Assembly (NCBI GenBank): GCA_964396095.1
Contig: CAYNCK010000088.1
Coordinates: 1-61,117, forward strand
DNA: 61,117 nucleotides
Direction of reading: 5' to 3'
From: an uncultured Methanosarcinales archaeon
GTDB lineage: Archaea > Nanobdellota > Nanobdellia > Woesearchaeales > GW2011-AR4
Shown: piece by piece, positions 1-61,117 of the stretch
How the letters are laid out: each line of letters opens with the position of its first letter
Position numbering within the stretch: position 1 is the stretch's first letter
Notes under the pieces: model-generated
Databases searched by the model: none
What the model saw: the letters and a program-made list of their open reading frames with translations, nothing else
Told to the model about the DNA's origin: nothing
Position numbers and translations under genes: made by a program

Positions 1-338
1 TCAGGTTTTTTCTCTGTATTTTTTATTGGAAGTTTTTGCTCTTCTTTCGGTTTTTTATGTTCTGCAGCGTGGAATTTTTCTTCCTTTTTATGTTCAGAAT
101 CTGTTTCAACTGCTTGCTTTAATTCTGGTTTTTCTTCTTTCTTTGGCTCTTTCTGCGCTTCAATGGATTCCTTGCCGACAAATTTTTCTCTTAATTTGGA
201 AAAAAAACCCTTATCCTGGTTCTTTTTCTTCTCTAAATTTTTCTCTATAATCTTCTCTTCTATCTTGCCTTCTTTCTCCACACCTTCAGAAATCTTTGAG
301 ATGGCGCTTTTCAGCTTTTCCTTTAAAAACTTGAACAT
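1..338 (-). CDS. ftsY: Signal recognition particle receptor FtsY, N-terminal acidic/lysine-rich part (runs off window edge; not in ORF track)
   Basis: ATG at 338 gives MFKFLKEKLKSAISKISEGVEKEGKIEEK..., open to base 1. The N-terminus is typical of archaeal FtsY and it lies directly downstream of prefoldin alpha, a conserved archaeal order. The GTPase domain is outside the window. Confidence 0.7.
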   Translation of the reverse strand, partial: MFKFLKEKLKSAISKISEGVEKEGKIEEKIIEKNLEKKKNQDKGFFSKLREKFVGKESIEAQKEPKKEEKPELKQAVETDSEHKKEEKFHAAEHKKPKEEQKLPIKNTEKKP

Positions 339-363
339 TTTATTGTATAAGTTTGAACAGAAC

Positions 364-783
364 TTATCCTTCCGAAACCATATTTTGCAGCTGCACTTCC
401 AGGTTGCCGGCCCGCTCAGCCATTTTCTCCAAATCTTCTATCATTCTTCTCTGCAATTTTTTCATTTCTTCTATCTGGTCGATTATCAGCTTTTTTGCAG
501 AAGATATATTTTTTGTGACGACAACATTGGAACCCACGTTTACGAGCAACTCCGATGTGTCATTTAAAGTTGCCTTTGCAAATATGCCTGAGCTCAAAGG
601 CACGAACAGTTCCTTGTCTTTTTTGAGTTTATCGAATTCGTCAAGGCTGTTGCTGGTTGCGGTCATTTCCATGATTTGGTTAGTCAATACTTCCAAGTGC
701 TTTTGTATCTGCTTTATTCGCTGGTCAAGCGCCTGGAATTCCATGTACATTTCCTGCACCTTTTCTTCCTTGTTTTCTGCCAT
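364..783 (-). CDS. pfdA: Prefoldin alpha subunit
   Basis: Coiled coil / beta-hairpin (LFVPLSSGIFAKA, LLVNVGSNVVV) / coiled coil, 139 aa. Confidence 0.92.
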   Translation of the reverse strand: MAENKEEKVQEMYMEFQALDQRIKQIQKHLEVLTNQIMEMTATSNSLDEFDKLKKDKELFVPLSSGIFAKATLNDTSELLVNVGSNVVVTKNISSAKKLIIDQIEEMKKLQRRMIEDLEKMAERAGNLEVQLQNMVSEG

Positions 784-784
784 G

Positions 785-1759
785 TTATTTCATCTTCTTT
801 TGAAGTTTTTTGTACATGTCCTCGTACACAACGCCCATTGGCAATCCTTCGTGGGTCCTTTTTATTGTTTCTGCAAGCAGCGGGCCCACCGATATGATTT
901 TTATTTTATTTGTGATTTTTTCCTTTGGAAGGTGGATGGTATTGGTTACTATAACCTCTTTTAATTTTGACTTGCTAATCCTGTCCATTGCAGGACCTGA
1001 AAAAATTCCGTGGGTTGCCAGTGCATAAACTTCCTTTGCCCCGAATTTAATAAGTATGTTCGCAGATTCGGTTATTGAGCCGGCAGTGTCGATAAGGTCA
1101 TCAACAATAATGGCAGATTTTCCCTTGACATCGCCTATAACATTCAAAACTTCGGCCACATTTTGCTCGGGCCTTCTTTTGTCTATGATTGCTATCGGCG
1201 CATTCAAAACTTTTGCAAAAGATCTTACCCTTGCTGCACCGCCGGCATTCGGGCTTACAATAACAATATTTTTCATTTTCTTATCTGTCAAATAATCAAT
1301 AAACTGCGGTATTAAATCAAGGTTGTCGCTCGGTATGTCAAAAAATCCCTGAACCTGTGCAACGTGAAGGTCAAACATTATGACTCTCTTGACTCCAGCT
1401 GTCTCAAGCATGTTTGCAACCAATTTTGCAGTAATCGGCTCTCTCGGCCTTGTCTTCTTATCCTGCCTGCAATAGCCATAATAAGGTATGACTGCAGTAA
1501 TGTTTTGAGGAGATGAACGCTTTAGGGCATCAACAAGGATTAACAGTTCCACAAGATTCAGGCTTGCATCCGGGGAAGTCGGTTGTATAATATAAATATC
1601 TGCGCCCCTTACGCTTTCAAGAACCCGGCAGTAAATTTCTCCGTCATGAAATCTTTTGATGTCAACTGGAGTCAGTGGCACATTAAGTATTTTTGCAACT
1701 TCTTCTGCAAGCTTTTTGTTTGCAGTCCCTGATATAAGCTTAAAATGTTCCTTTAGCAC
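785..1759 (-). CDS. prs: Ribose-phosphate pyrophosphokinase (class I-like)
   Basis: FHDGE, PYYGYCRQDK, DLHVAQVQGFF, IDKRR, IVDDLIDTAGS motifs. Confidence 0.95.
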   Translation of the reverse strand: MLKEHFKLISGTANKKLAEEVAKILNVPLTPVDIKRFHDGEIYCRVLESVRGADIYIIQPTSPDASLNLVELLILVDALKRSSPQNITAVIPYYGYCRQDKKTRPREPITAKLVANMLETAGVKRVIMFDLHVAQVQGFFDIPSDNLDLIPQFIDYLTDKKMKNIVIVSPNAGGAARVRSFAKVLNAPIAIIDKRRPEQNVAEVLNVIGDVKGKSAIIVDDLIDTAGSITESANILIKFGAKEVYALATHGIFSGPAMDRISKSKLKEVIVTNTIHLPKEKITNKIKIISVGPLLAETIKRTHEGLPMGVVYEDMYKKLQKKMK

Positions 1760-1880
1760 AAAACCACCTTGGTTAATTTATTTTAGAACTATTAAGTATA
1801 TAAAAAGATTTGGGTTTTTGGATTGTTTTGATTTAAGAATACGAAATATTTAAATAATATTTAGGAATTGTCCATAAATT

Positions 1881-2336
1881 ATGGCAATAAGTGATTATAT
1901 CAGGAGATTATCTGGAGAATATTATGAACACCAGCGTGCGTTGGACGAGCTAAAGCCAAAAATTGATAGAGTACAATCTATAGCAGATAATATCAAACAA
2001 ACTAAAGATGGTCCGGAAAGGACGTTAAACAGGTCATTTGAAGAAATGATTGCAATAGGTGACCCGGTGTTTCTCAAATTATCTTCAAAATATCCTTCAT
2101 TTATTGCTAGACCATTATCAGATAAAATGAAAAATAGAACCATGACTGAAAATGAATACAATTCGGTTTTGAAAGACAACGATTTTGTTGCACAATACGC
2201 ATTAAGACACTATCATTCAATAATGATGGACACTAATTCAAACGAGTTTGGTAAAATGATGGCAATAATGGATTATAATGGTGTCAAAGAATGGATGGAT
2301 AGGGGATTAGTAAAAAGACTTCTTGAAAAAATTTAG
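1881..2336 (+). CDS. Hypothetical protein (151 aa)
   Basis: ATG-initiated ORF filling the gap, stop overlaps scpA stop; no recognisable motif. Confidence 0.6.
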   Translation: MAISDYIRRLSGEYYEHQRALDELKPKIDRVQSIADNIKQTKDGPERTLNRSFEEMIAIGDPVFLKLSSKYPSFIARPLSDKMKNRTMTENEYNSVLKDNDFVAQYALRHYHSIMMDTNSNEFGKMMAIMDYNGVKEWMDRGLVKRLLEKI

Positions 2337-3106
2337 GATTGATTTGTTTCACTGCCCTCTTCAACTTTAGCCTGCTCATCTTTCTTCTTCAGCAAAATTT
2401 CTATCTCGCCAAAAGGGAATTCCTGGCTTAATTCAATTTTATTTTGCTGCGCAAGGTAAAGCAATGGAATGAAAGTATGAACTTTGTCTTCTTTTGATTC
2501 TGAAGGCAATAGCTTTTTGAAAGTCAGCTTGTTTTTTATTGTGTTGATAAAAAACAGTTTAATCCGTCCATAGACTTCCCTGATTATTTCCGTTATGTCT
2601 TTTTTTTTCTTCGGAGCTTCAAGGTTTAACGGAGGTATCGAATGCAATAACCTTCTTTTCTTGACTTCCAATGCCCTTTCCAAAGCTTCAACAAGGTCAA
2701 AAATTGAAACCTTTCTTTTTCTTGGCTGAGGAGTTCTCGGAATTAGGGCTGGAATTTCTGTCAATTTTTCAATCTGCCCTGATTCCTCAAACCCGAGCTC
2801 TTCCATTTCATCTTCAACGCCCATAAGAAGCCTGTCAAGCTCGCTTAAGTCATCTCCAACAAGCTTGGTTGATTTAATTTTCAAAAGAATTGCAGCAGCA
2901 AGAAGCACTTTGCCGGAAACCCTGAAATCATGCTCCTTGAGGCTTCTGAGCATGTCAATATATTTTTGAGTGAGCAAGCTTATATCAATATCCCATGGAT
3001 CCATCTGCTCATTTTTCACAAGCTCATAAATTATGCTCTGCCAGGTGACTTCGTCAGCCTTTGATAAAATTATGCTGAAAATCTTTTCATGGGGGTCCAT
3101 ATGCAA
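2333..3106 (-). CDS. scpA: Segregation and condensation protein A (kleisin)
   Basis: MDPWDIDISLL, SGKVLLAAAILLKIKS, TFIPLLYL..IEL.QEFPFGEI winged helix. Confidence 0.9.
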   Translation of the reverse strand: MHMDPHEKIFSIILSKADEVTWQSIIYELVKNEQMDPWDIDISLLTQKYIDMLRSLKEHDFRVSGKVLLAAAILLKIKSTKLVGDDLSELDRLLMGVEDEMEELGFEESGQIEKLTEIPALIPRTPQPRKRKVSIFDLVEALERALEVKKRRLLHSIPPLNLEAPKKKKDITEIIREVYGRIKLFFINTIKNKLTFKKLLPSESKEDKVHTFIPLLYLAQQNKIELSQEFPFGEIEILLKKKDEQAKVEEGSETNQS

Positions 3107-3195
3107 TTTTTGGGATTAATCATATATAAATTTATTCATTAATTAGTAGAAAACGAAAGATATAAATACATGTAATCCTAAGAAAGTGCTGTGTT

Positions 3196-3495
3196 TTGAT
3201 GAAAGGCCAAAAGCTGTCTAAGCACGATATGTATGTGTTGGAGCTAAGCAACAAAATAAAACATAACTATGATTCTGTATCTTTGAATGTTCCTGTTAAG
3301 CATTACAAGCGTTCTTTAGGTGAGATTGATATTGTTGCAAAAAAAGGCGATAAGTTTGATTTGTACGAAGTCAAATGCTCGTTCAGGATTCTTAAGGCGA
3401 AGAAACAGCTTGATAGGATGAAAAGGCATTTGAAGCTTGAGGATGCGGGAAGCTATTTCTACTGCGGAAATTCAAAGGCTTTGGTTGTTGTATAA
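3196..3495 (+). CDS. Small PD-(D/E)XK nuclease-fold protein (YraN/Hjc-like)
   Basis: GEIDIVAKKG...YEVKCS = D...ExK signature in 99 aa. Confidence 0.65.
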   Translation: MMKGQKLSKHDMYVLELSNKIKHNYDSVSLNVPVKHYKRSLGEIDIVAKKGDKFDLYEVKCSFRILKAKKQLDRMKRHLKLEDAGSYFYCGNSKALVVV

Positions 3496-3545
3496 CATTT
3501 AATAAAAACCTTTTTATACACTTTACTTATACAAAACCATGTTTT

Positions 3546-3678
3546 GGGCCCGTAGTCTAGCCGTTACCACGCAAAACTTCGTTTTGCTGAGTTTGCGTGG
3601 CCGCAAATGACGTCACCCTTACAATCCTTAAAATGATTTGAAAGGTGAAGGTCACCAGTTCAAATCTGGTCGGGCCCA
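3546..3678 (+). tRNA. tRNA-Val(TAC) with two introns: D-loop intron 3566-3606 (41 nt) and canonical 37/38 intron 3624-3642 (19 nt)
   Basis: Acceptor GGGCCCG/CGGGCCC+A, anticodon stem TCACC/GGTGA with TAC, T arm ACCAG-TTCAAAT-CTGGT. Removing the two insertions at relaxed bulge-helix-bulge sites restores a cloverleaf. Confidence 0.85.
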
Positions 3679-3760
3679 TTATACATTATCCGTGCAATCG
3701 AAGATTGCACTTGTTCCCGCACTCAACTGACGGAACAGTTGAGCAGGTCGGGCCCATTAT
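3668..3760 (+). repeat. Hairpin mini-element copy 1, flanked by a 15-bp direct repeat of the tRNA-Val 3' end (3668-3682, 3746-3760)
   Basis: GGTCGGGCCCATTAT twice, 78 bp apart. Between them lie hairpins GTGCAATC-GAA-GATTGCAC (3692-3710) and CTCAACTG-ACGGAA-CAGTTGAG (3722-3743). Confidence 0.85.
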
Positions 3761-3966
3761 TTTAAAACCATATTAAATACTCAAGATAAAAAAATTTGGC
3801 GACCAATGAAAAAGCACTCAGTACTATAATAGGTAACCTGCATCGTGATTGATTATTGAATAAATTGGCGAGGCTGAGAGTGTGTCCAAACAGCGAAGCC
3901 TAGCACAAAATATTGTCGCGAAGCGACGGATTAAAAAATTTCAAATAGAATATAAATTTCATTTTT

Positions 3967-4038
3967 GCGCGAGTGATCTAGTGGCTATGATTGGGCCTTG
4001 CCAAGGCTCCCACCCGGGTTCGAATCCCGGCTCGCGCA
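3967..4038 (+). tRNA. tRNA-Gly(GCC), intronless
   Basis: GCGCGAG/CTCGCGC+A acceptor, GGGCC-TTGCCAA-GGCTC anticodon arm, CCGGG-TTCGAAT-CCCGG T arm. Confidence 0.95.
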
Positions 4039-4099
4039 TATCCTTCTTGGTTAGATGCGCCATGCAACATTTATAAGGGATTTAAAAAGGTGAGGCAGC

Positions 4100-4465
4100 A
4101 TGGCAGAAGATGATATCTATGGAAATAAGGCAATTTATGAAAATTTTAAGAAAAATATCCATGAAATTTGCCTATCAAATGAAGTTGTAAACACTAGATT
4201 CAGGCATCGGATTTACTATTGTAAAAACCATGAAAACCTGAAATATTTTACAAAATTAATCAATTATTTTGAAAATCTGGATTTGTCCTACATTAGGAGG
4301 ATAAGAATTCTTAGAGCCTTAACTTTCATCAGTAATTTTGTAACAAAAGACCTATCAGAATGCGAAAGAGAAGACATTGATCTTTTGCTGCCGGAAATCC
4401 ACAAGACAACCATAACCGACATAAAGCATACAAGCTACATGGAAAAAGTGTTGGCCAGAAGCTAA
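4100..4465 (+). pseudogene. Probable truncated tyrosine integrase (N-terminal SAM-like part only)
   Basis: MAEDDIYGN..Y start and LSYIRRIRIL.AL...KDL..CEREDID.LL resemble N-termini of archaeal tRNA-targeting integrases. It begins 61 bp after tRNA-Gly and has no R-H-R-Y catalytic domain. Confidence 0.45.
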
Positions 4466-4527
4466 GGCAACGCAAAAAAGAGGTGATTTTTTTATACTTA
4501 AAATAGAAAGATTTAAATATGTAAGTA

Positions 4528-4556
4528 TTTACACAATTGTGTAAAATGTTACACAA
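4528..4556 (+). promoter_or_regulatory. Candidate autoregulatory operator of the MNT-HEPN module
   Basis: Perfect 18-bp palindrome TTTACACAATTGTGTAAA (4528-4545) between TATA-like ATTTAAATA (4511-4519) and ATG 4546; third half-site TTACACAA at 4549-4556. Confidence 0.6.
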
Positions 4557-5169
4557 TAAATATTACGAGATATTAAAGCAATTTTTAGGGGATTACAATA
4601 AGGAGGTATACGGGCGCAAGCTGATTGGAAAAGTCAAAATGAGCCAGAAAGGCATAGCTCTTGCGCTTGAAGAACTTGAAAAGCTCAATATAATCAAATC
4701 AAGAAAAGAAGGCAGCTTGAAGTATTATTACCTCAACGGAAAGAACACAGAGATAAAAGACATAATCATAATAACTGAAATCATGAGAAAACAAGAGTTC
4801 ATGTCAAGAGAAAGGATGATTGCAAGGCTTTTCAAGCCTGATTCAAGAATAGTTGGAATTTTTGGCAGCTACGCTCAGGGATACCAACGCAAAAGCTCCG
4901 ATATTGATGTTTTTATCATAGGAGAAAATAAGGGAGAGGGTTACGGAATGGGTAAGGGAAGCGGACATGGATATGGAGACGGAAGCGGGGATGGAAGTGG
5001 AATCATGGGCTTTGATATAAGCATAAAGTATTTTTCAAGAGCAGAATGGAAAAATCTATTAAAAAAAAGGAATAACCTTGTTATAAATATACTGTCTAGC
5101 CATATATTGGTTTTCGGGTTTGAAAAGTTTGTGGAAATGGCATGGGGGAACTACTATGGTAACAATTAA
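4546..5169 (+). CDS. Winged-helix + minimal nucleotidyltransferase (MNT) antitoxin
   Basis: N-terminal wHTH (SQKGIALALEELEK..II), GIFGSYAQG...SDIDVFII motif. Start moved to ATG 4546 from promoter spacing. Confidence 0.85.
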   Translation: MLHNKYYEILKQFLGDYNKEVYGRKLIGKVKMSQKGIALALEELEKLNIIKSRKEGSLKYYYLNGKNTEIKDIIIITEIMRKQEFMSRERMIARLFKPDSRIVGIFGSYAQGYQRKSSDIDVFIIGENKGEGYGMGKGSGHGYGDGSGDGSGIMGFDISIKYFSRAEWKNLLKKRNNLVINILSSHILVFGFEKFVEMAWGNYYGNN

Positions 5170-5618
5170 ATGGTGCATGGAACATAGGGATGGAATCAGA
5201 ATAATAGAGCCTGACGAAAAGCGGGCTGATTCTTACATCAAGATGGCTGAAGAGTCAATCTATTCTCTTAGGGGTGTTGAGAAAAGCAGCATCTGGACAG
5301 CAACAATGACTTATTACATTTTTTATTATTCCCTTTATTCGCTAATGATGAGAATTGGCATCAAGTGCGAAATACACTCATGCTCTCTGGAGTTCATGAA
5401 GCAGCATCTATCCAGTTTCTAGTAAGCAGGACATGGAAATGATGCAAAAAGCATTTGAAGCAAGAACCAATGTCCAGTATTACGCTGACAGGCCTGTGGA
5501 TGGGAAAACCATTGAACAGGCAAAGCAATACTGCAAGACGTTCTTTACAAAAACGCAGGATATTCTCGGAAACATAAAAGATGAAGAGATTAAAGAAGTA
5601 AGGAAGAAATTAAAGTAA
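5156..5618 (+). pseudogene. HEPN-domain toxin partner, frameshifted at ~5420
   Basis: ATG 5156 overlaps the MNT stop. WTATMTYYIFYYSLYSLMMRIGIKCEIHSCS is followed by TAG TAA, then the +1 frame continues KQDMEMMQKAFEARTNVQYY; adding 2 nt restores one HEPN ORF. Confidence 0.8.
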
Positions 5619-5793
5619 AATCAATTCATTCTTTCCTTGACTGGCTTTTGTCCTCAGAAAACCTAAATAAGGATAAATCTATTGAAATCCTTACAATCCA
5701 TTCCATCTCTCTGCTGCCTATCAATCAGATAAATGCTCAAAAACAAAAATTGCGATACCAACGCCCGCAATCAGCCATCCGGCCTTATTAGTA

Positions 5794-6351
5794 TTAAATT
5801 TTTTTACATTCAATAACTCTTTTTTCTGTAATTATTATGTCAACCGGAACATCGTGCTCTTCTTTAGGAATTTTGTCAACAATCTGCAAGTCAAAGCATA
5901 ATCCAATCTTTATAGCTTTCGGAACTCTTGCAAGGAACTTGTCATAATAGCCAAAACCATATCCTATCCTGTTCCCTTCTTTGTCAAATGCAATTCCAGG
6001 CACTAATATTAAGTCAATGTTCTTGTATGCAATCTTCATTACGTCAATCGGCTCTAAAATTCCATACTTTTCGCTTGGAATCAAATTGTCAAAATCAATT
6101 ATCATGCTCGGCTCAATTTCATGATGCAAAACTTTTGGAACAATCACAGTTTTGCTTCCAAGTGTTTTTTTAATCATTTCATGGGTATGTACTTCGCTGT
6201 TGATTGAAACAAAGAACATAATTGCCCTGGATTTTTTAAAAATTTCAAGATTAAATAATTTTGACTCTATTATGCTGCTTATTTCTAAAATCTCTTCTTT
6301 TGTGAGAGAATTGCGCTGTTTAAGAACGGACTGCTTAAGGGTGTGTTTCAT
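5794..6351 (-). CDS. 5-formyltetrahydrofolate cyclo-ligase
   Basis: IDLILVPGIAFDKEGNRIGYGFGYYDKFL, EEHDVPVDIIITE; real start taken as MKHTLKQ at 6351. Confidence 0.92.
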   Translation of the reverse strand: MKHTLKQSVLKQRNSLTKEEILEISSIIESKLFNLEIFKKSRAIMFFVSINSEVHTHEMIKKTLGSKTVIVPKVLHHEIEPSMIIDFDNLIPSEKYGILEPIDVMKIAYKNIDLILVPGIAFDKEGNRIGYGFGYYDKFLARVPKAIKIGLCFDLQIVDKIPKEEHDVPVDIIITEKRVIECKKI

Positions 6352-7051
6352 GTGTGCCTGCAACCAATTCAAAGCTTTTGTAGCCGGGTTTATATTCATA
6401 AACAGTGACAGGATGCGGGCACAATCCATCGGGTCCAAGTACAGAGGCGATTCTTGGATATTTAACTGCAAGCTCTTTAAGCCTACTGACAAATATTTTG
6501 AAATTATTTTCAATTTGTTCATTTGCGACTGCAATATATGATGGCGAACTCCTTACCATTGAATTATAAAAAGCAGCCGCTAATAAGCTCCTGTCAGGAT
6601 CCGGAAGCCTTTTTCCAAACCCGTCTGTGAAATCCCTTGCTTTGTGCTCCAGTTCTGAATATGAAATTTTGCCTTTTGGCTTATGGTGAAACGAAAGCAT
6701 GCCTTCGTAGGTGCCATCGAATTTTTTCTTAGCCTTTTTTATTAAATCTGTCAATTCAGATTTGGCAGTCTCTAAATCCCCATGGGAGTAGGATCCATTT
6801 GCTGATGTGGCAAACTCGCCAAATATATCCAGCAATCCATCAAAATTTTTAGAAGCGGCCCGGACAGTATATACGGTTGGCTGTGCAATAAACTCATTGT
6901 ATAAAACAATCTGTTGGCGTAAATTGTCTAAGGTTGACTGGTCAGGATTCTGAAGAAAGTATTCAACTAATATTGTTGACGAATCAAAAAATAATTTTCC
7001 GTGAACACTCTCAGCTTCAAGCCGAATTTTTTTTAAACTTCGTAGCACCAT
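6335..7051 (-). CDS. Hypothetical protein, possibly divergent PIN fold
   Basis: LFFDSST near N-terminus and LPDPDRSLLAAA resemble PIN acidic motifs; start uncertain (7051 or 7096). Confidence 0.5.
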   Translation of the reverse strand: MVLRSLKKIRLEAESVHGKLFFDSSTILVEYFLQNPDQSTLDNLRQQIVLYNEFIAQPTVYTVRAASKNFDGLLDIFGEFATSANGSYSHGDLETAKSELTDLIKKAKKKFDGTYEGMLSFHHKPKGKISYSELEHKARDFTDGFGKRLPDPDRSLLAAAFYNSMVRSSPSYIAVANEQIENNFKIFVSRLKELAVKYPRIASVLGPDGLCPHPVTVYEYKPGYKSFELVAGTHETHP

Positions 7052-7082
7052 AAATAATGAGAATATTTGGCAATTTAAAAAC

Positions 7083-7778
7083 TTAATCCCTTCCAATCAA
7101 ATCTGCGGTTCCTGCCCCCAATGATGCAAGGACAGAGGTAACTGCAATCTGCTTGTAAAGCTCGGTTAAGTCTGTGAAATTAATCTGGTTGAAAAGGAAG
7201 AAAATTGCCAGTATAACAATTATTGAAGTCATGAATATAACTGTTGCCCTTATCGGCAAAACTCCTGCAATTTTCTTGTCATGAATTTCCCTATAGCCGG
7301 TTTCATACATAAGCAGTATTATAAGCAGATATGAAAAAATAAACAAAACACTTGCCCTGCCGATGCTTATGCCTTTGGCTATCTCTTTTCCATAAAGAAA
7401 TGCAAAATGCGCGACAACTCCTATAAATGCGCCTATTATTCCCTTGTTCAGGTCCCTTATATGGAATTTTTTTAATGGCTGAGGCGTAACCTCCTTTTTT
7501 ATTTCTTTTTCCAGCTTTTCAACGTGCCTTGTCTCTGCCTCAATTTTTTTCTCTTCTGAAACTATAGTATCCTGCTTCTTTTCTATCTTCTGCTCCTTAT
7601 CCTCAATAGCGGCTTCTTTCGCCTCAACCTTTTTCTCTTCTGCAAGAATTTCAAGCTCATGCAGGGCATCTATCATTGGCTTTGGGGTTTTTGAAGCCTT
7701 TTGCACATCATTTTTTTTTGGCTTGAATTTTTTTGCAGAAACAGACTTCAGTTTAGATTTGCCTCTTTTTTTAGCCAT
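7083..7778 (-). CDS. Membrane protein (DUF2391-like C-terminal TM bundle) with charged coiled-coil N-terminus
   Basis: Lys/Glu-rich first ~100 aa followed by about four hydrophobic helices. Confidence 0.55.
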   Translation of the reverse strand: MAKKRGKSKLKSVSAKKFKPKKNDVQKASKTPKPMIDALHELEILAEEKKVEAKEAAIEDKEQKIEKKQDTIVSEEKKIEAETRHVEKLEKEIKKEVTPQPLKKFHIRDLNKGIIGAFIGVVAHFAFLYGKEIAKGISIGRASVLFIFSYLLIILLMYETGYREIHDKKIAGVLPIRATVIFMTSIIVILAIFFLFNQINFTDLTELYKQIAVTSVLASLGAGTADLIGRD

Positions 7779-7883
7779 AATCTGGTTTTATCTTAAATGA
7801 TATTTAAATTTTTTTGTTTTTGCCAAAATGCGAAAATATTTAAAGCCTTCATGAAGCAGTAGCATAAACTCAGTAGCTAAACA

Positions 7884-10478
7884 ATGAACTCTTCAAATGC
7901 CGCAAATAAAAAAAAGAGCAATAACGGAGTAAAAGGATTGTCCCAGGACTGGGATTTTGATTATGTTTCTTCTTCAGAAAATGAATCTCTCGAATACTTT
8001 GGAACGAATATTGCTGGCTTAAGTGAAAAAGAAGCCCAGAACAGGCTAAAGAAATACGGCTTTAACGAGCTGGCCAGGAAGAAAAAAAGAAAGCTTATTC
8101 TGGAATTTCTTTCAAAGTTCCTGAACCCGCTTGTAATTATTTTGGTGGTAATAGCAGTTTTTTCATTTTATTTCGGCGAGCCTATTAGCGCGATTTTGGT
8201 CGGCTCAATGGCGGTAATAGGGGTTCTGGTGTCTTTTTTCCAGGAGCACAAGGCTAGCAAGGAAGTTGAGAAGCTCATTGAGATGGTAAGGAATACTTCC
8301 ACAGTTTACAGAAACGGAAGGTCAAGGGAAATCAAAGTAAGTGAGATTGTTCCCGGAGATATCACAGATTTGTATGCCGGCGACATGATTCCAGCCGACC
8401 TTAGAATTATTACATGCAAGGATTTGTTCATCAACCAATCTTCCCTGACAGGAGAGTCACTGCCTGTTGAAAAAATATCTTCCCCTGTTAAGGCTGAAAA
8501 CAAGTCATCTGCCTATGAGCTGAAGAATATTGCCTTCATGGGCTCAAGCGTCGTGAGCGGAACAGCTTTGGGAGTAGTAATAAAAACGGGAGTTTCTACC
8601 CAATTTGGAGAGATTTCGAAAAGGCTTGTTTCAATGTCGGTCCAGAGCAGCTTTGACAAGGGCGTCAAGAAATTTGTCTGGCTGATGATAAGGCTGATGG
8701 TTATCCTTATTCTGGTTATTTTTGCAATAAATTATTTCATAAAGGGAAATACTGTTGAAGCTATTATGTTTTCCCTTGCAGTTGCTGTCGGCCTCACACC
8801 TGAGATGCTTCCGACATTAGTTGCCCAAAATCTCTCTAACGGGGCAAAGGCAATGTCAAAAAAAGAGGTAATTGTGAAGCGCCTGAATTCAATACAGAAT
8901 TTCGGCGCAATGGATATCTTATGCACTGACAAAACAGGAACACTGACTGAAGACAAGATAATCCTGGAAAAGCACTGCAACGTCCACATTGATGAAGACG
9001 CGGAAGTTCTCAAATATGCGTTCATCAATAGCTATTACCAGACAGGGCTTAAAGGGCCGATTGACAAGGCAATACTAAAGCACGAGCAGATTTCACTAAC
9101 GCAGTATAAGAAAGTCGACGAAGTTCCATTTGACTTTTCAAGGAGAATAATGAGTGTCATAGTGGACGACAACGGCAAACATATGCTTATAGCGAAAGGC
9201 TCAACTGAAGAAATATATAGGCGGTGCACCAAATATGAGATGGACGGCAAAACAAAAGAATTGGATAAGCAAACTTTGCAGGAGCTAAGAAAAGAGTATG
9301 AAAAACTTAACAGGGCGGGATTTAGGGTTATTGCTGTTGCGTATAAGCAGATTGAAAAGAATAAGCAGAGATACAAAAAGGACGATGAAAAAGACCTGAT
9401 ACTAAAGGGATATGCTGCGTTTCTTGATCCTCCAAAGCAGACGGCAAAAAAGACAATTGCGCTGCTGAAAAAATACGGCATCAAGATAAAAGTCCTTACG
9501 GGCGACAATGAAATCCTGACAGAGAAGATCTGCAATGACGTTGGCATAGACTCAAAAGTAATTATCACCGGCGACAAGATAGAAAAGGCAACTGATGCTG
9601 AGCTAACTAAAATAGTTGAAAGCGCTTCCATATTTGCCAGATTAACTCCGATGCACAAGCAGAGGATAATTAACGCTCTTCAAAAGAACAAGCATGTTGT
9701 GGGGTTTTTGGGGGACGGAATCAACGATGCTCTTGCGTTGAAAGCAGCGGATGTAGGAATATCGGTCAACAACGCAGTTGACATAGCCAAGGAGTCTGCA
9801 GACATCATCCTTCTGAAAAAAAGCCTCGGCACGCTTGCTGACGGCGTCATTGAAGGGAGAAAAAGCTTCGGGAATATTCTAAAGTACATAAAGATGGGCG
9901 CAAGCTCGAATTTCGGAAACATGTTCAGCATGACGGGCGCAAGCCTGTTTCTTCCGTTCCTTCCTATGCTTCCAATCCAGATTCTTTTGAATAATTTTCT
10001 CTATGATATGTCCCAGATAGCAATACCATCTGACGAGGTTGACATTGAATACACTTTAAAGGAAAGGCCATGGAATGTTGATTACATAAAAAAATTTATT
10101 TTGATTATTGGGCCTATCAGCTCGATATTCGACTTTATTACATTTGGCGTGATGCTTTGGGTATTTAAAGCTCCCGAATCTCTGTTCCATACTGGCTGGT
10201 TCTTGGAGTCACTTTGCACGCAGACCCTTATTATTCATGTTATCCGAACAGGAAAAATTCCATTCCTGGAAAGCAAGCCGAGCCAGTTTTTGGCCTTTAC
10301 ATCAATCTATATAGTTACGCTTGGGCTTGTGATTCCATTCACGCCACTAGGAAAGCACTTTGGCTTTGTGATGCCCCCGGCATCTTACTTTTTGTTCCTG
10401 ATAGGAATAGTTGCATTGTACATGCTGACTGTTCAGATTGTAAAGAATATGTTCATAAAGAAATATGGATATGAATGA
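7884..10478 (+). CDS. mgtA: Magnesium-translocating P-type ATPase
   Basis: LTGES, VGLTPEMLP, DKTGTLT, GDGINDA, SSNFGNMFS. Confidence 0.93.
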   Translation: MNSSNAANKKKSNNGVKGLSQDWDFDYVSSSENESLEYFGTNIAGLSEKEAQNRLKKYGFNELARKKKRKLILEFLSKFLNPLVIILVVIAVFSFYFGEPISAILVGSMAVIGVLVSFFQEHKASKEVEKLIEMVRNTSTVYRNGRSREIKVSEIVPGDITDLYAGDMIPADLRIITCKDLFINQSSLTGESLPVEKISSPVKAENKSSAYELKNIAFMGSSVVSGTALGVVIKTGVSTQFGEISKRLVSMSVQSSFDKGVKKFVWLMIRLMVILILVIFAINYFIKGNTVEAIMFSLAVAVGLTPEMLPTLVAQNLSNGAKAMSKKEVIVKRLNSIQNFGAMDILCTDKTGTLTEDKIILEKHCNVHIDEDAEVLKYAFINSYYQTGLKGPIDKAILKHEQISLTQYKKVDEVPFDFSRRIMSVIVDDNGKHMLIAKGSTEEIYRRCTKYEMDGKTKELDKQTLQELRKEYEKLNRAGFRVIAVAYKQIEKNKQRYKKDDEKDLILKGYAAFLDPPKQTAKKTIALLKKYGIKIKVLTGDNEILTEKICNDVGIDSKVIITGDKIEKATDAELTKIVESASIFARLTPMHKQRIINALQKNKHVVGFLGDGINDALALKAADVGISVNNAVDIAKESADIILLKKSLGTLADGVIEGRKSFGNILKYIKMGASSNFGNMFSMTGASLFLPFLPMLPIQILLNNFLYDMSQIAIPSDEVDIEYTLKERPWNVDYIKKFILIIGPISSIFDFITFGVMLWVFKAPESLFHTGWFLESLCTQTLIIHVIRTGKIPFLESKPSQFLAFTSIYIVTLGLVIPFTPLGKHFGFVMPPASYFLFLIGIVALYMLTVQIVKNMFIKKYGYE

Positions 10479-10506
10479 TTAAATTAAACTGAATATAATA
10501 AATTAT

Positions 10507-11817
10507 TTATCCAAGAATTTCTTTCATATGCATTATTCTTTTTTTAATAAGCTTCTCAGTTCCAATGTCTTCCCTGTGGAAAACATTTCCTATGATGGAT
10601 TTTGTTGCCTCTTCCGCAATTTTTTCCGCATTTTTTAAATTCTCGGCAATGCCTAGGCATGCAACCCCTCTCGAGCCGGTCAAATATAATCCGTCTTCTT
10701 TTTCATCAACAGAAGCATAATATAATCTTGCATTTTTTGCAGCATTTCCAATTTGTATTTTTTCATTTTTCAGCGGATTGTCAGGGTATCCATTTGGAAC
10801 TGCATACTTGCAGACAGTGGCTTTTTTTTGAAATTTTATTTTGATTTTATTTAAATTTTGATTTATAATTGCCTTGCAAACTTCAGCAAAATCATTTTCC
10901 ATCAAAGGCAGTACGTTCATTGCTTCAGGATCTCCAAATCTTGCATTGTATTCAATAAGCCTGACACCATTCTTTGTTATGATGAATCCGCCGTACATTA
11001 CGCCTTTGTAAAATTCCCCTGTTTCTTTGTGCAAAGCTTCGGCAACTTTTTCTGTTATTTTAATTCCTTCCTCAACATCACTTTTATTCAGAAACGGAAG
11101 CAAATGGTTTTCACAGGAATACGAGCCCATTCCTCCTGTGTTTGGGCCTTTGTCATCAGCGTATGCTCTTTTGTGGTCCTGGACAGGAGGGGTTGCAACA
11201 ACTGTTTTCCCATCAGTAAGGCACTGCAGCGAGAATTCCTCGCCTTCAAGCTTCTCTTCAACAATAACTGAAGGATGCGTCTGCAGAACTTCATTGCAAT
11301 ACTCAACTGCTTCTTTTTTTGTGATGAAGTGGTCCCCTTGGACTTTAACTCCTTTTCCTGCAGTCAATCCGTCAGGCTTTATAACGCATTGATGCAATCC
11401 GTCGATGAATTTTTTTGCATCACTTATATTGTTTTTATTAAAAATTTCAAATTTTGGGTTGCCATCTATTTTGTACTTTCTCAAAAGATTTCTTGTAAAA
11501 GATTTGCTTGTTTCAAGCCTTGCAAGATTTTTTGTTGGGCCAATTGAATTAATGCCAATATCTTTTAATAAATCAACAACACCATTGTTCAATGGCTCTT
11601 CAGGCCCGATAAAGGCAAAATCAGGCTTGATTTTTTCAGCATAGCTTCTTATTTTTTCCAAATCACTGTAATTTCCAGTTTCAATTCCTTCTGATAATGA
11701 AATAATTCCGGGGTTTTTTGATTTAATATAGGAAAATATGTTTGCAGATTTGTTTTTCTTCAGCGTTTCGGCTATCACATGCTCTCTTGCGCCGTTTCCT
11801 ATTAGAAGTATTTTCAT
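10507..11817 (-). CDS. purD: Phosphoribosylamine-glycine ligase
   Basis: IGNGAREH, IKPDGLTAGKGV, QDHKR...GPNTGGMGSY, EYNARFGDPE. Confidence 0.96.
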   Translation of the reverse strand: MKILLIGNGAREHVIAETLKKNKSANIFSYIKSKNPGIISLSEGIETGNYSDLEKIRSYAEKIKPDFAFIGPEEPLNNGVVDLLKDIGINSIGPTKNLARLETSKSFTRNLLRKYKIDGNPKFEIFNKNNISDAKKFIDGLHQCVIKPDGLTAGKGVKVQGDHFITKKEAVEYCNEVLQTHPSVIVEEKLEGEEFSLQCLTDGKTVVATPPVQDHKRAYADDKGPNTGGMGSYSCENHLLPFLNKSDVEEGIKITEKVAEALHKETGEFYKGVMYGGFIITKNGVRLIEYNARFGDPEAMNVLPLMENDFAEVCKAIINQNLNKIKIKFQKKATVCKYAVPNGYPDNPLKNEKIQIGNAAKNARLYYASVDEKEDGLYLTGSRGVACLGIAENLKNAEKIAEEATKSIIGNVFHREDIGTEKLIKKRIMHMKEILG

Positions 11818-12085
11818 TGAATCACAATAAAGTAGCTTTTACAGTTGTTTATAATTTTTTTGATTTATGACTATGTTGCAATAAGGCAAAGTTAGATTTA
11901 TTTTGATGAAAGTCCATTACGAAATCCTTAATAATATTACTAAATTCAAATCATCAAAAATATTTATATATTTTATATAAAGGCGATAGATTTAAATATG
12001 AAGATTGGTTATAGGACATAAAGGAGTTAATTAGGGGACTATAAATTGTAATAGTTAAAAATTAATCTATTAAAGTAAAATTAAC

Positions 12086-13336
12086 ATGCCAAAACTCAGA
12101 ACTGTGAAGGAACATCCAAAAATCCTTATTGCAGGCCCGAATCGAGTAGGTAAAAGTAGTACAATGGACGCTCTTGAAATTATAACTAGTTATGGGATTG
12201 AAAGGGGAGGTAAAGATAAAGTTCGGGAAGGTGGCCCTCAACCTGAGGATGGCACTAGAAAAGATGGGAATATAGTCTCTAGAGATGAATTCTTGAGGAA
12301 GAAAGAAAATGGATTGTATGAATTGGATTATTATAATGGAATAGACACATTTCATGGGGTACTTCAGAAAGATGCTGCAAGAACTGATAAATTTATCGGT
12401 TATATTGCAGATACTTACGGGGGTGCTTATAGATTTATAATACACTTTCCACGGCTCATAAGTTTTTTTTTCCATACTGAACCTAGAGTTATGGGGGAAA
12501 GGTTAAAAAGAGCAGATATCCCTCCAGAGCAGATTAGGAAAAGGTTGGCTACGTATGAGGCACAGTTGGCACTTTTCTTGCAAAATGCTTCTCAGTTCTA
12601 TTTTCCGATCTTAACCAAGCAAAGGCAATATTATCCTCCAGATTATTCCACTGAAGAAATTAAAAAATTAGACCAGGAAGAAATTAACGCTAACGCTAGA
12701 AGAATTGTTGGCCTGATAAATGAATATACCAAACACTACAGGCCAGATATGTCAGTGACTGATTTCCACAACGCGTATGTTGGCAGAAAAATTAGAGGGT
12801 TGCTAGGCGTGGAAATAAGTGATTTAGAGGAAAGAGTTAAGAAACAGGGGAGACCTATAAACTTGAGTCTAAAGGACCAACTTTCAAGATACGGAGACAC
12901 ACCCGATGATATTAAAGAAATTGTAGAAAAAGGACTTCCAGTTGTAGAATATGCTAATAAAAATGGAAGGCATAATATATTGGTTCAAGTTCCAAGAGAG
13001 CCGTACAAGACAGATTTGAAATTAGAAGAGACAGTGCTTGATTTAATAGGCCTAAAAATTGGAACGCCAACATTAAGAGAGCCTAAAGAAGCTTCATTTC
13101 TTAGAGATTCCAAGTTCGGTCTGGTTCATGTAGAAAATGCACTTTTGCGAGATGGAGTATTATACTCCTTAGGCGACCCAATACGAGACGTGCCTGCACA
13201 TACTGGGCTTGCAGTATCGTTCGTATACAAAAATGGAAAAAGGATTGAAATTACGGGTCTTACTGCAGGAGACCTTTCTAAGGGTTATGCCCTTGGAGTT
13301 CCTTTTGAAGCAAGTGGAATTCCAAGCAATTTTTAA
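12086..13336 (+). CDS. Guanylate-kinase-like P-loop protein with ~220-aa unknown C-terminal extension
   Basis: IAGPNRVGKSS P-loop, DGNIVSRDEF and ERLKR...EQIRKRL lid resemble Gmk; GMP-binding residues diverged. Confidence 0.6.
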   Translation: MPKLRTVKEHPKILIAGPNRVGKSSTMDALEIITSYGIERGGKDKVREGGPQPEDGTRKDGNIVSRDEFLRKKENGLYELDYYNGIDTFHGVLQKDAARTDKFIGYIADTYGGAYRFIIHFPRLISFFFHTEPRVMGERLKRADIPPEQIRKRLATYEAQLALFLQNASQFYFPILTKQRQYYPPDYSTEEIKKLDQEEINANARRIVGLINEYTKHYRPDMSVTDFHNAYVGRKIRGLLGVEISDLEERVKKQGRPINLSLKDQLSRYGDTPDDIKEIVEKGLPVVEYANKNGRHNILVQVPREPYKTDLKLEETVLDLIGLKIGTPTLREPKEASFLRDSKFGLVHVENALLRDGVLYSLGDPIRDVPAHTGLAVSFVYKNGKRIEITGLTAGDLSKGYALGVPFEASGIPSNF

Positions 13337-13340
13337 TATA

Positions 13341-14291
13341 TTATTCCTTCATTCCCATTCTTGCAACTTGCATATCAGTTACCAGCTCAAAAATATGTTC
13401 AATCTTGCTTACTAAAATTAATTCTTCTACTGGAATTTTATTTTTGTAACTATATAGCAGGTTCATCATATCATTTCTGTTCTTGTACATCTTAACTGCT
13501 TTTTTTGGGTCAAACTTATAGAAAAATTCTGAAAAAGTCTGTATTGTATCATCTACTAGTTGAATAAGCTGGATAGTTTTAGTATTCAATGAATGCTTAA
13601 ATTTAGTTGCATCCCTTGCAGTATTCTTTAGGACATCAATAACTTTATCTAAATCGCCTATAATATGGTAAAGTACTATAGTATCCTGGTTGTTAGAATA
13701 ACCGTATTTGTTAAGCAATCTCGAACAATAACTTATAAATTTTGTAATTGAATCATGCTTTTCCTCAATATTGCTCAATAGGTTAATATTATTTTCTTTA
13801 CTGCCCCTTATTAAATCAGAGCTTGCGTCTTTTATTAATAAAAATACTCTTCTCAATACACTGTCAAATTCTTTTACAGAACTGGTAGATATATCTTTTA
13901 TCAGGCAGTAGTTGTCCCTTTGTTGTATAACCTCATAGCCTAAAAGCCTGTTGACTTCCTGATTTATAACTTTAATAACACTTACTTCTTGGTTTTCCCT
14001 AAAGTATGTTGTAGTATGGTTAGAAAATAAAATTTTTATTTCATCATAACCTATCCTATACAGGCTTTGAAGGTAATACAAAATAGTTGTTCTATCAAGC
14101 CCGCTGATATCTATTTCGATAATTTTTAGTTCAATGTCATTGTTTACACCTACTGAAAGCTTATTCCCCTGTTCTTCAACTTCTAACTCATCCCCCTTTT
14201 TAATCCCGTACTTCAGACTCCATTTTCTTGGCAATGAGATTAGCTGCGTAGAATTCGCTATCTGTATCACTCTTCTTTTGATATTTACCAC
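13341..14291 (-). CDS. AbrB-domain + PhoU-domain phosphate uptake regulator
   Basis: RRVIQIANSTQLISLPRKWS..GIKKGDEL AbrB N-terminus; helical PhoU repeats (GYEVI, DLDKVID). Confidence 0.85.
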   Translation of the reverse strand: MVNIKRRVIQIANSTQLISLPRKWSLKYGIKKGDELEVEEQGNKLSVGVNNDIELKIIEIDISGLDRTTILYYLQSLYRIGYDEIKILFSNHTTTYFRENQEVSVIKVINQEVNRLLGYEVIQQRDNYCLIKDISTSSVKEFDSVLRRVFLLIKDASSDLIRGSKENNINLLSNIEEKHDSITKFISYCSRLLNKYGYSNNQDTIVLYHIIGDLDKVIDVLKNTARDATKFKHSLNTKTIQLIQLVDDTIQTFSEFFYKFDPKKAVKMYKNRNDMMNLLYSYKNKIPVEELILVSKIEHIFELVTDMQVARMGMKE

Positions 14292-14489
14292 CCCATCATA
14301 AATTTATAAATGTGACAGATTATTTAAGTTAAAATATAAATCCCCTTTAGTCTTTATAGCACGTTAATGATATTACAATAACTATATAAATTTTTCTTTT
14401 TATATAAATTTTATAAACTTTAAGGGTAAACTATATAAAAATTAAGGTATTGCCTAAAGAAATAAGGAATTTATGCTCAAGTGATAAAA

Positions 14490-14618
14490 ATGACCCAAGT
14501 AATAAAAATGAAGCGGAAAATAATACATGAAGAAATAATGGGGGAAGATGCAGATGTCTACGCCTTTTTTGAGAATCTAAATCAAATTGATTTCAGGGAC
14601 GATTTAAGTTATAAATAA
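14490..14618 (+). CDS. Small acidic ORF (42 aa) upstream of purF, below ORF-track cutoff
   Basis: MTQVIKMKRKIIHEEIMGEDADVYAFFENLNQIDFRDDLSYK; GTGAT just upstream. Confidence 0.35.
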   Translation: MTQVIKMKRKIIHEEIMGEDADVYAFFENLNQIDFRDDLSYK

Positions 14619-14795
14619 GGTTATGACTCTGGGAAATTACATTTCAGTGTGATAGTTCTACTAAGTGTCAATGCGTCATCTATTTCTTTTCAATATTACA
14701 AAATCTTAATTTTTTATATAAATTATAAACTTTTGGATAAAATGCGAAAACTTTATATAAGAAGGGAGTTCTATAATCCTATAAATGGGGGTCTT

Positions 14796-16340
14796 ATGGA
14801 AGGGGAAGCAAATCACAATTGTGCCATAGCTGCCGTTTACATCAAGGATAACGGCGATTCGTCCAACAGAGCTCTGTTCTATCTTTACAAGCTTCTCCTC
14901 AATCAACAAAATAGGGGCCAATTAAGCGCTGGCGTAACAACCTACAACCCTTCTAGAATGCAAATTCTTGACACTTATAAGGATTTAGGGCCTGTCAATG
15001 AGGTTTTCAAGACAAGCGACAGGCAGAATTCCATGGAAATTTTCAAGAGGTACGCGGGAAATAAAGGAATCGGGCACGTAAGGTATGCAACTTCAGGAAG
15101 CGAAGACCGAAGCCTGGCGCAGCCTTTTGAAAGGCATCATGGAAGAAAATGGAAATGGTTTTCTTTTTGCTGGAACGGAAACCTGGCTAATTATAGTGAA
15201 CTGAGGCAGAATCTGATGGAAAAGTCCGATTACCATTTTATTTATAATTCCGATACTGAAATTCTTATGCATTATCTTTCAAGGGAACTTAAAGGCTCAA
15301 CTAAGCCAAATCTTGTAAAAGTATTTACTAGGCTAGCTCAGAAGCTTGATGGGTGCTTTAATATTGCATTTATGAACGCTTTTGGCGAAATGATAATTCT
15401 TCGAGATCCTTATGGTTTTAGGCCGGTTGTTTACGGATGGAAAGATGACATGTTCCTTGCAGCCTCCGAATCAAATGCGCTGATCAATTGCGGAGTAACA
15501 GAATACAATCACCTTGAGCCGGGCCATCTGATTTATATCAAAAATGGGAATGTTGAAATCAAGAAATATGCTGAAAGCCCTAAAAAATCGCATTGCATGT
15601 TCGAATGGGTTTATTTTGCAAATGTAAGCAGCGTTTTAGATGGGCAGTCCGTTTACATAACGAGGACAAACCTTGGAAAAGAGCTCGCAAGGCAGGAAAT
15701 TGAAAAAGTCAATGACAGGGACTATGTTGTTGTGCCTGTGCCCGACACAGCAAAAGCAGCAGGCGATGCAATGGCATACTCATTGAAGGTTCCTTCTGCA
15801 GAAGGATTAATCAGGAACAGGTTTGTGGGAAGAACATTTATTGAAGGCTCTTCTAGGGATGATAGGGTTCAAAACAAGTATACGGCATTGAAGGAAATTT
15901 TAAATGGCAAGAAAGTAATTTTGGTTGATGACAGCATTGTAAGAGGCTCAACAACAAAGCAGCTCATAAATTACATAAAGAAAGCCGGAGGAGCTAAAGA
16001 AGTGCACATCCGGGTTTCATGCCCTCCAATTAGAGGCCCTTGCTTTTACGGCATTGACATGTCCACAGTTGCAGAGCTTTTGATTCCAAGGTACGAGAAA
16101 GAGCCGAAAAGCGGGGAAGTTTCTAAAGAAATAATTGACAAAATTGCAAAAGACATTGGCGCTGATTCTATAAAATATCAAAGCATACAGGGACTGGTAA
16201 AAAGCATAGGCAAGCCCGCAAAGGACTTGTGCATGGCATGCCTGACAGGAGAATATCCAACACCATATGGCAAGAAGCTTTACAAAAAAGCCTGGGAAAA
16301 CTTCAGAAAGGGAATTAAGGAAAGAACTTATGCCTGTTGA
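14796..16340 (+). CDS. purF: Amidophosphoribosyltransferase (Fe-S type)
   Basis: Propeptide then Cys (HNCAI), IGHVRYAT, CMFEWVYF, LVDDSIVRGST, CFYGID, CMAC; start taken as ATG 14796. Confidence 0.95.
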   Translation: MEGEANHNCAIAAVYIKDNGDSSNRALFYLYKLLLNQQNRGQLSAGVTTYNPSRMQILDTYKDLGPVNEVFKTSDRQNSMEIFKRYAGNKGIGHVRYATSGSEDRSLAQPFERHHGRKWKWFSFCWNGNLANYSELRQNLMEKSDYHFIYNSDTEILMHYLSRELKGSTKPNLVKVFTRLAQKLDGCFNIAFMNAFGEMIILRDPYGFRPVVYGWKDDMFLAASESNALINCGVTEYNHLEPGHLIYIKNGNVEIKKYAESPKKSHCMFEWVYFANVSSVLDGQSVYITRTNLGKELARQEIEKVNDRDYVVVPVPDTAKAAGDAMAYSLKVPSAEGLIRNRFVGRTFIEGSSRDDRVQNKYTALKEILNGKKVILVDDSIVRGSTTKQLINYIKKAGGAKEVHIRVSCPPIRGPCFYGIDMSTVAELLIPRYEKEPKSGEVSKEIIDKIAKDIGADSIKYQSIQGLVKSIGKPAKDLCMACLTGEYPTPYGKKLYKKAWENFRKGIKERTYAC

Positions 16341-16406
16341 TGTGTAAATTCCATAGTAGTTACTAACAAAAGATTTAAAAAGAAAATATAGATACTTTAC
16401 AATAAA

Positions 16407-16958
16407 ATGCCACAAGTAACTCGTGTATGGGGTGGATTAATGCAACGATTAAGGAGAAGACACCCTGGGGCTGATGTAATTCCTATTAGTGGCCATATTC
16501 AACATCCTATCACGGCTGAAAAAATTGATTTGGAAAAAATTGCCGAGGAAGCTGCAAGGAATATGGAAAGCGGTAAACCTTCAAATGCATTACATGTTTA
16601 CTCTGTTGTGCATGACCTAAGGTTACACAATGATTATGGTCCTCTTATTTTTCATACAGGTTCTTTGGGAGACTATTTTGGCAAAGTTGGTGATAGTCCA
16701 GAATCCAGAAACGCATTAAGAAGGGTTCTCGAAAACCCATTGGACAAGGATTCAAGACATACGAGAATGTATGCGATTGCTAAACACTTATCTGTATCAG
16801 GAGCCGCACCACTTTCAGGAAACGGGTGGCTTAGAACCGAGGTAGACCATTATTTGCATGGCAACCAAATGATTAGGCTTTTTACAATACCTAATGAACT
16901 TTATTCGCGTGAGGAATTAGACAGGGCACCAACGATGTATATAAAATTAAAAAAATAA
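16407..16958 (+). CDS. Hypothetical protein (183 aa)
   Basis: ATG ORF downstream of purF; no motif recognised. Confidence 0.6.
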   Translation: MPQVTRVWGGLMQRLRRRHPGADVIPISGHIQHPITAEKIDLEKIAEEAARNMESGKPSNALHVYSVVHDLRLHNDYGPLIFHTGSLGDYFGKVGDSPESRNALRRVLENPLDKDSRHTRMYAIAKHLSVSGAAPLSGNGWLRTEVDHYLHGNQMIRLFTIPNELYSREELDRAPTMYIKLKK

Positions 16959-16979
16959 TAGCTTCTCTAAAGAATTCAA

Positions 16980-17165
16980 TCACTTATAACCCATCTCTTT
17001 CTTGAACTTGTCATTGCAGCTTTTGCAGTAATTCCTTGAAGAGTGCCTGTTATCAAGATCTACTGTAAACTTTTCCCTGCATGCCCTGCAGGTTCCTATC
17101 ATCTTATAGAATCTTTTTGGCTTTACTGCCTTTGGTAGATATGTTCGCTTTTTCATATGTAACAT
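16980..17165 (-). CDS. Small basic zinc-ribbon protein
   Basis: CRAC...CKSC, 61 aa, Lys/Arg rich. Confidence 0.55.
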   Translation of the reverse strand: MLHMKKRTYLPKAVKPKRFYKMIGTCRACREKFTVDLDNRHSSRNYCKSCNDKFKKEMGYK

Positions 17166-17355
17166 AAATAACTCACGGGTTTAAAAGACTATGGTTTATT
17201 AATATTCAATATTTGCTTATGTACGGAGTACATAATTTATGATTTTATATCTTCTGAGTCAGAATTCTTAGCTAAAAGGTGTTCAAGACTTTGTCCTAAT
17301 TCGTGGAAAAAATGTAACCTGCTGCTCGGGTCTTTTATTTTTTCAAATTTTTCCT

Positions 17356-17757
17356 TTAAGCTGGGGGGTACAAATGTGAAAATAGATTGATCCATGGATC
17401 ATCTTTAGAAAAACTATATTCCGCTGGTTTCTGAGATTCTAATCCATCCAGTTTATTTTCAATGGAAATTTTTTTTCTTTTTTTGCGTAAACTTAAATTT
17501 TCAAAAAATCTGAGTCTTTCATCATATTTACATAATACTAAAATTATTGATGTTATTTGGTCATCAATTGGACCATTACCTGATAATATACGGTGCACAG
17601 ATTGATGGGACCTAGTAAATCCCTGATTTAGGAATTCAATATAGAGATCCTTACCAATTCCTGAGTAACCATAGTCTGCAAGAGTGTTCCTCATAATCTC
17701 TATTTCTGGCTTTTTTAGGCGGTAAGGTTGTGATTTTGACATTCTAAAAATTTTCAC
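17356..17757 (-). CDS. Hypothetical protein (133 aa)
   Basis: ATG ORF; no motif recognised. Confidence 0.5.
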   Translation of the reverse strand: MKIFRMSKSQPYRLKKPEIEIMRNTLADYGYSGIGKDLYIEFLNQGFTRSHQSVHRILSGNGPIDDQITSIILVLCKYDERLRFFENLSLRKKRKKISIENKLDGLESQKPAEYSFSKDDPWINLFSHLYPPA

Positions 17758-17853
17758 CAGTCTGAAGTAATTACTAATGCCTTTTAAATTTTATCCCCCC
17801 CTTATGGTGGAGAAATAATAAGATTTATAAGCACAAGCACTTTATATTCAATA

Positions 17854-18125
17854 ATGATTGAAGAATCACTGGAATCTGCAGGAATGACCAAGTCAGAGGT
17901 AAAGGTCTATTTGTCAATGGTAGACTTAGGCTCAAGCTCTGTCGGGCAGATTATTTCCAAGTCTAATGTAACATCAAGCAAAATTTATGAATTATTAGAC
18001 AAATTAATCCACAAAGGACTTGTATCTTCAATTATTAAGAAAGGCGTGAAGCATTTTGAAGCTGCGCCTCCATCAAGAATTCTGGACTACCTGAATGAAA
18101 AAGAGAACAGCTTAAAAAATCAAAT
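17854..18125 (+). pseudogene. TrmB-family regulator, 5' part (wHTH), interrupted by IS66
   Basis: GMTKSEVKVYLSMVDLG..SVGQI..KSNVTSSKIYELLDKLIHKGLVS; joins in frame to 19713-20184 when the IS and one TSD are removed. Confidence 0.9.
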
Positions 18126-18141
18126 GTATTTGTTTAGCTCT

Positions 18142-19470
18142 TTAGCACAGATTTGCGGATAACATCCTGGTTAATTCTTTCTTAATATTCAATTTCTGCA
18201 ATTGCCATGTGGCAATAAGAGAAGCAAGAGTTTCATATGTTTTAGTTCCTTCGACGGAGCGGAATGCTCCGATAATTTTGCGAACCAAAACCGTTTCACG
18301 AATTGATTGTTCAGCATAATTATTGGTGGGCTGAACCCCTGCAATTTTAATGCAGGTGAACCAACTTTCAATATGAAAGTCTATGTATTTTGTGACTCTT
18401 TCAGATTCTTCATAGCGTGAATAATATTGAATAATTTTCTGTAGCTTCTTTGTCATTTGTGTATACTTGCGGAGCCTCTGTTTCTCACTTTTCTCTATCC
18501 TGTTAAATTTGATGATTTCATCAAACAGTACAGAGAGTTTTTTATGGAAATGCCTTCCGGAAACACTCTCAAGATATTTCGATTTACGAAGCAAATGCGC
18601 CCAACAGCGTTGCAATGTAGCTTTACTCAGGAAATCATACGCACGCCAGCAGTCGCAGACAACTATGCCTGCATAATTTTTCCCAAGTATCTCTTCAAGC
18701 ACATTATTTCCTCTATTGTTCCGTATGACTAGCAACATATCAGTATCTGATCTAAACACCCACACCCACCAATTTTTTCCAAGAACGCTGAAACTGGTTT
18801 CGTCGATGTAAAGCAATGATGCAGTTCTAATCTTCTGCTTAAGTAAAACATATTCTTTTTCTCCTGCTTGAGCTGCTCTTTCTATAATTGCCTGCACGCT
18901 GGCAGGCGCAAGCTTTAGTGCAAAGCTTGCTTCCAGAAAACTGGTTGTTTTTCTCAAGACACCTCTTACAATAAATTTCAGAAAAATAATCAGCACCATC
19001 AAATTTATACCGAATCTGCCTTGAAGGGGTGTTTGGTTATCTCTTGCTAAAAATTTCAGATGACATTTATTGCATTTGCAAATGTCACGGGTAATATTCA
19101 CTGCTTCTGGTTGAATATCGGGTGGTATTTCTTCCTGCTGTTGAAGCTTCTTGCCAATCACTTCAAAACTTTTGCTTTGACACCCGGGGCATTCTGTTCC
19201 AAATATATAACGCACATTTTGGGTTTCTTTTTTTGGCTTGTTTATTCCTTTATGGTCAAATGGCGCACCTCTCTTATGTGGTTTAACATCTACAGTTTTT
19301 GAATAAGCGGGTTTTAAATGAGGGTTGGCAGAAGGCGGAGTATTGGGGTTCTTGTACTTTCGAAGCTCTTTCTCAAGAGCTTCTTTTTCTTTTTTGACTC
19401 TGTTTAATTCTTTTTCCATCTCTAGAAACTTTTTTATGATTTCATCTTTTGAGAGAGTTGAGAGTATCAT
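18142..19470 (-). CDS. IS66 DDE transposase
   Basis: Coiled coil, NTPPS, Zn finger CPGC..CKCNKC, IDET, VCDCWRAY, QRCWAHLLR, PTNNYAEQSIR. Confidence 0.95.
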   Translation of the reverse strand: MILSTLSKDEIIKKFLEMEKELNRVKKEKEALEKELRKYKNPNTPPSANPHLKPAYSKTVDVKPHKRGAPFDHKGINKPKKETQNVRYIFGTECPGCQSKSFEVIGKKLQQQEEIPPDIQPEAVNITRDICKCNKCHLKFLARDNQTPLQGRFGINLMVLIIFLKFIVRGVLRKTTSFLEASFALKLAPASVQAIIERAAQAGEKEYVLLKQKIRTASLLYIDETSFSVLGKNWWVWVFRSDTDMLLVIRNNRGNNVLEEILGKNYAGIVVCDCWRAYDFLSKATLQRCWAHLLRKSKYLESVSGRHFHKKLSVLFDEIIKFNRIEKSEKQRLRKYTQMTKKLQKIIQYYSRYEESERVTKYIDFHIESWFTCIKIAGVQPTNNYAEQSIRETVLVRKIIGAFRSVEGTKTYETLASLIATWQLQKLNIKKELTRMLSANLC

Positions 19471-19604
19471 TTTTCAAGGAGAATTATTTTTATTTTTTTC
19501 CCGACCCACTCAATGGGAACATAGACACGACCGCTGTTTCCACTCTGGTTCACTTGTTTCTCAAGCATTTCAAAACCAATGAGTTGAATCTTAGTTTCTT
19601 TCAC
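19467..19604 (-). CDS. DUF2080-like transposon-associated small protein (45 aa, GTG start; not in ORF track)
   Basis: MKETKIQLIGFEMLEKQVNQSGNSGRVYVPIEWVGKKIKIILLEK; its TGA overlaps the transposase ATG (ATGA); TATAAATA ~26 bp upstream. Confidence 0.75.
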   Translation of the reverse strand: MKETKIQLIGFEMLEKQVNQSGNSGRVYVPIEWVGKKIKIILLEK

Positions 19605-19621
19605 TAGCTACAAAGTAGCTA
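19605..19621. promoter_or_regulatory. Candidate operator in the IS66 promoter
   Basis: Inverted repeat TAGCTAC-AAA-GTAGCTA between TATA (19627-19634, minus strand) and GTG start. Confidence 0.55.
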
Positions 19622-19712
19622 ACAAGTATTTATACTTTTAGGTGCTGTAGAATATACTTAATAGTCAGAAACCTAAAAATGAGAGAAATTAGCTAAACAA
19701 ATACAATCAAAT

Positions 19713-20184
19713 CAATAACATTAAAAAAATTCTTCCTGAATTGGAATTAAAGCAAAAACTTTCAAAAGAAGTTTCTGAAATATCAGTCTACAAGTCAATG
19801 AATGGAATAGAAACAATATTTTCAGTTATTTTAAATTCCATTGACAAAAACGAGGAGTATTATGTTTTCGGCGCAAGAACCGGGGCAACTGAGGCTCAAA
19901 GAATATTTCTGTTAAAATATCATGAAAAAAGAATTGCTAAGGGTTCTAAATTAAAAATATTGTTCAGCAAGGATACAAAAAATATAACTCATCCTTATGA
20001 AAAAATGAAATTAACTAAAGTTAAATATATGAGTCCCGGCTTGATTAGCCCAACTCAAACAATGATTGTTAAGGATAAAACAATTATTATTTTATGGAAA
20101 GAAAATCCAATTGGAATAATGATTGATAACCAAGAAATAGCGGAAAGCTACAAGAAATATTTCTGGTTTCTGTGGAATTATTAA
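19713..20184 (+). pseudogene. TrmB-family regulator, 3' part (effector domain)
   Basis: Continues ...KNQ/INNIKKILPELELK in frame; reconstructed protein is 247 aa. Confidence 0.85.
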
Positions 20185-20297
20185 TTTTCATTGCCATAAT
20201 TGTATATGGGGTTTCTTTTTGTAAAGGAGAGGGGCATACTTGTTGATTGTTACTTGTATATAGTAAAATTTTTAAATAATCCTTACTTACTTAAGAT

Positions 20298-21374
20298 ATG
20301 AAGGTTATCCATTTTGACTGTGGTTTTGTTAGGGGTAGGGGTATATCAAATTCTATAGCAACAACATTAAAAGAAATACGCTCTAAACATGATTACCTAA
20401 CCCTTGAGGTGATATGTAACGAGTCATTTGGTCTTAGAGAAGATGGATTTCCTTCCGATGTGAATATAACTGCAAAAAACAGAAGAAAATTTTTAGGATA
20501 CTCCTATTTTTCATTGTATCCAGATTTACTAAGTTTAGAAACAACTGATGAAACTGTAATTCACATACATAACCCAATTTTAGTTTGGCCCCTACTTATG
20601 AAAAAAGGTAAAAGAGTTATAACATGGCACGGAAATAACAATCAAAATTGGAATGACTCAGGATTTGGTTCTTTCCCAAGGAGAGCTTTGAGAAAGGGTT
20701 TTTTAGACTTATCAACATATATGTTAAGAAAACTGGACAAAGTGGTTACTATATCTGATTTTCTCAGAAACGAACTTGTGGGTTATTATAGAATGCCGCC
20801 AAAATTAACAGATCGTATTTATTGGGGAACAGATGTTAATGCCTTCAAGCCTGCTGATTCTGATATGAGTTACATGCTATTTGTAGGTAGGCATGTTTCA
20901 TATAAGAACATAAGAAATTTAATTGATTTAGCGCAGGAATTAAGTTTACCACTAATCTGTGCTGGTGACGGGGTTGAAAGAAAAAAATTAGAAGACTACG
21001 CTAAACATAAAGGTGCCCGGGTTAAATTCATGGGGAATATTCCATTGAAGGAGCTCATAAAACTATACCAAGAATGCAGTTTCTATGTAACTGCTTCTAA
21101 ATGGGAAGGTTTTGGATTGCCGCTGATTGAAGCAGCTGCCAGTGGCAAACCAGCGATAGCACCTGATAATAGCGCCCATTCAGAGATTGTTGTTGATAAA
21201 AAAACAGGCTTAATTTATAGAAATAAAACAGAGCTTTTTGAATCAGCAAAATCATTAATTACCGATCCGGTAAGAAGAATGGATTTAGGATTAGCAGCTA
21301 GAGCGCATGCAGTCGAAAGATTTGATATACGCCAAACTGCTGAATTGTATGCGCAGGTTTATCTCGGAATTTAA
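20298..21374 (+). CDS. Glycosyltransferase family 4 (GT-B)
   Basis: LFVGRHVSYKN, AGDG.E, WEGFGLPLIEAAASGKP. Confidence 0.9.
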   Translation: MKVIHFDCGFVRGRGISNSIATTLKEIRSKHDYLTLEVICNESFGLREDGFPSDVNITAKNRRKFLGYSYFSLYPDLLSLETTDETVIHIHNPILVWPLLMKKGKRVITWHGNNNQNWNDSGFGSFPRRALRKGFLDLSTYMLRKLDKVVTISDFLRNELVGYYRMPPKLTDRIYWGTDVNAFKPADSDMSYMLFVGRHVSYKNIRNLIDLAQELSLPLICAGDGVERKKLEDYAKHKGARVKFMGNIPLKELIKLYQECSFYVTASKWEGFGLPLIEAAASGKPAIAPDNSAHSEIVVDKKTGLIYRNKTELFESAKSLITDPVRRMDLGLAARAHAVERFDIRQTAELYAQVYLGI

Positions 21375-21405
21375 TTAGTGGTTATATCTGTATGTTTCTG
21401 ATTTT

Positions 21406-22953
21406 TTACTCGTATTCAATCGTTGCCGGCGGCTTTTGTGAAATATCATACAAAACCCTATTTACCCCTCTTACTTCATTAATAATCCTGCTTGATATAT
21501 TTTCCAATAATTCGTTTGGAAGCTTTGCCCAGTCAGCAGTCATTGCATCAAGGCTGGTCACAGCCCTTAATGATATAATATATTCATAAGTTCTTGCGTC
21601 GCCCATGACTCCGACAGATTTCACAGGCAGCAAGGCTGCGAATGCCTGCCATGTCTTTTCATAATATCCTGAATTTTTTAATTCATCAATGAAAATATAA
21701 TCTGCCTCTCTTAAAATTCTCAATCTTTCTTCTGTAATCTCGCCTAAAATTCTTATTGCCAATCCCGGCCCCGGAAACGGATGCCTGTTTAGGATATTAT
21801 CTGGAATCTTAAGCTCTTTTCCAAGCTTTCTAACTTCATCCTTGTAAAATTCCTTAAGCGGCTCAATTACTTTAAGTTTCATCTTGTCTGGCAAAGTTAC
21901 GTTATGGTGGCTTTTTATTTTTGAAGCAAATTTTGTCGGCTGCGCGCTTTCAATCCTATCAGGATAAATCGTGCCCTGCCCAAGAAATTTTATAGCCTTG
22001 TGCTTTTTTTCAAGCTCAATAACCTTGTTCTCAAAAACTTCAATGAATGTGTGCCCGATTATTTTTCTTTTTTGCTCAGGGTCGGTAATTCCTTTCAGCC
22101 TTTCAAGGAATATAGCGGATGCATCAATAAAATGAAAATGCCTGAATTTCAGCTGTTTCTCAAAAAAATCCCTTACCTCTTCCCCCTCATTTTTCCTTAT
22201 TAGACCATGGTCGACAAAAACGCAAAATAGCCCGTTTCCTATTGCCTTGTGGATTAAAGTTGCTGCAACAGCACTGTCAACTCCTCCTGAAACTCCCATT
22301 ATCACGGAATTTTTTCCAATATCTTTTTTTATTTCATTGATAAGTTTTTTAGCCAAGTCTTTTATGTGCCAGTCCCTCTTCGCTTTGCAAATTTCAAAAA
22401 CAAAATTTTTTAGGATTTCATTTCCTTTTGGAGTATGGGCAACTTCAGCATGAAACTGTACCCCATACAGTTTTTTTTCATTGTTTTCAAATGCAGCTAT
22501 TTTGCAGGAATCTGTTGAAGCTAAAATTTCAAAATCCTTTGGAAGCTCTGAAACCAAGTCACCATGGGACATCCAGACCTGCTCTGTTTTTAACAGTCCC
22601 TTCAGCAGCTTCCCGTTTTTCTTCACATGCAAATCTTTGCTTCCGAATTCCTTTAGCTTGCCACCTTGCACAGTTCCACCGACAAATTTTCCCATAAGCT
22701 GGAGCCCGTAGCAAATTCCCAAGACAGGAATCCCCAGCCGGAGTATTTTCCCGTCCATTGTCGGCGCATTGTGCTCGTAAACGCTAGCAGGCCCTCCCGA
22801 GAGAATTATGCCATCTGGCTTTAATTCCCCGATTTTCTTTAAAGAAACATCGCATGGCAGGATCTCAGAATAAACTCCCAAGTCTCTGACTCTTCTTGCA
22901 ATCAAGTGGCAGTATTGCCCTCCGAAGTTTAAGACTAAAATCATTTTCTTCAA
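21406..22953 (-). CDS. guaA: GMP synthase (glutamine-hydrolysing), fused two-domain form
   Basis: LGICYGLQ, QFHAEV, SGGVDS, IKSHHNV, RHPFPGPGLAIR, KPPATIEYE. Confidence 0.97.
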   Translation of the reverse strand: MKKMILVLNFGGQYCHLIARRVRDLGVYSEILPCDVSLKKIGELKPDGIILSGGPASVYEHNAPTMDGKILRLGIPVLGICYGLQLMGKFVGGTVQGGKLKEFGSKDLHVKKNGKLLKGLLKTEQVWMSHGDLVSELPKDFEILASTDSCKIAAFENNEKKLYGVQFHAEVAHTPKGNEILKNFVFEICKAKRDWHIKDLAKKLINEIKKDIGKNSVIMGVSGGVDSAVAATLIHKAIGNGLFCVFVDHGLIRKNEGEEVRDFFEKQLKFRHFHFIDASAIFLERLKGITDPEQKRKIIGHTFIEVFENKVIELEKKHKAIKFLGQGTIYPDRIESAQPTKFASKIKSHHNVTLPDKMKLKVIEPLKEFYKDEVRKLGKELKIPDNILNRHPFPGPGLAIRILGEITEERLRILREADYIFIDELKNSGYYEKTWQAFAALLPVKSVGVMGDARTYEYIISLRAVTSLDAMTADWAKLPNELLENISSRIINEVRGVNRVLYDISQKPPATIEYE

Positions 22954-23048
22954 CCTTTTTCTTCACAAGAAAAAGCTTGACCAAAAAGAACTCGTCAAGC
23001 TTGAAGGGGCGTAAAGCCCCTATTCTTGTTTTATTAAATTTTATTCAT

Positions 23049-24176
23049 TCATGTACAAATAAAATCCAACTTTCCTTCTTCTAATGCTTTTCTTATTTCC
23101 AAAGCAATCCTTTCACCATATGAAATTGAAAATCCGTACAAGTATCCTGAATATGGGGTAAATAAAGTTCCCGGGCTTCCCGGGATTCTCATTGAAACAT
23201 CAAAAATCACAATCTCTTCTTTTCCTTCTTCTGCAACAACAGATCCTTGCAGCGCAAAAGGCCCTATTATTCCGGCAGGATGGTTCTTTTTGGTTGCGGC
23301 TACAAAATTTTCCCCAATGTCAAATATTTTTTCAAGCAAAGATTCCTTGACGGTAACATTGAAATGGCCTGTTTCAATATATTTTACTTTTACATGCTTC
23401 AAAACTTCCATCTGCTCTGTTGCAGGCAGCCTTAAAATCCCGTCAAGATTTGTCTGCCTTCTTGCATCAGTCCCCATAAGTTCAAGCGAATCATTTAAAG
23501 GGCTGTAGAAAAAATTAAAGTTTACATGTGCGCCGATTGCATATTCCTCAATGACCGCCTTTGCCAAATCTTTTTTTGTAATTATTTTTTTATTTAATAA
23601 TTCATTTGATTTTTGAACATAGTCTTTGTAATTTGAAGCAAGGAAAAACGCCCTTTCATAGCCTCTTTTCGCCTCTGCAACTTTAACAATAACCAGCCTG
23701 TCGATTTTTTTAGGGTCTTTGAATATCTTTGGAATTCTGATTCCGGCTTTTTCCAGAAGGTAATACTGGTTTTTTGGAACATCTCTTTCTTCAAGCTTTA
23801 CCATGTCTCTTGTTCCATAAATCGGCACTAAAAATTTGTTTTCAATGTCCTTAAAATTGCAGTAAACCCAGAAATACCTGTTGTGGATGAAAATTGTGTT
23901 TCTTTTCCTCAATTCTTCCTGGACTTCCTTTTTTGTAATATCGGAAAATTTATTTACAATTATAACATCATCAACAAAACCTATTCCTTCCCTTCTCCGG
24001 TAGTATTTGCTGTATGTTTTTTCCCTTCCTTTCTGGCAAACAACCAAAGTCTTGAATCCGTGAGAATGAGCGCCTCTGCACACGTCGAGCGCAGAATGGC
24101 CACCGAGCACGCCTATGGTTATGTTTTTCTTGTCATAATTTTCCAGTATTTTTGAGATTTGGTTGCAGGTTATCAT
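23049..24176 (-). CDS. purP: PurP-like formate-dependent ATP-grasp ligase, paralogue 1
   Basis: GGHSALD, ERAFF, NFNFFYS, GPFALQ, RIPGSPG. Confidence 0.85.
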   Translation of the reverse strand: MITCNQISKILENYDKKNITIGVLGGHSALDVCRGAHSHGFKTLVVCQKGREKTYSKYYRRREGIGFVDDVIIVNKFSDITKKEVQEELRKRNTIFIHNRYFWVYCNFKDIENKFLVPIYGTRDMVKLEERDVPKNQYYLLEKAGIRIPKIFKDPKKIDRLVIVKVAEAKRGYERAFFLASNYKDYVQKSNELLNKKIITKKDLAKAVIEEYAIGAHVNFNFFYSPLNDSLELMGTDARRQTNLDGILRLPATEQMEVLKHVKVKYIETGHFNVTVKESLLEKIFDIGENFVAATKKNHPAGIIGPFALQGSVVAEEGKEEIVIFDVSMRIPGSPGTLFTPYSGYLYGFSISYGERIALEIRKALEEGKLDFICT

Positions 24177-24265
24177 TTTTATTTATTTTATGATATTATA
24201 AATTGTCAATTGATATCTTAAATTATCATTGATATACAATTCTTGAATTTGTTTTTGAAATATAA

Positions 24266-24589
24266 TCATAAATATTCATATTTTGTATATAATTTATCAT
24301 CTACATAAACTTCATTCCACAATTTTCCAAAATAGGGATATAATAAAGGAATTTTCCAAGTCATGTTTATCGTATGTTTTTCTTTTTTACCAACTTTAAA
24401 ATTAAATTTTGTTTTTACAAAAGGTAAAAAACAACTTTTAAGGTAAGGCAAATCTATTGGTTCATTATTTACTTTAATTGTAACAACTCTTCCACCTTGT
24501 AACAATACAGGAAGCCTAAGCTTCCAGTCTATTTTTGACACTTCTCTTTTGCCAACTTTAAACGAAAAATTTGTTGAATTAAAAGTCAT
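24266..24589 (-). CDS. Hypothetical protein (107 aa)
   Basis: AT-rich ORF inserted between the two purP paralogues. Confidence 0.55.
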   Translation of the reverse strand: MTFNSTNFSFKVGKREVSKIDWKLRLPVLLQGGRVVTIKVNNEPIDLPYLKSCFLPFVKTKFNFKVGKKEKHTINMTWKIPLLYPYFGKLWNEVYVDDKLYTKYEYL

Positions 24590-24611
24590 TTTTTGTGTTT
24601 TGGATTCTTAT

Positions 24612-25625
24612 TCATCCCAAAATCTTCTTCATCTGGTTTGTTTTAATGGCATTCTTTATCTCGATTGCAATCCTTCTTCCTGTTGACATCGGCTTGTTGT
24701 ACTTCAGCCAGGTATATGGCGAGCCATCAATATATGGATTCGTTCCTGCAACAATCCTCGCTGAAATCTCAAATACAAAAATTTCCTCTTCCGGAGTCAG
24801 AATTGTTTCAAGGCAAAAAGGGCCGAACAATCCGGGCGGAGCAAGTTTTTTTGAGGTTTCAACAACAGATTTTCCCATCTGGATTAATCTCGGCAAAAAT
24901 GATTCACGGACGACAACTGGGATGTTTCCTACAATAACATAGCTTGGGTCAATCTTTGGCAAAACAATCTGGTCTCTTGCTGAAATTCTTCCCAAAGAAT
25001 CAACATTGCTTTCGTACCTTATGTCCATTCCCATAATTTCTATTTCATTTGTCAATGAGGAATAAAAGTAATGTATAAATAAAGGAACCCCTATAATATA
25101 CTCCTGTATAACATATTTCCTTAGCTTATATGGCCTGATTTTTTTATTGAAATCTTTTTCATCTTTGGCGAGGAAATATCCTTTTCCCCCCTCTGCGCCC
25201 ATGAACTTGACAATTACGAGCCTGTCTATATCTTTTGGCTTGTCAAGGAGCAATGGAACCTTGAAGCCGGAATTTTTCAGCCACTGCCTTTCCAAGTACC
25301 TGTCGCTTTCCCACTTTAGAATTTTCTTGTTGCCGTAGTAATCTACTTTTAATTTTTCAACTTCCTGAAAGCCCATGTAAGTCACAAAAGAGCCGTGCGG
25401 AATAATGATTGCATTTTTCTTAATCAGTTCATCCTGAATTTTAGGAAAATTCTTGTATGAATCTATGCTTATAATTTCATCTGCTGAATTAAACATCCTG
25501 TATGGCTCTTCAGAGCCTTTCTTGCAGACTGCGATTGTCTTAAAGCCTTCGTCATGCGCTCCCTTGAATATTTGCAGTGCAGAATGAGAACCTATTGTTG
25601 CAATCTTGTATTTTGGCTGCGCCAT
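24612..25625 (-). CDS. purP: PurP-like formate-dependent ATP-grasp ligase, paralogue 2
   Basis: IATIGSHSALQI, IPHGSF, GGKGYF, GPFCLE, FEISARIVAGTN, MSTGRRIA. Confidence 0.88.
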   Translation of the reverse strand: MAQPKYKIATIGSHSALQIFKGAHDEGFKTIAVCKKGSEEPYRMFNSADEIISIDSYKNFPKIQDELIKKNAIIIPHGSFVTYMGFQEVEKLKVDYYGNKKILKWESDRYLERQWLKNSGFKVPLLLDKPKDIDRLVIVKFMGAEGGKGYFLAKDEKDFNKKIRPYKLRKYVIQEYIIGVPLFIHYFYSSLTNEIEIMGMDIRYESNVDSLGRISARDQIVLPKIDPSYVIVGNIPVVVRESFLPRLIQMGKSVVETSKKLAPPGLFGPFCLETILTPEEEIFVFEISARIVAGTNPYIDGSPYTWLKYNKPMSTGRRIAIEIKNAIKTNQMKKILG

Positions 25626-25740
25626 ATCATGGGGTAGATGAAGTATTATATAAATTTTACCACTTTAAGAGATAACATTGATATTGTTTACAATATGGAA
25701 AAGAAAGATACTATTAATAATACACGAACAAATCATCTGA

Positions 25741-26043
25741 CTATTTCAATTCACTTATCCTCTTATCGAGTATATTAATCTGTTCTTTCAGCCCGAGAAT
25801 CTCCAAGGCGCTGTTCAAATCATCAATTTCAGACTCTGATGGGCTTTTCCCTTTTGCAAGCTGCTTTTTGAAATCCAAAACTTTCTTTTCAATATCTTTT
25901 CTTGTCATTTTTTCCATTTTAGGCAGAAATTTTGAATTAATTTTGCTCCTTGCAGAATTCAGTTCCTGCTCAAAATGATTTTTCATTTTCATTAATTCCT
26001 GAATTTGCCTACCCTTATTTTTCCCAAAGAATGAACTGACCAT
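25741..26043 (-). CDS. Hypothetical helical protein (100 aa)
   Basis: ATG ORF, coiled-coil-like composition. Confidence 0.55.
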   Translation of the reverse strand: MVSSFFGKNKGRQIQELMKMKNHFEQELNSARSKINSKFLPKMEKMTRKDIEKKVLDFKKQLAKGKSPSESEIDDLNSALEILGLKEQINILDKRISELK

Positions 26044-26121
26044 GTGGATTTCAATCTTTAATTACTATTTAAACATTTCTAATCTTTGTTTTGTTATCAA
26101 AACATTTATAAAAAATCCTAA

Positions 26122-28271
<2,150 letters not shown>

Positions 28272-28322
28272 TAATGTGTAACAATTGAGATTTATTTAAA
28301 AATTTTTGGTGGAAATATTAAT

Positions 28323-29411
28323 TTATTTTTTCCCATTAATTCTATCATAACACCCTTGTAAAATTGGAATGCTGAACCTGAAAATCTCAGCTGTGTTGTT
28401 GCCCCTCCTTCTTAAATTCGGATTGAAATCTACCCTGATCCCAGTATCTAGATTATAATTATGGTCAAGGTAAGGGGTTTTTCTATATCTTTGGCTACCT
28501 TTGAAGAAAGTTCTTGCATCATTGGAATCGCTGTTCAGGAATTCTTGTGAAGCCTTTATGACCTCTGCCATCGCTGAAACTGACATGCCAAATAGTTTGT
28601 CAACAGAGTAAGGGAAAATTGGATTGCCTGATTTATCATGTAAAGCTAAAGTTCTTATCCTTTTTTCTTCGTCCGGATTTAAATCCTTTACAGGTTCTAG
28701 AGCGAACAAGCCTTTTGGAAGCTTGCTTGAGAATAAGCCATAAGCTGCCCTAAATGCGCTTATTGTATCCCTATAGGCATCAAGGATAGGATTCCTTGGG
28801 TCTTCAGGACGGGAAAAGTACTTTTCAAAATCCGGAATTACATTCCTATAAACACCATTCATTGATTTTAAAAACATCTCATAGACCTCTTTGTCCAAAG
28901 TCCTATCGCTGTCATCAGCGTGGCAGACAATTTTTTCCTGAATTCCGTATCTGAAGGGGTTACTGCCCCTTTTAGTTTTCATCAAATAGGCATCAATCAT
29001 TGCTTCCAGGCGCTTGTGCTTGTCATATGACAATCTTGGATGTTTCTCCCAATGGTCCCCGGTTGACATGTAAATCAATGGGTGCATGACGGCATCAGTC
29101 ACAACATGGGAATAATACCCATATGCAAATGCTTTTAATTTTTGCTTAACTTCCGGATCATCCTGCTCTTTGATGTGATTAAGCATTGAGCAGAAAAAAT
29201 TCAGCGGCTGCTCCCAATGAAGAATATTGGACACATCCCACCCATATTTACTAGGATATTTACTTGCAAATTCTGGAAACCTTCCAAGAAGATAAAATAA
29301 ATCCGGCCCGAATGCCCCAAGCGAAGCGAAATTTTGGAAATTGCCCAAATCTATTCCGGCTAATTTGACGGCATCTTCAAGAGCAAGCAGATGGGTGTTT
29401 GGGTGCGGCAT
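28323..29411 (-). CDS. Zinc-dependent phospholipase C / S1-P1 fold protein
   Basis: MPHPNTH, GAFGPDLFY, ILHWE, GYYSHVVTDAVMHP, HKRLEAMID metal-ligand pattern; no signal peptide. Confidence 0.8.
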   Translation of the reverse strand: MPHPNTHLLALEDAVKLAGIDLGNFQNFASLGAFGPDLFYLLGRFPEFASKYPSKYGWDVSNILHWEQPLNFFCSMLNHIKEQDDPEVKQKLKAFAYGYYSHVVTDAVMHPLIYMSTGDHWEKHPRLSYDKHKRLEAMIDAYLMKTKRGSNPFRYGIQEKIVCHADDSDRTLDKEVYEMFLKSMNGVYRNVIPDFEKYFSRPEDPRNPILDAYRDTISAFRAAYGLFSSKLPKGLFALEPVKDLNPDEEKRIRTLALHDKSGNPIFPYSVDKLFGMSVSAMAEVIKASQEFLNSDSNDARTFFKGSQRYRKTPYLDHNYNLDTGIRVDFNPNLRRRGNNTAEIFRFSIPILQGCYDRINGKK

Positions 29412-29412
29412 T

Positions 29413-30204
29413 TTATTTTAAACCTAGCTCAATTTGATTCAGCCTATTAAGCATAATCCAATAAGGCAATTCATTTCTGAAAATAGTTGACTTGATTATG
29501 TCTTCAACACTATGTTTTACATTTTGGTTCAATCGGTTTTCGTTTTGCAGCATGCTGAATCCGTAACCTTCAATATTATTGGAATCAGAATTATCATGCG
29601 GATAAACTTCAAAATGATAGCTCCTTTCATTTATCCCGTTGCCGCCTGCACTGCCTGCATAAGAGTGGAATGAAACATATGGTATACTTTTTTCACCATT
29701 TTCAATTAAAGTTATTGCATAATATCCATCTAATTTAAAGAATTCAAATTTTAATTTGCTATTTGGCACAATAAAAGTCCCTTGGAGCCCTCCATTTTCT
29801 TTTATTCTCTCAACAGAATCAACAACAGCATCTAGTGATATTAATGTGTAAAATGACATTAACTCGCGCAAATTAGGATTTTCTGTCTGGAATGAAGGGA
29901 GGGCGAGCTCAAGCCCGTATTTATATACATCAAAATCAGCAGGCACATCGGCTTCAGAAATTCCTAAAATTGAACCATGGCTTAGCCTTATTCTATTGCC
30001 GAGCATGTCTTGATAGGGATGATAATAACTTTTCTGCATGGGGAGATTCTGTGTTTTGATTGTTTCCATTTCCCTTATCTTTGGATGTTGGGATGAATTC
30101 CTAGCAACAGTTTTATCATTACATGCAAACTTTCCAATTCCGCCTAATGCACCTATCGCCATGAGCGACCAAAGCAATATTTCGTCCAAGTTTTTCTTTT
30201 GCAT
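29413..30204 (-). CDS. Hypothetical N-terminally membrane-anchored protein (263 aa)
   Basis: ILLWSLMAIGALGGIG TM segment; stop is 1 bp from the PLC-like gene start. Confidence 0.65.
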   Translation of the reverse strand: MQKKNLDEILLWSLMAIGALGGIGKFACNDKTVARNSSQHPKIREMETIKTQNLPMQKSYYHPYQDMLGNRIRLSHGSILGISEADVPADFDVYKYGLELALPSFQTENPNLRELMSFYTLISLDAVVDSVERIKENGGLQGTFIVPNSKLKFEFFKLDGYYAITLIENGEKSIPYVSFHSYAGSAGGNGINERSYHFEVYPHDNSDSNNIEGYGFSMLQNENRLNQNVKHSVEDIIKSTIFRNELPYWIMLNRLNQIELGLK

Positions 30205-30225
30205 TTTATAATATAATTTTTTATT

Positions 30226-30645
30226 TTATCCTCTTCCAATCTCTTTTTTATAGCTTACTTTCTCGCCGGTTTCTATTCTTTGATAGCCGGCACTTGGCAA
30301 AGCTGAAATAAATGCCTCATTTGCATCATGATTAAGGCAGCAATAGCCTGAAAAATTCTGATTGTTATTCAGCCAAAATGCAATAATCCCGTCGGCTGAT
30401 ACGCCCTGCCTTAAAAAATAAACTAAATCTGTTTTTACAGGAGTAAACCTCCCTGAATAAGCCGCAATTTCAACTTGAGGAGAATATCTGTTGTTTGACG
30501 GCGCAGTTTTAACGAAGCTGAGCCTATGCCCTCGATCGGTTTTTTTCAGGCTTTCACCTAATAATCGCGCAAGTTCTTTGCTTTCTGCCCTGAGCAATAA
30601 CCTAGAGCTAACTTTTAATTCCAATCCTGACAATAGGCTTAACAT
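30226..30645 (-). CDS. Hypothetical protein (139 aa)
   Basis: ATG ORF co-directional with the downstream cluster. Confidence 0.55.
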   Translation of the reverse strand: MLSLLSGLELKVSSRLLLRAESKELARLLGESLKKTDRGHRLSFVKTAPSNNRYSPQVEIAAYSGRFTPVKTDLVYFLRQGVSADGIIAFWLNNNQNFSGYCCLNHDANEAFISALPSAGYQRIETGEKVSYKKEIGRG

Positions 30646-30749
30646 TTTTTACAAAATATTTTTATATATAAATGCACAAGAACCTCTTTTATGCATGAAA
30701 CAAGAACTTAGTATTTAAACCTTTTCCACAGGAATTTTTAGCCTTAATA

Positions 30750-31112
30750 TTATTTCTGTATAAACAAAACGCCTTCCTTATTTTTGAATGCCTTGTCACT
30801 AGTAACAAACTTAAGATTGTTTTCCAAAGCAAAAATATACTCAACGCAGTCAAAAATGGACAAGTCCTCTTTTTTGTTGTCTATCCTGTATTTTAGCGCC
30901 TTGATTAGAATTTGCCTGCTTACTTGTTTGCAAAAAGACTCTAATTTGCTATGCCAATAAATTGCTTTATCTTCTTTATTATCTCTGTAAAGTACAGAAT
31001 AATATTCTGCCATGGTTAAATCCGCTATGACAAACTGCTTGTTTAAGAATTCAATAAATTTAGGGTTGCCATTTCCTATCTCAGCCAATGCATAAGTGTC
31101 TAGGCAGAACAT
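30750..31112 (-). CDS. PIN-domain (VapC-like) toxin
   Basis: CLDTYALAE, TMAE, LSIFDC, FVTSD acidic tetrad. Confidence 0.85.
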   Translation of the reverse strand: MFCLDTYALAEIGNGNPKFIEFLNKQFVIADLTMAEYYSVLYRDNKEDKAIYWHSKLESFCKQVSRQILIKALKYRIDNKKEDLSIFDCVEYIFALENNLKFVTSDKAFKNKEGVLFIQK

Positions 31113-31113
31113 C

Positions 31114-31332
31114 TTAGATGTATTTGCTTTCCCTTCCCCTTATTTCTTTTAAGATCTGTTCAGTTGGCCTGCTTAATTTTGCAGAGCCAAACAGCTCTTT
31201 CAGAGGATTGTCCTTTGGCTTTATGTCTATTATGACATCCTGGTCTTCCCTTAATTTAAGCTCTTTAACAACATCTTTTGGGATTACAATCCCCAAAGAG
31301 CTCCCCCATTTTCGGGTTTTGGATATTATCAT
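31114..31332 (-). CDS. AbrB/MazE-type antitoxin
   Basis: KTRKWGSSLGIVIPKDVVKELKLREDQDV. Confidence 0.88.
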   Translation of the reverse strand: MIISKTRKWGSSLGIVIPKDVVKELKLREDQDVIIDIKPKDNPLKELFGSAKLSRPTEQILKEIRGRESKYI

Positions 31333-31337
31333 TTTGG

Positions 31338-31354
31338 TTATATTATTAATATAA
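31338..31354. promoter_or_regulatory. Candidate AbrB-PIN operator
   Basis: Perfect inverted repeat TTATATTA-T-TAATATAA between a TATA-like box (31361-31368) and ATG 31332; AT-rich, so chance is not excluded. Confidence 0.45.
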
Positions 31355-31454
31355 TAGTTAGATATAAAGTATAACTGATATATAAAGGTTGTGGCTTTGC
31401 TTGGTGAAAAAGGGCAGACGATAATAACCAGAAATGAGTTTTTGTTTTAGGATT

Positions 31455-32393
31455 TTAACGAAATTGTAATGATTTCATAAACAATAAGTCCATATAAGTA
31501 GGATTTTTTACAGGATTGCCTTGTTTTATATAATCCCTGGCCCAAGTCAATTTATTGTAAATTGCACTATAACCACGTAAATTAGTGTTACTAGACCATT
31601 CCATTGGAATCTCATATTTCCCAGACTTCGCGTATAAATAAGTACCATCTTCTATCACTAACAATCTAAAACCATCAATTTTTATTATTGGACTAATGCC
31701 TGGCAGTGATAAAAATCTTCCACCATCTGCAAGTAAATAATCCATTATGACCTCTATCTTGTCTGGATTATAAGTTAACACAGTAGTATAATCTTTAATT
31801 CCACTGCCTCCATTTCTGGTTTCTTCCATAAGACTGATAGAGCGATGGTGTTTTTTATCATCAATATGAAAATTGAAAAAAAATTCATCATTTATTCCTT
31901 TAAAACGACCGATATAATAATCATTTACCGATGGTAAGGTATCGTCTGGGTCAATTTTAACATTTCTAGCAATTTTTTCAAGCATGGATTCAAAGTCCCC
32001 AATAGAATATTTAGTCTTTCCAAATGATTCAAAGGTAAGCTTGACTTCTTCCAAGATTGAATAATCAGCTTGTTGCGGATTGATTTTATCATGAGGTTCT
32101 TCTTTTTTATCAGATTTTAATTGCACTTTGTTTTCTTGGGCTCTAGAGCTTATAGGTGAAGCGTTCAACATTCTTTCTATAGGGGTAAGGGAGTTAATCG
32201 AGGCTGGATTGTTTGAGCTTGCATTGTAATTATCTTTCGAATCAAAAGGTGGACTTCCTTCCAAATTTTGAGAATGGGATGCTGCACCATAGTGAAGAAT
32301 GCTGCTCAAGTCAATATTCTTACTAGCATACCTAATAGCACTACCACACAGAATTGCTAGTAATCCTAAACTGGCTTTTGTTTTTCTTTGCAC
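31455..32393 (-). CDS. Hypothetical N-terminally membrane-anchored protein (312 aa)
   Basis: MQRKTKASLGLLAILCGSAIRY, then Ser/Asn-rich linker. Confidence 0.65.
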   Translation of the reverse strand: MQRKTKASLGLLAILCGSAIRYASKNIDLSSILHYGAASHSQNLEGSPPFDSKDNYNASSNNPASINSLTPIERMLNASPISSRAQENKVQLKSDKKEEPHDKINPQQADYSILEEVKLTFESFGKTKYSIGDFESMLEKIARNVKIDPDDTLPSVNDYYIGRFKGINDEFFFNFHIDDKKHHRSISLMEETRNGGSGIKDYTTVLTYNPDKIEVIMDYLLADGGRFLSLPGISPIIKIDGFRLLVIEDGTYLYAKSGKYEIPMEWSSNTNLRGYSAIYNKLTWARDYIKQGNPVKNPTYMDLLFMKSLQFR

Positions 32394-32420
32394 TATAGTA
32401 ATAGAATCTCAAAACAATAT

Positions 32421-33494
32421 TTAAATCTTCTCAACAATTAATTTCCCTTTCTCAATCTTCAGTACAACTTCATCCTTTTCCCCGAACTGCGCAATGCCTG
32501 TCACAATCTTTGGCAGTAAAATCCTGCCGCCCCTGAAATCAAGATTTGTTATTATCTGCTGGGCAATCTCGCCGCTCATTCCAAGATCCTCAAAAATCTT
32601 TGTGGTAGCCTCGTCTCTGTCCCTTGCGGAAAATATCTCAGATTTTTCAAACAAATATTTTGCAATTTTGTCTGCTATGTTGATGCTTGTTGCCTTGGTA
32701 ATTCCCTGTAATCCGGGGCTTAAATTTGCTTCAATCACTACGGGCCCTTTTGGGCCTTCAAGAATATCAACAGCGCAAATTTCTGCACCAATTGATTCGG
32801 CGGTATCAACTGCAATTCTTTTTGTGTTCTGGTCAAGCACACACGCTTCTCCCGTTCCCCCCGCATGTATGTTAGCCCGCATCTCCCCCCTGACTGCTTT
32901 TCTTTTCATGGACGCAACAACCCTATCGCCAATGACAAAAGCCCGTATGTCGACTCCTCCTGTTTCAATGTACTCCTGAATCAAAAATGGCTGCTTTAAT
33001 GCAAACAATGCGTCGAGCATTGAAGAAGCTGCTGCGTAGCTTTCTGCAAACATAACTCCCTTTCCCTGCGTTCCATGCGGAAATTTTAGGACAATAGGAT
33101 AATTGACTACATTCAAAACTTTCTTTGCAGCCCTTGCAGATGATGCAAGGTATGTTGTAGGCATCGGAATGTTGAAATGCTGCAATGCAAGTTGCGTAAG
33201 CAATTTATCATGCCCCAGTGTAAAAGTTTCCGGCTTTATCGGCATGTAGGAATTCCGGTATAATGTCCGTGTCACGCTCCTCAGCAAAGGAGCATACCTA
33301 AAAGAGCCTCTTGCATAAATGCAGCTATAGCGCGGCATTGCGTTGCCTTCATAAAGTACATTTAATTTTCCAGCACCAAGGTTGACTTCAACATCTCTCA
33401 AGTCAATGTTGTCAACACTGTCGAAATAGCTCTCCATAGCTTCAATTATCATCATTGAGCTTTTGCTTCCGAGGGACATTACAGCTGCTTTCAT
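32421..33494 (-). CDS. RimK-family ATP-grasp ligase with C-terminal AbrB-like domain
   Basis: DKLLT.L.L....IPMP.T, LKFPHGTQGKGV, IQEYI...GVDIRAFV, RANIHAGG, IEANLSPG; tail DFRGGRILLPK...GEKDEVVLKIEKGKLIVEK. Confidence 0.85.
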   Translation of the reverse strand: MKAAVMSLGSKSSMMIIEAMESYFDSVDNIDLRDVEVNLGAGKLNVLYEGNAMPRYSCIYARGSFRYAPLLRSVTRTLYRNSYMPIKPETFTLGHDKLLTQLALQHFNIPMPTTYLASSARAAKKVLNVVNYPIVLKFPHGTQGKGVMFAESYAAASSMLDALFALKQPFLIQEYIETGGVDIRAFVIGDRVVASMKRKAVRGEMRANIHAGGTGEACVLDQNTKRIAVDTAESIGAEICAVDILEGPKGPVVIEANLSPGLQGITKATSINIADKIAKYLFEKSEIFSARDRDEATTKIFEDLGMSGEIAQQIITNLDFRGGRILLPKIVTGIAQFGEKDEVVLKIEKGKLIVEKI

Positions 33495-33554
33495 TCAGCT
33501 GTTCTGCCAGTTGAGTGCGGAGTCAAGTACGATTTTTGAAGCTCAATCGTACGG
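33495..33554 (-). repeat. Hairpin mini-element copy 3, abutting the rimK-like start codon
   Basis: Minus strand CC-GTACGATT-(10 nt)-AATCGTAC-TTGACTCCGCACTCAAC-TGGCAGAACAGCTGA-ATG aligns to copies 1 and 2. Confidence 0.75.
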
Positions 33555-33614
33555 AAAGTAAACGCACTACCGACTTTTTTTTGTTTTTTCATTTTAGTTA
33601 ATTAGAATTAACCA

Positions 33615-33971
33615 TCATTTTGTTGGATCAATCAAATACCCGTCCTTCAAGATGTTCTGCCCGATTAAAACCCTGAATTTCATATGGGCCCGGTCTGCCA
33701 AGGTGAACTCTGAAGTTATTTTCTTGCCGGCAAGCTCAATAGTCGCTTCTATTATTGGCCTTAATTTCGAGCCGTGGGCAGATTTGATTAGTTTGGATTT
33801 TATAACGGGCCCAAGCCTTAATTCAGCAGCAAGGTTTGTGTCGATAGAGCTTTTTGTTGCGCCTGTATCTATCTTTGCAATCACATTCTTATTGCCGGCT
33901 TGGTGATAAACCCTGACTTTTTCAGCCAAGCCTATAACTACCTTTCCGTCTATGACTTTATAACCCCCCAT
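33615..33971 (-). CDS. RimK-associated retropepsin-like aspartic protease
   Basis: AKIDTGATKSSID, RPII, EFTLADR..MKFRVLIGQN. Confidence 0.85.
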   Translation of the reverse strand: MGGYKVIDGKVVIGLAEKVRVYHQAGNKNVIAKIDTGATKSSIDTNLAAELRLGPVIKSKLIKSAHGSKLRPIIEATIELAGKKITSEFTLADRAHMKFRVLIGQNILKDGYLIDPTK

Positions 33972-34031
33972 AGCAGAATTAAAAACAAAATTGTTTATTA
34001 AGTTTGTGGTTCTTAGTTAAAATTTGTATAC

Positions 34032-34271
34032 CTATTTAACAACATTGTACGTGGTGTATAAGACTATTGAACCTCCAAGAACTATGTGAAATGACGGATC
34101 ATTCCATATCTGCCTAAAGCTCTCAATTCCAATCTTCAAATGGTCACTAAAACTGCTAATGTAACTATTGCTTTTTATTGAATGCCTGACACATTCCAGA
34201 TAAATAATCAAATTTGCTGTAGAATAAACAACGAAGGGTCCAATATTGGCTCTCACAATATCATCAATCAT
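34032..34271 (-). CDS. Hypothetical protein (79 aa)
   Basis: ATG ORF filling the gap; two hydrophobic stretches. Confidence 0.4.
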   Translation of the reverse strand: MIDDIVRANIGPFVVYSTANLIIYLECVRHSIKSNSYISSFSDHLKIGIESFRQIWNDPSFHIVLGGSIVLYTTYNVVK

Positions 34272-34316
34272 TTAACAGGCTAAGCAAAGAATATTTATAA
34301 ACCCTTTGTTGACTGT

Positions 34317-34706
34317 TCATTTCTCCAGAATAATCTCAGCTTTCTTGACCCCTTCTGTGCCTTTAATTTTCTCAAATAATTTCTTAACCCTTTCAACTCT
34401 TCCTTTCACGACAATCAGCTCCAAACAATTGTGGTGGTCAAGGTAAGTGTGCATCGAAGAAACAATCTGGCAGTGATAGTCATGCTGCAAATTGGAAACA
34501 TTCTTGCCGTAATGCCCGACTCTCTGGTCATATACTATTTTTATGGTGCCAACAATCTCATTTTCATGATGATGTGAAAGCCTGTCCCTTATTATGTCAT
34601 TTATAGCTTCAGACCTGTTGTTATACCCTTTTTCTTTTATGAACTTGTCAAATAGTTTCAGCAGCTTCGGCTCGAATGAAATTCCAGTTCTTATTACTTT
34701 GTCCAT
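34317..34706 (-). CDS. nikR: Nickel-responsive regulator
   Basis: RHH N-terminus (RTGISF...GYNNRSEAI.D.IRD); ACT-like domain with QHDY...SMHTYLDHHNCLE. Confidence 0.9.
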   Translation of the reverse strand: MDKVIRTGISFEPKLLKLFDKFIKEKGYNNRSEAINDIIRDRLSHHHENEIVGTIKIVYDQRVGHYGKNVSNLQHDYHCQIVSSMHTYLDHHNCLELIVVKGRVERVKKLFEKIKGTEGVKKAEIILEK

Positions 34707-34796
34707 TTTATGATTTTTTTATTTTTGAATAATGTTTATAATGATTCGAATTGGAAACAACGAAAAATATTTAAACATATAGTCTTTATTAAACTT

Positions 34797-35348
34797 ATGC
34801 GAAAATTACCTGCTTTAACATTAGGACTTTCTCTTTTGGTAGGGGGCGAAGGTATCGCTCAGGGATTGGAAGCAAAAGTCAATAAACCTAAATTAACGAC
34901 AAAACGTGCAATTGCGGAAGATTTCATCTCCCACCCACTTTCATTCGCACATGACGCAAAATATAATGTAACTTATAATAGCATAGTGGATATTTTAGAA
35001 CAATCTAAAAATATAGACTTATCCAAGAATTATCCAAGCGAATCACATGAATATAAATTACAAAGGGAACTTGAGTCAAATGCCTGGTCCATGATGTGGT
35101 TGACAGAGCATTACATCGAAAAGTTTGGCAAAATTAGCCAAAAAGATGTCGTGGCGCTGTCTTTAAATATATTACAAAGAGTAAAAGAAAAATTTGGACT
35201 GCACCCTTTTCGCGATGATGTTTATAGGACTCAATTGAAAATACTTGGCTTGCCTTTGAAGGAAGGTACTATGCAAGGGCCATATGAAATCCCTCAGCGA
35301 TTTCAGGCGCTCATGCCTTATGCTATCCCCCCACCCGTTCTAAAGTGA
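34797..35348 (+). CDS. Hypothetical secreted protein
   Basis: MRKLPALTLGLSLLVGGEGIA signal-like N-terminus at ATG 34797. Confidence 0.6.
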   Translation: MRKLPALTLGLSLLVGGEGIAQGLEAKVNKPKLTTKRAIAEDFISHPLSFAHDAKYNVTYNSIVDILEQSKNIDLSKNYPSESHEYKLQRELESNAWSMMWLTEHYIEKFGKISQKDVVALSLNILQRVKEKFGLHPFRDDVYRTQLKILGLPLKEGTMQGPYEIPQRFQALMPYAIPPPVLK

Positions 35349-35415
35349 GTTTATTTATAGTAACACGCTTGTAAAAAACGTAATATTTAAATATTTTGCT
35401 TATAAACTTTTTTAA

Positions 35416-36081
35416 ATGCTTCAAATATTTGCGTTTATGCTTCTTGCGCTTGCATTAGGTTTCAAACATAGCTACGACTCTGACCACCTGATTGCAGTTT
35501 CAAACATTCTAAGGAAGGTTGATTCAGTAAAATCCTCGATAAAAATCGGCTTCAGCTGGGCAGTAGGGCACATGCTTACAGCAACAATCATAACAATAGC
35601 TCTTTTCATTTTTAAACAATCTTTTTTGAACAATGTTCTTCCAAGTTTTGAAAAGATTGTTGGGATAATGCTAATGGTGCTAGGAATCATAAGCTTGAGG
35701 GATTTTTTCAGTTTACACTCCCATAAACATTCGCACGGAGATATAATCCATTCACATCCCCACATTCACATTAATAAAACTCATGAGAAGGCACACATGC
35801 ATATTCATATGTTTGGAATAGGAATTGTGCACGGGCTTGCAAGCAATGACGAGCTTTTGCTTCTTTTCGCTGCATCACTTGCCGTCACATCTATTTGGGG
35901 CATGATTGCAGCTCTTGGTTTTTTTAGCTTTGGAGTCGTTCTTGGCATGGCAGTCTTTGCAATTATTTTTTCATATCCTCTGATTAGCATGCACAGCGAA
36001 AAAATATACAAATTTATATCATTTGGCACAGGCTCTATGGGAATAATATACGGAACAATGATGCTATTCGCAATCGCATAA
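35416..36081 (+). CDS. Nickel/cobalt permease (NiCoT/UreH-like)
   Basis: LGFKHSYDSDH, WAVGH, His-rich loop HSHKHSHGDIIHSHPHIH, GIVHGLAS. Confidence 0.8.
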   Translation: MLQIFAFMLLALALGFKHSYDSDHLIAVSNILRKVDSVKSSIKIGFSWAVGHMLTATIITIALFIFKQSFLNNVLPSFEKIVGIMLMVLGIISLRDFFSLHSHKHSHGDIIHSHPHIHINKTHEKAHMHIHMFGIGIVHGLASNDELLLLFAASLAVTSIWGMIAALGFFSFGVVLGMAVFAIIFSYPLISMHSEKIYKFISFGTGSMGIIYGTMMLFAIA

Positions 36082-36083
36082 AA

Positions 36084-36899
36084 ATGGAAAAGGAATTAGT
36101 TCAAAAATACGAAAATATGAAAAATGAAATAAAAAAGTTAGATTCAGCGATAATTGCATTTTCCGGTGGAGTTGACAGCGCATTGGTTTTAAAAATTGCT
36201 TATGACGTTTTAAAGGAAAAATTGATTGCAGTCACTGCGGACAGCCCTTCATTGCCGAGAATGGAGCTAGAAGATACAAAAAGAATTGCAAAATCTATTG
36301 GAGCTAAACATCTTATTATAAGCACAGAGGAAACAGAAAATGAAAATTACATTAAAAACCCAAATAACAGATGCTACTACTGCAAAACTGAGCTGTATTC
36401 AAAGTTAAAAAAAATATCAAGCGAACTTACAATAAAAAATATCCTTAACGGCACAAATTTTGATGATATAGGCGAATACAGGCCCGGGTTGAAGGCAGCT
36501 GGTGAATTCAAGATAATAAGCCCGTTAAAAGATGCGAAGTTCACAAAGAATGATGTGAGGGAGCTGGCAAAATACCTTGGCTTGCAGATTTGGGACAAGC
36601 CATCAAGCCCCTGCCTTTCATCAAGAATACCTTACGGAAACGAGGTCACAATTAAAAAGCTGGCCATGATTGAGAACGCAGAAAATTTCCTAAAGGATTT
36701 TGGAATAATAGAATTAAGGGTAAGGCACTTTGGGCAAAAAGCTAGGATTGAAGTAAGGGAAGATGATAGGCATGTTGTCAATAAAAATTTCGATTTAATA
36801 CAAAAAATGTTTAACAAAATTGGCTTTGAAGAAATAGAAATTTCAATTTTCAAGAGCGGAAACCTGAACGTGGTGCTGAATGTACAACCAGAAAATTAA
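36084..36899 (+). CDS. larE: Nickel-pincer cofactor sulfur transferase
   Basis: AFSGGVDS PP-loop, RCYYCK, GTNFDD...YRPG, WDKPSSPCLSSRIPYG. Confidence 0.92.
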   Translation: MEKELVQKYENMKNEIKKLDSAIIAFSGGVDSALVLKIAYDVLKEKLIAVTADSPSLPRMELEDTKRIAKSIGAKHLIISTEETENENYIKNPNNRCYYCKTELYSKLKKISSELTIKNILNGTNFDDIGEYRPGLKAAGEFKIISPLKDAKFTKNDVRELAKYLGLQIWDKPSSPCLSSRIPYGNEVTIKKLAMIENAENFLKDFGIIELRVRHFGQKARIEVREDDRHVVNKNFDLIQKMFNKIGFEEIEISIFKSGNLNVVLNVQPEN

Positions 36900-37626
36900 G
36901 GCAGTTATGGAAAAAGTAAAGAAAGGGAAACTCAAGGTAGATGACGCACTAAAAAAATTGAAATTCATGCCATTTGAAGACCTGGGATTTGCGAAAATTG
37001 ACCACCACCGCGCTTTGAGGAAAGGATTTCCAGAAGTTGTTTTCTGCCAGAACAAGACGAAGGAACAGGCTGTCAGCATAATGAAAAGAATGGCAAGTGT
37101 CAATTCCACTATACTTGGAACAAGGGCAAGCGAAGAAATGTTCAATGAAGTTAAAAAGCAAATTAAGAACGCACAATACAATAGAATATCTAAAACAATT
37201 ATAATAAAAAATCAAAAAAATAAAATAACCAAAAAGGGAAAAATACTTGTCTTAAGCGCAGGAACTTCTGATATGCCGGTTGCCGAGGAAGCCGCTGTTG
37301 TTGCTGATGCAATGGGGAATAAAGTTGAAAAGATTTACGATGTTGGCGTTGCAGGATTGCATAGATTATTGGGCAACAAGGAAAAAATATCTGATGCGAA
37401 TGTTCTTGTTATAGTTGCAGGAATGGATGGGGCATTGCCAAGCGTTGTCTCAGGATTGTTTGACAAGCCCATCATTGCAGTGCCCACATCTGTCGGCTAC
37501 GGAGCTTCATTTAAGGGAATTGCACCATTATTGACAATGCTTAACTCATGCTCGCCAGGGGTTGTCGTCGTCAATATCGACAACGGATTTGGCGCAGGGT
37601 ACTTTGCAAGCCTGATAAACAAATAA
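36880..37626 (+). CDS. larB: Nickel-pincer cofactor carboxylase/hydrolase
   Basis: AKIDHHR..RKGFPEVV, AGTSD.PVAEEA, DVGVAGLHRL, AGMDGALPSV, VPTSVGYGA, VVNIDNGFGA. Confidence 0.94.
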   Translation: MYNQKIKAVMEKVKKGKLKVDDALKKLKFMPFEDLGFAKIDHHRALRKGFPEVVFCQNKTKEQAVSIMKRMASVNSTILGTRASEEMFNEVKKQIKNAQYNRISKTIIIKNQKNKITKKGKILVLSAGTSDMPVAEEAAVVADAMGNKVEKIYDVGVAGLHRLLGNKEKISDANVLVIVAGMDGALPSVVSGLFDKPIIAVPTSVGYGASFKGIAPLLTMLNSCSPGVVVVNIDNGFGAGYFASLINK

Positions 37627-37627
37627 A

Positions 37628-38788
37628 ATGAAAACTCTATACTTCGATTGCTTTTCAGGAATAAGCGGAGATATGGTAGTTGGGGCTTTGATAGATTTGG
37701 GATTGGATGTTAATTATTTAAAAAATGAATTGAAAAAACTTAATCTAAAATATTATAATATTTCTTCAAGAAAAATTGTCAAGAGTGGAATTTCAGCAAC
37801 AAAATTCTATGTTATTGAAAATAACAAGCACCACCATGACGAAAGAAATCTGAACGAAATAAATAAAATCATTGGCAACTCAAAATTTGACAATGAAATA
37901 AAAAACACAATTAAAAATATTTTCCTAAAAATCGCTTCGGCAGAGGCAAAAATCCACAACAAGCCCATTGGCAAAATACATTTTCATGAGGTTGGCGCCA
38001 TTGACACAATTGTTGATATTGCGGCAGCTGTTATTGGAATTAAAAAATTAAATATTGATAAAATATGCTGCTCAAAACTCAATGTAGGGACTGGGTTTGT
38101 TGAATTCTCCCACGGAAAATTTCCTGTTCCTGCGCCTGCAACTGCTGAAATACTAAAAAATATTCCCATTTACAGCAATAATATCGAAGCAGAGCTGGTA
38201 ACTCCAACAGGCGCTGCAATAATCTCAACACTCGCAAAAAATTTTGGAGAAATGCCTATGATGAAAGTGGAAAAAATCGGTTATGGCGCTGGAACAAAAG
38301 ATTTGGAGCAGCCGAATGTTTTGAGGGTTTTTATGGGAGAATCTAAAAATGACAAAAACGAACCGATAAACATAATTGAAACAAATATTGACAACATGAA
38401 TCCTGAGATTTATCCTTACGTTATAGACAAATTAATGGAAAACGGGGCATTGGATGCTTATTTGACAAACATAATAATGAAAAAAGGAAGGCCAGCTGTA
38501 AAATTAAGCGTTTTGTGTGAAATTAAAGACACCGACAGGCTGTCAACTATAATTTTTGACGAAACGACCACTCTCGGTATCAGGATTTTTCCCGCAGACA
38601 GGAAAACTCTTGAAAGGGATATAAAAATTGTAAAAACAAAATATGGAAATGTAAGAGTGAAGATTTCAAGACTAAACGGTAAAATTAAAAATATAACTCA
38701 CGAATTCGAGGACTGTATTAAAATTGCGAAACAGAAGAATATCCCTCTAAAGAATGCCTATGGAGGGTTGAAAAACAAAGAATTATGA
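37628..38788 (+). CDS. larC: Nickel insertase
   Basis: FDCFSGISGDM, AEAKIH...IHFHEVGAIDT, HG.FPVPAPAT, ELVTPTGAAI, ETNID, MKKGRP, ETTTLGIR. Confidence 0.94.
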   Translation: MKTLYFDCFSGISGDMVVGALIDLGLDVNYLKNELKKLNLKYYNISSRKIVKSGISATKFYVIENNKHHHDERNLNEINKIIGNSKFDNEIKNTIKNIFLKIASAEAKIHNKPIGKIHFHEVGAIDTIVDIAAAVIGIKKLNIDKICCSKLNVGTGFVEFSHGKFPVPAPATAEILKNIPIYSNNIEAELVTPTGAAIISTLAKNFGEMPMMKVEKIGYGAGTKDLEQPNVLRVFMGESKNDKNEPINIIETNIDNMNPEIYPYVIDKLMENGALDAYLTNIIMKKGRPAVKLSVLCEIKDTDRLSTIIFDETTTLGIRIFPADRKTLERDIKIVKTKYGNVRVKISRLNGKIKNITHEFEDCIKIAKQKNIPLKNAYGGLKNKEL

Positions 38789-39508
38789 CTTTCTGGCTGC
38801 TTGTTCAAGCCTTGATTGAGGACTTGGGGGATTCTGGGTGACTCCTTGCATGCCGCTTAGTGTTCTCAGAAGCAGGTGCATATAACCTGTTGTTAATAAG
38901 CCATTCTCCAAATGCTGTTTTGCTTCTTCCCTTAGAGGTTCATCTGTTGGGTGGCGCATCAGTTCATAAGCGCCGGTAATATTCACTAAGCCAAGTGAAC
39001 GATAAGGTGAAGCGTGACCATTTGAGCTGTTAATAACTACAAATTCTCTCCTAACTGTATCTTTTAAATCACTTAATCCTGGATGACCAACAGCTCGTAA
39101 TTCACTGGCTACTTCTTCCTTATCGAGTGATTCAAGTTTTATACCTCCAGAAATATCCCTTTTCATATAACCCACCAACGCATCAAGTTGCATCAATTCC
39201 CAGAAATTTGCAAGAGCAATTTCACTTTGTGCAAGGTCTTTTTCCAGCAAACTGGCAAAGGAAGTAGAAAGATGCAAGTTGGCCAAGGAATGCACTCTTG
39301 TTCCATTGCCGGAATGGTTCCTCACTATTTGTTCATAATTCTGTCTTAATCTTTGTATGCCGCCATTGGTTTGAAACGCGTAAATGAATCTTGAAACCGC
39401 ACCATCCATAAGGAGGCTATTTGGTGAATTTGGCACTGGAATGCCTAAACTTTCAATTGCCTGTTTTTGGTAAGGAAGAGTTGATTGTGCCTGTTCCATT
39501 CGAATCAC
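38783..39508 (-). CDS. Hypothetical protein (241 aa)
   Basis: ATG ORF convergent with larC; no motif recognised. Confidence 0.6.
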   Translation of the reverse strand: MIRMEQAQSTLPYQKQAIESLGIPVPNSPNSLLMDGAVSRFIYAFQTNGGIQRLRQNYEQIVRNHSGNGTRVHSLANLHLSTSFASLLEKDLAQSEIALANFWELMQLDALVGYMKRDISGGIKLESLDKEEVASELRAVGHPGLSDLKDTVRREFVVINSSNGHASPYRSLGLVNITGAYELMRHPTDEPLREEAKQHLENGLLTTGYMHLLLRTLSGMQGVTQNPPSPQSRLEQAARKS

Positions 39509-39593
39509 CTATTCATACATATTAATAATTCCTATATTAAATATCTGGCAAAAATAGTATATTTTATATATTTTTGACAAATACATAACTTTT

Positions 39594-40238
39594 ATGACAA
39601 ATTTAACCCATGAAGTGTGGAATTATCTTGATTCTGAGCCTAGCATTAGGAGGGAGCTTAACAGGGGCATTGTCAACACCATGGCTTTGGCAAAGCATAT
39701 TGTAAAAGCAAAAAACCTAAATAGCTCTGTTGATGCAGTCATCAGCTCAATAAGAAGATATGTAGCTGAACAAAGGCATGATCTCAAATTTCATAATGTT
39801 GAAAACATAATAAAATCATCAAGAATATCAACAAAAAACAAGATTGCTTTAATAGCAATGAAGCGAGATCCTATCATAATAGAGCTGTTGCCAAAGGTGT
39901 TTCCGCTGATAGAGCTGAACCGGGGAGATGTCATGAGGCTGTCCGAAGGAAAAGAGTCAATCAAGCTGCTTGTTGATGAAAAAAACGTCCAGAAGATAGT
40001 AAGCATTTTCCCTGAAAACAAGCTGATAGGGGTAACAAAAAACCTAAGCGAGCTTAGCATTCTTTTCGGACCAGGGGCGCCTGAGACTGTCGGAGTCCTT
40101 GCAACAATAATCAATGAGATTGCCGCAAACAACATCAACATTGTAGAGTCAATCGGCTGCATTCCGGAATACATGATTTTTGTTGACAACAAAGATATAT
40201 TGAAAGCGCATGAGATAATGATTAAGCTGTGCGGGTAA
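39594..40238 (+). CDS. Helical N-domain + ACT-domain protein (amino-acid-sensing regulator-like), paralogue 1
   Basis: GIVNTMALAKHI..SVDAVISSIRRY; C-terminal ACT (ETVGVLATIINEIAANNINIVE). Confidence 0.7.
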   Translation: MTNLTHEVWNYLDSEPSIRRELNRGIVNTMALAKHIVKAKNLNSSVDAVISSIRRYVAEQRHDLKFHNVENIIKSSRISTKNKIALIAMKRDPIIIELLPKVFPLIELNRGDVMRLSEGKESIKLLVDEKNVQKIVSIFPENKLIGVTKNLSELSILFGPGAPETVGVLATIINEIAANNINIVESIGCIPEYMIFVDNKDILKAHEIMIKLCG

Positions 40239-40344
40239 ATTTTGTTAAAATCAATTATTATTCTAGCACACTTAATTTTATCACATAATTTTTTACTATT
40301 TTGTAGTAATATTTATAAACAGACTTTGGGTACTACTAAGTACA

Positions 40345-41973
40345 ATGATTGATATGCCTGTTGATCTTTTTAGATACGAAAGATTAAGCACTAGACGAAT
40401 GCAGATTTTAAAAAAAGAAGTATTTAGCAGGCTTGATCCACAATACAAGACTCATGATCCTTGGATGTTTGATTCTTACGGAAAAGTTTCACAAATGCTT
40501 TCAGGTATTCTCTCTTTAGAATCTAGTGGTGATTGTATTTATGATACTATGGCTGGGATTGAATTATTAATCCATAGGTTATTTGGCCAATCTATGCAAA
40601 CAAAAAGAGATCCTTTTATTGATGAATCTTTAGTTGCACAATACCTTTTGAATAGAAATGCGGAGGGTATTGTTGTGCTCAAAATAGGCGAAGATAAACT
40701 TCCGGCTATTCGTGGGTTAGATGCTGCTGTAAGGGAATTTGATGAGGTTGTTAATGCCCTAAATCTTGATATAATTTTGGGATGTGGGCGAATCTATCCA
40801 GTTATATCAAATCCGCATGACAATTTTTATTTATTAGGTTTAGAGATGAGAGGCATTGTTTTGCAGAGAATAAACTCTCAACCAGAATTCAGAGAAAAAA
40901 TGAAGTTGCTTCACCGATTTCAAAATGCATTGCCATTTCGCACAGTTTATGGGGACCCATATTTGGATGTACTATCAGAATTAGTTCCAAACGGAGAGGA
41001 ATTTCGACCAGATGCAATACATGATTTTATGAAAATATTTAGAAATGAGAGCCAGTCGGTGGCTAAAGAATTAGGATTCATGCAACACTCTTTACAAAAT
41101 GCCTTTAATTTTGACGGACTGCAAATTTCATATGGAAATCCGCGAGATAACCTTAGTGATTCTGTCCCTTCCTGTGTCAATGGGCTTATAGGAATAATTA
41201 GGGAAGCATCTATAGTCTACGAAGCAGATCCGAATATTGAAATAATCGGAATAGTCCCCTACTTATGCCCTTCAGATTTAATTCCAACAGCACAAAAAAG
41301 ATTGGACCAAATTGTAAAAGCGATTACTATAAAAGTTCGCGACAGAGAAGCAAACAATGAGACAAAGCTAATCGTTGACGGTGTGATTGCGGATGATAAG
41401 TTAGAACGTATGCTCGGGGTTGATTGGCGACCTTATATGGCTATAGGAATTTTAAAATATGCTCAAGACAAGGGAATAGCAAGAGTAATTATTAATGCAG
41501 AAAATAGCGACAGTCATGAAAGTGTCAATTCATTTAAGTATTTTATTGCAACCGAAGTTTTGAATTTACAAGAAGGAACGGATTTTTCCTACAAAATTGA
41601 GAGGAGGACTGGCAATCCTATTTTTAAATTAGGTAGTATTCATATAAGAAATCAAATTGATAATTTTCCCTATACCCACCTTTTAGATAAAGATCCAATG
41701 CCAGAAGCTGAAGTAAAAAGATTAGCAAGGAGTGGATTATATCAAGGCGAAGCTTATCTTGACGCTTGGCATGAATGGATAGTATATGTAATCCGTCACA
41801 GGGATAAACTGGGTCTAGAATTTAAGACAAGATTCCCTTATGTAGAACAAAGAAATCCTACCATGAATCCGGTATGGAATCTGGGGCGCGGTCCCGTAGT
41901 TGGAATGGAATTGGATGTACCATCAGTATTGCCAAGATTACAAAGAAGATATTTACCTAATGTGGCGGAATAA
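40345..41973 (+). CDS. Hypothetical protein (542 aa), C-terminal half weakly LOG/SLOG-like
   Basis: QISYG...GLIGIIREA...IEIIGIVP resembles LOG LVYGG..GLMG.VA..VIGV.P; weak. Confidence 0.55.
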   Translation: MIDMPVDLFRYERLSTRRMQILKKEVFSRLDPQYKTHDPWMFDSYGKVSQMLSGILSLESSGDCIYDTMAGIELLIHRLFGQSMQTKRDPFIDESLVAQYLLNRNAEGIVVLKIGEDKLPAIRGLDAAVREFDEVVNALNLDIILGCGRIYPVISNPHDNFYLLGLEMRGIVLQRINSQPEFREKMKLLHRFQNALPFRTVYGDPYLDVLSELVPNGEEFRPDAIHDFMKIFRNESQSVAKELGFMQHSLQNAFNFDGLQISYGNPRDNLSDSVPSCVNGLIGIIREASIVYEADPNIEIIGIVPYLCPSDLIPTAQKRLDQIVKAITIKVRDREANNETKLIVDGVIADDKLERMLGVDWRPYMAIGILKYAQDKGIARVIINAENSDSHESVNSFKYFIATEVLNLQEGTDFSYKIERRTGNPIFKLGSIHIRNQIDNFPYTHLLDKDPMPEAEVKRLARSGLYQGEAYLDAWHEWIVYVIRHRDKLGLEFKTRFPYVEQRNPTMNPVWNLGRGPVVGMELDVPSVLPRLQRRYLPNVAE

Positions 41974-42217
41974 ATCTTTTACATAATATTTATAATTAAA
42001 GATTAATTCTAAATAATTATGCATGTACTGGTTTTTAGATCTTCCTAGCTTTTATTTTTTCAAACCCTTCAAACAATTTCTTAACATTTCCTTTTCCAAG
42101 CGCCAATATATAAGTTGCAAGCTTCTGACTCCTTTCCTTGTTCAAAATAAAACTTATAATGACTATTTAGTAGTTACTTTAGAAAGATTTATAAATAAAA
42201 TCCCATTAATCAAAATT

Positions 42218-42568
42218 ATGCCTACAGATGCAAATTTAAATTATCCTGCATTGTCTCTTGTGATAAGTCCTTATGAATATAAATCCACTGATAAAATACA
42301 GGGAGATTTAGAAAAAGTTATGCGATTATTAAGAAGTTCAGAACAGTTATTATATGAGGAAATCTCAAAAGACAAAGTTGAATCTGATTTAGCTGTTATG
42401 GTGAATAATCTTTGGGCATTACAAAGGAATTCAAGATACAATGGCGGCTTTCTTTTAACCGATGAGGGTTTGGAATATAGAAAAACATATATGGGAAGGC
42501 ATGGAATTGACATAATTTTCATGGGTGCTGATGGAAGTGTTGTTAAAATTGGCCTCCCAGATGAATAA
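42218..42568 (+). CDS. Hypothetical protein (116 aa)
   Basis: ATG 42218 after TATA-like TTTATAAATA; upstream ORF extension is AT-rich noise. Confidence 0.5.
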   Translation: MPTDANLNYPALSLVISPYEYKSTDKIQGDLEKVMRLLRSSEQLLYEEISKDKVESDLAVMVNNLWALQRNSRYNGGFLLTDEGLEYRKTYMGRHGIDIIFMGADGSVVKIGLPDE

Positions 42569-42577
42569 TTTAGCCAA

Positions 42578-44269
42578 TCAAACCCCTTCAAACAGTTTCG
42601 CAACTTTTTCTTTTCCAAGCGCTAGTATAAAAGGCGCAAGCTTTGGCCCTCTTTCTTTATTTAGTAAAACTTTGTAAGCTGCCTTGAACAAATCATTTGG
42701 CTCAATTTTTAATTCATCCTTGGCAATCCTGTAAAATTCGTTGAACAAAGTTTTCTCATCCCATTTTTCTTTCCTTAATTTTTCAGCAAGCAGATGGAGC
42801 GCTTTCTTCTGATGCTGGTTCAGCTCAATATTTTCAGGAATCTTGTGCTGGAATATGAATTTATACTGCTCATCGGCAAATTCTTTGACCCATCTCTTTG
42901 CGAATGCAAGCCTTTCCCCAACATAAACAATTTCTTCTTTTACAGCGTCTTCAGCAAGCTGGCCGGTTTCCCTCAGGGAATTCATAATCAGTTTTTCATC
43001 ATCAAAAATCTGCACTAAGATTGAAGCCTGTGAAAGGCTGACCTGAGGTGGAATTCTTTTAGGGATTTTTCCGACATGGCTTAATTCATAAATTCTTCTT
43101 TGCCTTGAATTTTCTTTTTCTCCAAGGTCATCTTTTCCAAAATAAACCCTTTCAGCCTGGTCGTATCTTTCATAAAGCAAAATCAAATCATTTGTGTAAG
43201 GGTCAAAATCAATTGCGGCATTTGGCCTTGTCCTTATGAGCATGAACCTCAGCATCTTTGCAGGCGCATAATTTACAGAATCTGCAAATCCAAGCCCCTG
43301 TCCTTTGGAAGTTGACATTTTCTTGCCGCCAACATTAAAAAATTCATATCCCGGGCCTGTTTCATAGCCGTTTGAAGGATAAGGCGGTGGGTAGTCAAAA
43401 ACATCAACTGCTATTCTGCATGCTGCAGTGCGTGATCCTCCTCTTGTGAAATGGTCTTTCCCAGCTGTTTCAACTATAACGCTATTTGTCGGCCATTTTG
43501 CAGCCCATTCGACTTTCCATGGAAATTTTCCATTGCCATCATAGGGGAAAATCCATCCTTTATGGCCGCACCCTTTTGCCCATTTCACAACATCGTTTCT
43601 GCATTCAAAAAATATTTTTTCATTTTTGCCGTCCCATTCAGTCGCAAGGGTTGTGGAAATTTTTTTGCAATGCGGGCAAAGGATATTGAAAGGAAGCTTG
43701 CTTGCCGCAGCGACATCATCACCGTACAAATCCCTGTAAATTTTTTGAATTCTGTCTGCGTAATCCAATGCAATTTTTATTGTCCTGTTGAAAGAGCCTT
43801 TTTCATATTCATGGCCTGTGCTTTCAAGGTGCGCTTCAATCCCAAAATCAGGAAATAATTCCGTGCATTGCGAAAAATAATAATCCCCAAAGCTTTTGTA
43901 GCCTTTTACAGGGCTTGGAATATACCTAAAGGGAACTCCGATGTATTTTTCGTTTTCTTTTTCAGTTAATTCTTTAGAAGGCTTGTCCAATGGATCCATG
44001 TCATCGCTGCTCAGGATGAATTTTGCTTTTACTCCTTTGTCGCGAAGGGCTTTCACAATTGCATCATGTATTACCCATCCCCTGCCTGAGCCTATATGTA
44101 TTGTTCCTGAAGGGGTTTTCTCGTCCATGACAATATAGCCGTGCTTTTTGACAAGGCTTTTCAGCAGCTCATTTCCCTCAACCCTTTTGATTGCCTCATC
44201 AGCAACCTGGTCTGCCCAAAATGAATCTTCGAAACTTTTACCGATAGGGCTTTTTTTATCCATAAACAC
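42578..44269 (-). CDS. lysK: Lysyl-tRNA synthetase class I
   Basis: WAD, TPSG.IHIGS, SDDMDPL, KFPWKVEWAAKW, GKDH, KMSTSKG, RGPKLAPFI. Confidence 0.95.
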   Translation of the reverse strand: MFMDKKSPIGKSFEDSFWADQVADEAIKRVEGNELLKSLVKKHGYIVMDEKTPSGTIHIGSGRGWVIHDAIVKALRDKGVKAKFILSSDDMDPLDKPSKELTEKENEKYIGVPFRYIPSPVKGYKSFGDYYFSQCTELFPDFGIEAHLESTGHEYEKGSFNRTIKIALDYADRIQKIYRDLYGDDVAAASKLPFNILCPHCKKISTTLATEWDGKNEKIFFECRNDVVKWAKGCGHKGWIFPYDGNGKFPWKVEWAAKWPTNSVIVETAGKDHFTRGGSRTAACRIAVDVFDYPPPYPSNGYETGPGYEFFNVGGKKMSTSKGQGLGFADSVNYAPAKMLRFMLIRTRPNAAIDFDPYTNDLILLYERYDQAERVYFGKDDLGEKENSRQRRIYELSHVGKIPKRIPPQVSLSQASILVQIFDDEKLIMNSLRETGQLAEDAVKEEIVYVGERLAFAKRWVKEFADEQYKFIFQHKIPENIELNQHQKKALHLLAEKLRKEKWDEKTLFNEFYRIAKDELKIEPNDLFKAAYKVLLNKERGPKLAPFILALGKEKVAKLFEGV

Positions 44270-44314
44270 AAAAAGAGCAAAACATTATATAAAGATTGTG
44301 GAAAAGAAAAAGAA

Positions 44315-45814
44315 TTATCTCAATTCTGCTTTTGTAAACGGAAATAATATGACTTCCTTGATTGATTTTTGGTCTGTCAGAATCATTGTAAGCCTGTCAA
44401 TTCCGATTCCAAGTCCTCCTGTGGGGGGCATGCCGTATTCTAAAGCCCTTAGGAAATTTTCATCCAGCCTCAGATGCGGATTATTTTGGCCTTCTCTTCT
44501 GATTTGCTCTTCAAAAAGCTTTCTCTGTAGAATTGGATCGTTCAGTTCTGTGTAAGCATTTCCAATTTCCATTCCGGCAATGTAAGGCTCAAATCTTTCT
44601 GCGAGTCCGGGTTTTTCCCTGTGCGGCTTGCATAACGGGGTTGACTCAATTGGGTGGTCTGTGATAAATACTGGACCATCCAAATGCGGTTCGACATAAG
44701 TTCCAAATAATCCAAGAACAATTTCGCCTTTAGACATATCCCTATAATCACCAATTTTTTCTTCTGATCTGGCAGCAAGATGAGTTTTTAATTCCAGCTG
44801 GTTCATCTTCTCAACATCTGTTCCGGTATATTGTTTTACAGCATCATACATTGTTAATCTTTGCCAGGGCGTCCTCAATTCAATTTCTTTCCCTTGGTAA
44901 TTTATTTTGGTTTTTCCAGTAATAATTATGGCAATTGCGGATATCATTTCTTCTGTCAGTTCCATAACTTTATGGTAGTCGCAATTTGACATGTAAGCTT
45001 CCATCATCGTGAATTCAGGATTGTGGGTGCTGTCAATCCCTTCATTCCTGAAATTCTTGCCAATAGTATAAACTCCCTGAAATCCGCCTACAATCAGTTT
45101 TTTAAGGTAAAGTTCAGGAGAAATTGAAAGGAAATGTTCCTGGTTTAGGGAATTAACATGTGTTATAAATGGAGCCGCTGATGCACCGCCGTAAATAGGC
45201 TGAAGAGTTGGAATTTCGACTTCCATATATCCTTTGCCATCCAAAAATTTTCTCATTTGAGAAATTATTTTTGACCTTTTCATGAAAATTTCAGCAACTT
45301 CGGGGTTTGCAATCAAGTCAAGGAATCTTTGTGAATATCTTATTTCTGGATCAACTAATCCGTGGTGCTTATCGGGCAGCGGCCTTAGTGATTTTGAAAG
45401 CATCGCGAAATCGCGGACATTCATTGAAAACTCGCCTGCTCTTGTATTGAAAGTTGTTCCTTCCGCACCCATAAAATCTCCAATATCAAAAAAATCCTTA
45501 AGAAGAGAATACACATCTTCTCCTAATTGCCTTTGGTTCAAATAAAGTTGTATGGTTTGCCCCCCTTCCCGTAAATCAAGAAATGTAGTTTTTCCATGCC
45601 CCCTCCATGCAACTATCCTTCCGGCAATCTTTGCTTCCAGTCCAATTTGGCTTTTACCAATCAATTCCGGAATTCTGTCTTTAGCATCGTAAAAATGCGG
45701 ATACGGGTCTATGCCCATTCGTCTCAATTCTTCAAGTTTTCGCAGTCTTACTGGGTCAATTCCTGCGTTTGAATCCGTATTTTGCACTCTGTTCTCGAGA
45801 ACTTCGTCTGACAT
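44315..45814 (-). CDS. lysS: Lysyl-tRNA synthetase class II
   Basis: OB fold (AGRI..RGHGK..FLDL), YSQRFLDL, GGASAAPF, SPELYLK, FRNEGID.THNPEFT, GNAYTELNDP, MPPTGGLGIGIDRL. Confidence 0.96.
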   Translation of the reverse strand: MSDEVLENRVQNTDSNAGIDPVRLRKLEELRRMGIDPYPHFYDAKDRIPELIGKSQIGLEAKIAGRIVAWRGHGKTTFLDLREGGQTIQLYLNQRQLGEDVYSLLKDFFDIGDFMGAEGTTFNTRAGEFSMNVRDFAMLSKSLRPLPDKHHGLVDPEIRYSQRFLDLIANPEVAEIFMKRSKIISQMRKFLDGKGYMEVEIPTLQPIYGGASAAPFITHVNSLNQEHFLSISPELYLKKLIVGGFQGVYTIGKNFRNEGIDSTHNPEFTMMEAYMSNCDYHKVMELTEEMISAIAIIITGKTKINYQGKEIELRTPWQRLTMYDAVKQYTGTDVEKMNQLELKTHLAARSEEKIGDYRDMSKGEIVLGLFGTYVEPHLDGPVFITDHPIESTPLCKPHREKPGLAERFEPYIAGMEIGNAYTELNDPILQRKLFEEQIRREGQNNPHLRLDENFLRALEYGMPPTGGLGIGIDRLTMILTDQKSIKEVILFPFTKAELR

Positions 45815-46076
45815 TATTTTCAGTAAGATTACACCTTTTAAAAGTCTTTCCTTGTTCGGGACTATGTTAATTTGCTACTTTCAATATAACTTTAATTGTT
45901 AGGAATTTCCATAAAAGTTTAGTGTATTGGTTTTAAAAACCCATCCATTGCAAACGATGGGGAATTCCTAACATTAAATATACCCATCCCCTTTGGGCGG
46001 TTGGGATTTTTATTTCAATTTATACAAAAAAATTTTAATAAACTTTAAAAGCGGCGATACGTTCCCAGTATATACC

Positions 46077-47078
46077 ATGGATGAGCCTAAAATAAAGTTG
46101 GCTTACTTTACGTCGTTCAGGGAAATAATTGGCGACGAGCAGGTAAGCAAAATTGTTATTGACCCTGAAACCACTGTAAATTATGGCTACAGGTTGGGAA
46201 ACCTAGAAGCAATGGCTCTGGACATCCAGAAAGGTGAAAGTGATTTTGCAAAAACATTTGAGCTTGTTATGATTTTTTCTGATGATAATGCGCAAGAATT
46301 TCAGGAGTCTAAAGATTCGGTTCATAAATGGCCACTAGATATTAAATCGCCTGCAAAGCAAATTATTGGGATTGAAGTACCGGTTGACACGCTTGAAGAT
46401 TTGCTTGTGAGAGTTCCTTCAGAGCCGTGGAGAATAATTAAAGATCCCAATCAAAAGGCGCTTCAGAAAGCATTGTATGAGCAGCAATTTCTCAATGTTA
46501 TAAATGAACGCCAGGTTGATTTGGTATTTTCAGATAGTTATCGCCCGCTATTCAGCCCCAGAACTGTAAATGCAAATTTTGGACACATAGTAAATATACA
46601 TCCTGCGATTCTCAATAAAGAAAGCCCGTATAGGCTTCCGGGCATTACTCCAACCAGGGATGCTTTTACCAGACTAAACTACGGATATGTTATAGTTGAT
46701 GATAAAAAAGACCGCGATATTTGGCCAAAAGGGGAGGTAATAGAAGTCGAATATCAAGGAAAAGTGAGAGTGGCAGTCAAAGTTCCTCGGCACAATAAAA
46801 CCGGAGTCACAGTTCATGTAATTAACGAAAAAGTTGACGACGGGCCTATCATAATTGATGAAGTCCGTGAAATAAATGCGGCAGACACATATGAGCAAAT
46901 CAGGGAAGGCAATTACCAGCTAAAAATGGAGTTACTGCCAAAAGCTCTTATGCATTATGTTCAGTCATTTCGACTTGGTGGTGCAGATGTCAGCGATATG
47001 ATATTAGTAAGGAGAGAATCATTGCTCAGAAATGGACCGACACAAACACGTTACGGGCTTGCTCAAGGACCTAATTGA
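46077..47078 (+). CDS. Divergent 10-formyl-THF-dependent formyltransferase (PurN-like)
   Basis: IVNIHPAIL..LPG, TGVTVH.INEKVDDGPII retain Asn/His/Asp catalytic residues; start taken as ATG 46077. Confidence 0.7.
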   Translation: MDEPKIKLAYFTSFREIIGDEQVSKIVIDPETTVNYGYRLGNLEAMALDIQKGESDFAKTFELVMIFSDDNAQEFQESKDSVHKWPLDIKSPAKQIIGIEVPVDTLEDLLVRVPSEPWRIIKDPNQKALQKALYEQQFLNVINERQVDLVFSDSYRPLFSPRTVNANFGHIVNIHPAILNKESPYRLPGITPTRDAFTRLNYGYVIVDDKKDRDIWPKGEVIEVEYQGKVRVAVKVPRHNKTGVTVHVINEKVDDGPIIIDEVREINAADTYEQIREGNYQLKMELLPKALMHYVQSFRLGGADVSDMILVRRESLLRNGPTQTRYGLAQGPN

Positions 47079-48174
47079 AATTCCTTCTGTCTTTCCGAAT
47101 GAGGAAAACATCAGTAAATACTGCGCTGATTTCCTGAAAAATTCCGAATTTAAAGTTGAGCTTGTTGAAATAGGAAAAAACAGGCACAATGTTGTTGCCA
47201 CAAAAGGCAGTCAAAGAAAATCAATTCTTCTTTTTGGCCATCTTGATACCGTTCCTCCATATAATTATTCTAAAAATCCTTATCAAATGGAAACAAACGG
47301 CGATAAAATAACTGGTTTGGGCTCTTGGGACATGAAGTCTGGGCTTGCAATAATTCTTTCCTGCGCGTCAAAAATTCGTCCAAAAAATGTTGGTGTAAAA
47401 ATTGTTTTTAGCGCCGATGAGGAAAATAATTCCCTTGGAAGCCATGTAACCTACACAAGTGATTTTTTGAAAAATGTTTTATTGGCAGTTACCCCGGAAA
47501 TTATTGACAATGCGGATGAATCAAAAAATAAAAATGTAATTCTTCTCGGCAGAAGAGGGAGAATAGTATTTCGGTTAGAAGTAAAAGGGATTGCAGGGCA
47601 CGGTGCATCTTTAAAGGGAGTAAGTGCAATCTCAGTTGCTTCGGAAATTGTGCAATATCTTGAGCAATTAAAATTCAAAAATCACGATTTCCTTGGCAAT
47701 ACGACACTTTTTGTAAGGAAAATTGAAGGAACATCAACATCGCTTTCATTGCCTGAAAAATGCGAAATATTATTGGACATCCATTATGTTCCGCCTTATA
47801 ATGAAAATTCACTTCTTGCGGAAATTGAAAGTGCATTAATACAACAATTTTCAATTTATACTGCCAAAGGCGTAAAAATATCACTGGAAATTCAAAAAAG
47901 AAACACCCCTTACCTAAAGCCGTACATAACTGACAAAAATAATCTTTACGTGAAAAAATTCATAAGCCTTTTGTCAAATAAAATCAAAAGCCTTAGAATT
48001 TCAGCGGGCCAAACCGTAGCAGATGAAAATATTGTTGGCAGTTTTGGCGTTCCTGTTGTAACTATGGGGCCAATTGGAGGCGAAGCCCATAGCTTAAATG
48101 AATGGGTTTCAAAAAAAAGCATCATAGAAATTGAAAAAATATATGTTGATGCTGTTCAGGAAATGGTAAAATGA
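47032..48174 (+). CDS. M20 metallo-amidohydrolase (DapE/ArgE-like)
   Basis: GHLDTVP, GLGSWDMKSG, ADEE, GRRG, VKGIAGHG, GEAHSLNEWV. Confidence 0.85.
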   Translation: MDRHKHVTGLLKDLIEIPSVFPNEENISKYCADFLKNSEFKVELVEIGKNRHNVVATKGSQRKSILLFGHLDTVPPYNYSKNPYQMETNGDKITGLGSWDMKSGLAIILSCASKIRPKNVGVKIVFSADEENNSLGSHVTYTSDFLKNVLLAVTPEIIDNADESKNKNVILLGRRGRIVFRLEVKGIAGHGASLKGVSAISVASEIVQYLEQLKFKNHDFLGNTTLFVRKIEGTSTSLSLPEKCEILLDIHYVPPYNENSLLAEIESALIQQFSIYTAKGVKISLEIQKRNTPYLKPYITDKNNLYVKKFISLLSNKIKSLRISAGQTVADENIVGSFGVPVVTMGPIGGEAHSLNEWVSKKSIIEIEKIYVDAVQEMVK

Positions 48175-48251
48175 AGTCAATAAAATAGATAGATATTTAA
48201 ATGTTATTTGGATTCCATGAGTAATATAAATCAAATAAATCTAAGTGCAAA

Positions 48252-49616
48252 ATGCCAGAATCATATTTAAAACCAGGATTGGTTGTCCTCGGAATTGGAA
48301 CTGTTGGTGGATCAGTATTGTACCAGCTTATCCACGACAATAAACTTTCTAGTTTTGAAAGCGTTGATGTCGGAGACTCAAGACATATACTCCATGGGTT
48401 AACTACCGAGAGGGATTTAAATTCTATTCTTGAAGCAAAGGCATGTCATCAGCATCTTGATACAATTGATTCTTTAAGAGGGCGCCTGGACAGCATAAAA
48501 AATCTTCCTAAATATTTTAAACGAAATGGCATTGTAATCAATGCGTTGCCGACTTATTTTCCGAATCCCGGTGATTTGCAAGAGCAGGAGCATGACAGCA
48601 TTGTATATGTTAAGCAGGCTCTATTGGGCGGAGCACATGTCATTAATGCAACCAAATCACAATTTGGAGACCAAGAAAAGCACGATGGCATTATGGATGC
48701 CGCATTTTTAGGAGGGGCTCGCCATTACCCGACTGGAGCATTTATGGGCCCTGCTAAAGTTGCGGAATTGCTGCAAGAGATTATCGGCAGTGGTTCAAAA
48801 ATTAAAAGTGCGGTTGGTGTTGTAAACGGAACTACAAATTTCATGCTAACTGAAATGATATATAATGGCCTGGATTATAATTCTGCTTTGGATATGGCCC
48901 GTTCATTGGGACTTGCCGACGGTGATGGTAAAGCCGATACACATGGCCATGACCCCCTCAGCAAGATTAGGGTTCCTGCAATTCTTTCTAGAAACTATGT
49001 TTCAAGTCCTCAAGAATTATATGGATTAAATGACGAAAGTAAAAGCGGATTAACTCATCCACATTTCGAATTGTTACAAGGAGAAAAAATATTAGGTATT
49101 GAAGGAGTCACAAATAGCCTTTTAGAAGCATTAGGGAAAATGTCCAAGACACTAAAACTAGTTGGCTCGTATAATGGTCAAACAGGCCATGTTGAGGTTG
49201 GGCCAAGAGTATTGTCTCTTGATCATCCTCTCGCTAATTTGAAAGGTACTGAAAATATGGCAATTTTTAATTTGGAGGGAAGAATAGATATGTTGGGTAT
49301 ATTGATGTCAGTTTTTCCAGAACCCACAATTGAAAAATTGAACGGAGATGGCATAGAAAGATACAGGATTGAAAATGGTTTTCATATGCCAGGAAATAAT
49401 TCACACTCAAAAAGAGATAGATATACAATTCATCTTAGCTACGACCCAAAAGAAAACGTGTTTACTGTAAGGGCACCGGGAGCTGGAAATGGCCACACAG
49501 CACACGCATTATTGGAAACTGCCGAGGGAATCGGAAGGAATGAATATGCAATAATTCGTCAAGCACGACAAGCTGCAAAAGAATCACGAAAAAATCCTCA
49601 AGACGCTATGCCGTAA
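48252..49616 (+). CDS. Divergent homoserine dehydrogenase-like protein
   Basis: LGIGTVGG Rossmann motif, GVVNGTTNFMLTEM, A..LGLAD...ADTHGHDPLSK, GAG. Confidence 0.7.
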   Translation: MPESYLKPGLVVLGIGTVGGSVLYQLIHDNKLSSFESVDVGDSRHILHGLTTERDLNSILEAKACHQHLDTIDSLRGRLDSIKNLPKYFKRNGIVINALPTYFPNPGDLQEQEHDSIVYVKQALLGGAHVINATKSQFGDQEKHDGIMDAAFLGGARHYPTGAFMGPAKVAELLQEIIGSGSKIKSAVGVVNGTTNFMLTEMIYNGLDYNSALDMARSLGLADGDGKADTHGHDPLSKIRVPAILSRNYVSSPQELYGLNDESKSGLTHPHFELLQGEKILGIEGVTNSLLEALGKMSKTLKLVGSYNGQTGHVEVGPRVLSLDHPLANLKGTENMAIFNLEGRIDMLGILMSVFPEPTIEKLNGDGIERYRIENGFHMPGNNSHSKRDRYTIHLSYDPKENVFTVRAPGAGNGHTAHALLETAEGIGRNEYAIIRQARQAAKESRKNPQDAMP

Positions 49617-49618
49617 TT

Positions 49619-50695
49619 CTACAAATACCCTTTCGCTTTCAGTAATTCTGCAGTTAGAATCGCTCCGCCTGCAGCGCCTCTTATTGTGTTGTGCGACAGT
49701 GCAATGAATTTCCATCCTAATACATTATCTTTTCTTAATCTTCCAACTGAAATGCCCATTCCCTTTTCAAAATTCCCGTCAAGCTTTGTCTGAGGCCTGT
49801 CTTCTTCATTAAAGTATTTCATGAACTGCTTTGGAGCGGAAGGCAATTTTAAACCTGCAATAGGATTTTTGTAATTATTGATTGCATTAATAAAATCTTT
49901 TTCACTTATATTTTTTGAAAGCTTAATTTCAACGCTTGCCATATGCCCGTCTGCAACAGGCACTCTTATGCATGTCGCTGAAATTGCTGGCTTTGTTGCA
50001 AGTTTTATTCCATTATTATCCACTCTTCCAAGTATTTTCATTGGCTCATTTTCTGATTTTTCCTCTTCATTGCTTATGAAAGGCACCACATTGCCAATGA
50101 TTTCAGGATAATTTTCAAAAGTTTTTCCTGCGCCTGAAATGGCCTGCAAAGTAGTTACAATAACATCCAGAGGCTTATATTTTTCAAGCGCTTTTATAAC
50201 GGGCACATAAGACTGAATTGAGCAGTTCGGCTTTACTGCTATGAATCCTTTTTTCCAGCCCCTGTTTTTCTTCTGCAAATCTATAAGGCGGATATGTTCA
50301 GGATTAATTTCAGGCATCATCATTGGGACATCTTTTGTCCACCTGTGCGCTGAATTGGTTGAGACAACAGGAATCCCTTTTGATGCATAAGCCTCCTCGA
50401 TTTTTATTATTTTTTCCTTATCCAAATCAAGTGCAGAGAATACAAAATCAGCTTCTTTGCATATTTCATTAATGTCTTCTTCCACTCTTTTTACAATGAG
50501 ATTTTTGGAAAAATCGGGAATTTTTGGTTCTATCTTCCATCTTCCTTTGACTGCACCCCCATATCTTTTGCCAGAAGAATTTGGCGATGCCGCTAAGCAT
50601 GTCACTTCAAACCACGGATGATTGTCAAGCAGTGAAACAAATCTCTGCCCCACCATTCCAGTTGCGCCCAGTATGCCTACTTTTATCTTCTTCAT
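49619..50695 (-). CDS. asd: Aspartate-semialdehyde dehydrogenase
   Basis: ILGATGMVGQRF, KPNCSIQ, QAISGAG, ATCIRVPV..GH, SHNTIRGAAGG. Confidence 0.96.
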   Translation of the reverse strand: MKKIKVGILGATGMVGQRFVSLLDNHPWFEVTCLAASPNSSGKRYGGAVKGRWKIEPKIPDFSKNLIVKRVEEDINEICKEADFVFSALDLDKEKIIKIEEAYASKGIPVVSTNSAHRWTKDVPMMMPEINPEHIRLIDLQKKNRGWKKGFIAVKPNCSIQSYVPVIKALEKYKPLDVIVTTLQAISGAGKTFENYPEIIGNVVPFISNEEEKSENEPMKILGRVDNNGIKLATKPAISATCIRVPVADGHMASVEIKLSKNISEKDFINAINNYKNPIAGLKLPSAPKQFMKYFNEEDRPQTKLDGNFEKGMGISVGRLRKDNVLGWKFIALSHNTIRGAAGGAILTAELLKAKGYL

Positions 50696-50700
50696 TTTGT

Positions 50701-52005
50701 TTACCCGAAAAACTCCTTATGAAGGCACCGAACAGCTTTTTCAGCGTCTTTTCCTTCAACAATGAATGTGATGTTTATTGCAGATGCCCCTTGTGAAATC
50801 ATTTCAACATTTATATTATTGCTTCCAAGCACAGTGAATACCTTTCCTGCAATCCCTTTAACAGCTTTCATCCCCTCTCCGACAGCGCATATTATTGCCT
50901 TGTTTTTTTCAATCTGAATTGCCCCTATATCTTCAAGTTCAGCTATAATTGTTTTGAGCCCGTCATCATTGTCCACTGTAAGTGAAACGCTGACCTCGGA
51001 TGTTGCAACCACATCAACGCTTTTTTTGTAGTCGTCGAATGTGTCAAATACCCTTGCCAGGAATCCATAGGCTCCAAGCATTCTTGTGGATTCTACATTT
51101 ATCAGTGTAATGTTTTTCTTGCAGGCAATTGCTTTTATTACACTTGTTCTTTTTTCAATAGCCTTGTAAATAGTTGTCCCCTCATTGCCGGGCTCAAACG
51201 AGTTCAACACTTTTACAGGTATTTTTTTCTCCATTGCAGGCAGTAATGTCTTTGGGTGCAGGACCTTCGCTCCAAAGTATGCAAGCTCTGACGCCTCTGC
51301 AAAAGACACCCTTTTCATTGTACTGGCATTTGGGACAATTTTTGGGTCAGTTGACATTATTCCGTTAACATCTGTCCAGATTTCAATCTCATCTGCATCA
51401 ATGGCAGCGCCGACAATTGCTGCAGTGTAATCAGAGCCTCCCCTTCCGAGAGTTGTAATATCTCCATTTTCTGACTTTGCAATGAATCCGGTTATTACAG
51501 GAACAATCTTTAGTTTTTTGATATTTTTTTTAAGATTATAATAAGCGGCGTCGAGCGGCTCTGCATTTCCGAATTCAGAGTCTGTAAAAAATCCAAGTTC
51601 CCACGAGTCAAAGCTCTTTGATTTTATCCCGATTTTATTGAGCTGCGCTGCAACAATCCTCGATGACAGTCTCTCTCCAAAAGACTGAAAATGATCCAGA
51701 ATTTTGCCGTCAGGATTATTATTTTTTGCATTGCTGAACAATGATTTTAATTCTTCAATATTTTCGTCCAAAAGCGTTTCTTCTAAATCGAGCTCTTCAA
51801 TTATTTGCTTGTGTGTTTTTATTATATGCTTCAAAATCTTTTCATCTTTTTCTTTTGCCAGCTTTATCAGCGCATCTGTCATTTTTGAGACTGCAGAAAC
51901 CACAACAACTGGCTTTTTCTTAATCCTTGACTTAATAATTTGAGCAGCGTTCTTTATCCTTTCGGCATTTCCTAAAGAAGTGCCGCCAAATTTCATTACT
52001 ATCAT
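50701..52005 (-). CDS. lysC: Aspartate kinase
   Basis: MKFGGTS, SFGERLSS, TTLGRGGSDYTA, WTDVNG, GAKVLHP, two ACT domains. Confidence 0.96.
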   Translation of the reverse strand: MIVMKFGGTSLGNAERIKNAAQIIKSRIKKKPVVVVSAVSKMTDALIKLAKEKDEKILKHIIKTHKQIIEELDLEETLLDENIEELKSLFSNAKNNNPDGKILDHFQSFGERLSSRIVAAQLNKIGIKSKSFDSWELGFFTDSEFGNAEPLDAAYYNLKKNIKKLKIVPVITGFIAKSENGDITTLGRGGSDYTAAIVGAAIDADEIEIWTDVNGIMSTDPKIVPNASTMKRVSFAEASELAYFGAKVLHPKTLLPAMEKKIPVKVLNSFEPGNEGTTIYKAIEKRTSVIKAIACKKNITLINVESTRMLGAYGFLARVFDTFDDYKKSVDVVATSEVSVSLTVDNDDGLKTIIAELEDIGAIQIEKNKAIICAVGEGMKAVKGIAGKVFTVLGSNNINVEMISQGASAINITFIVEGKDAEKAVRCLHKEFFG

Positions 52006-53177
52006 TTCAAATGCCCCCTTATCCTGTCTGCCGCTTTTTTTGTTTCTTCAATTGTTGGAACTAATGCAAACCTGACGTATTTTTCACCAGGGTTAAATCC
52101 TTTGGAGTTGTTTGAAATCCATGAGCCGGGGGTTACAACTATCGCAATATTCTTTTGCAATAATTTTTTTGCAAAGCTTACAGAATCGTATTTTTTTGGC
52201 ACTCTTTGCCAGATGTATATGGTCGCATCTGGAGTGCAGTCTTCCATTCCAACTGATGTAAATGCATCAACCAAAATGTCTCTCTTCTTTTTGTAGCCAC
52301 TCCTCATTTTTTCAACATGTTTTTCATCATTCAATGCGGAAATTGCGGCATCCTGTATGAATGTTGGAGTGCCTGAATCTATATTTGTCTTCAATTTCCT
52401 GAAAGCGGAGATTATATTACCATCGCCTGCAATCCATCCTATTCTGTAGCCGGTCATCGCGCTTCTTTTTGACAAAGACTGGAATGCAACAGTTCCTTCT
52501 TTTGAAAATTCAAGTATTGAATGGGGCTTTTCGCCGAAATAAATTTCAGTATAGCACTCATCGCTTGCAATAATTATGTTATTGTCATGCCCGAAGTCAA
52601 CAGCTTGCTTAAAAAATTTCCTTGCTGCAACAGCTCCAGTAGGATTATTTGGATAATTAATCCACAATATCTTTGATTTTTTCACGACATCTTTCGGGAT
52701 GCTTTCTAAATCCATCAAAAAATTATTTTCCTTCAAAAGAGGAACAAAATAAGGATTTCCTTCTGCAAACAAAGTGCCCCTTTCATAAGGCGGGTAGCCG
52801 GGATTTGGCATTATTGCATAATCACCTCGATTCAGGAATGCTTCTGGAAAATTAAATACAGCTTCCTTTGCGCCTATTGTTGAGGTTATTTCCTTCCCAA
52901 AATCAAGATTAACATTAAACCTTTTTTTGCACCATCTTGAAATTTCATTCCTGTATTCTTCTGTGCCGGCATTGCTCGGATACCCTGAGCTTTTTCTTGC
53001 ATCAACGGCTTTTTTTATCTCATTCCTTACAACTTCGGGGGTGGGCTCTTTTGGATCGCCAACTCCAAAATCAATCGGAGTTATCCCTAGATTTTTAAGT
53101 TTGGAAACTTCATCGTCCACTTCCGCAAAAGCATAGCCGCCAATGCTACCCAGCCTTTTTGATATTTGAATTTTCAT
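52002..53177 (-). CDS. PLP-dependent DAP-pathway aminotransferase (DapL/DapC type)
   Basis: FGVGDP, INYPNNPTG, SDECY, SLSKRSAMTGYRIG; inside dap operon; start taken as ATG 53177. Confidence 0.85.
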   Translation of the reverse strand: MKIQISKRLGSIGGYAFAEVDDEVSKLKNLGITPIDFGVGDPKEPTPEVVRNEIKKAVDARKSSGYPSNAGTEEYRNEISRWCKKRFNVNLDFGKEITSTIGAKEAVFNFPEAFLNRGDYAIMPNPGYPPYERGTLFAEGNPYFVPLLKENNFLMDLESIPKDVVKKSKILWINYPNNPTGAVAARKFFKQAVDFGHDNNIIIASDECYTEIYFGEKPHSILEFSKEGTVAFQSLSKRSAMTGYRIGWIAGDGNIISAFRKLKTNIDSGTPTFIQDAAISALNDEKHVEKMRSGYKKKRDILVDAFTSVGMEDCTPDATIYIWQRVPKKYDSVSFAKKLLQKNIAIVVTPGSWISNNSKGFNPGEKYVRFALVPTIEETKKAADRIRGHLK

Positions 53178-53181
53178 TTTC

Positions 53182-54444
53182 TTATTTGAATTGTTTTGCA
53201 CTTTTGAAATCAAGCGTTGCAAAATAATCGGCAACGGTTTCGGCTCTTCTGATTTGCAAAATGCTTCCATCTTTCCTCAGTAAAAGCTCCGAGCTTCTTA
53301 ACTTTCCGTTGTAGTTGAATCCCATTGCAAATCCATGTGCACCGGTATCATGAATTACCAATACATCTCCCGGCACAACTTCAGGAAGACTCCGGTTTAT
53401 GGCAAACTTGTCATTGTTCTCGCACAAAGAGCCCGTTACATCATAAACGTGGTTTTTTGGCACGTTTTCTTTTCCAAGCACGGTTATGTGATGGTAAGCT
53501 CCGTACATTGCCGGCCTCATTAAATTGGCCATGCAGGCATCAGTTCCTACATAATCCTTGTAAATACGTTTAATATGATTTACTCTTGTTACTAGATAGC
53601 CATAAGGGCCCGTGATTACTCTTCCGCATTCAGTAAAAATTTTTACAGGATGCAAATTATTTTTTTTAATTATACTTTCGTAATGTTTTTTTATGCCATT
53701 GGCAATAATTGAATATGACATAGGACTCTCTTCTGGTTTCTGGGCTATTCCAAGCCCGCCTCCAAGATTTATGAATTCAACTTTGATTCCTGTTTTCTTG
53801 TAAACTTCAACTGCCAGCTCAAACATCATCTTTGCTGTCTCAATAAAATAATCCGCGCGAAGCTCGTTGGATACTATCATAGTATGCATTCCGAATCTTT
53901 TTGCGCCTTTTCTTTTTACAATTTCATACGATTTTAGCATCTGCTCTCTAGTCAATCCGTACTTTGCCTCTTCAGGCTTCCCAATAATCACATTGCCTTT
54001 TCTTGAAGGCCCGGGATTATATCTAAAGCAGATTAAGTCAGGAATTCCTGCAACTTTTTCAAGGAATTCTATATGGCTTATATCATCTAAATTAATGATT
54101 GCTCCAATCTTTCTTGCCTTTTTGAAATCCCCAGCAGGAGTGTCATTCGAGCTGAACATTATTTCTTCCCCTTTGAATCCAACCTTTTCAGCCATCTCAA
54201 GCTCTGCGTAGGAGCTGCAATCGACTCCAAACCCTTCCTGTTTCAAGATTTTCAAAATAAATGGATTTGGGCAGGCTTTGACGGCATAAAACTGCCTGAA
54301 ACCATTTAGTAATCCAAATTCCTTCAGGAATTGCCGTGCATTCTCCCTCATAGCCTCCTCGTCGTAAATATGAAACGGAGTTGGGTACCTTTTTATTATT
54401 TCAAGCATTTTTCGCTTGTTGAATGGTAATGTTTTTTGCGCCAT
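53182..54444 (-). CDS. lysA: Diaminopimelate decarboxylase
   Basis: FYAVKACPNP, GMH, INLGGG, ECGR, GSLCENND, DTGAHG..MGFNYN. Confidence 0.95.
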   Translation of the reverse strand: MAQKTLPFNKRKMLEIIKRYPTPFHIYDEEAMRENARQFLKEFGLLNGFRQFYAVKACPNPFILKILKQEGFGVDCSSYAELEMAEKVGFKGEEIMFSSNDTPAGDFKKARKIGAIINLDDISHIEFLEKVAGIPDLICFRYNPGPSRKGNVIIGKPEEAKYGLTREQMLKSYEIVKRKGAKRFGMHTMIVSNELRADYFIETAKMMFELAVEVYKKTGIKVEFINLGGGLGIAQKPEESPMSYSIIANGIKKHYESIIKKNNLHPVKIFTECGRVITGPYGYLVTRVNHIKRIYKDYVGTDACMANLMRPAMYGAYHHITVLGKENVPKNHVYDVTGSLCENNDKFAINRSLPEVVPGDVLVIHDTGAHGFAMGFNYNGKLRSSELLLRKDGSILQIRRAETVADYFATLDFKSAKQFK

Positions 54445-54677
54445 TTTGTTTATTATTTTATTTTCTTGTTTTTTAGTTATTGTTCAACTGCAAATTGATT
54501 TTGTTTGTTATTAATTTGGTTGTATAAGCATTTCCATTTTTTTGTATTTGATTTTTTGCTTATAATTTTGTTAAAGTTTTCATAAGTTATTGTCTTTCTA
54601 ACTTTTTGCCTGGGCATTTGAGCAACTCAATAAATATTTTAAAAAAAATTAATTATAAAAATATTCAAATCAAGAGC

Positions 54678-55565
54678 TTAAATTATCTTTAAGTCCGCCA
54701 AAATTTTCCTTAATTTTTTCCTGTTATTTGTTGCCATCTCGCACATAGGCAGCCTGTAAGACTCTTTTATCATTCCTTTCATCGCGAGAGCAGCCTTTAT
54801 AGGGATTGGGTTTGTCTCAATAAACAATCCCTTAAACAAAGGCAGCAGCTTATTATGCAGCTCTTCAGCTTTTGAAAAATTTTTTGCCGAACAATAGCTT
54901 GTAAGCTGCTTTATTTGAGCCGGGATTATGTTTCCTGCCACTGAAATCACGCCTTTTCCGCCAAGCTTCATTAAAGGAAATGTCATATTATCATCTCCTG
55001 AAAAAACATCAAATGATTTGGGCAATTTATTCAAAACATCTTTCATTTGTACTATATCTCCTGAAGCTTCCTTTACTCCGACAATATTAGAATGTCGTTT
55101 TGCCAGCCTGACCAATGTTGAGGTTTCTACATTAACTCCCGTCCTGCCTTTGATGTTGTAAACAATAACCGGCAGGTCAGCTGATTCAGCAACCGCGCTA
55201 AAATGCCTGAATAAGCCTTCCTGTGTTGGCTTATTATAATAAGGATTGACATGCAGTGTCGCATCTGCTCCTAACTCGGCAGCCATCTTTGTCAATTCAA
55301 CTGCATGTTTTGTGGAATTACTTCCGGCTCCAGCTATGACTTTGGTTCTTCCGTTAGCAGCGTCAATGACTGTCTTTACAACAATTTCATGCTCGTCACG
55401 CTCTAAAGTGGGGCTTTCACCTGTAGTGCCGCATGGAACAATTCCATCAATTTTATTTTTAATTTGAAATTCTACAAGTTTCTTCAATGATGCTATGTCA
55501 AGTTCGCCGGCCTCATCAAATGGCGTGACTATCGCTGTTATTGCTCCTTGAAACATTTTATTCAC
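54678..55565 (-). CDS. dapA: 4-hydroxy-tetrahydrodipicolinate synthase
   Basis: AIVTPF, CGTTGES, PYYNKP, YNIKGRTG, GVKEASG, SGDD, TNPIPIK. Confidence 0.97.
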   Translation of the reverse strand: MNKMFQGAITAIVTPFDEAGELDIASLKKLVEFQIKNKIDGIVPCGTTGESPTLERDEHEIVVKTVIDAANGRTKVIAGAGSNSTKHAVELTKMAAELGADATLHVNPYYNKPTQEGLFRHFSAVAESADLPVIVYNIKGRTGVNVETSTLVRLAKRHSNIVGVKEASGDIVQMKDVLNKLPKSFDVFSGDDNMTFPLMKLGGKGVISVAGNIIPAQIKQLTSYCSAKNFSKAEELHNKLLPLFKGLFIETNPIPIKAALAMKGMIKESYRLPMCEMATNNRKKLRKILADLKII

Positions 55566-56307
55566 CCATTATACTTTTCATCATGTCGTTTATTTCATAA
55601 AAACCTTTTTTTCTGTTTATCCACTGCGCAGCCATTATTGCGCCTAACGCAAAACCTTCCCTGCTTCTTGCAGTGTGCTTCAGCTCAATTGTGTCTGCAG
55701 CGCTGTCAAAACCAACAGCATGCGTTCCAGGAAATGAGCCTGCCCTTACAGATGCGATGTGCAGTTCATTTGGCTTGATTTTTCCGTCAATTCTGTCAAA
55801 TACAAGCTTGTTTTTTCTCTTGATATTTTTCATTAATATTTCCCCTATCGTCTTTGCTGTACCGCTTGGGCTGTCTAATTTTTTGCTGTGGTGCAGCTCA
55901 TAGCCGTAAATATCATAGTCATCTATTTTGTTTATTATTCTTGATGCATCCTCTAAGATTCTGAAAAAAACATTCACGCCTATTGAAAAATTTGATGCGT
56001 AAATAAATCCGATTCCGCTTTTTTTGACAATAGTTTTAACTTCACCAAGATTATCATACCATGCTGTTGTTCCCACCACAATATTTTTTTTGAATATTGA
56101 AATTTTTCTTATATTTTCAATTACAGCATCAGGGGCGCTGAAATCAATGCATACATCCGCATTTTTCATTGATTCAACATTAATCTCCCTGTGAGTAGCT
56201 CCACTTTCATTTGGATCGATTATTGACTTTACGTTTATGCCCTTGTCTATTGCAATCCTTTCAATCTCGCGCCCCATCTTCCCGTAGCCTATTATTGCAA
56301 TGTTCAT
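55558..56307 (-). CDS. dapB: 4-hydroxy-tetrahydrodipicolinate reductase
   Basis: GYGKMG, IDFS, VGTT, SNFSIGV, ELHHSKKLDSPSGTA, FALGA. Confidence 0.96.
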   Translation of the reverse strand: MNIAIIGYGKMGREIERIAIDKGINVKSIIDPNESGATHREINVESMKNADVCIDFSAPDAVIENIRKISIFKKNIVVGTTAWYDNLGEVKTIVKKSGIGFIYASNFSIGVNVFFRILEDASRIINKIDDYDIYGYELHHSKKLDSPSGTAKTIGEILMKNIKRKNKLVFDRIDGKIKPNELHIASVRAGSFPGTHAVGFDSAADTIELKHTARSREGFALGAIMAAQWINRKKGFYEINDMMKSIMGE

Positions 56308-56382
56308 TTTTTTAGTGTTAATGCTGAATTGGAAAAAACAGCGGTTTATAAATCCACCCCTTAATTTATTTAATTAATAAGC

Positions 56383-56496
56383 TTATTTCTCGAGAAAATC
56401 CGACATTACATCAGTATAATCATTGGATGCCTCTATCCTTTCTCTAGACTCCTTCTTATTCAGTTCCCTGATTTCCATAATGTTGTCTTCTTTCAT
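56383..56496 (-). CDS. Small acidic ORF (37 aa) upstream of dapB, below ORF-track cutoff
   Basis: MKEDNIMEIRELNKKESRERIEASNDYTDVMSDFLEK. Confidence 0.35.
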   Translation of the reverse strand: MKEDNIMEIRELNKKESRERIEASNDYTDVMSDFLEK

Positions 56497-56539
56497 ATTT
56501 GTTTAGGATAGTAACATTTATATACTATATAAACATTGT

Positions 56540-56553
56540 GTTATTATAATAAC
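56540..56553. promoter_or_regulatory. Candidate operator upstream of ACT paralogue 2
   Basis: Palindrome GTTATTATAATAAC between TATA-like TATATAAA (56526-56533) and ATG 56562. Confidence 0.4.
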
Positions 56554-56561
56554 AAAATAGA

Positions 56562-57218
56562 ATGGTAACCATAAGCCATCTTGTAAAAAAAATAGTCAAA
56601 GGCCAGCCCTTTGTGGAGGAAGCATTAGGCAGCGGAATCATAAGCACAGCAAACCTAGCAGAGCAGATGCTGCCAAAAATAGAGCAGGAGCTTGGCAAGA
56701 AAGTCAAGCATGCGGCAATTGTCATGGCTTTGAGGAGATTTTCCGATGAGGTTTCAGGGCACAGAGTCAGGCCAAAAAAATTTGATTATTCCGGGGAAAT
56801 TTTGATGAAGACAAATATATGTGATTTCACGATTGTAAAATCCCAAAGCCTTCTTGCGAAATTGAAGACAATCTACAATCTGGTGAATTTTGAGAGGGGG
56901 GACACATTGAACGTAATTTTGGGCAACAATGAAGTCAGCATTATCATAAATGAAAAATATTCGCAAAAGCTTGTGCAATTCCTATTAGGAGAAAAAATAT
57001 CCAACAAAGAGCACGGGCTTGTTGCACTGACTATAATCTTTGCATCAGATGATTTCCTGCACACGCCCGGCATAATATTCAATGCAGTCAGGAAGCTAGC
57101 ATGGGACAATGTAAACATATACGAGATTGTCTCGACAATGACTGAATTAACCTTTATACTGAATAAAAAAGATTCAATGAAAGCTTATGAGGCATTGCAG
57201 GAGATGGTTGACAAATAA
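56562..57218 (+). CDS. Helical N-domain + ACT-domain protein, paralogue 2, divergent from the dap operon
   Basis: GIISTANLAEQM..AAIVMALRRF; ACT (HTPGIIFNAVRKLAWDNVNIYEIVST); similar to 39594-40238. Confidence 0.72.
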   Translation: MVTISHLVKKIVKGQPFVEEALGSGIISTANLAEQMLPKIEQELGKKVKHAAIVMALRRFSDEVSGHRVRPKKFDYSGEILMKTNICDFTIVKSQSLLAKLKTIYNLVNFERGDTLNVILGNNEVSIIINEKYSQKLVQFLLGEKISNKEHGLVALTIIFASDDFLHTPGIIFNAVRKLAWDNVNIYEIVSTMTELTFILNKKDSMKAYEALQEMVDK

Positions 57219-57234
57219 TATATCCATATTTTTA

Positions 57235-58362
57235 TTATTTTTTTGTATTATGATCTAACATTTCTCTTTTTGGAAGAAGCGACATTAAGTCTCTTCTTAC
57301 ATTTCTTGCAGTGATTTCAAGGCCTGCGCCGGGTGATTGAATAATATAGGGCGCATCGGCGGAATAAGTTTCAGAAGTAATTATAATTTTGTTCATAGTT
57401 CCTCTTAGTCTGCCAAGTTCGCTGTCCGACTGCACTTCCTTCAGGCTTACCTCGATTTTTGGCTTCTGGCTTCCAATGTCTATTGAAGCAACATACCTTA
57501 ATGTTTTTCCGCTTCTTTTTGCGGAAATCATCTTATTCGCAAATAATTTGTCCAGCTGCTTTGAAGCCTGCATAAAACTTTCTGCAGTTTCATTGTTAAA
57601 ATAGTCTAGAGGTATAAAAGGATTCACAACTGCATCTTTCATGCTCACATTAAAGCCAGCAGACCTTGCAAGCACAATAAGTTTTCTTGAAACATCCAAT
57701 CCATTCAAGTCATCTCTTGGATCCGGCTCAGTATATCCCTTTTGAAGCGCTTCCTGCAAAATTTCAGAAAACATTCTCCCATTTTCCAGCTCAGAAGTTA
57801 TATACCCTAGTGTCCCTGAAAAGCAACCTTCTATGTGGCGCAGATTGTCATTTAAATCCCCCAAATCCTGCAGAAAGGGTATTGCATCAGAGCCGGCCAT
57901 TACAGAGCATCTGTAGCCATATCTTCTTGGATTTTTGGTCAGGGTTTGAAATACATCATAAGGGGAGAAAGCTATCGGATTTTTGTTTGCAGTAACTATG
58001 CCATAAGGGGTGTCGTTGATGACTTTAAGATGCAACTGCATCATAGGCTCGTTGGCAGCAGTAACATCCACAAAGACAAGCGAGCTCGCTTCTTTTTCAG
58101 TTCCGATTTTGGCAATATCAATGAGTTTTTTCGGATTTGGGTAAAGTTCTGCGCCATTATAATCTCTTACAATAAAATTATGCATTTGGCTATTTTCCAA
58201 ACCATTTGCTGAATAAACAAAGTATTGGCTGGAGGCAAGCCCGACAATTCTTGTGGGGTTTGCATGAAGCTGGGAATTCATGTCCCTCTTTTCAACAATC
58301 TGCCTAACCAGAGAACGGCCCACTTTTCCAGTTGCCCCTATTATGAATATATCCTGAATCAT
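57235..58362 (-). CDS. hom: Homoserine dehydrogenase (ThrA/MetL-type domain, stand-alone)
   Basis: IIGATGKVG, FVDVTA, VTANK, IEGCFSGTLGYI, GYTEPDPRDDLNGLDV.RKL, PGAG; start taken as ATG 58362. Confidence 0.85.
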   Translation of the reverse strand: MIQDIFIIGATGKVGRSLVRQIVEKRDMNSQLHANPTRIVGLASSQYFVYSANGLENSQMHNFIVRDYNGAELYPNPKKLIDIAKIGTEKEASSLVFVDVTAANEPMMQLHLKVINDTPYGIVTANKNPIAFSPYDVFQTLTKNPRRYGYRCSVMAGSDAIPFLQDLGDLNDNLRHIEGCFSGTLGYITSELENGRMFSEILQEALQKGYTEPDPRDDLNGLDVSRKLIVLARSAGFNVSMKDAVVNPFIPLDYFNNETAESFMQASKQLDKLFANKMISAKRSGKTLRYVASIDIGSQKPKIEVSLKEVQSDSELGRLRGTMNKIIITSETYSADAPYIIQSPGAGLEITARNVRRDLMSLLPKREMLDHNTKK

Positions 58363-58370
58363 TGAAAGTG

Positions 58371-58534
58371 AATAAAATGTGCCCAATGTGATTTCCACCA
58401 ACTGTTCCGTCATGTCGGAAATCAGAGATTTCCGAGCACCATCGAAAATGCCAAGCATTTATCGAGGGTTGAGTGCGGAAACAAGTGCAATCTACCGATT
58501 GCACGGATAAATATAATGGGCCCAACGGGATTTC
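58371..58534 (-). repeat. Hairpin mini-element copy 2 (with 55-nt nested insert), flanked by a degenerate 25-bp repeat of the tRNA-Lys 3' end
   Basis: GAAATCCCGTTGGGCCCATTATATT (58534-58510) vs GAAATCACATTGGGCACATTTTATT (58395-58371), 21/25 identical; core matches copy 1. Confidence 0.8.
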
Positions 58535-58618
58535 AACCCGCGACCCCCTGATTTCTTCATAATTAAGAGTCAGGTGCTCTAATTGCCCCAAAAAGTGTGC
58601 AGGCTGAGCTATGGGCCC
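58517..58618 (-). tRNA. tRNA-Lys(CTT) with two introns: D-loop intron 58598-58583 (16 nt) and 37/38 intron 58563-58553 (11 nt)
   Basis: GGGCCCA/TGGGCCC+A acceptor, GCTC/GAGC D stem, CCTGA-CTCTTA..A-TCAGG anticodon arm, GCGGG-TTGAAAT-CCCGT T arm; TATA ~25-30 bp upstream. Confidence 0.85.
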
Positions 58619-58711
58619 GATAATCCCTGGTTTTATAGTAATTTTATATACCTTTCTTTTTTACCGAAAGGTTTAAAGATGGATAACCAATTTTAGAAAT
58701 TTGTAATCATC

Positions 58712-59038
58712 TTGGGGGGGATAATCATCAATAACCATAAGCCAAAATCAATTACTGAAATTGAGATATTAAAAATATTAAGTTTCAGTAATGGTAATTC
58801 CCCATCATCTGATAAAAACCGTATAACTGATTTGGTATATTCAGTTCTCTATGGCTACCATGATGGAAGTTCAAAATCACATATCAGCGAATCAGGTAAG
58901 TATCTAGGCACAAAAGACGGTTTTTTCAGAATTACTGGCAGAATATCCCAAGATCGTGATTATAATCGGGCTTGGATAATGGGTTGGAATTACAGAAGTA
59001 TGATTGAACCTTCTAAAATACATTTACATCATCTTTAA
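58712..59038 (+). CDS. Hypothetical protein (doubtful, TTG start)
   Basis: 108-aa ORF filling the gap, overlaps the pth2 3' end by 15 bp. Confidence 0.35.
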   Translation: MGGIIINNHKPKSITEIEILKILSFSNGNSPSSDKNRITDLVYSVLYGYHDGSSKSHISESGKYLGTKDGFFRITGRISQDRDYNRAWIMGWNYRSMIEPSKIHLHHL

Positions 59039-59368
59039 CTTTCCAGAAACATTATCAATTTTTTTTTCTTCATCAGGCCCGATTCCCAAGCAGGTAATTG
59101 TTCCTGGCTCTACAACAGTATGCCCTGCATCTGTTATTAATGCTGTTTTCAATCCAAAATGCTCAGCCATCTGCTTGTACTTGAATAATTCATTCTCATC
59201 ATTAACTTTTAATACAATTTTTTTGCCGCCGTCGTTTTTCCATAGTTCAACAATTTTTTTGTCAGACTTCAAAGCAGCATCCACGGAAGCATGCCCAACC
59301 TGTGCAGCAAGCTTTCCTTTTGGAAGCTTCAGGTCTTCCCTTACCAAGATGACGAGTTTGTATGGCAT
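59024..59368 (-). CDS. pth2: Peptidyl-tRNA hydrolase type 2
   Basis: KLVILVREDLKLPKGKLAAQVGHA, KKIVLKV, DAGHT.VEPGT.TCLGIGP. Confidence 0.95.
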   Translation of the reverse strand: MPYKLVILVREDLKLPKGKLAAQVGHASVDAALKSDKKIVELWKNDGGKKIVLKVNDENELFKYKQMAEHFGLKTALITDAGHTVVEPGTITCLGIGPDEEKKIDNVSGKLKMM

Positions 59369-59968
59369 TTTTTTATAAAACTTTTTAATGTTTAAAAAAT
59401 TATTTTAATGGAATTTAATTGATTGTTTTATTATTGGTGCATTATTATTTTTAAGCTTTTTATTCTCGCTCATCGTTAGAATCTCACTTTGAGTGATATT
59501 GAATTTTATTTAATGTTAATAGTAGTTGATTTTTCGTTAATGTGTTTTGATATTCTTGCGCTGGACAGTGACATGCGAGTGAGCTCGTTGCTAACTCCCT
59601 AACAACTCACAGGCGCAATCCAATAACTATTTTTAATCAAATCCAATTTAAATTCAATGAACTATAATCTAAATCCATTAAAACCCCTGTTTTAATACTT
59701 TTCTATAAAGTTAACCTTTGTAGTCACTCAATCCTACTAAACAATCTTTAAATAATCCAAAATCCTAACGATGTTTTATGGAGAGAATTAAGGAGAAAGG
59801 AACTTATTTTGAAGGCTCCGATAAGAAATATCCCGATGTTGAATTGCCAAAATGGATGCAGGATTTGGAAGAATAATTATATCGTAAATTGCGGTAATTG
59901 GTTTAATAAATAGCCGCAATTTACGAGATAGACAATTGCGTGTAAATATAATCAATCAACGCAATTGT

Positions 59969-61039
59969 CTATATCTTAAGCAATTCACCATCTAAATAAA
60001 TTGTAGGATTCTTGAATACCTGATCAAGGTGAATGATTGCATAAATATTTCCACCAAACCAGTAGTTTGAGCCTATGCCTATGTGTGCTGTACCTAATGT
60101 TTTGTCATCGACAATCATTGCGCCGACAATCTGAGCCTTGGGATTTAGCCCGATTCCCAGCTCGCAGATTCTTCTTACATTTCCCGGGTTCTTTGCAACA
60201 GAGGATGCCCATTTGAGCGTGTTTTCAAGCTGTTTGGCTTCCTCATTTCCTTTAATCTCAACAATATTTCCATCTTCAATTTTCAGCTCTATCGGATTTT
60301 TTACCAGAATAGTATGCTCATGCGTCCTTGAGCTTCCGTCTATAAAGACATTTCCATTTATTTTCCTGCCGTTTGGAGCAGAGTAAACCTCGCCTGCCGG
60401 CAGATTTCCTCCGGTGCCCGGAGAAGTGTAATTTCCGTCAGCAGAAATTGCCTTGATGCCGTTCTTGTCATAATACAAATCGGTCCCTGCTGGAGTTGTA
60501 ATATGGATTTCTTTGGCATTTTCAATCTTCTGCCTTATTGCCTCGTGCTGTGTTTGCAAAGGCTTGTAGTTAACGTCTATAGCATTAAGTATCAAATCAA
60601 TGTTGCTTGTCGGCAAGTCTCCAAGGCTCATTGCAGAGACAAAGCGGTGGCTCTTTTTTGCAACCCATCTCCTGAAGCTTTTCCCAAGCTCCTGTATGTT
60701 TCCAAGCTTGTCTGACATGTTCAGAATGATTATGTTGCCTGATTTAAGCTCAGATAATGAATGAACAACATCTTCGTCAGAAACATCCCCTCTTGACTTT
60801 ACATTCTGCAGAATAAGCTTAGTATCAAGATTAAGCTGCTCAGCTGCAAGATAATATGCTCCTGAAAGTACTGCTGCAACGTTCCTGTTGCCATAGCCCG
60901 TGTCCCCAACTATCAAAACTTTTTCGTCTTTTGCAGCAAGGCATGGGGTGAAAACTTTCTTCAGTGAAAGCGCAACCCTTGAGGAAATTTCATACAGATT
61001 GTTTTCTTTCAGCCACTTTATGGATTCAATTGTTTCCAT
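59969..61039 (-). CDS. M29-like (aminopeptidase T/leucyl) metallo-aminopeptidase
   Basis: TPAGTDL, GNLPAGEVY.AP, ICELGIGLNP, DDKTLGTAHIGIGSN..FGG, IHLD. Confidence 0.82.
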   Translation of the reverse strand: METIESIKWLKENNLYEISSRVALSLKKVFTPCLAAKDEKVLIVGDTGYGNRNVAAVLSGAYYLAAEQLNLDTKLILQNVKSRGDVSDEDVVHSLSELKSGNIIILNMSDKLGNIQELGKSFRRWVAKKSHRFVSAMSLGDLPTSNIDLILNAIDVNYKPLQTQHEAIRQKIENAKEIHITTPAGTDLYYDKNGIKAISADGNYTSPGTGGNLPAGEVYSAPNGRKINGNVFIDGSSRTHEHTILVKNPIELKIEDGNIVEIKGNEEAKQLENTLKWASSVAKNPGNVRRICELGIGLNPKAQIVGAMIVDDKTLGTAHIGIGSNYWFGGNIYAIIHLDQVFKNPTIYLDGELLKI

Positions 61040-61117
61040 AAGATTTCAGAATAAAACTTGGTTTTTAAAGGTTGCTATGGAACTCCTAGATGTATTCCCA
61101 AGTGACATATGTCACTA

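Follow-up and report, generated by a model that had tools for sequence, protein, structure and literature searches.

A small structured element with a preference for tRNA gene 3' ends in Woesearchaeota-like archaea

Introduction

Several described systems resemble in part the element, here called E, that we analyzed in a 61,117-nt stretch of archaeal DNA (the window). One is the group of integrative elements that target tRNA genes and are delimited by attL and attR, such as the archaeal SSV-type and pNOB8-type elements. Like these, E is bracketed by a direct repeat of a tRNA 3' end that leaves the tRNA intact, occurs in tandem arrays and has empty sites in relatives. Unlike them, the insert in E measures 56-112 nt and is non-coding, an integrase was not found near its copies, and some copies lie off tRNAs. 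Moreover, the module occurs behind many tRNA species, in each case with that tRNA's own repeat, in which the T-loop is mutated.

A further group comprises MITEs, bacterial REP/BIME-type or BOX-type repeats and palindrome-associated IS200/IS605 derivatives. E is similarly short, non-coding and hairpin-forming; it is likewise intergenic, co-transcribed and modular with nested hairpins, and its folding is strand-specific, tolerating G·T/G·U. However, E has a near-invariant 25-nt core instead of a conserved palindrome, a long duplication of a tRNA 3' end and a low copy number, and it has neither terminal inverted repeats nor a fixed short target duplication. Because inverted termini and a fixed-length duplication are both absent, we rejected a classification as a MITE. 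A strand-specific hairpin with compensated changes, as is characteristic of REP/BIME or IS200/IS605-derived elements, is found in hairpin 1 of E. Those elements make no target duplication and use a fixed tetra- or pentanucleotide, whereas tRNA-linked E has long repeats; a Y1 (RAYT/TnpA) transposase was not seen near E copies. One Nanobdellota genome is described in a preprint as carrying a tyrosine transposase of the REP-associated kind.

Casposons, which use Cas1 and insert at tRNA 3' ends with a duplication of 14-15 bp, share with E the position at tRNA 3' ends and, at tRNA-Val(TAC), the 15-bp length. We nevertheless rejected this classification, since E has neither inverted termini nor Cas1, and the 15-bp length occurs solely at Val-TAC, with 21-29 nt elsewhere. 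We know of no casposons in DPANN archaea. Mobile bulge-helix-bulge tRNA introns and the leaders or trailers of disrupted tRNAs are, like E, small, structured and tRNA-associated in intron-rich archaea, and E has strings in common with local tRNA introns; tRNA intron 'transposition' was reportedly described in Thermoproteales by Fujishima and colleagues in 2010. Unlike such introns, E lies outside the mature tRNA, the bulge-helix-bulge motif is not evident and the second tRNA copy is no exon.

DPANN archaea have tiny genomes and are mostly uncultured, and to our knowledge very little has been learned about their mobile DNA or small RNAs. We report that E is a previously undescribed, real and insertion-polymorphic structured module.

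Results

Three copies in the window

The window carries genes for purine, lysine and threonine biosynthesis, and matches to its homoserine dehydrogenase are labelled Woesearchaeota; it is a Woesearchaeota-like chromosome region. An initial sequence-only reading had described a family of three copies here. This description was borne out by a covariance model (R1), which was built from 13 family members and run over the window. R1 matches exactly the same three copies, with scores of 85.1 bits for copy 1 (E-value 2.5e-19), 50.7 bits for copy 2 (E-value 7e-11) and 66.5 bits for copy 3 (E-value 9.1e-15), and no weaker relatives, the next match having an E-value of 0.18. The 11-mer CCGCACTCAAC occurs 3 times in the 61 kb, where 0.24 occurrences are expected by chance; both copy 1 and copy 2 contain TGACGGAACAGTTG unaltered, whereas copy 3 has it with 3 substitutions. 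All three E regions fold better than their own shuffles (z = -3.7, -3.6 and -2.3), the RNA fold of copy 1 having -27.5 kcal/mol (z = -3.7).

Copy 1 is located behind a tRNA-Val(TAC) gene with non-canonical introns (3546..3678, plus strand), which ends at discriminator A3678. The last 2 nt of the T-stem, the acceptor 3' strand and the discriminator, together with TTAT, form the first copy of a direct repeat (3668..3682, plus strand). E itself, here of the short type A, occupies 3686..3741 on the plus strand, as matched by R1, and consists of the lead TTATCC, hairpin 1 (3692-3710, GTGCAATC-GAA-GATTGCAC), the linker (3711-3716) and the core (3717-3741, CCGCACTCAACTGACGGAACAGTTG). The second copy of the tRNA-Val 3' end, at 3746..3760 (plus strand), precedes a T-rich stretch. 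As the sequence-only reading had stated, this repeat (GGTCGGGCCCATTAT) closes the copy with 15/15 identities at a spacing of 78, which a direct-repeat search recovered between 3668-3682 and 3746-3760.

Copy 2 is on the minus strand behind tRNA-Lys(CTT) (58517..58618, minus strand), a gene with introns in the D-loop and the anticodon-loop. It is a long form (58399..58510, minus strand), matched by R1, and both of its core halves are exact. Hairpin 1 (58504-58485) is followed by the first part of the core (58478-58468), an insert of 55 nt with two hairpins (58467-58413) and the second part of the core (58412-58399). These 55 nt had been noticed before, but they had not been recognized as an insertion inside the 25-nt core. 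We also tried to interpret the insert as a bulge-helix-bulge intron, and rejected this since such pairing was not found by inspection. The second copy of the tRNA-Lys 3' part is degenerate; it takes in the T-loop, the 3' strands of the T-stem and the acceptor, and the trailer (GTGGAAATCACATTGGGCACATTTTATT), and occupies 58371..58398 (minus strand). That this repeats the 3' end of the element's own tRNA-Lys at a spacing of 139 agrees with the earlier reading, but its figure of 21/25 identities is revised: the best ungapped match, to 58537-58510, is 23/28.

Copy 3 (33496..33558, minus strand) has no adjoining tRNA. It lies between a RimB-like ORF (33971-33615) and the ATG of RimK (33494), which Pfam identifies as a protease ORF and an ATP-grasp gene, and its last base is one before the RimK ATG. 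Its hairpin 1 (33552-33527, minus strand; GTACGATT...AATCGTAC) differs from that of copy 1 at three positions per arm, all compensated, just as originally noticed, and its core (33520-33496, minus strand) carries 3 substitutions. The flanking repeat is at most 7 nt (AATGAAA). Orthologues of this copy were found at two loci outside the window (L127 and L028; such loci are given L numbers below).

The tRNA genes preceding copies 1 and 2

Neither of these tRNAs is found by ARAGORN or by Rfam at gathering score, and the window yields only a tRNA-Gly (3966-4039) in this way. The Rfam tRNA model gives sub-threshold scores to both, with a partial match of 17.3 bits for tRNA-Val(TAC) and 20 bits for tRNA-Lys(CTT). 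The parts of tRNA-Val(TAC) can nonetheless be read from the sequence: the acceptor GGGCCCG/CGGGCCC, the T-arm ACCAG-TTCAAAT-CTGGT and the anticodon loop CTTACA. Orthologues of these tRNAs in other contigs are called by ARAGORN, and the synteny of tRNA-Lys with homoserine dehydrogenase is also found in L147 and L148. By these features, the genes upstream of copies 1 and 2 are real tRNAs with non-canonical introns. The hairpins of local tRNA introns have 11-13-nt strings in common with E.

Family members elsewhere

Further copies, for which the sequence-only reading had suggested searching, do exist. Scans of a genome collection and of metagenomes found at least 27 E loci beyond the window. Their taxon labels are nearly all Woesearchaeota or Nanoarchaeia, and named MAGs are mostly from groundwater; the label of the single locus assigned to Methanosarcinales is probably a binning error. 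A genome scan with the pattern ACTTGNNNCCGCACTCAAC gave mostly chance matches in bacteria, 8 of 117 stretches being real among the matches listed. The copy density is roughly one per 20-60 kb. E was found alongside a second mosaic element, 'F'.

The impression that E belongs to no named family is upheld by several searches. Nothing in Rfam 15 matches E, either at gathering score over the window plus 20 loci or at E-values up to 10 over two stretches of sequence, and there is no relevant match in viral contigs, phage genomes or plasmid collections. Literature searches did not find a description of E.

Family members measure 56-112 nt, or ~110-170 nt in longer forms with extra nested hairpin units. 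The short form, of 56 nt, consists of the lead (T)TATCC, the 8-bp hairpin 1, the linker TTGNNN (6 nt, between hairpin 1 and the core) and the 25-nt core. This type A form is that of window copies 1 and 3. In the long form (window copy 2 and L028), the 55-nt insert with two hairpins splits the core precisely at the junction of CTCAAC and TGACGG, and the same 55-nt insert occurs in another element, in L149. In type B (L122, L125, L128, L135, L140, L145 and L146), the segment from hairpin 1 to the core contains an additional hairpin of 10 bp as well as TTTTTGATG. In GC-rich forms (L130 and L142), unrelated hairpins abut an identical core.

On the tRNA strand, E follows a few bases past the discriminator of at least six tRNA species. 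These are tRNA-Val(TAC) (window copy 1, L101/L131 and L146), tRNA-Val(CAC) (L049 and L107/L136), tRNA-Thr(GGT) (L017 and L123), tRNA-Lys(CTT) (window copy 2, L132, L113 and L119/L133), the tRNA of L091/L134 (Ile-GAT in a by-eye reading) and the tRNA of L138. Two-unit tandem arrays of the form E-repeat-E-repeat are present in L017 and L133. Other copies lie beside tRNAs in other orientations (L130 and L142) or at non-tRNA sites: just ahead of the RimK ATG in three genomes (the window, L127 and L028), abutting the ATG of another gene (L126), after an ispH-like gene (L089), and antisense within the rpoA''-rpoA' spacer (L128, L140 and L145). The targeting of tRNA 3' ends proposed by the sequence-only reading thus applies to copies 1 and 2 and to other loci, but, given that copy 3 and other copies are away from tRNAs, it is a preference, not a rule.

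Conservation of structure and sequence

The consensus of hairpin 1 is GTGCNATN-loop-NATNGCAC. Among 13 distinct members, 4 of its 8 pairs show both-sided compensatory changes and 99% of cells are paired; the observed value was reached by 0/500 shuffles and not approached by slid registers. The variants GTGCCATC/GATGGTAC and GTGCAATC/GATTGTAC give G·U on the E strand and would form A·C on the opposite strand. The fold therefore belongs to the E strand, which is the sense strand of the adjoining tRNA or gene, in line with the sense orientation that had been noted earlier.

The 25-nt core is near-invariant, even across genomes whose orthologous proteins are only ~55-60% identical. A hairpin within the core, CAACTG-ACGGAA-CAGTTG, exhibits no covariation and only uncompensated mismatches, and the same holds for an alternative helix, TTCCG/CGGAA. 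Given this, the core is conserved as sequence. The earlier description of E as made entirely of covarying hairpins is therefore right for hairpin 1, but not for the second hairpin, CAACTG/CAGTTG. An H-type pseudoknot between the CAACTG/CAGTTG and TTCCG/CGGAA helices was dropped, as it leaves zero nucleotides for loop 3. We also rejected a coding interpretation of the core; an ORF crosses E at RimK loci, but since the tRNA-linked copies have no start codon and L126 reads another frame, the core is not kept as a peptide. The two ends of E do not form an inverted repeat, and its termini (TTATCC... and ...CAGTTG) are unrelated.

By sequence comparison, E is constrained in its sequence as well as in its structure, on the strand that is transcribed. 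In this respect the alternative offered by the sequence-only reading, a conserved structured RNA tail, is partly right.

The duplicated tRNA 3' end

Every tRNA-linked E is followed by a second, same-sense copy of the 3' part of that tRNA. Such duplications of the local tRNA were seen at Val-TAC, Val-CAC, Thr-GGT, Lys-CTT and two further tRNAs. The repeat is 12-15 nt long at Val-TAC and 21-29 nt elsewhere (12-29 nt over 11 non-window loci), and the original trailer stands after the second copy. Where the second copy extends to the T-loop, its 13-14 nt from the 3' strands of T-stem and acceptor plus the discriminator match the local tRNA exactly in nearly all cases, down to lineage-specific substitutions.

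The stretch that precedes these exact 13-14 nt resembles a T-loop, with 2-3 changes in each set of seven T-loop positions. In total, 20 of 70 T-loop positions in second copies are changed, versus 5 of 130 in the rest (Fisher p = 1e-6, or 9e-5 with orthologues collapsed). Recurrent changes are C56->T, in 6/6 loops of TTC type, A58->T or C, and A57->G, and the altered T-loops are often TTTATAT-like. The second copy in L123 retains the unusual G55 of its tRNA and thus comes from the tRNA at that locus rather than from a foreign attP.

This T-loop bias is not predicted by a staggered-cut duplication, because that predicts identity, nor by neutral decay, because that predicts uniform change. An attP arm does not predict second copies specific to each tRNA, because it predicts element-specific sequence. 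Candidate explanations of the T-loop changes are that a T-loop in the trailer is selected against, that a TATA-like box is selected for, or that a base-modified tRNA was copied.

At non-tRNA sites, the only repeats are AATGAAA/ATGAAA, and these may reflect nothing more than a pair of Met-Lys start codons. We downgraded AATGAAA as a target duplication, since a short upstream ORF in L151 has the same ATGA overlap without E.

Filled and empty sites

Empty-site alleles had also been proposed as a check, and were found at several loci. At the tRNA-Thr(GGT) locus, comparison of L123 (filled) with L101 (empty) reveals a clean 83-nt indel in flanks that are ~95% identical. Within the 83-nt block of L123, TTTTTTCTATCC precedes E and GTGTATATCCCATCAGAGGCT follows it; beyond the second tRNA copy comes the original trailer. 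The arrangement of tRNA-Lys and homoserine dehydrogenase is kept without E in L147 and L148, and the RimB-RimK spacer is without E in L148 (19 nt), L149, L151 and L153. In 113 kb from seven related contigs, there is no E, while the assembly of one of these contigs has E elsewhere.

Two close relatives, L113 and L133, differ at 1 of 59 nt in E and at 2-3 of 21 nt in the second tRNA copy, and have one and two units, respectively. Based on these alignments, E is constrained and the second tRNA copy is not. In combination with the filled and empty sites, this comparison implies that E and its repeat come and go together, as a single unit. It could equally be that the 'empty' sites are precise deletions between direct repeats.

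Genes near the copies

No integrase, transposase or reverse transcriptase was detected near the copies, among 40 ORFs of the window and 10 ORFs beside tandem arrays. The sole mobile-element gene that emerged in the searches of the window and next to copies is an unrelated IS66 transposase.

Discussion

The explanation that we favor, although we would put it only midway between doubtful and likely, is that E is a mobile structured insertion module with a target-derived duplication. The same middling confidence applies to the proposal that the E family consists of very small, non-autonomous insertion modules restricted to the lineage of Woesearchaeota and related DPANN archaea. Under this explanation, E would arrive by recombinational copy-in at the 3' end of a tRNA gene, with an enzyme acting in trans. 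The second tRNA piece would be a non-functional insertion footprint; between close relatives, substitutions build up faster there than in E. E would be carried in the tRNA transcript as a structured trailer and released by RNase Z cleavage, while at RimK it would be carried as intercistronic RNA. The invariant core may be a sequence read by the mobilizing machinery or by RNA-binding machinery.

Some observations run against an insertion module. No mobilizing gene was found next to the copies, nor any copy on viral contigs, phages or plasmids; terminal inverted repeats are absent, and the duplication length is variable. The T-loop-biased change is not predicted by simple fill-in duplication. 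The RimK-linked position kept in three genomes and the invariant core are what a resident functional RNA would show. It is also possible that E is an ordinary hitch-hiking repeat.

The sequence-only reading had proposed recombination of att sites by a tyrosine integrase. In this explanation, E is a miniature integrative element moved by an integrase in trans, the tRNA 3' ends are attL/attR, and the second copy is a tRNA segment borne by attP. We consider it unlikely, if worth serious attention. Direct repeats of a tRNA 3' end do flank the insert, with the original trailer past the second copy, and the tandem arrays with a common repeat (L017 and L133) are as repeated integration would give. 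In addition, the second copy diverges only on its T-loop (5') side, much like the boundary of a block of attP/attB identity, and the region from the T-loop to the 3' end of tRNA genes is a classical integrase target, as Williams is said to have set out in 2002. However, one 56-nt module behind at least six tRNA species would need a matching attP for each, the second copy in L123 has the local G55, and an excised circle would measure only ~80 bp. There is also no integrase in the window or beside the copies examined, no match of E in viral, phage or plasmid collections, and no convincing att repeat at the copies off tRNAs. With its many tRNA specificities, T-loop-mutated second copies and no integrase nearby, E thus fits such recombination poorly. 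We likewise doubt that E is a resident, non-mobile RNA, whether a functional small RNA or a cis-acting RNA such as a protein-binding tRNA trailer or intercistronic element, whose repeats are local tandem duplications and whose absences are losses. This idea accommodates a core kept invariant across deep lineages next to a covarying hairpin 1, the consistent orientation with transcription, the place upstream of the RimK ATG kept in three genomes and the low copy density of ~1 per 20-60 kb. It also accommodates E standing alone with hairpins of different sequence (L130 and L142) and its antisense position at rpoA''-rpoA' (L128, L140 and L145). It is harder to reconcile with independent duplications of the same architecture at six tRNA species, which need a common generating mechanism, with the clean indel within near-identical flanks, and with a tandem copy number that differs between close relatives. 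Moreover, most related genomes are without E at syntenic sites, and window copy 3 has three core substitutions.

The remaining explanations involve the tRNA itself. We find an RNA-mediated origin of E very improbable. In that scenario, RNase Z would free the E trailer, a reverse transcriptase would copy it along with a portion of a modified (pre-)tRNA, and the resulting cDNA would recombine at the locus of the tRNA, the T-loop changes reflecting misincorporation at modified bases. The conserved 3' end and variable 5' parts of E, its left end immediately past the discriminator and its strand-specific fold (G·U) would agree with this scenario. So would the recurrence of A58->T/C and A57->G in second copies, at positions that we take to carry m1A58 and m1I57 in archaeal tRNAs, and DPANN archaea do host reverse transcriptases, in diversity-generating retroelements. 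Against it, C56->T is equally recurrent and is no known reverse-transcriptase signature of Cm56, the second copies have the gene's trailer and lack CCA, no reverse transcriptase was found nearby, and several loci are orthologous, so that there are few independent events. We know of no target-primed retroposition of this kind in archaea. We give hardly any credence to the idea that E and the second tRNA piece are a bulge-helix-bulge intron or a split or alternative tRNA exon, or that E is a C/D-box guide RNA. It is true that these genomes are rich in non-canonical tRNA introns, that 11-13-nt strings are common to E and intron hairpins, and that type B copies hold UGAUGA ... CUGA. However, the second-copy T-loops (TTTATAT, TTTGATT) lack C56 and A58, and some second-copy acceptor strands are mutated (GGGTCCA, GGGCACA); such copies therefore cannot serve as exons. 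The boundary copies are identical, not complementary, with no bulge-helix-bulge helix evident by inspection. As for a C/D-box RNA, type A copies have TTGTTT, TTGACT or TTGAAT instead of box C, UGAUGA occurs only in type B, and there is no C/D match in Rfam.

Returning to E as an insertion module, its unusual traits are one invariant 3' core combined with interchangeable hairpin modules, and the T-loop-specific alteration of the duplicated tRNA end. A more far-reaching interpretation, which we regard as rather improbable, is that E represents an unrecognized archaeal route by which tRNA-trailer RNA is copied back at tRNA 3' ends with part of the modified tRNA, the A58/A57 changes being reverse-transcription scars of m1A58/m1I57. 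An alternative form of this interpretation, equally new, is that the core is the handle of a Woesearchaeota-specific RNA-guided or RNA-binding machine.

Implications

The 25-nt core and the covariance model now provide a searchable marker. E is also of use for annotation, even should it prove to be an ordinary hitch-hiking repeat: tRNAs before E escape standard finders and gene callers run the homoserine dehydrogenase ORF through E. The filled, empty and tandem alleles at tRNA genes constitute a natural experiment. The footprint, an exact tRNA 3' strand beside a mutated T-loop, is reproducible and is predicted by none of the insertion mechanisms that we compared. Its explanation could reveal how insertion at tRNA genes takes place in organisms with many disrupted tRNAs, and whether small structured RNAs use tRNA trailers as their vehicles.

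Modules within and beside the proposed insertion element

In copy 2 of E, the short structured module proposed to be an insertion element, the core is interrupted by a 55-nt two-hairpin insert that is a module in its own right. Besides its position in the window (58413-58467, minus strand), it occurs in another contig at L028:5645-5695, in reverse complement at L149:19055-19110 inside a second element, F, and in enlarged copies of type-B E, the form with an extra 10-bp hairpin, at L122 and L125. Its hairpins covary (CGGAAATC/GATTTCCG, CGAAAATC/GATTTTCG and TCAAAAATC/GATTTTTGA), and they have the apex AATC-NNN-GATT in common with hairpin 1 of E.

Element F is a second conserved intergenic mosaic, with the pattern GGCGARGCYGAG ... 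GGCAAACAGCGAGGCTGAGCAC ... GTYGC-NNN-GCRAC-GGATTRAA. It lies approximately 40 nt 5' of a gene or tRNA start, directly ahead of an AT-rich promoter region: before tRNA-Gly in the window (3866-3935, plus strand) and before RimK at L149:19040-19180 and L153:20060-20120. In L128, L140 and L145 it is reverse-complemented and immediately 5' of E, and in L128 and L145 F precedes rpoA'. At L145:7949-11989 the usual archaeal gene order is reversed, with the gene for RNA polymerase A'' (385 aa) 5' of that for A' (896 aa); the 192-nt spacer between them holds a type-B E in antisense orientation. Elsewhere, the contig end at L119:1-82 falls within a unit of E plus its closing tRNA repeat, and since the same unit is tandem in the near-identical L133, the L119 assembly was probably broken at a tandem array of such units.

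Intron-bearing tRNA genes

The tRNA genes for Val(TAC) (3546-3678, plus strand) and Lys(CTT) (58517-58618, minus strand) are both interrupted twice by non-canonical introns, once in the D-loop region and once in the anticodon loop. Neither was detected in the window by ARAGORN or by Rfam at the gathering score; the sole tRNA called by these methods was tRNA-Gly(GCC) (3966-4039). In an orthologous tRNA-Lys (L148:1255-1325), a 39-nt intron separates the T-loop from the 3' strand of the T-stem and includes a partial T-arm-like sequence.

Some strings are common to tRNA introns and E (L091:3700-3730, window 58585-58600 and L122:~985-1000). CAATCGCAGATTG, found within the L091 tRNA's D-loop intron, is identical to hairpin 1 of L123, L126 and L132. 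In the window, the intron in the D-loop of tRNA-Lys includes GCACACTTTTTG, the sequence at which hairpin 1 meets the linker in type-B copies.

Neighboring protein-coding genes

The longest homoserine dehydrogenase ORF (57235-58458, minus strand) starts at an ATG, 58458, inside E copy 2. The database protein is 407 aa and therefore includes this extension into E; the true start is likely ATG 58362 (MIQDIFIIGATGKVG...). A second gene with a homoserine-dehydrogenase domain lies at 48252-49616. On the minus strand, a class I lysyl-tRNA synthetase gene (PF01921, 42578-44269) adjoins one for a class II Asp/Lys/Asn-type synthetase (PF00152, 44315-45814). Among the window ORFs scanned, the only recognizable mobile-element gene encodes a 442-aa IS66-family DDE transposase (18142-19470, minus strand).

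Ahead of RimK, a short ORF (33491-33592, minus strand) begins 5' of E copy 3 and continues in frame through it. Such an ORF is also present in L127 and L028, with lengths of 33, 31 or 56 codons over the three loci, and in each its TGA or TAA stop overlaps the RimK start codon (ATGA or TAATG). At L151:18101-18241, a 46-codon ORF without E has the identical ATGA overlap. Two of the peptides encoded by short ORFs ahead of RimK end in Glu. The stop/start overlap suggests that translation of the short ORF is coupled into RimK.

Follow-up and report, generated by a model that had tools for sequence, protein, structure and literature searches.

The chief lead to new nickel enzymes comes from genes for nickel-pincer nucleotide (NPN) biosynthesis that lack a LarA partner; two client folds came to light in this manner in 2025–2026. 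The 61,117-nt stretch of DNA analysed here (hereafter the window) codes for the biosynthetic enzymes LarE, LarB and LarC, a NikR-family regulator and a candidate nickel permease, and raises the question of which enzyme receives the cofactor and whether it is one of the flanking orphan genes, as the initial annotation had proposed. We consider it probable that the locus forms one self-contained operon, in which a Woesearchaeota-type archaeon encodes both nickel uptake and synthesis of the nickel-pincer cofactor, apparently under the control of the adjacent NikR, and that the client is encoded off the contig and is not one of these orphans.

Gene content and arrangement of the locus

The sequences closest to the LarC of the window (71–77% identity) come from Candidatus Woesearchaeota MAGs, and the window also encodes several archaeal markers, namely prefoldin, PTH2, PurP and class I LysRS. 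Judged by these sequences, the host is a Woesearchaeota-like DPANN archaeon of the small, symbiotic type, in line with its earlier reading as an archaeon. The regulator gene nikR (34317..34706, reverse strand) is divergent from a run of forward-strand genes comprising the permease gene (35416..36081), larE (36084..36899), larB (36880..37626) and larC (37628..38788). These are tightly packed: a 2-nt gap separates the permease gene from larE, larE and larB overlap by 20 nt, and larB and larC are 1 nt apart; the 3′ ends of larC and the convergent gene orphB overlap by 6 nt. Profile matches and ORF spacing thus agree with the initial annotation, which had described, at these positions, a complete NPN biosynthesis set (LarB, a three-Cys LarE and a fused LarC) with NikR and a nickel-type permease in abutting or overlapping genes.

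The order rimK-retropepsin-nikR, divergent from permease-larE-larB-larC, which in turn converges on lysS, is found again in 12–16 related loci. The core of this arrangement, with nikR divergent from permease-larE-larB-larC, is seen in 12 genome loci (L001–L006, L009, L010, L015, L082, L084 and L086), and further metagenome loci of related archaea, four of them long, share the gene order; the permease and lar genes of L008 and L011 are present without nikR within the sequence available. Since the gene order recurs in related archaeal loci, the clustering is not a product of chance. The distance from nikR to the permease gene is about 95 bp in the related loci, from which the gene orphA, inserted at this point in the window, is absent.

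LarE, LarB and LarC, as well as NikR, can be assigned to their families by scores over the curated cutoffs and residue-level agreement with solved structures. LarE, a predicted PP-loop ATP-dependent sulfur insertase, scores 309.3 bits against TIGR00268 (cutoff 150) and displays the PP-loop AFSGGVDS. Its C97YYC100 aligns with the CYNC (within NRCYNCK) of the [4Fe-4S] LarE of M. maripaludis (8CNZ), and the Cys of its PCLSSR motif aligns with that of TCMATR in 8CNZ, one residue after Cys176 of L. plantarum LarE; alignment with both proteins thereby bears out the CxxC and later Cys that had been noticed by eye. A one-residue shift of the third Cys has been described for T. maritima LarE, together with the definition of the CxxC…C motif (PMC9283937). 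By this motif LarE would belong to the [4Fe-4S] subtype and is predicted to bind a cluster. LarB, the probable C5-carboxylase/hydrolase converting NaAD to P2CMN, scores 302.9 bits against NF033503 (cutoff 175) and just 26 bits against the PurE model; its match to L. plantarum LarB (7MJ0; 232 bits) spans residues 9–247, with AGTSDxPVAEEA and LNSC conserved. LarC is a fusion of LarC1 and LarC2, predicted to act as the CTP-dependent nickel insertase (cyclometallase): it matches PF01969 with 508 bits over residues 4–377, TIGR00299 (LarC1) with 222 bits, NF052512 (LarC2) with 154 bits and the full-length LarC of M. thermoacetica (12BI) with 305 bits, and it contains a short His run, NNKHHHDE.

The remaining gene of this run encodes a His-rich protein that resembles six-TM secondary permeases of the NiCoT-related or UreH-like kind. 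The HX4DH signature (KHSYDSDH, residues 17–24) lies in TM1 and is joined by a GH motif, a His-rich loop (HSHKHSHGDIIHSHPHIHINKTHEKAHMHIH) and an HGLA motif, all of which are kept in 15 orthologues that fall into two subtypes. Matches to curated family models are weak, and none reaches its full-length threshold: 30.9 bits against TIGR00802 (cutoff 333), limited to the N-terminal 78 residues, 25.8 bits against NicT (cutoff 450) and 24.2 bits against DsbD_2 (cutoff 24.9). Based on the motifs, we propose that this permease is a Ni2+ importer.

A conserved operator-like block and its candidate regulator

The product of nikR combines an N-terminal ribbon-helix-helix with a C-terminal NikR_C domain (PF08753, 85.9 bits), scores 132.8 bits against NF003381 (cutoff 105) and has P. 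horikoshii NikR (2BJ1, E 1.5e-30) as its best PDB match, placing it in the nickel-responsive regulator family. The high-affinity site of E. coli NikR, which we take to consist of H76′, H87, H89 and C95, is altered in this protein: a Tyr replaces the third His (SSMHTYLDHHNC), at the position of H91 in P. horikoshii and H89 in E. coli, both in the window and in 13 aligned orthologues (MHTYLDHH[NT]C). The canonical square-planar His-His-His-Cys site is hence absent, the other three ligands being kept, with extra His and Cys residues nearby. As one canonical ligand His is a Tyr in all 14 sequences, the metal response of this NikR is an assumption of our reading.

Conserved across the clade, along with the gene arrangement, is a near-invariant 34-nt block (35360–35393) placed 30 nt before the permease ATG. 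It comprises a putative NikR operator, GTAACAC-N13-GTAATAT (35360..35386, forward strand), and a TTTA[TA]A[TA]A element (TTTAAATA; 35386..35393, forward strand), which by archaeal promoter geometry is probably a TATA box. The latter is centred about 26 nt 5′ of the permease ATG, and 21–23 nt separate it from this ATG both in the window and in 13 relatives; therefore, the transcript is predicted to be leaderless or near-leaderless. Within the block 25 of the 34 positions are invariant, and the surrounding intergenic sequence has diverged. The operator recurs, near-invariant and at the same position, in 14/14 Woesearchaeal loci, as a single site per locus; it is the sole such site in the window, and none was found in 1.6 Mb of other, unrelated loci. 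All the sequencing runs found were DNA metagenomes, with no RNA runs among them.

The GTAACAC half-site and the 13-nt spacer are those of the predicted NikR box GTGTTAC-N13/14-GTAACAC (PMC545781). Because the box is conserved and its first half-site is equal to this published half-site, we infer that NikR controls a leaderless uptake and biosynthesis operon through it. However, several features would fit a rival reading, under which NikR and the box are unrelated: the box would then be a strong BRE/TATA with the site of another factor, and NikR would regulate otherwise or sense another metal. The half-sites are direct (GTAACAC…GTAAYAT), whereas in characterised and predicted NikR boxes they are inverted; the second shares sequence with the BRE of the permease promoter, and its conservation is inseparable from that of the BRE/TATA; a canonical ligand His is replaced in this clade; and the nikR of the window lies 650 bp from the box. 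Against this stands the exactness of the match in both half-site and spacing, as well as the distribution of the box: it lies upstream of the permease gene in 13 loci, adjoining the nikR TATA in most, whereas in L008, where no nikR is seen in the available sequence upstream of the permease gene, the promoter part is kept and the GTAACAC half-site is missing. On balance, we regard the rival reading as improbable.

Under NikR control, then, the genes would make up a compact set for nickel import and assembly of the nickel-pincer cofactor, with a nickel sensor as its apparent switch. Nickel-bound NikR would sit on GTAACAC-N13-GTAATAT, and since a half-site overlaps the BRE/TATA of the proposed leaderless permease-larE-larB-larC transcript, the operon would be off at nickel sufficiency; activation, instead of repression at high nickel, is also a possible regulatory logic. 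When nickel is scarce, the operon would be transcribed and the His-rich permease would bring in Ni2+. LarB would then carboxylate and hydrolyse NaAD to P2CMN, the three-Cys LarE with its [4Fe-4S] cluster would make P2TMN catalytically, and LarC would insert nickel using CTP. The finished cofactor would pass to a client encoded outside the 61-kb contig, either a LarA homologue or a recently found non-LarA user. The relatives’ nikR would share the operator with the permease promoter, and the insertion of orphA would have parted the two in the window.

The client enzyme

A Pfam scan of about 70 window ORFs of at least 79 aa recovered no LarA_N/DUF2088 domain, and a tblastn search with L. plantarum LarA (E <= 10) gave no match in the 61 kb, so that the earlier observation that larA is missing from this stretch stands. 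The same search across 160 loci returned nothing except a chance 32-aa match in L155, and tblastn detected no LarA at up to 10 kb from larC, either in the window or in 16 related Woesearchaeal loci. Likewise, neither the window nor the sampled neighbors in the relatives contain an AKR (PF00248) or OCD (PF02423) domain.

The flanking orphans fare poorly as candidates. orphA (34797..35348, forward strand) is a strain-specific ORFan between nikR and the operator; being upstream of the conserved operator/promoter, it lies outside the lar transcription unit. It has a signal-peptide-like N-terminus (MRKLPALTLGLSLLVGGEGIAQG) and a GC3 of 0.34, matches no Pfam or NCBIfam model, finds only itself among 5.8 billion proteins and is absent from all the related loci. 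orphB (38783..39508, reverse strand), a near-ORFan also outside the module, has no family or PDB match and two homologues in all, P0002 (59%) and one in L010 (37%); it is missing from 15 of the 16 related loci. The AF2 models of both are low-confidence and all-helical (pLDDT 48.8 and 38.5, respectively). A 542-aa protein encoded nearby (40345–41973) belongs to a family of 50 representatives among 1.84e9 proteins, of which three homologues sit in contexts without lar genes. None of the three proteins has a Pfam or PDB match, and all have the low GC3 typical of the window’s other ORFans. What speaks for one of them being the NPN-using enzyme is their physical proximity to the lar genes, the recurrence of orphB beside larC in L010 and the membership of the 542-aa protein in a real though tiny family. 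Yet, synteny is wanting, and the structure predictions that had been suggested for the orphans lend them no support, being at odds with the α/β folds of known clients. We therefore hold a client role for any of the three to be highly improbable, and the orphans beside the operon to be strain-specific insertions that are unlikely clients.

Hence, the client is better sought elsewhere in the genome. As the initial annotation had stated, larBCE genes are known to occur in genomes that have no larA, about 15% of those surveyed as against about 9% with LarA and the pathway (PMC11796402), which gives a prior of about 60% that a larBCE-bearing genome has no larA. Its further statement, that NPN is known from the LarA family, is out of date: two users of unrelated folds, the AKR-type NphT and an ornithine cyclodeaminase that depends on NPAD, have since been found by neighborhood mining (PMC13524815). 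An ordinary LarA-family 2-hydroxyacid racemase/epimerase, served by a routine unlinked cofactor-supply operon, is a substantial possibility, if one short of even: by the above counts roughly 4 of every 10 genomes with the pathway also encode LarA, a LarA homologue is present in 29.5% of archaeal species in COG (PMC11770544), and the visible 61 kb come from a genome probably near 1 Mb. Were this so, the earlier inference of an unknown enzyme would be wrong. However, the surroundings of larC in the window and its relatives are devoid of LarA, and no paper linking Woesearchaeota or DPANN with LarA was found in the accessible literature. To a non-LarA client we accord close to an even chance; it could be an NphT-like AKR carrying the His/Lys motif, an ornithine cyclodeaminase of the NPAD type or a member of an undescribed family. 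The larA-less genomes and the two recent folds favor it, as does the fact that the clade has kept a nickel supply that is dedicated to the pathway and apparently regulated; the absence of AKR and OCD domains from the sampled neighborhoods counts against it, and no positive pointer to any particular family emerged.

As it stands, the locus looks as expected of an operon for biosynthesis and uptake, and the specific candidates put forward earlier fail; with larBCE lacking larA and non-LarA users already described in 2025–2026, it is a further case. Nevertheless, the search becomes narrower in a small-genome DPANN archaeon whose supply line is dedicated and apparently regulated by nickel: if the genome has no LarA, the client must be among roughly a thousand genes, and the conserved putative operator is a concrete handle for finding those that are co-regulated. 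It is rather unlikely, though worth entertaining, that the Woesearchaeal clade lacks LarA as well as AKR-type and OCD-type clients and that its nickel-regulated NPN pathway serves an unrecognised family encoded away from the operon. If true, NikR-box searches and Woesearchaeal presence/absence profiling could uncover a nickel-pincer enzyme with a third or fourth fold, with few candidates left by the small genome.

Comparison with known nickel and nickel-pincer systems

The larABCDE/larR(MN)QO system of L. plantarum resembles the present locus in that orthologues of LarB, LarE and LarC build the nickel-pincer nucleotide and that genes for a nickel transporter and a regulator lie next to the biosynthetic ones. 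It differs in having larA, in gene order (larE-larB-larC here) and in LarC, which is one fused ORF here. Its LarE is of the sacrificial single-Cys type as opposed to the CxxC…C cluster type, its transporter is LarMNQO in place of a 6-TM secondary permease, and its regulator is LarR, a Crp/FNR-type protein, in place of NikR. A plasmid copy (L081) has the order larA-larB-larC-larE. Closer to the LarE of the window are those of T. maritima and M. maripaludis (8CNZ), which share the SGGxDS PP-loop and the CxxC…C triad, with the third Cys displaced by one residue relative to L. plantarum Cys176; the match to 8CNZ shows moderate identity (120 bits), and cluster binding is here predicted from the motif.

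NiCoT (HoxN/NixA) and UreH-like permeases have, like the permease described here, HX4DH in the first TM helix, a GH motif after it and a His-rich loop. The NiCoT permeases have eight TM helices, whereas this protein, of about 220 aa, has six hydrophobic segments as counted by eye.

The adjacency of a NikR gene to a nickel importer parallels the E. coli nikABCDE and delta-proteobacterial nikMNQO systems, and the GTAACAC half-site with its 13-nt spacer recalls the NikR box of the latter (PMC545781). Unlike these uptake operons, the present unit has direct half-sites placed inside an archaeal BRE/TATA, includes cofactor biosynthesis genes and has a NikR with Tyr for the third His. Finally, the larBCE clusters that led to NphT and the NPAD ornithine cyclodeaminase likewise combine complete biosynthesis genes with the absence of a neighboring LarA; they differ in that a candidate oxidoreductase lies beside their lar genes, whereas no such neighbor is conserved in the window and its 16 relatives.

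Gene content of the nikR-lar module

We based the gene calls on an ORF map covering 32-42 kb together with Pfam and NCBIfam scans, which recover every gene named in the initial annotation. The nikR gene on the minus strand (34317-34706; NCBIfam NF003381, 132.8 bits, cutoff 105) is divergent from plus-strand genes coding for a 221-aa membrane permease (35416-36081), LarE (36084-36899; TIGR00268, 309 bits), LarB (36880-37626; NF033503, 303 bits) and a fused LarC (37628-38788; PF01969, 508 bits). As that annotation had claimed, the lar genes overlap or abut: a 2-nt gap separates the permease gene from larE, larE and larB overlap by 20 nt, and a 1-nt gap precedes larC. Between nikR and the permease gene, from 34797 on the plus strand, lies a gene (here orphA) for a 183-aa protein with a signal-peptide-like start, for which neither scan returned a family.

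The LarE displays an SGGVDS PP-loop and, as first noticed, a CxxC followed by a later cysteine: C97xxC100 lines up with the corresponding CxxC in 8CNZ, the [4Fe-4S] LarE from M. maripaludis, and the third cysteine, in this comparison with solved structures, falls one residue past L. plantarum Cys176. The same one-residue shift is seen in T. maritima LarE, and the three-Cys form is the majority LarE type (PMC9283937). LarB is alignable to 7MJ0 over residues 9 to 247 and LarC, over its full length, to the M. thermoacetica cryo-EM structure. An assignment of this LarB as the PurE of the window's purine genes is ruled out by the scores (303 bits for the LarB model, 26 for PurE); the window has no purE.

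The NikR shows the domain and the score of its family, with one canonical nickel ligand replaced (His to Tyr) in the window protein and 13 orthologues: a tyrosine occupies the position of P. horikoshii H91 and E. coli H89 within residues about 84-98 (SSMHTYLDHH[NT]C). An additional DYHC motif stands upstream of that segment in the window and in 13 related Woesearchaeal loci. These features suggest that the metal site has been remodelled clade-wide.

The permease is the weakest gene call of the module: the NiCoT model matches only its first 78 residues, and DsbD_2 falls just under threshold. When 15 orthologues are aligned, the first helix shows an invariant H-x4-D-H; the alignment also displays a GH motif, an extended His-rich loop and an HGLA motif. 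As compared in loci L001, L002, L004, L005, L008, L015 and L086, relatives differ in the permease subtype encoded at this point of the operon: one is that of the window (58-77% identical), the other is about 32% identical; the HX4DH signature and the His-rich loop are common to both.

Gene order and a candidate operator in related loci

The closest LarC proteins (65-77% identity) come from Candidatus Woesearchaeota MAGs and related metagenome contigs, and the next tier (44-53%) is bacterial. In 12 genome loci and 4 long metagenome loci, rimK, a retropepsin-like gene and nikR follow one another, divergent from permease-larE-larB-larC, which in turn converge on a class I lysS; in loci cut by contig ends, and in L008 and L009, part of this order is visible. 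The other neighbours sampled in the Woesearchaeal loci are unrelated housekeeping genes or ORFans. Against this shared order the window carries its own insertions, namely orphA between nikR and the permease gene and, between larC and lysS, a second orphan (orphB, 38783-39508, minus strand, convergent to larC), an ACT-domain gene, a 542-aa gene and a 181-aa gene; of the related loci compared, L010 alone also has orphB and the ACT gene.

Several further features of these neighborhoods deserve mention. The genes for the RimK-type ATP-grasp ligase and the retropepsin-like PF05618 protein (32421-33971 in the window) are, in most relatives, co-directional with nikR and downstream of it (compared across L001-L006, L015, L082, L084 and L086). 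Since they begin only about 40 nt past nikR in some of these (e.g., L001 and L084), they may form one transcript with nikR under a common operator; in the window they are set apart from nikR by a 79-aa ORF and a 345-nt gap. The class I lysyl-tRNA synthetase gene directly adjoins one for a class II Asp/Lys/Asn-type synthetase (42578-44269 and 44315-45814), and in relatives the class I enzyme encoded at this site is either closely similar (75-78%) or distantly related (35-39%). In L011, whose LarC is 67% identical, the lar operon holds two additional tightly packed genes (1777-3063 and 3838-4413): a 428-aa protein between larE and larB, with no Pfam match and no homologue in any locus compared, and a SAM-methyltransferase between larB and larC. 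Their position inside the operon makes both of them candidate users or modifiers of the cofactor in that organism.

On the bacterial side, Pyrinomonadaceae loci have larC alone, and Zixibacteria and Ignavibacteria loci have larE-larB-larC with unrelated neighbours; no common client was found among these LarC loci. The closest non-archaeal LarC, LarB and LarE are those of Zixibacteria and Ignavibacteria (L012-L014, L016 and L075; 48-61% for LarB and LarC), in the same order as in the window and lacking nikR and the permease gene, which hints at an inter-domain transfer of the larE-larB-larC block.

In relatives nikR and the permease gene stand about 95 bp apart, and a 34-nt block in this spacer is almost invariant while the remainder has diverged: (TTTC)GTAACAC-N13-GTAATAT-TTA[TA]A[TA]A. 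Each locus has exactly one copy (35360-35393 in the window), and none occurs in 1.6 Mb of unrelated loci. The predicted NikR box of delta-proteobacteria is GTGTTAC-N13/14-GTAACAC (PMC545781), and the window's GTAACAC half-site and spacing are those predicted there. The half-sites are direct, not inverted, and the second is inseparable from promoter conservation: the T/A-rich element that follows it has its centre about 26 nt upstream of the permease ATG, consistent with an archaeal TATA box and with a leaderless transcript. Towards nikR, a TTTAAA element directly adjoins the first half-site, at an appropriate spacing from the nikR start. Hence, we infer from this arrangement one putative operator that serves a pair of divergent promoters, each half-site overlying a BRE, a geometry that would favour repression by NikR. 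The link between box and NikR is supported by L008 (about 5780-5865), a locus with no nikR found in the DNA examined upstream of the permease gene, where the promoter element is kept (CGTAATATTTTTATATA) and GTAACAC is absent; GTGTTAT stands in its place, at a different spacing. As orphA is inserted between nikR and the box, it lies outside the lar unit, and autoregulation of the window's nikR has probably been lost. A search for RNA data on the locus returned DNA metagenomes throughout, both among the sequencing runs found to contain it and among others listed.

Flanking orphans and the rest of the window

The initial annotation had proposed the flanking orphans as candidate enzymes using the nickel-pincer (NPN) cofactor. 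Among 5.8 billion proteins orphA retrieves only itself and orphB a single homologue (59% identity, on a 1.1-kb contig), with one more in L010 (37%). The 542-aa protein (40345-41973) comes from a very small, uncharacterised family, for which a set of 1.84 billion proteins gave 50 representatives; the family has no Pfam domain, and three homologues of the protein lie in genomic contexts without lar genes. A conserved C-terminal region of this family (about residues 230-535) recurs at the end of proteins that are much longer, and ten members have no Pfam domain. A PDB sequence search with orphB and the 542-aa protein (E <= 1) gave nothing. Structure prediction with AlphaFold2 did yield models of orphA and orphB, both all-helical, but their mean pLDDT (48.8 and 38.5) does not warrant a fold search. 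The orphans have a GC3 of 0.25-0.34, as do other ORFans of the window, whereas conserved genes mostly lie at 0.35-0.46; the low-GC3 ORFans are found at 12086-13336, 31455-32393, 34797-35348, 38783-39508, 40345-41973 and 42023-42568. The window's ORFans also have fewer Lys, Ile and Asn than most conserved genes and stand apart as a class in their composition. The scarcity of homologues and the PDB, fold and GC3 results, added to the absence of synteny, argue that the orphans are strain-specific insertions, such as these genomes commonly carry, rather than enzymes that use the cofactor.

The window otherwise codes for purine synthesis (prs, purD, purF, two purP, purA, guaA), an aspartate-family and lysine pathway, two aminoacyl-tRNA synthetases, a P-type ATPase, an IS66 transposase, prefoldin, PTH2 and many ORFans. 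The purine set, unusually full for a DPANN-type archaeon, includes two adjacent PurP (DUF1246/DUF1297) paralogues (23049-24176 and 24612-25625) beside genes at 785-1759, 10507-11817, 14649-16340, 21406-22953 and 26134-27369. Two paralogues of about 215 aa are akin to the regulatory (ACT) region of aspartate kinase: one (39594-40238) is inserted beside larC, the other (56562-57218) accompanies aspartate-family biosynthesis genes, as in relatives. The IS66-family transposase gene (18142-19470) is evidence of mobile DNA in the contig.

The client of the cofactor

Given the observed gene identities, motifs, packing, synteny and operator-block conservation, the module most likely works as follows. 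At low nickel the operon would be transcribed and the permease would import Ni2+; LarB would convert NaAD to P2CMN, the cluster-type LarE would make P2TMN catalytically, and LarC would insert nickel with CTP; nickel-bound NikR would then shut off the lar unit. Of the initial interpretation, NPN biosynthesis with nickel uptake and NikR holds, and the role given to the orphans falls away.

The report that no larA lies in these 61 kb is borne out: a Pfam scan of about 70 window ORFs detects no LarA_N/DUF2088, and tblastn with the annotated LarA of an L. plantarum plasmid (L081), a single query of limited reach for distant homologues, finds no match in the window at E <= 10. With the same reach, that query gives nothing meaningful on 160 loci and no match within 10 kb in the Woesearchaeal loci. 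Two nickel-pincer enzymes other than LarA, described in 2025-2026, feature an aldo-keto reductase and an ornithine cyclodeaminase domain (PMC13524815); neither domain is detected in the same ORFs. In the accessible literature we found no paper linking Woesearchaeota or DPANN with LarA or NPN.

The cofactor user is most likely encoded elsewhere, outside the window. In surveyed genomes about 9% have LarA with the pathway and about 15% the pathway alone (PMC11796402), and a LarA homologue is present in 29.5% of archaeal species in COG (PMC11770544). From these figures we consider a LarA encoded elsewhere plausible, at rather less than an even chance, and a non-LarA enzyme elsewhere to approach an even chance, with about half of that share going to a family yet to be described. 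That one of the flanking orphans is the client appears very improbable.

The locus, which joins lar biosynthesis genes to nickel uptake and NikR, is of a known kind, to which we add the clade-wide synteny and the conserved candidate operator; it would gain greater significance only if a complete genome lacked every known client family. As in the L. plantarum lar system, which the module would resemble in its working, a nickel transporter accompanies the lar genes. Unlike that system, the window has the order larE-larB-larC, as in the closest bacterial loci (Zixibacteria, Ignavibacteria), a fused larC, a LarE of the three-Cys type, a secondary permease as importer and NikR as regulator.

Follow-up and report, generated by a model that had tools for sequence, protein, structure and literature searches.

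Class I and class II lysyl-tRNA synthetase genes, each with a predicted promoter of its own, at the distal end of a Woesearchaeal lysine locus

Lysyl-tRNA synthetase (LysRS) is, to our knowledge, the sole aminoacyl-tRNA synthetase found in both structural classes. The window analyzed here, a stretch of 61,117 nucleotides of DNA from an uncultured Woesearchaeal (DPANN) archaeon, encodes one enzyme of each class side by side on the same strand. This raises the question of whether the two genes form one co-regulated operon, as an earlier note on this DNA had proposed, or are independent genes, and what role each enzyme would have. The reading we favor, with a probability of roughly 0.68, is that a DAP-pathway lysine locus ends distally in two separately promoted, catalytically competent LysRS genes, of which class I would encode the housekeeping and class II the accessory enzyme. 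The rarity of such co-occurrence, also pointed out in the earlier note, agrees with the literature (PMC1475646, PMC2916919).

Two intact synthetases of different class and a non-chimeric junction

The two genes are arranged as follows.
42578-44263, minus strand: LysRS1 (class I lysyl-tRNA synthetase), 561 aa, start at ATG 44263, with HIGS, KMSTSKG, GKDH and YEF motifs and a Cys cluster
44315-45814, minus strand: LysRS2 (class II lysyl-tRNA synthetase), 499 aa, with an N-terminal OB anticodon-binding domain and a class II core with motifs 1-3

Both proteins are full length with intact motifs, as had been described; they passed curated models and have kept their catalytic motifs. LysRS1 reached 278 bits against PF01921 and 376 bits against TIGR00467 (cutoff 147.6, residues 33-559), and aligns end to end with the solved structure of the Pyrococcus horikoshii enzyme (1IRX), whose HVGN, KMSGSKG, GKDH and YEF segments are matched by its HIGS, KMSTSKG, GKDH and YEF. 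We take the motif residues to have the roles assigned after the 1IRX work, GKDH and YEF being lysine-pocket segments. LysRS2 reached 540 bits against TIGR00499 (cutoff 427.6) and 605 against NF001756 (cutoff 468), contains PF01336 (OB anticodon-binding, residues 62-136) and PF00152 (core, residues 156-494), and aligns end to end with solved LysRS structures (3A74, 1E1O and others). Its motifs FRNEGIDSTHNPEFTMMEAY, ERFEPYIAGMEIGNAYTELNDP and GGLGIGIDRL align with those of the Geobacillus stearothermophilus and Thermus thermophilus LysRS, and the lysine- and ATP-binding motif residues are invariant within its clade. Neither gene shows the decay expected of an inactive copy, a point on which the earlier claim had been made contingent: at columns at least 95% conserved, LysRS1 deviates at one of 142 and LysRS2 at two of 95, both conservatively (D>E, R>K), the median of all sequences being 1 in either case.

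Two other assignments for the class II protein were considered and rejected. The EF-P lysine ligase EpmA/PoxA/GenX is excluded by the presence of the OB domain and by a TIGR00462 score of 236.5, below the cutoff of 286.9, and the LysRS-MprF fusion LysX (about 1100 aa) by the length of only 499 aa and an NF002821 score of 522 (cutoff 742), the match being confined to profile positions 623-1100.

The longest open reading frame of LysRS1 starts with GTG at 44269 (42578-44269, minus strand, 563 aa). The ATG at 44263 is the likelier start, because the database protein has 561 aa and because of the N-termini of orthologues (MQNK...FEDSFW) and the position of the TATA box. The previously given spacing of 45 bp is correct up to the GTG and becomes 51 bp up to this ATG. 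The concern that the tandem might be a chimera of the assembly can be dismissed, since the junction is crossed by independent Logan contigs from two runs belonging to two different studies (X1, 43521-45018; X2, 44004-44828). Exact-sequence look-ups of both window proteins returned no match. In GC, GC3 and codon usage neither gene stands out from the rest of the window, and compositional tests gave no sign of recent transfer for either.

Promoters, synteny and recurrence at the lysine locus

The following elements flank the two coding regions.
44286-44303, minus strand: class I promoter in the spacer, consisting of a BRE-like element TTCCACAATC (44294-44303) and a TATA box TTTATATA (44286-44293)
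44302-44314, minus strand: T-rich tract TTCTTTTTCTTTT immediately following the stop codon of class II, from its sequence a candidate archaeal oligo-T termination signal
45835-45842, minus strand: class II promoter box TTTAAAAG, at -28 from ATG 45814

The class I TATA box is a perfect archaeal box starting at -30 from ATG 44263, the modal position for first genes in the window, which implies a leaderless mRNA. TTTAWATA boxes number 46 in the window, against 18.7 expected, and 13 of the 16 perfect boxes located within 70 nt upstream of window genes start at -34 to -27, where operon-internal genes have none. The 18-mer BRE/TATA element has its only exact match in the window at 44286-44303, and nine species (the window, L001, L004, L009, L010, L011, L017, L019 and L117; L numbers denote related loci) have the element in front of class I at an unchanged distance. 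The gene preceding it varies between LysRS2, saccharopine dehydrogenase, aspartate kinase, asd and homoserine dehydrogenase. The class II promoter box differs from this element; a TTTAAAAA-type box is present at about -31 upstream of class II in L001, L007, L008, L113, L115, L116 and L117.

An operon would have no promoter between its genes and a conserved arrangement. With a perfect TATA box at -30 and a conserved BRE-like element in the spacer, adjacency that is not conserved and a separate box for class II, the proposal of a single co-regulated operon is not supported, and LysRS1 and LysRS2 are most likely separately transcribed genes, as judged from their predicted promoters, although some read-through from class II into class I may occur. 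Because each has its own conserved promoter, the locus is better regarded as a further case of a known rarity than as a co-regulated operon. Riboswitches and T-boxes were absent from the window (Rfam at gathering thresholds and at E<=1).

The surroundings of the pair comprise the following genes.
36084-38788, plus strand: larE-larB-larC
46077-47078, plus strand: PvdF/PurN-like formyltransferase-fold protein (FT-like), divergent from LysRS2
47032-48174, plus strand: ArgE/DapE-family M20 deacylase, overlapping the FT-like gene by 47 nt
48252-49616, plus strand: HSDa, a divergent homoserine-dehydrogenase-family protein
49619-56307, minus strand: DAP-pathway lysine-biosynthesis cluster, consisting of the next six genes
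49619-50695, minus strand: asd
50701-52005, minus strand: lysC, lysine-sensitive aspartokinase type
52002-53270, minus strand: DapL/DapC-like aminotransferase (AT)
53182-54444, minus strand: lysA
54678-55565, minus strand: dapA
55558-56307, minus strand: dapB

The LysRS pair closes the lysine-biosynthesis cluster at its distal end, a context that is the main one and that the earlier note did not include. The same cluster order ends in LysRS1 in L009, L011 and L019 (dapB-dapA-lysA-AT-lysC-asd-(hsd)-LysRS1 followed by larCBE), the lar genes being the conserved neighbors of class I on its other side. Both classes share one locus in at least five lineages, with class II upstream of class I on the same strand and separated from it by no gene in the window, one in L001, two in L117, three in L007 and four in L008. 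Thus, of the tandem, co-location recurs in relatives, but strict adjacency is peculiar to this genome. Seven GTDB relatives with a mainstream class I of 69-83% identity (L009, L010, L011, L012, L013, L017, L019) and the NCBI genome L004 carry class I without class II at the locus, as judged from about 4-10 kb upstream of class I; class II thus appears dispensable at this locus in close lineages.

LysRS1 is 75-83% identical to orthologues in many Woesearchaeota and is more conserved than class II of the same genomes (78% versus 55% between the window and L001). The class I proteins of L007 and L008 were considered as decaying copies (35-40% identity, 63-65 deviations at the 142 conserved columns), a view rejected by a control with the active P. 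horikoshii enzyme: at the 85 columns that class I of Woesearchaeota and of CPR have in common, that enzyme deviates at 32 and L007/L008 at 25-27. The L007 and L008 proteins represent a distant class I lineage, with degeneracy finding no support.

LysRS2 belongs to a distinct clade of 12 sequences (NJ bootstrap 100/100). Members at the lysine locus (L001-3, L007, L008, L113-L117) are 53-69% identical, and all members with readable context lie inside this locus, with the sole exception of L111. An NJ tree built from the top 120 class II matches mixes DPANN sequences with those of CPR and other bacteria, at about 50% identity, and did not resolve whether the sister group of the clade is archaeal or bacterial. 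A metagenome scan with the clade alignment relied on generic peptides (HNPEFTMM, LSISPE) and serves as a background control only; its matches were exclusively ordinary class II loci (44-52% identity), and none of the 80 had class I or lysine genes nearby. A mainstream Woesearchaeal LysRS2 (L119) likewise lies in an unrelated gene context, outside any lysine locus.

Roles of the two enzymes and rival explanations

In the favored reading, LysRS1 would be the resident housekeeping enzyme of the lineage, with a fixed place between the lysine cluster and larCBE, its own promoter and a leaderless mRNA; conservation and synteny are the two grounds for regarding it as the carrier of the translational load. 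LysRS2 would be an accessory second enzyme from a distinct clade, expressed from its own box. The one to four variable genes that separate the synthetases in relatives would be missing in this genome, which would explain why the stop codon of class II lies right against the promoter of class I. Both enzymes presumably charge tRNA-Lys as independently regulated isozymes, and may provide a safety net in which class II is the fast enzyme and class I differs from it in sensitivity to lysine analogues, as proposed for other dual-LysRS organisms. As far as sequence reaches, the mechanism comprises nothing past two canonical enzymes.

The pair could instead be a neutral transition stage of a class switch, in which, after lateral transfer, one LysRS displaces the other and one of two redundant copies is about to be lost. 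Such replacement through a stage with both classes is the published model for dual-LysRS organisms (PMC1475646), and the absence of class II from the locus in the eight relatives named above, together with its presence outside any lysine locus in other Woesearchaeota, would fit it. We nevertheless consider a passing stage unlikely: identity within the class II clade has fallen to 53-69%, yet the position and promoter of its members stayed the same in at least five lineages where class I is retained as well, which argues for long co-retention rather than brief overlap. Moreover, both window genes retain essentially all highly conserved residues, and their codon usage is fully host-like. Long co-retention in one locus suggests some non-redundancy of the two classes. 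A stronger form of this idea, that of real functional partitioning, in which the clade has long been kept beside the resident class I in a Woesearchaeota subgroup, often with a rare PvdF-like formyltransferase and a DapE/ArgE-type deacylase, as a stable two-enzyme solution and not a passing replacement, is quite doubtful. If it were true, class II may serve when a formyl-protected variant of the DAP pathway yields lysine-like intermediates that one class cannot exclude; alternatively, labor may be divided between the two classes by tRNA-Lys isoacceptor or by condition.

The same strand and the gap of 45-51 bp would also suit co-transcription of the pair, with the two products joining in a complex that acts on a non-canonical tRNA, for which the joint action of LysRS1 and LysRS2 on tRNA-Pyl in Methanosarcina barkeri and tRNA-Other in Bacillus cereus provides precedent (PMC2916919, PMC1475646). 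This is very unlikely given the separate conserved promoters and the one to four intervening genes elsewhere. In addition, no tRNA or tRNA-like gene was found near the pair in the window, nor in 15 of the 16 related loci scanned, L012 with a tRNA-His being the exception. The window contains a single detected tRNA gene.
3966-4039: tRNA-Gly(GCC)
No tRNA-Lys gene was detected in the window (ARAGORN with and without introns; Rfam down to E=1), so that the C19-G56 tRNA-Lys(CUU) mentioned in the earlier note was not recovered.

The least probable of the explanations, and in our view a highly improbable one, ties class II functionally to the FT-like/M20 module, either for translation accuracy amid N-acylated or lysine-like intermediates or as a source of Lys-tRNA for a non-ribosomal reaction. 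The window, L007, L113/114, L115 and L117/118 share the arrangement in which M20 and FT-like genes diverge from LysRS2, and loci with class I only lack it; the best structural match of the FT-like protein is PvdF, an enzyme that formylates the side chain of a basic amino acid; and the FT-like gene and LysRS2 have similar TTTAAAAG boxes. On the other hand, class II stands without adjoining FT/M20 genes in L001, L008 and L116, LysRS2 looks fully canonical, and the FT-like protein is much nearer to small-molecule formyltransferases than to Fmt (PurN 52 versus fmt 18 bits).

Comparison with known dual-LysRS systems

Full-text literature searches returned no report of dual LysRS in DPANN archaea, and none of an archaeal lysine cluster that includes LysRS genes. 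Dual-LysRS organisms are natural experiments on one class replacing or complementing the other. The locus described here offers a syntenic series in uncultured DPANN archaea, with class I alone or class I plus class II, zero to four genes between them and recognizable promoters, whereby gain, loss and regulation of a second LysRS class become directly comparable across related genomes. It also ties synthetase choice to lysine biosynthesis.

Methanosarcina species possess lysK (class I, the ancestral archaeal type) and lysS (class II, an addition), for which adjacency or an operon is not mentioned (PMC1475646). The present archaeon resembles them in having both classes, both full length; in contrast, its pair is co-located in a lysine-biosynthesis locus, its class II comes from a locus-specific clade, and no gene for a special tRNA, pylT-like or other, was found around the pair or in the related loci scanned. 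In Bacillus cereus/thuringiensis, class II lysS is the housekeeping gene and class I lysK is T-box controlled and expressed in stationary phase (PMC2916919). Separate regulation of a main and an ancillary class, here predicted from the promoters, is a shared feature, but the division of roles is probably the other way round, class I being the resident enzyme and class II the accessory one, and the genes are adjacent, whereas B. cereus lysS and lysK occupy separate chromosomal sites. Furthermore, no leader RNAs are present, and since both window genes appear leaderless, T-box or riboswitch control would be impossible. In Escherichia coli, lysS and lysU are both active and are driven by independent promoters; one of the two genes is expressed constitutively and the other conditionally (PMC9437257). 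The predicted independent promoters of the window genes recall this pair, although lysS and lysU are close class II paralogues and the window enzymes are structurally unrelated. Shaul, Nussinov and Pupko reportedly proposed in 2006 that one LysRS class is replaced by the other through a stage with both. Related lineages that carry class I alone, or class I with class II, at the locus are in line with that model; unlike in the model, however, the dual state here spans the deep divergence of the class II clade (53-69% identity) and looks maintained.

Two intact synthetase genes at the end of a lysine locus

The class II and class I lysyl-tRNA synthetase genes (LysRS2 and LysRS1) form the end of a DAP-pathway lysine cluster that lies entirely on the minus strand, with three genes on the opposite strand between the cluster and the synthetases. 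Beyond the class I gene lie four genes without a clear family match, followed by larE-larB-larC.

Features of the lysine locus
55558-56307, minus: dapB, lysine cluster
54678-55565, minus: dapA, lysine cluster
53182-54444, minus: lysA, lysine cluster
52002-53270, minus: DapL/DapC-like aminotransferase, lysine cluster
50701-52005, minus: aspartokinase of the lysine-sensitive type, lysine cluster
49619-50695, minus: asd, lysine cluster
48252-49616, plus: divergent homoserine-dehydrogenase-family gene
47032-48174, plus: ArgE/DapE-type M20 deacylase
46077-47078, plus: formyltransferase-fold gene (FT)
44315-45814, minus: class II LysRS, 499 aa (open reading frame and profile matches)
42578-44263, minus: class I LysRS, 561 aa from the likelier ATG at 44263 (563 aa from the alternative GTG at 44269)

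The class II protein combines an OB anticodon-binding domain (PF01336) with the class II core (PF00152), and scores 540 bits against TIGR00499 (cutoff 427.6) and 605 bits against NF001756 (cutoff 468). An EpmA/PoxA-type or LysX-type paralogue was considered and rejected, given the anticodon-binding domain, the length of 499 aa and the sub-cutoff scores on those models. The class I protein matches PF01921 (278 bits) and TIGR00467 (376 bits, cutoff 147.6). Full-length alignments were obtained for class II with the solved G. stearothermophilus, T. thermophilus and E. coli enzymes, with motifs 1-3 intact, and for class I with P. horikoshii 1IRX, where HIGS, KMSTSKG, GKDH and YEF fall in register with the 1IRX motifs. 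When each protein was aligned to about 110-120 homologues of its class, class II deviated at two of 95 columns conserved in at least 95% of sequences, both conservatively, and class I at one of 142 (median of all sequences 1 in each case). The earlier description of two full-length, same-strand genes with intact motifs is thus borne out, and neither gene looks decayed. In GC, GC3 and codon usage both genes resemble the rest of the window (codon-usage distances 0.084 and 0.085; window mean 0.116 +/- 0.025), with no sign of recent import of either.

The spacer of 45 bp noted earlier holds for the GTG start of class I; it becomes 51 bp with the ATG at 44263, which is more likely the true start because the database protein, orthologue N-termini and promoter geometry agree with it. 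The region was found in metagenome runs from two studies and in no RNA-seq run, and independently built Logan contigs from the metagenome runs span the class II/class I junction (X1, 43521-45018; X2, 44004-44828). The tandem is not an assembly artefact, which disposes of the chimera raised earlier. The tRNA-Lys(CUU) invoked in the earlier note was not recovered: the sole tRNA in the window, by ARAGORN with and without intron search and by Rfam to E=1, is tRNA-Gly(GCC) at 3966-4039, and sixteen related loci yielded no tRNA except one tRNA-His.

The four genes beyond class I (38783-42568) are orf241 (minus), a 214-aa protein (ACT214) weakly matching the ACT regulatory domain of aspartokinase, orf542 and orf181; orf241, orf542 and orf181 have no Pfam or NCBIfam match. 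By tblastn against the related loci screened, the only match to any of the four was ACT214 in locus L011 (25% identity). The distance from larC to class I is about 35 nt or less in L009, L010, L017 and L019 and about 400 nt in L004. Elsewhere the window encodes an IS66-family transposase (18142-19470, minus) and a purine-synthesis set (prs, purD, purF, guaA, two PurP-type DUF1246/DUF1297 paralogues and purA) accompanied by a 5-formyl-THF cyclo-ligase gene (785-1759, 10507-11817, 14649-16340, 21406-22953, 23049-24176, 24612-25625, 26134-27369, 5794-6534). With the complete lysine cluster added, the biosynthetic capacity seems larger than expected for a DPANN genome.

Predicted promoters of the two genes

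Perfect TTTAWATA boxes occur 46 times in the window against 18.7 expected, a count that no shuffle reached. Sixteen of them lie no more than 70 nt ahead of a gene, and 13 of these begin between -34 and -27 relative to the ATG, as in archaeal promoters that give leaderless mRNAs. No perfect box occupies this position before the operon-internal genes, defined by a gap of at most 5 nt or an overlap (larE, larB, larC, M20, asd, lysC, dapA). Class I has a perfect TTTATATA at -30 (44286-44293), within the spacer. This box belongs to an 18-nt element, TTCCACAA(T/C)C-TTTAWATA, whose distance to the class I ATG is unchanged across nine species with differing upstream genes (LysRS2, saccharopine dehydrogenase, aspartokinase-2, asd, homoserine dehydrogenase or others); the window contains a single exact copy of the 18-mer. 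The 45 bp between the genes are therefore predicted to form a conserved, autonomous class I promoter.

The class II box is a different one: TTTAAAAG at -28 in the window (45835-45842) and TTTAAAAA near -31 in seven further loci, including even L008, whose class II gene lies downstream of asd on the same strand. Directly after the class II stop codon and ahead of the class I promoter, a T-rich tract (44302-44314) could terminate class II transcripts. Leaderless starts would leave no space for a T-box or a riboswitch, and neither was detected in the window by Rfam at thresholds down to E=1. In place of the single operon proposed earlier, this arrangement favours two transcription units with different predicted promoters over read-through from class II into class I.

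Distribution and history of the pair

GTDB species genomes were scanned with the class I protein, and the 22 loci obtained were screened by tblastn with the window's proteins. The best homologues of class I, 54-83% identical, carry Woesearchaeota or Nanoarchaeota labels. Among relatives with a mainstream class I, 69-83% identical to the window's, the usual order is dapB-dapA-lysA-aminotransferase-lysC-asd-(hsd)-LysRS1, followed by larC-larB-larE (L009, L011, L019; partial in L004, L010, L017), and class II is absent from the examined flanks, about 4-10 kb upstream of class I, in L004, L009-L013, L017 and L019. Where class II does recur with class I, it always lies upstream on the same strand.

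Number of genes separating class II from class I
Window: none
L001-L003 (class I 78% identical to the window's): one, saccharopine-dehydrogenase-family
L117 (class I 78%): two
L007 (class I 36%): three
L008 (class I 35%): four

The L001-L003 arrangement was found in contigs of several samples, and the L113-L116 contigs stop short of any possible class I gene. Co-location of the classes is therefore recurrent, and the strict tandem is specific to the window genome. In control comparisons, none of 80 ordinary metagenomic class II loci had class I or lysine genes nearby, and a mainstream Woesearchaeal class II gene (L119) sits in an unrelated neighbourhood.

A bootstrapped neighbour-joining tree built from the 120 best hits places the window's class II in a clade with eleven other sequences, 53-63% identical to it, and as sister to them all (bootstrap 100/100 for both); beyond the clade, DPANN, CPR and other bacterial sequences are interleaved, all at about 50% identity. 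All clade members with readable context lie at the lysine locus except that of L111, which is beside a hisG/HisRS-like pair. Downstream of this LysRS2, L111 (3876-5875) encodes a short HisG and a HisRS-like protein with an HGTP_anticodon domain; here too a synthetase (or HisZ-like paralogue) neighbours genes that make its own amino acid, the second such case in these archaea.

Pairwise identities
Window and L001: class I 78%, class II 55%
Window and L007: class I 36%, class II 63%
L007 and L008: class I 40%, class II 69%

By these identities, class I is under more constraint than class II in the window's lineage, and the histories of the two genes are incongruent across lineages.

The class I genes of L007 (6939-8603) and L008 (13977-15617) are 35-36% identical to the window's and 40% to each other, unlike their class II genes (59-69%). 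Both replace the lysine after KMSxS (KLSGSAG, KMSASLG), and L008 has GKEY for GKDH; a control puts their overall divergence on a par with that of a distant, active enzyme. Class I enzymes 34-37% identical to the window's also occur in Parcubacteria/Paceibacterota and other CPR contigs (L021-L029). They have 85 highly conserved columns in common with mainstream Woesearchaeal class I, 32 of which are missing in the P. horikoshii enzyme, which suggests that this type of class I was transferred between DPANN and CPR. Some Woesearchaeal class I proteins reach 670-850 aa, with extra tRNA_bind (PF01588) or B3_4 (PF03483) domains (for example P0063, P0066, P0072, P0073, P0094, P0108, P0114).

Two probable isozymes and known dual-LysRS systems

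The pair most likely represents two working LysRS isozymes that are independently transcribed. Class I would be the lineage's resident housekeeping enzyme; class II, an accessory one, would have been kept at the lysine locus in some of the lineages only, probably long enough to diverge to 53-69% identity. A rival reading has the two co-transcribed and acting as a complex; it has the shared strand and direct adjacency in its favour, and against it stand the box and conserved element in the spacer and the intervening genes in relatives. Neutral transitional redundancy is another rival: in its favour, class II is missing from the examined flanks of eight relatives; against it, neither window gene carries signs of decay.

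Class II might also be functionally tied to the FT/M20 module, since five clade members lie back to back with an FT-like/M20 pair, although L001, L008 and L116 have class II without this pair beside it. In the window, FT (46077-47078, plus) overlaps M20 (47032-48174, plus), and the pair is divergent from LysRS2; it also occurs in L007, L113/L114, L115 and L117/L118. A CTTTAAAAG-type box precedes both FT (46040-46050) and LysRS2 (45835-45842), about 28-34 nt from the ATGs, and the two promoters may share character. A word-based search of 5.8 billion proteins returned only 20 FT relatives, all unnamed; the AlphaFold model (pLDDT 84) best matches PvdF, an N10-formyl-THF-dependent hydroxyornithine formyltransferase (6CUL, E 1.6e-15, 24% identity). 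As the lysine cluster contains no DapD, the pair could, speculatively, provide a formyl-protected variant of the acyl-DAP route.

Organisms with both classes have been placed at a stage of class replacement that may bring an advantage, since turnover and lysine-analogue sensitivity are not alike in the two classes (PMC1475646), and main and ancillary enzymes are separately regulated in B. cereus (PMC2916919) and for lysS/lysU in E. coli (PMC9437257). The window pair appears to fit this general picture. Literature searches turned up no report of dual LysRS in DPANN, nor of LysRS genes within an archaeal lysine cluster. In contrast to the published cases, both genes sit within a lysine-biosynthesis locus to which the class II clade is specific, and there is no hint that the two enzymes act jointly on a special tRNA. 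The combination of these two canonical enzymes is known, though rare; here it comes with an informative locus architecture.

Follow-up and report, generated by a model that had tools for sequence, protein, structure and literature searches.

Gene organization of the locus

The window, that is, the whole 61,117-nucleotide stretch of DNA analysed, contains a lysine cluster in which the gene of a formyltransferase (FT) overlaps that of an M20-type hydrolase. The features that the analysis draws on are the following.

44315-45814, minus strand: class II lysyl-tRNA synthetase (LysRS2), divergent from the FT gene; TIGR00499 540 bits against a cut-off of 427.6; part of an inserted block
45899-45971, no strand: 12-nt inverted repeat around a second hairpin, between the LysRS2 and FT genes; minimum free energy -27.5 kcal/mol
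46044-46050, plus strand: TATA-like box (TTTAAAA) of the FT-M20 operon, about 30 nt 5′ of the ATG, giving a short leader or none
46077-47078, plus strand: PvdF-like N-formyltransferase (FT) of the 10-formyl-tetrahydrofolate (10-formyl-THF) type, 333 aa, P0001; assigned by Pfam, profile, AF2 model and tree
47032-48174, plus strand: M20 metallo-amidohydrolase of the ArgE/DapE/LysK type, 380 aa, P0002
48252-49616, plus strand: divergent homoserine-dehydrogenase-like (Hom-like) protein, 454 aa; Pfam Homoserine_dh 82 bits; follows FT and M20 as the third gene of their transcription unit
49619-56307, minus strand: aspartate/diaminopimelate (DAP)-lysine core operon with asd, lysC, a class I aminotransferase gene (52002-53270), lysA, dapA and dapB
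56562-57218, plus strand: ACT/DUF7523 protein, 218 aa; homologues lie divergent beside FT-M23 modules elsewhere

The open reading frames agree with the preliminary description of this DNA, which had reported a 47-bp same-strand overlap between FT and the M20 gene, followed by the Hom-like gene. The frame of FT is open at 45993/46077-47078 (plus strand), and the ATG at 46077 is the likely start because of the TATA-like box in front of it and because the same promoter block (TTTAAAA-GyGGCG) recurs upstream of FT in the related loci L009 and L042 when the sequences are compared. The inverted repeat at 45899-45971 folds well, but as a riboswitch or operator of the module it was rejected, being missing from all related intergenic regions (88-131 nt); no further lysine gene carries its motif. 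Since the related loci do not have it, this repeat is probably an inserted mini-element outside the module. A second, ordinary Hom is encoded at 57235-58458, and a paralogue of the ACT/DUF7523 protein at 39594-40238.

The formyltransferase belongs to the PvdF-type branch

FT is a real, conserved protein whose signal lies far beyond chance, since its family comprises 51 cluster representatives at E ≤ 1e-30 and its AF2 model has a pLDDT of 88.6. Pfam Formyl_trans_N matches it at 53.8 bits (cut-off 26.1) in two stretches separated by inserts, in line with the long insertions first noted in the single sequence. An alignment of 20 family members showed that the catalytic N-x-H and D residues, which had been read as kept, are invariant (N173, H175 and D254); they align with N168, H170 and D229 of PvdF, the roles of which have been described (PMC7926923). 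At the β1-loop-α1 site, where PurN has its phosphate-binding G-x-G-S-N, FT carries T12-S13-F14-R15-E16 after strand 6-12 of the model, and S13, R15 and E16 are invariant across the same alignment, which confirms the earlier claim that the loop for binding glycinamide ribonucleotide (GAR) is replaced by TSFRE.

Profile searches of the PDB with FT returned Pseudomonas aeruginosa PvdF (6CUL; N10-formyl-THF:N5-hydroxyornithine formyltransferase) as the best match, over its full length (residues 1-278; E = 2.7e-25), with PurN second and in two pieces (6e-22). The structure prediction that the preliminary description had suggested gave the same order: Foldseek with the FT model placed 6CUL first (E = 2e-15, TMt 0.77-0.80), ahead of PurN (E = 3e-10), and language-model features likewise ranked PvdF as the top match. 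FT belongs to the PvdF-type branch in that its resemblance to PvdF exceeds that to PurN, at an identity to PvdF of 22-24%. Both proteins have the N/H/D triad, an S-x-R at the site of the PurN phosphate loop, the DD, E and R-x-G-x3-T-x-D-A motifs and additional elements on the GART core; in the FT family S-x-R, DD and R-x-G-x3-T-x-D-A are invariant. FT differs from PvdF in an additional β insert of about 35 residues (G-x-IIVDDKK...), in a longer N-terminal insert and in an invariant Ser where PvdF has Gly147. Its partners are a zinc amidase and lysine genes instead of a hydroxylase and NRPS, and, unlike PvdF of Pseudomonas, it is found in DPANN archaea and CPR bacteria. The loop and inserts that had been taken as a remodelling are real, but they are traits of an already described branch and no local novelty.

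FT has in common with PurN the Formyl_trans_N fold and the catalytic triad, but has about 120 residues of inserts besides the replaced loop. It scored 52.3 bits against the PurN model TIGR00639 (cut-off 150.1), 38.9 bits against the PurU model TIGR00655 (cut-off 286; FT has no ACT domain) and 18.5 bits against the Fmt model TIGR00460 (cut-off 201.5; no Formyl_trans_C match). A genuine PurN is encoded on contig C95 of the same genome (185.9 bits against the cut-off of 150.1). In a FastTree phylogeny of 172 rows, the C95 protein falls within the PurN clade (support 100), whereas FT sits in a separate clade of 55 rows (support 99), so the clustering with PurN that was named beforehand as counter-evidence did not occur. 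Because FT scores below the cut-offs of all three models, a true PurN exists and FT lies outside its clade, GAR is very unlikely to be the acceptor, which agrees with the preliminary description. The genome also encodes FolD and can therefore make 10-formyl-THF. FT most likely uses this donor to transfer a formyl group onto an amino-acid nitrogen.

The overlapping gene encodes an M20 amidohydrolase

The second protein matches Pfam M20 and M20_dimer, and its H70, D100, E130/E131, E156 and H353, which comprise the metal ligands and the catalytic Glu, are invariant in 29 relatives. An M20 domain with a dimerisation domain is also what it has in common with LysK and ArgE (N-α-acyl-lysine and N-α-acyl-ornithine hydrolases), but unlike them it falls under every curated cut-off (TIGR01910, 141.7 bits against 217.6; next model, 137.9 against 284). 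The best PDB match was DapE (5VO3; E = 8e-20). DapE contacts succinate and DAP through R178, H194, Y197, R258 and T325 (Hi numbering; PMC10809365); the equivalents of R178, H194 and T325 are kept, and those of Y197 and R258 are Ser and His. Relatives at 38% identity carry the NCBI name [LysW]-lysine hydrolase. A complex prediction for FT and M20, with both supplied as alignments, gave a score of 0.00, weighing neither for nor against binding.

The coupling with an amidase is conserved among lysine genes

A check of neighbourhood conservation, also suggested at the outset, showed that the translational coupling of the formyltransferase to a cytoplasmic zinc amidase is real and conserved. The M20 gene overlaps or abuts FT in every close relative (the window, L006, L007, L009/L041, L042, L043 and the contig of P0013), and Micrarchaeota have the same arrangement though their FT is just 27% identical. 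In other Woesearchaeota a cytoplasmic M23 protein with HxxxD/HxH intact takes the slot of M20 after FT. The Hom-like gene, which had been described as following the pair, does so here and is retained behind M20 in L009/L041 (38% identity), but it accompanies the pair in some relatives only.

Woesearchaeota FT-M20 pairs always lie within DAP clusters, and the contig of P0013 carries the co-directional string FT-M20-dapB-dapA. In Micrarchaeota the pair abuts a LysW/X/Z/Y/J/K cluster, with a separate LysK-like M20 alongside the FT-linked one. LysRS2 adjoins FT in 6 loci; in one of these, L047, the order is Lrp, saccharopine-dehydrogenase-like, LysRS2, FT and M23, and the LysRS2 stop overlaps the FT start. 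Neither the Micrarchaeota modules nor the P0013 contig has a LysRS neighbour. L008 has an AblB-like (β-lysine N-acetyltransferase-like) gene between FT and M23, related loci hold extra aspartokinase copies, ACT/DUF7523 genes flank both dapB operons and FT-M23 modules, and the module lies near folate genes in L057 and near a CADD-like one in L046. Among bacterial members the neighbours include a cyanophycin-synthetase-like gene (Solemya symbiont) and RimK (Saccharibacteria), with no evident lysine gene; in two Saccharibacteria loci the ORF upstream encodes a membrane protein, and these loci contain neither a lysine-codon leader nor an M23. NRPS or siderophore genes were found neither in the window nor near the related loci. 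The association with lysine rests on about 12 independent loci, all metagenomic, and is correlative, as neighbourhoods are. The lysine connection had gone unnoticed in the preliminary description.

In one Woesearchaeota genome with an FT-M23 module (G338), no dapB, lysA or LysX was found. A 'LysA-like' gene there was considered as evidence of DAP salvage and discarded, because it adjoins spermidine synthase and deoxyhypusine synthase genes and was read as a polyamine decarboxylase.

The module is probably accessory in this genus

We searched for FT in 300 genomes of the class and 40 genomes of relatives and found nothing beyond the copy in the window; FT is present in none of the 24 congeners. 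DapB is encoded in 11 of these 24, and the five congener clusters that were read all retain the dapB-asd core at 70-77% identity, without FT and M20. No M20 of the FT-linked type was found in five good congeners, and no true class II LysRS in the 24; many genomes of the same order have LysRS2 and lack FT. LysRS2, FT, M20 and the Hom-like gene constitute a 5.3-kb insertion that is missing from all 24 sampled congeners. The ACT/DUF7523 gene also flanks dapB in congeners that lack FT.

In this genome (85.8% complete), dapA, dapB and lysA are present, while DapD and DapH were not found, the only two hexapeptide proteins being CysE-like and sugar-acetyltransferase-like; Ddh, plant-type DapL and DapF were not found in it either. 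The cluster aminotransferase is closer to enzymes of the DapC/AspC type than to solved DapL. The expectation that an acylase and a deacylase accompany dapA-dapB-lysA wherever DapL or Ddh is lacking does not hold here: congeners with this operon have neither FT nor such an M20.

Proposed function and alternative readings

Together, these results point to an N-formyl step in the metabolism of lysine-type amino acids that has not been described before. To our knowledge, folate-dependent N-formylation of free amino acids has so far been known for hydroxamate siderophores alone. We give an even chance to the reading that FT and M20 form one conserved accessory module which N-formylates and deacylates lysine or a lysine-type diamino acid. 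FT would formylate the amino group of a free amino acid with 10-formyl-THF, and not GAR, the acceptor being most likely lysine, β-lysine, diaminopimelate or a close precursor. The co-translated M20 would act as an N-acyl-diamino-acid amidohydrolase, cutting an N-acyl, probably formyl, bond in the same pathway. In the PvdF reaction the formylated group is a side-chain hydroxylamine, and M20 enzymes of the DapE/ArgE/LysK type cleave N-α-acyl bonds, so that FT and M20 may act on different nitrogens. The preliminary description had proposed a formylate/deformylate pair; the coupling stands, but a strictly back-to-back pair is hard to maintain, because a co-expressed transferase and hydrolase undoing each other would be futile. 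We suppose that at least one step lies between the two reactions or that M20 cleaves another bond. The module probably arrived with the 5.3-kb block, and, because that block entered a pre-existing lysine cluster, it would add to lysine handling or supply and not to the pathway backbone.

A bolder proposal, offered tentatively, is that DPANN archaea and CPR bacteria have in the FT-amidase module a common, so far undescribed way of supplying lysine through N-formyl amino acids, in which formyl is a transient protecting or handle group. Such a route might extend the acyl-DAP/aminoadipate logic by a fourth variant based on formyl, or it might be a detour round the missing DapF or a salvage of lysine precursors; in its boldest form the module would resemble fmt/def and act on Lys-tRNA that the class II LysRS inherited with it has charged. 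Our literature search returned nothing relevant on tetrahydrodipicolinate or N-formyl-lysine formyltransferases.

The formyl variant can be spelled out as a DAP branch, which is possible yet weakened, and which we consider rather unlikely. In place of DapD/DapH, FT would N-formylate tetrahydrodipicolinate in its ring-opened form (L-2-amino-6-oxopimelate); the aminotransferase of the cluster would then yield N-formyl-LL-DAP, from which M20, standing in for DapE, would remove the formyl group. As with DapD/DapE and DapH/N-acetyl-DAP deacetylase, an N-acylating enzyme lies beside an M20 deacylase in a dapA-dapB-lysA cluster without known bridging enzymes, and the adjacency resembles dapD-dapE. 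The gene inventory, the DapC/AspC-like aminotransferase, the DapE enzymes as best characterised relatives of M20 and the string on the P0013 contig are all consistent with this branch. FT is, however, a folate-type formyltransferase, whereas DapD and DapH are hexapeptide acyl-CoA transferases, and, unlike DapD/DapE, the pair is dispensable in congeners. Their dapB-dapA-lysA-aminotransferase-lysC-asd operon is under clear constraint at 70-77% identity, so these congeners do not need the branch, and their orthologous aminotransferase must function in its absence. The pair also occurs beside the unrelated LysW (aminoadipate) pathway, and the FT-M23 form in the genome in which no lysine synthesis was found, with the putative acceptor-side residues invariant across clades; moreover, M20 has Ser and His for Tyr197 and Arg258 of DapE.

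It is doubtful that FT makes a neutral N-formyl-lysine-type solute from surplus lysine, which the amidase would later recover, by analogy with N-ε-acetyl-β-lysine (AblB) or N-acetyl-lysine solutes. We know of no N-formyl solute, a point against this idea. The PvdF-like geometry of the model would suit a side-chain amine, and the AblB-like neighbour in L008, the siting of the module beside lysine-producing clusters of both kinds and the extra aspartokinase copies would fit. Translational coupling of maker and breaker is nevertheless hard to square with regulated accumulation, the link to LysRS2 is left unexplained, and G338 has the module without lysine synthesis being found. N-acyl-lysine solutes as such are documented (PMC1224877, PMC4685198).

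We regard as very improbable an fmt/def-like pair in which LysRS2 charges tRNA-Lys, the resulting Lys-tRNA receives a formyl group from FT, and the amidase later takes this group off again. The adjacency of LysRS2 in 6 loci, the stop/start overlap in L047 and the joint gain of LysRS2, FT and M20 in this genome would favour it, and bacterial def-fmt is a similar operon of transferase and metallohydrolase. FT, however, lacks the Fmt-type C-terminal tRNA-binding domain and scores far below the Fmt cut-off, many genomes of the same order hold LysRS2 without FT, and the Micrarchaeota modules and the P0013 contig lack a LysRS neighbour.

There is even less to be said for a housekeeping one-carbon enzyme, either a divergent PurN or a PurU-like formyl-THF hydrolase regulated by a separate ACT protein. 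It would account for a catalytic triad common to PurN and PurU, for ACT/DUF7523 genes adjoining FT-M23 modules and for the folate and CADD-like genes in L057 and L046; it conflicts with the true PurN, the low model scores (52 and 39 bits against 150 and 286), the replaced phosphate loop and the equal presence of the ACT gene beside dapB in FT-less congeners, and it leaves the coupled amidase without a role. Least credible of all is that FT works as PvdF does and formylates N5-hydroxyornithine or N6-hydroxylysine on the way to a hydroxamate siderophore, since PvdF, though the closest characterised relative, is just 22-24% identical, the 85.8% complete genome gave no Lys_Orn_oxgnase match at E ≤ 0.001 for a Lys/Orn N-hydroxylase, no NRPS or siderophore gene lies near any locus, and the lineages carrying FT are presumably anaerobic.

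The favoured reading, a lysine-directed N-formyl module, concerns a deep PvdF-type branch without siderophore context that is tied to a zinc amidase and placed repeatedly among lysine genes. Genome-reduced archaea and bacteria can afford few genes, yet keep it. Should FT prove to act on a compound of the lysine pathway, the module would represent new acyl chemistry in amino-acid biosynthesis or salvage, and it could help to explain how lysine is obtained by those DPANN and CPR organisms whose pathways look incomplete (no DapD, DapE, DapF or Ddh). For annotation, the labels PurN and 'phosphoribosylglycinamide formyltransferase' should be dropped from FT genes. The host itself is a tiny archaeon of symbiotic type, and several further genome-reduced microbes carry the pair behind lysine genes.

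A PvdF-like formyltransferase heads a three-gene run within a lysine supercluster

The preliminary description had noted a formyltransferase-like ORF (FT) overlapping an M20 hydrolase gene by 47 bp, with a homoserine-dehydrogenase-like (Hom-like) gene next, and the three genes are indeed co-directional; in relatives, FT and M20 overlap by 4–29 bp or abut. In the window, which is contig C88, a lysine supercluster surrounds the pair; the genome belongs to the Woesearchaeota (DPANN), measures 1.29 Mb and has a completeness of 85.8%.

Genes of the FT-M20 locus
Upstream of the pair: class I and class II lysyl-tRNA synthetases (LysRS)
45993/46077-47078, forward strand: formyltransferase-like ORF, gene 1 of 3
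47032-48174, forward strand: M20 hydrolase, gene 2 of 3
48252-49616, forward strand: homoserine-dehydrogenase-like gene, gene 3 of 3
Downstream of the pair: asd, lysC, class I aminotransferase, lysA, dapA, dapB
Also in the supercluster: two ACT/DUF7523 genes and a second, ordinary hom

The likely start of FT is the ATG at 46077, about 30 nt downstream of a TTTAAAA box (46044-46050), and this box with a flanking GyGGCG block also precedes the FT orthologues at two related loci (L009 and L042). The intergenic region between class II LysRS and FT is twice as long as in relatives and carries at 45899-45971 a perfect 12-nt inverted repeat (TTAGGAATTYCC) around a second hairpin, which looks like an inserted mini-element. 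An 81-nt direct repeat was also seen (42062-42142 and 42581-42661, copies 78% identical); copy 2 forms the 3' end of the class I LysRS gene, and copy 1, by its position within an unknown ORF (42023-42568), may be what remains of a duplicated lysK end.

FT matched Pfam Formyl_trans_N with 53.8 bits in two separate pieces and fell far under the cut-offs of the curated PurN, PurU, Fmt, ArnA and sugar-formyltransferase models. Using a profile of a 20-homologue alignment, we found the best solved relative to be the N5-hydroxyornithine formyltransferase PvdF (PDB 6CUL), aligned over the whole length (E 2.7e-25), whereas PurN structures aligned in two core pieces only. The AF2 model (pLDDT 88.6, pTM 0.88) likewise had 6CUL as its top fold match (TM 0.77–0.80), above PurN and PurU, and a language-model look-up returned PvdF-named clusters. 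The catalytic N-x-H and D, previously described as kept, are N173, H175 and D254, invariant in all 20 homologues and aligned with PvdF N168, H170 and D229, which are experimentally important (PMC7926923). Equally invariant is a charged set outside the folate core (S13, R15, E16, E21, R39, E44, D69, D70, W118, E135, D153 and S154). The ORF had been called remodelled: the TSFRE motif at the position of the GAR-phosphate loop of PurN is real, but it is the family counterpart of S-L-R-N in PvdF and, given the profile and fold matches, a hallmark of the PvdF branch and not special to this ORF. The fold and chemistry of FT are of a known kind, and the genome encodes FolD, making a supply of 10-formyl-THF possible.

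FT is constantly paired with a zinc amidase

The M20 protein has both catalytic and dimerisation domains and retains the zinc ligands and catalytic Glu. It is nearest to DapE/ArgE-type deacylases, missing every curated cut-off; compared with the contact residues of Haemophilus DapE (PMC10809365), equivalents of Arg178, His194 and Thr325 are retained, while Tyr197 is replaced by Ser and Arg258 by His. These sequence features suggest a catalytically active amidohydrolase of N-acyl amino acids.

Checking neighbourhood conservation, as the preliminary description had proposed, showed the pairing of FT with an amidase to be kept across Woesearchaeota and Micrarchaeota relatives. All close FT relatives (48–55% identity) are followed by an orthologous M20 (60–69% identity), and in the next M20 tier, from Micrarchaeota (41–46% identity), an overlapping formyltransferase again precedes M20, 27% identical to FT and clearly of the same family. 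In other Woesearchaeota, FT (40–44% identical, every motif residue kept) is followed by a 212–244-aa M23 metallopeptidase, often overlapping, with HxxxD and HxH intact and no signal peptide found in these partners. In a 172-sequence tree, the M20-linked Woesearchaeota FTs fall into a single clade (support 100), surrounded by M23-linked and bacterial FTs. Together, these results indicate that the constant unit is a PvdF-like formyltransferase with a cytoplasmic zinc amidase, M20 and M23 being interchangeable.

The M23 partners, including that at locus L047 (8958-9662), match the middle part (positions 365–574, 165 bits) of PRK06148/PRK06149, NCBIfam families of about 1000 residues named 'aminotransferase', so this M23 type is also fused into large multidomain enzymes. 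A CADD-family gene (folate-related, possible pABA synthase) follows FT-M23 at L046 (2968-3654). A bacterial member of the FT family, in the Solemya velum gill symbiont, is encoded 16 bp downstream of an 807-aa protein (L025, 7475-9898) that combines ATP-grasp with Mur ligase in a cyanophycin-synthetase-like architecture.

The pairs lie in lysine contexts of different kinds

All Woesearchaeota FT-M20 pairs lie within DAP-lysine clusters, in at least three arrangements, one being FT-M20-dapB-dapA. The Micrarchaeota pairs adjoin a LysW-type cluster (LysX, LysW, LysY, LysZ, LysJ, LysK), the other, unrelated lysine/ornithine pathway, and one of these loci has SHMT, FolD and FolC close by. Class II LysRS is a divergent neighbour of FT in five loci; at L047 it is upstream of FT-M23 and translationally coupled, with an Lrp-type regulator and a saccharopine-dehydrogenase-like gene ahead. 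The ACT/DUF7523 genes stand divergently before dapB in congeners and before FT-M23 elsewhere, and at L008 FT and M23 are separated by a gene (1386-2294) for a GNAT similar to the beta-lysine N-acetyltransferase AblB. Two aspartokinase genes, only ~30% identical to each other, flank FT-M20 in L009/L041 (122-1224, 7517-8868) and on the 11.5-kb contig of P0008.

A proposed accessory module for lysine or a lysine-type diamino acid

We give about an even chance to an accessory module of the lysine regulon, in which lysine or a lysine-type diamino acid is formylated and an N-acyl bond is cleaved by the partner amidase. FT would move the formyl group from 10-formyl-THF to an amino group, and the zinc amidase (M20 in the window) would cut within the same route. 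Since the genes are co-translated, the two reactions are probably not a simple reversal of each other, as the formylate/deformylate pair first suggested would be; further steps would lie between them, or the amidase would cut another bond. Diaminopimelate-like substrates might fit both a PvdF-like geometry (amino-acid anchor, distal nitrogen) and a DapE-like one (N-alpha-acyl amino acid, distal amino-acid end).

A formyl acyl-DAP branch replacing DapD/DapE seems unlikely. In its favour, DapD/DapH were not found in the genome, whose hexapeptide proteins number just two, one CysE-like and one sugar-acetyltransferase-like, nor were Ddh, plant-type DapL or DapF (TIGR00652). However, FT occurs in none of 24 congeners, 11 of which have dapB, and the ACT-dapB-dapA-lysA-aminotransferase-lysC-asd cluster is kept at 70–77% identity in the five congener clusters read, so the pathway is maintained without the pair in this genus. 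Five good congeners (G301, G305, G308, G314 and G315; 90–93% completeness) keep dapA, dapB and lysA and lack both this M20 and detectable DapF. Relative to congeners, the window has one 5.3-kb insertion between asd and class I LysRS, holding class II LysRS, FT, M20 and the Hom-like gene. The pair is found beside the LysW pathway too, and that pathway brings a protecting group and a LysK of its own. FT-M23 is also present in a Woesearchaeota genome where dapB, lysA and LysX were not found and the only lysA-family decarboxylase adjoins spermidine and deoxyhypusine synthases; the likely acceptor-site residues are invariant between its clade and that of the window.

The window aminotransferase (52002-53270) is under the cut-off for 'direct' and succinyl-DAP models alike and not close to solved DapL. 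Two unrelated types (~28% identical) occupy this lysA-lysC slot in different congeners and relatives (compared with L036 12447-13745, L039 12726-13895 and L006 7994-9208), independently of FT-M20.

Synthesis of an N-formyl-lysine-type solute appears quite improbable, and an fmt/def-like action on Lys-tRNA more remote still. A PurN/PurU-type housekeeping role can hardly be entertained: a canonical PurN is encoded on another contig, C95 (185.9 bits; the cut-off is 150.1), and in the 172-sequence tree this C95 protein sits in the PurN clade (support 100), FT in a different one of 55 members (support 99). FT does not cluster with PurN, in line with the earlier proposal that its acceptor is probably not GAR. 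True PvdF function is equally hard to credit, no Lys/Orn N-hydroxylase having been found in the genome (85.8% complete).

A literature search found no published description of the FT-amidase module. What is new is the FT clade (which spans DPANN, CPR and some bacteria), its obligatory amidase partner and its lysine context, a well-founded lead rather than a discovery.

The window also encodes a RimK-family alpha-L-glutamate ligase (32421-33494) that scores 187.7 bits (cut-off 143.4), resembles MptN and LysX as well, and is conserved in congeners and the FT-M23 genome G338. In the same-order genome G337, a class II LysRS match (contig C74, 2104-3657) contains 14 in-frame TGA codons, which may reflect a TGA-recoded genetic code or contamination (listed at 6%).
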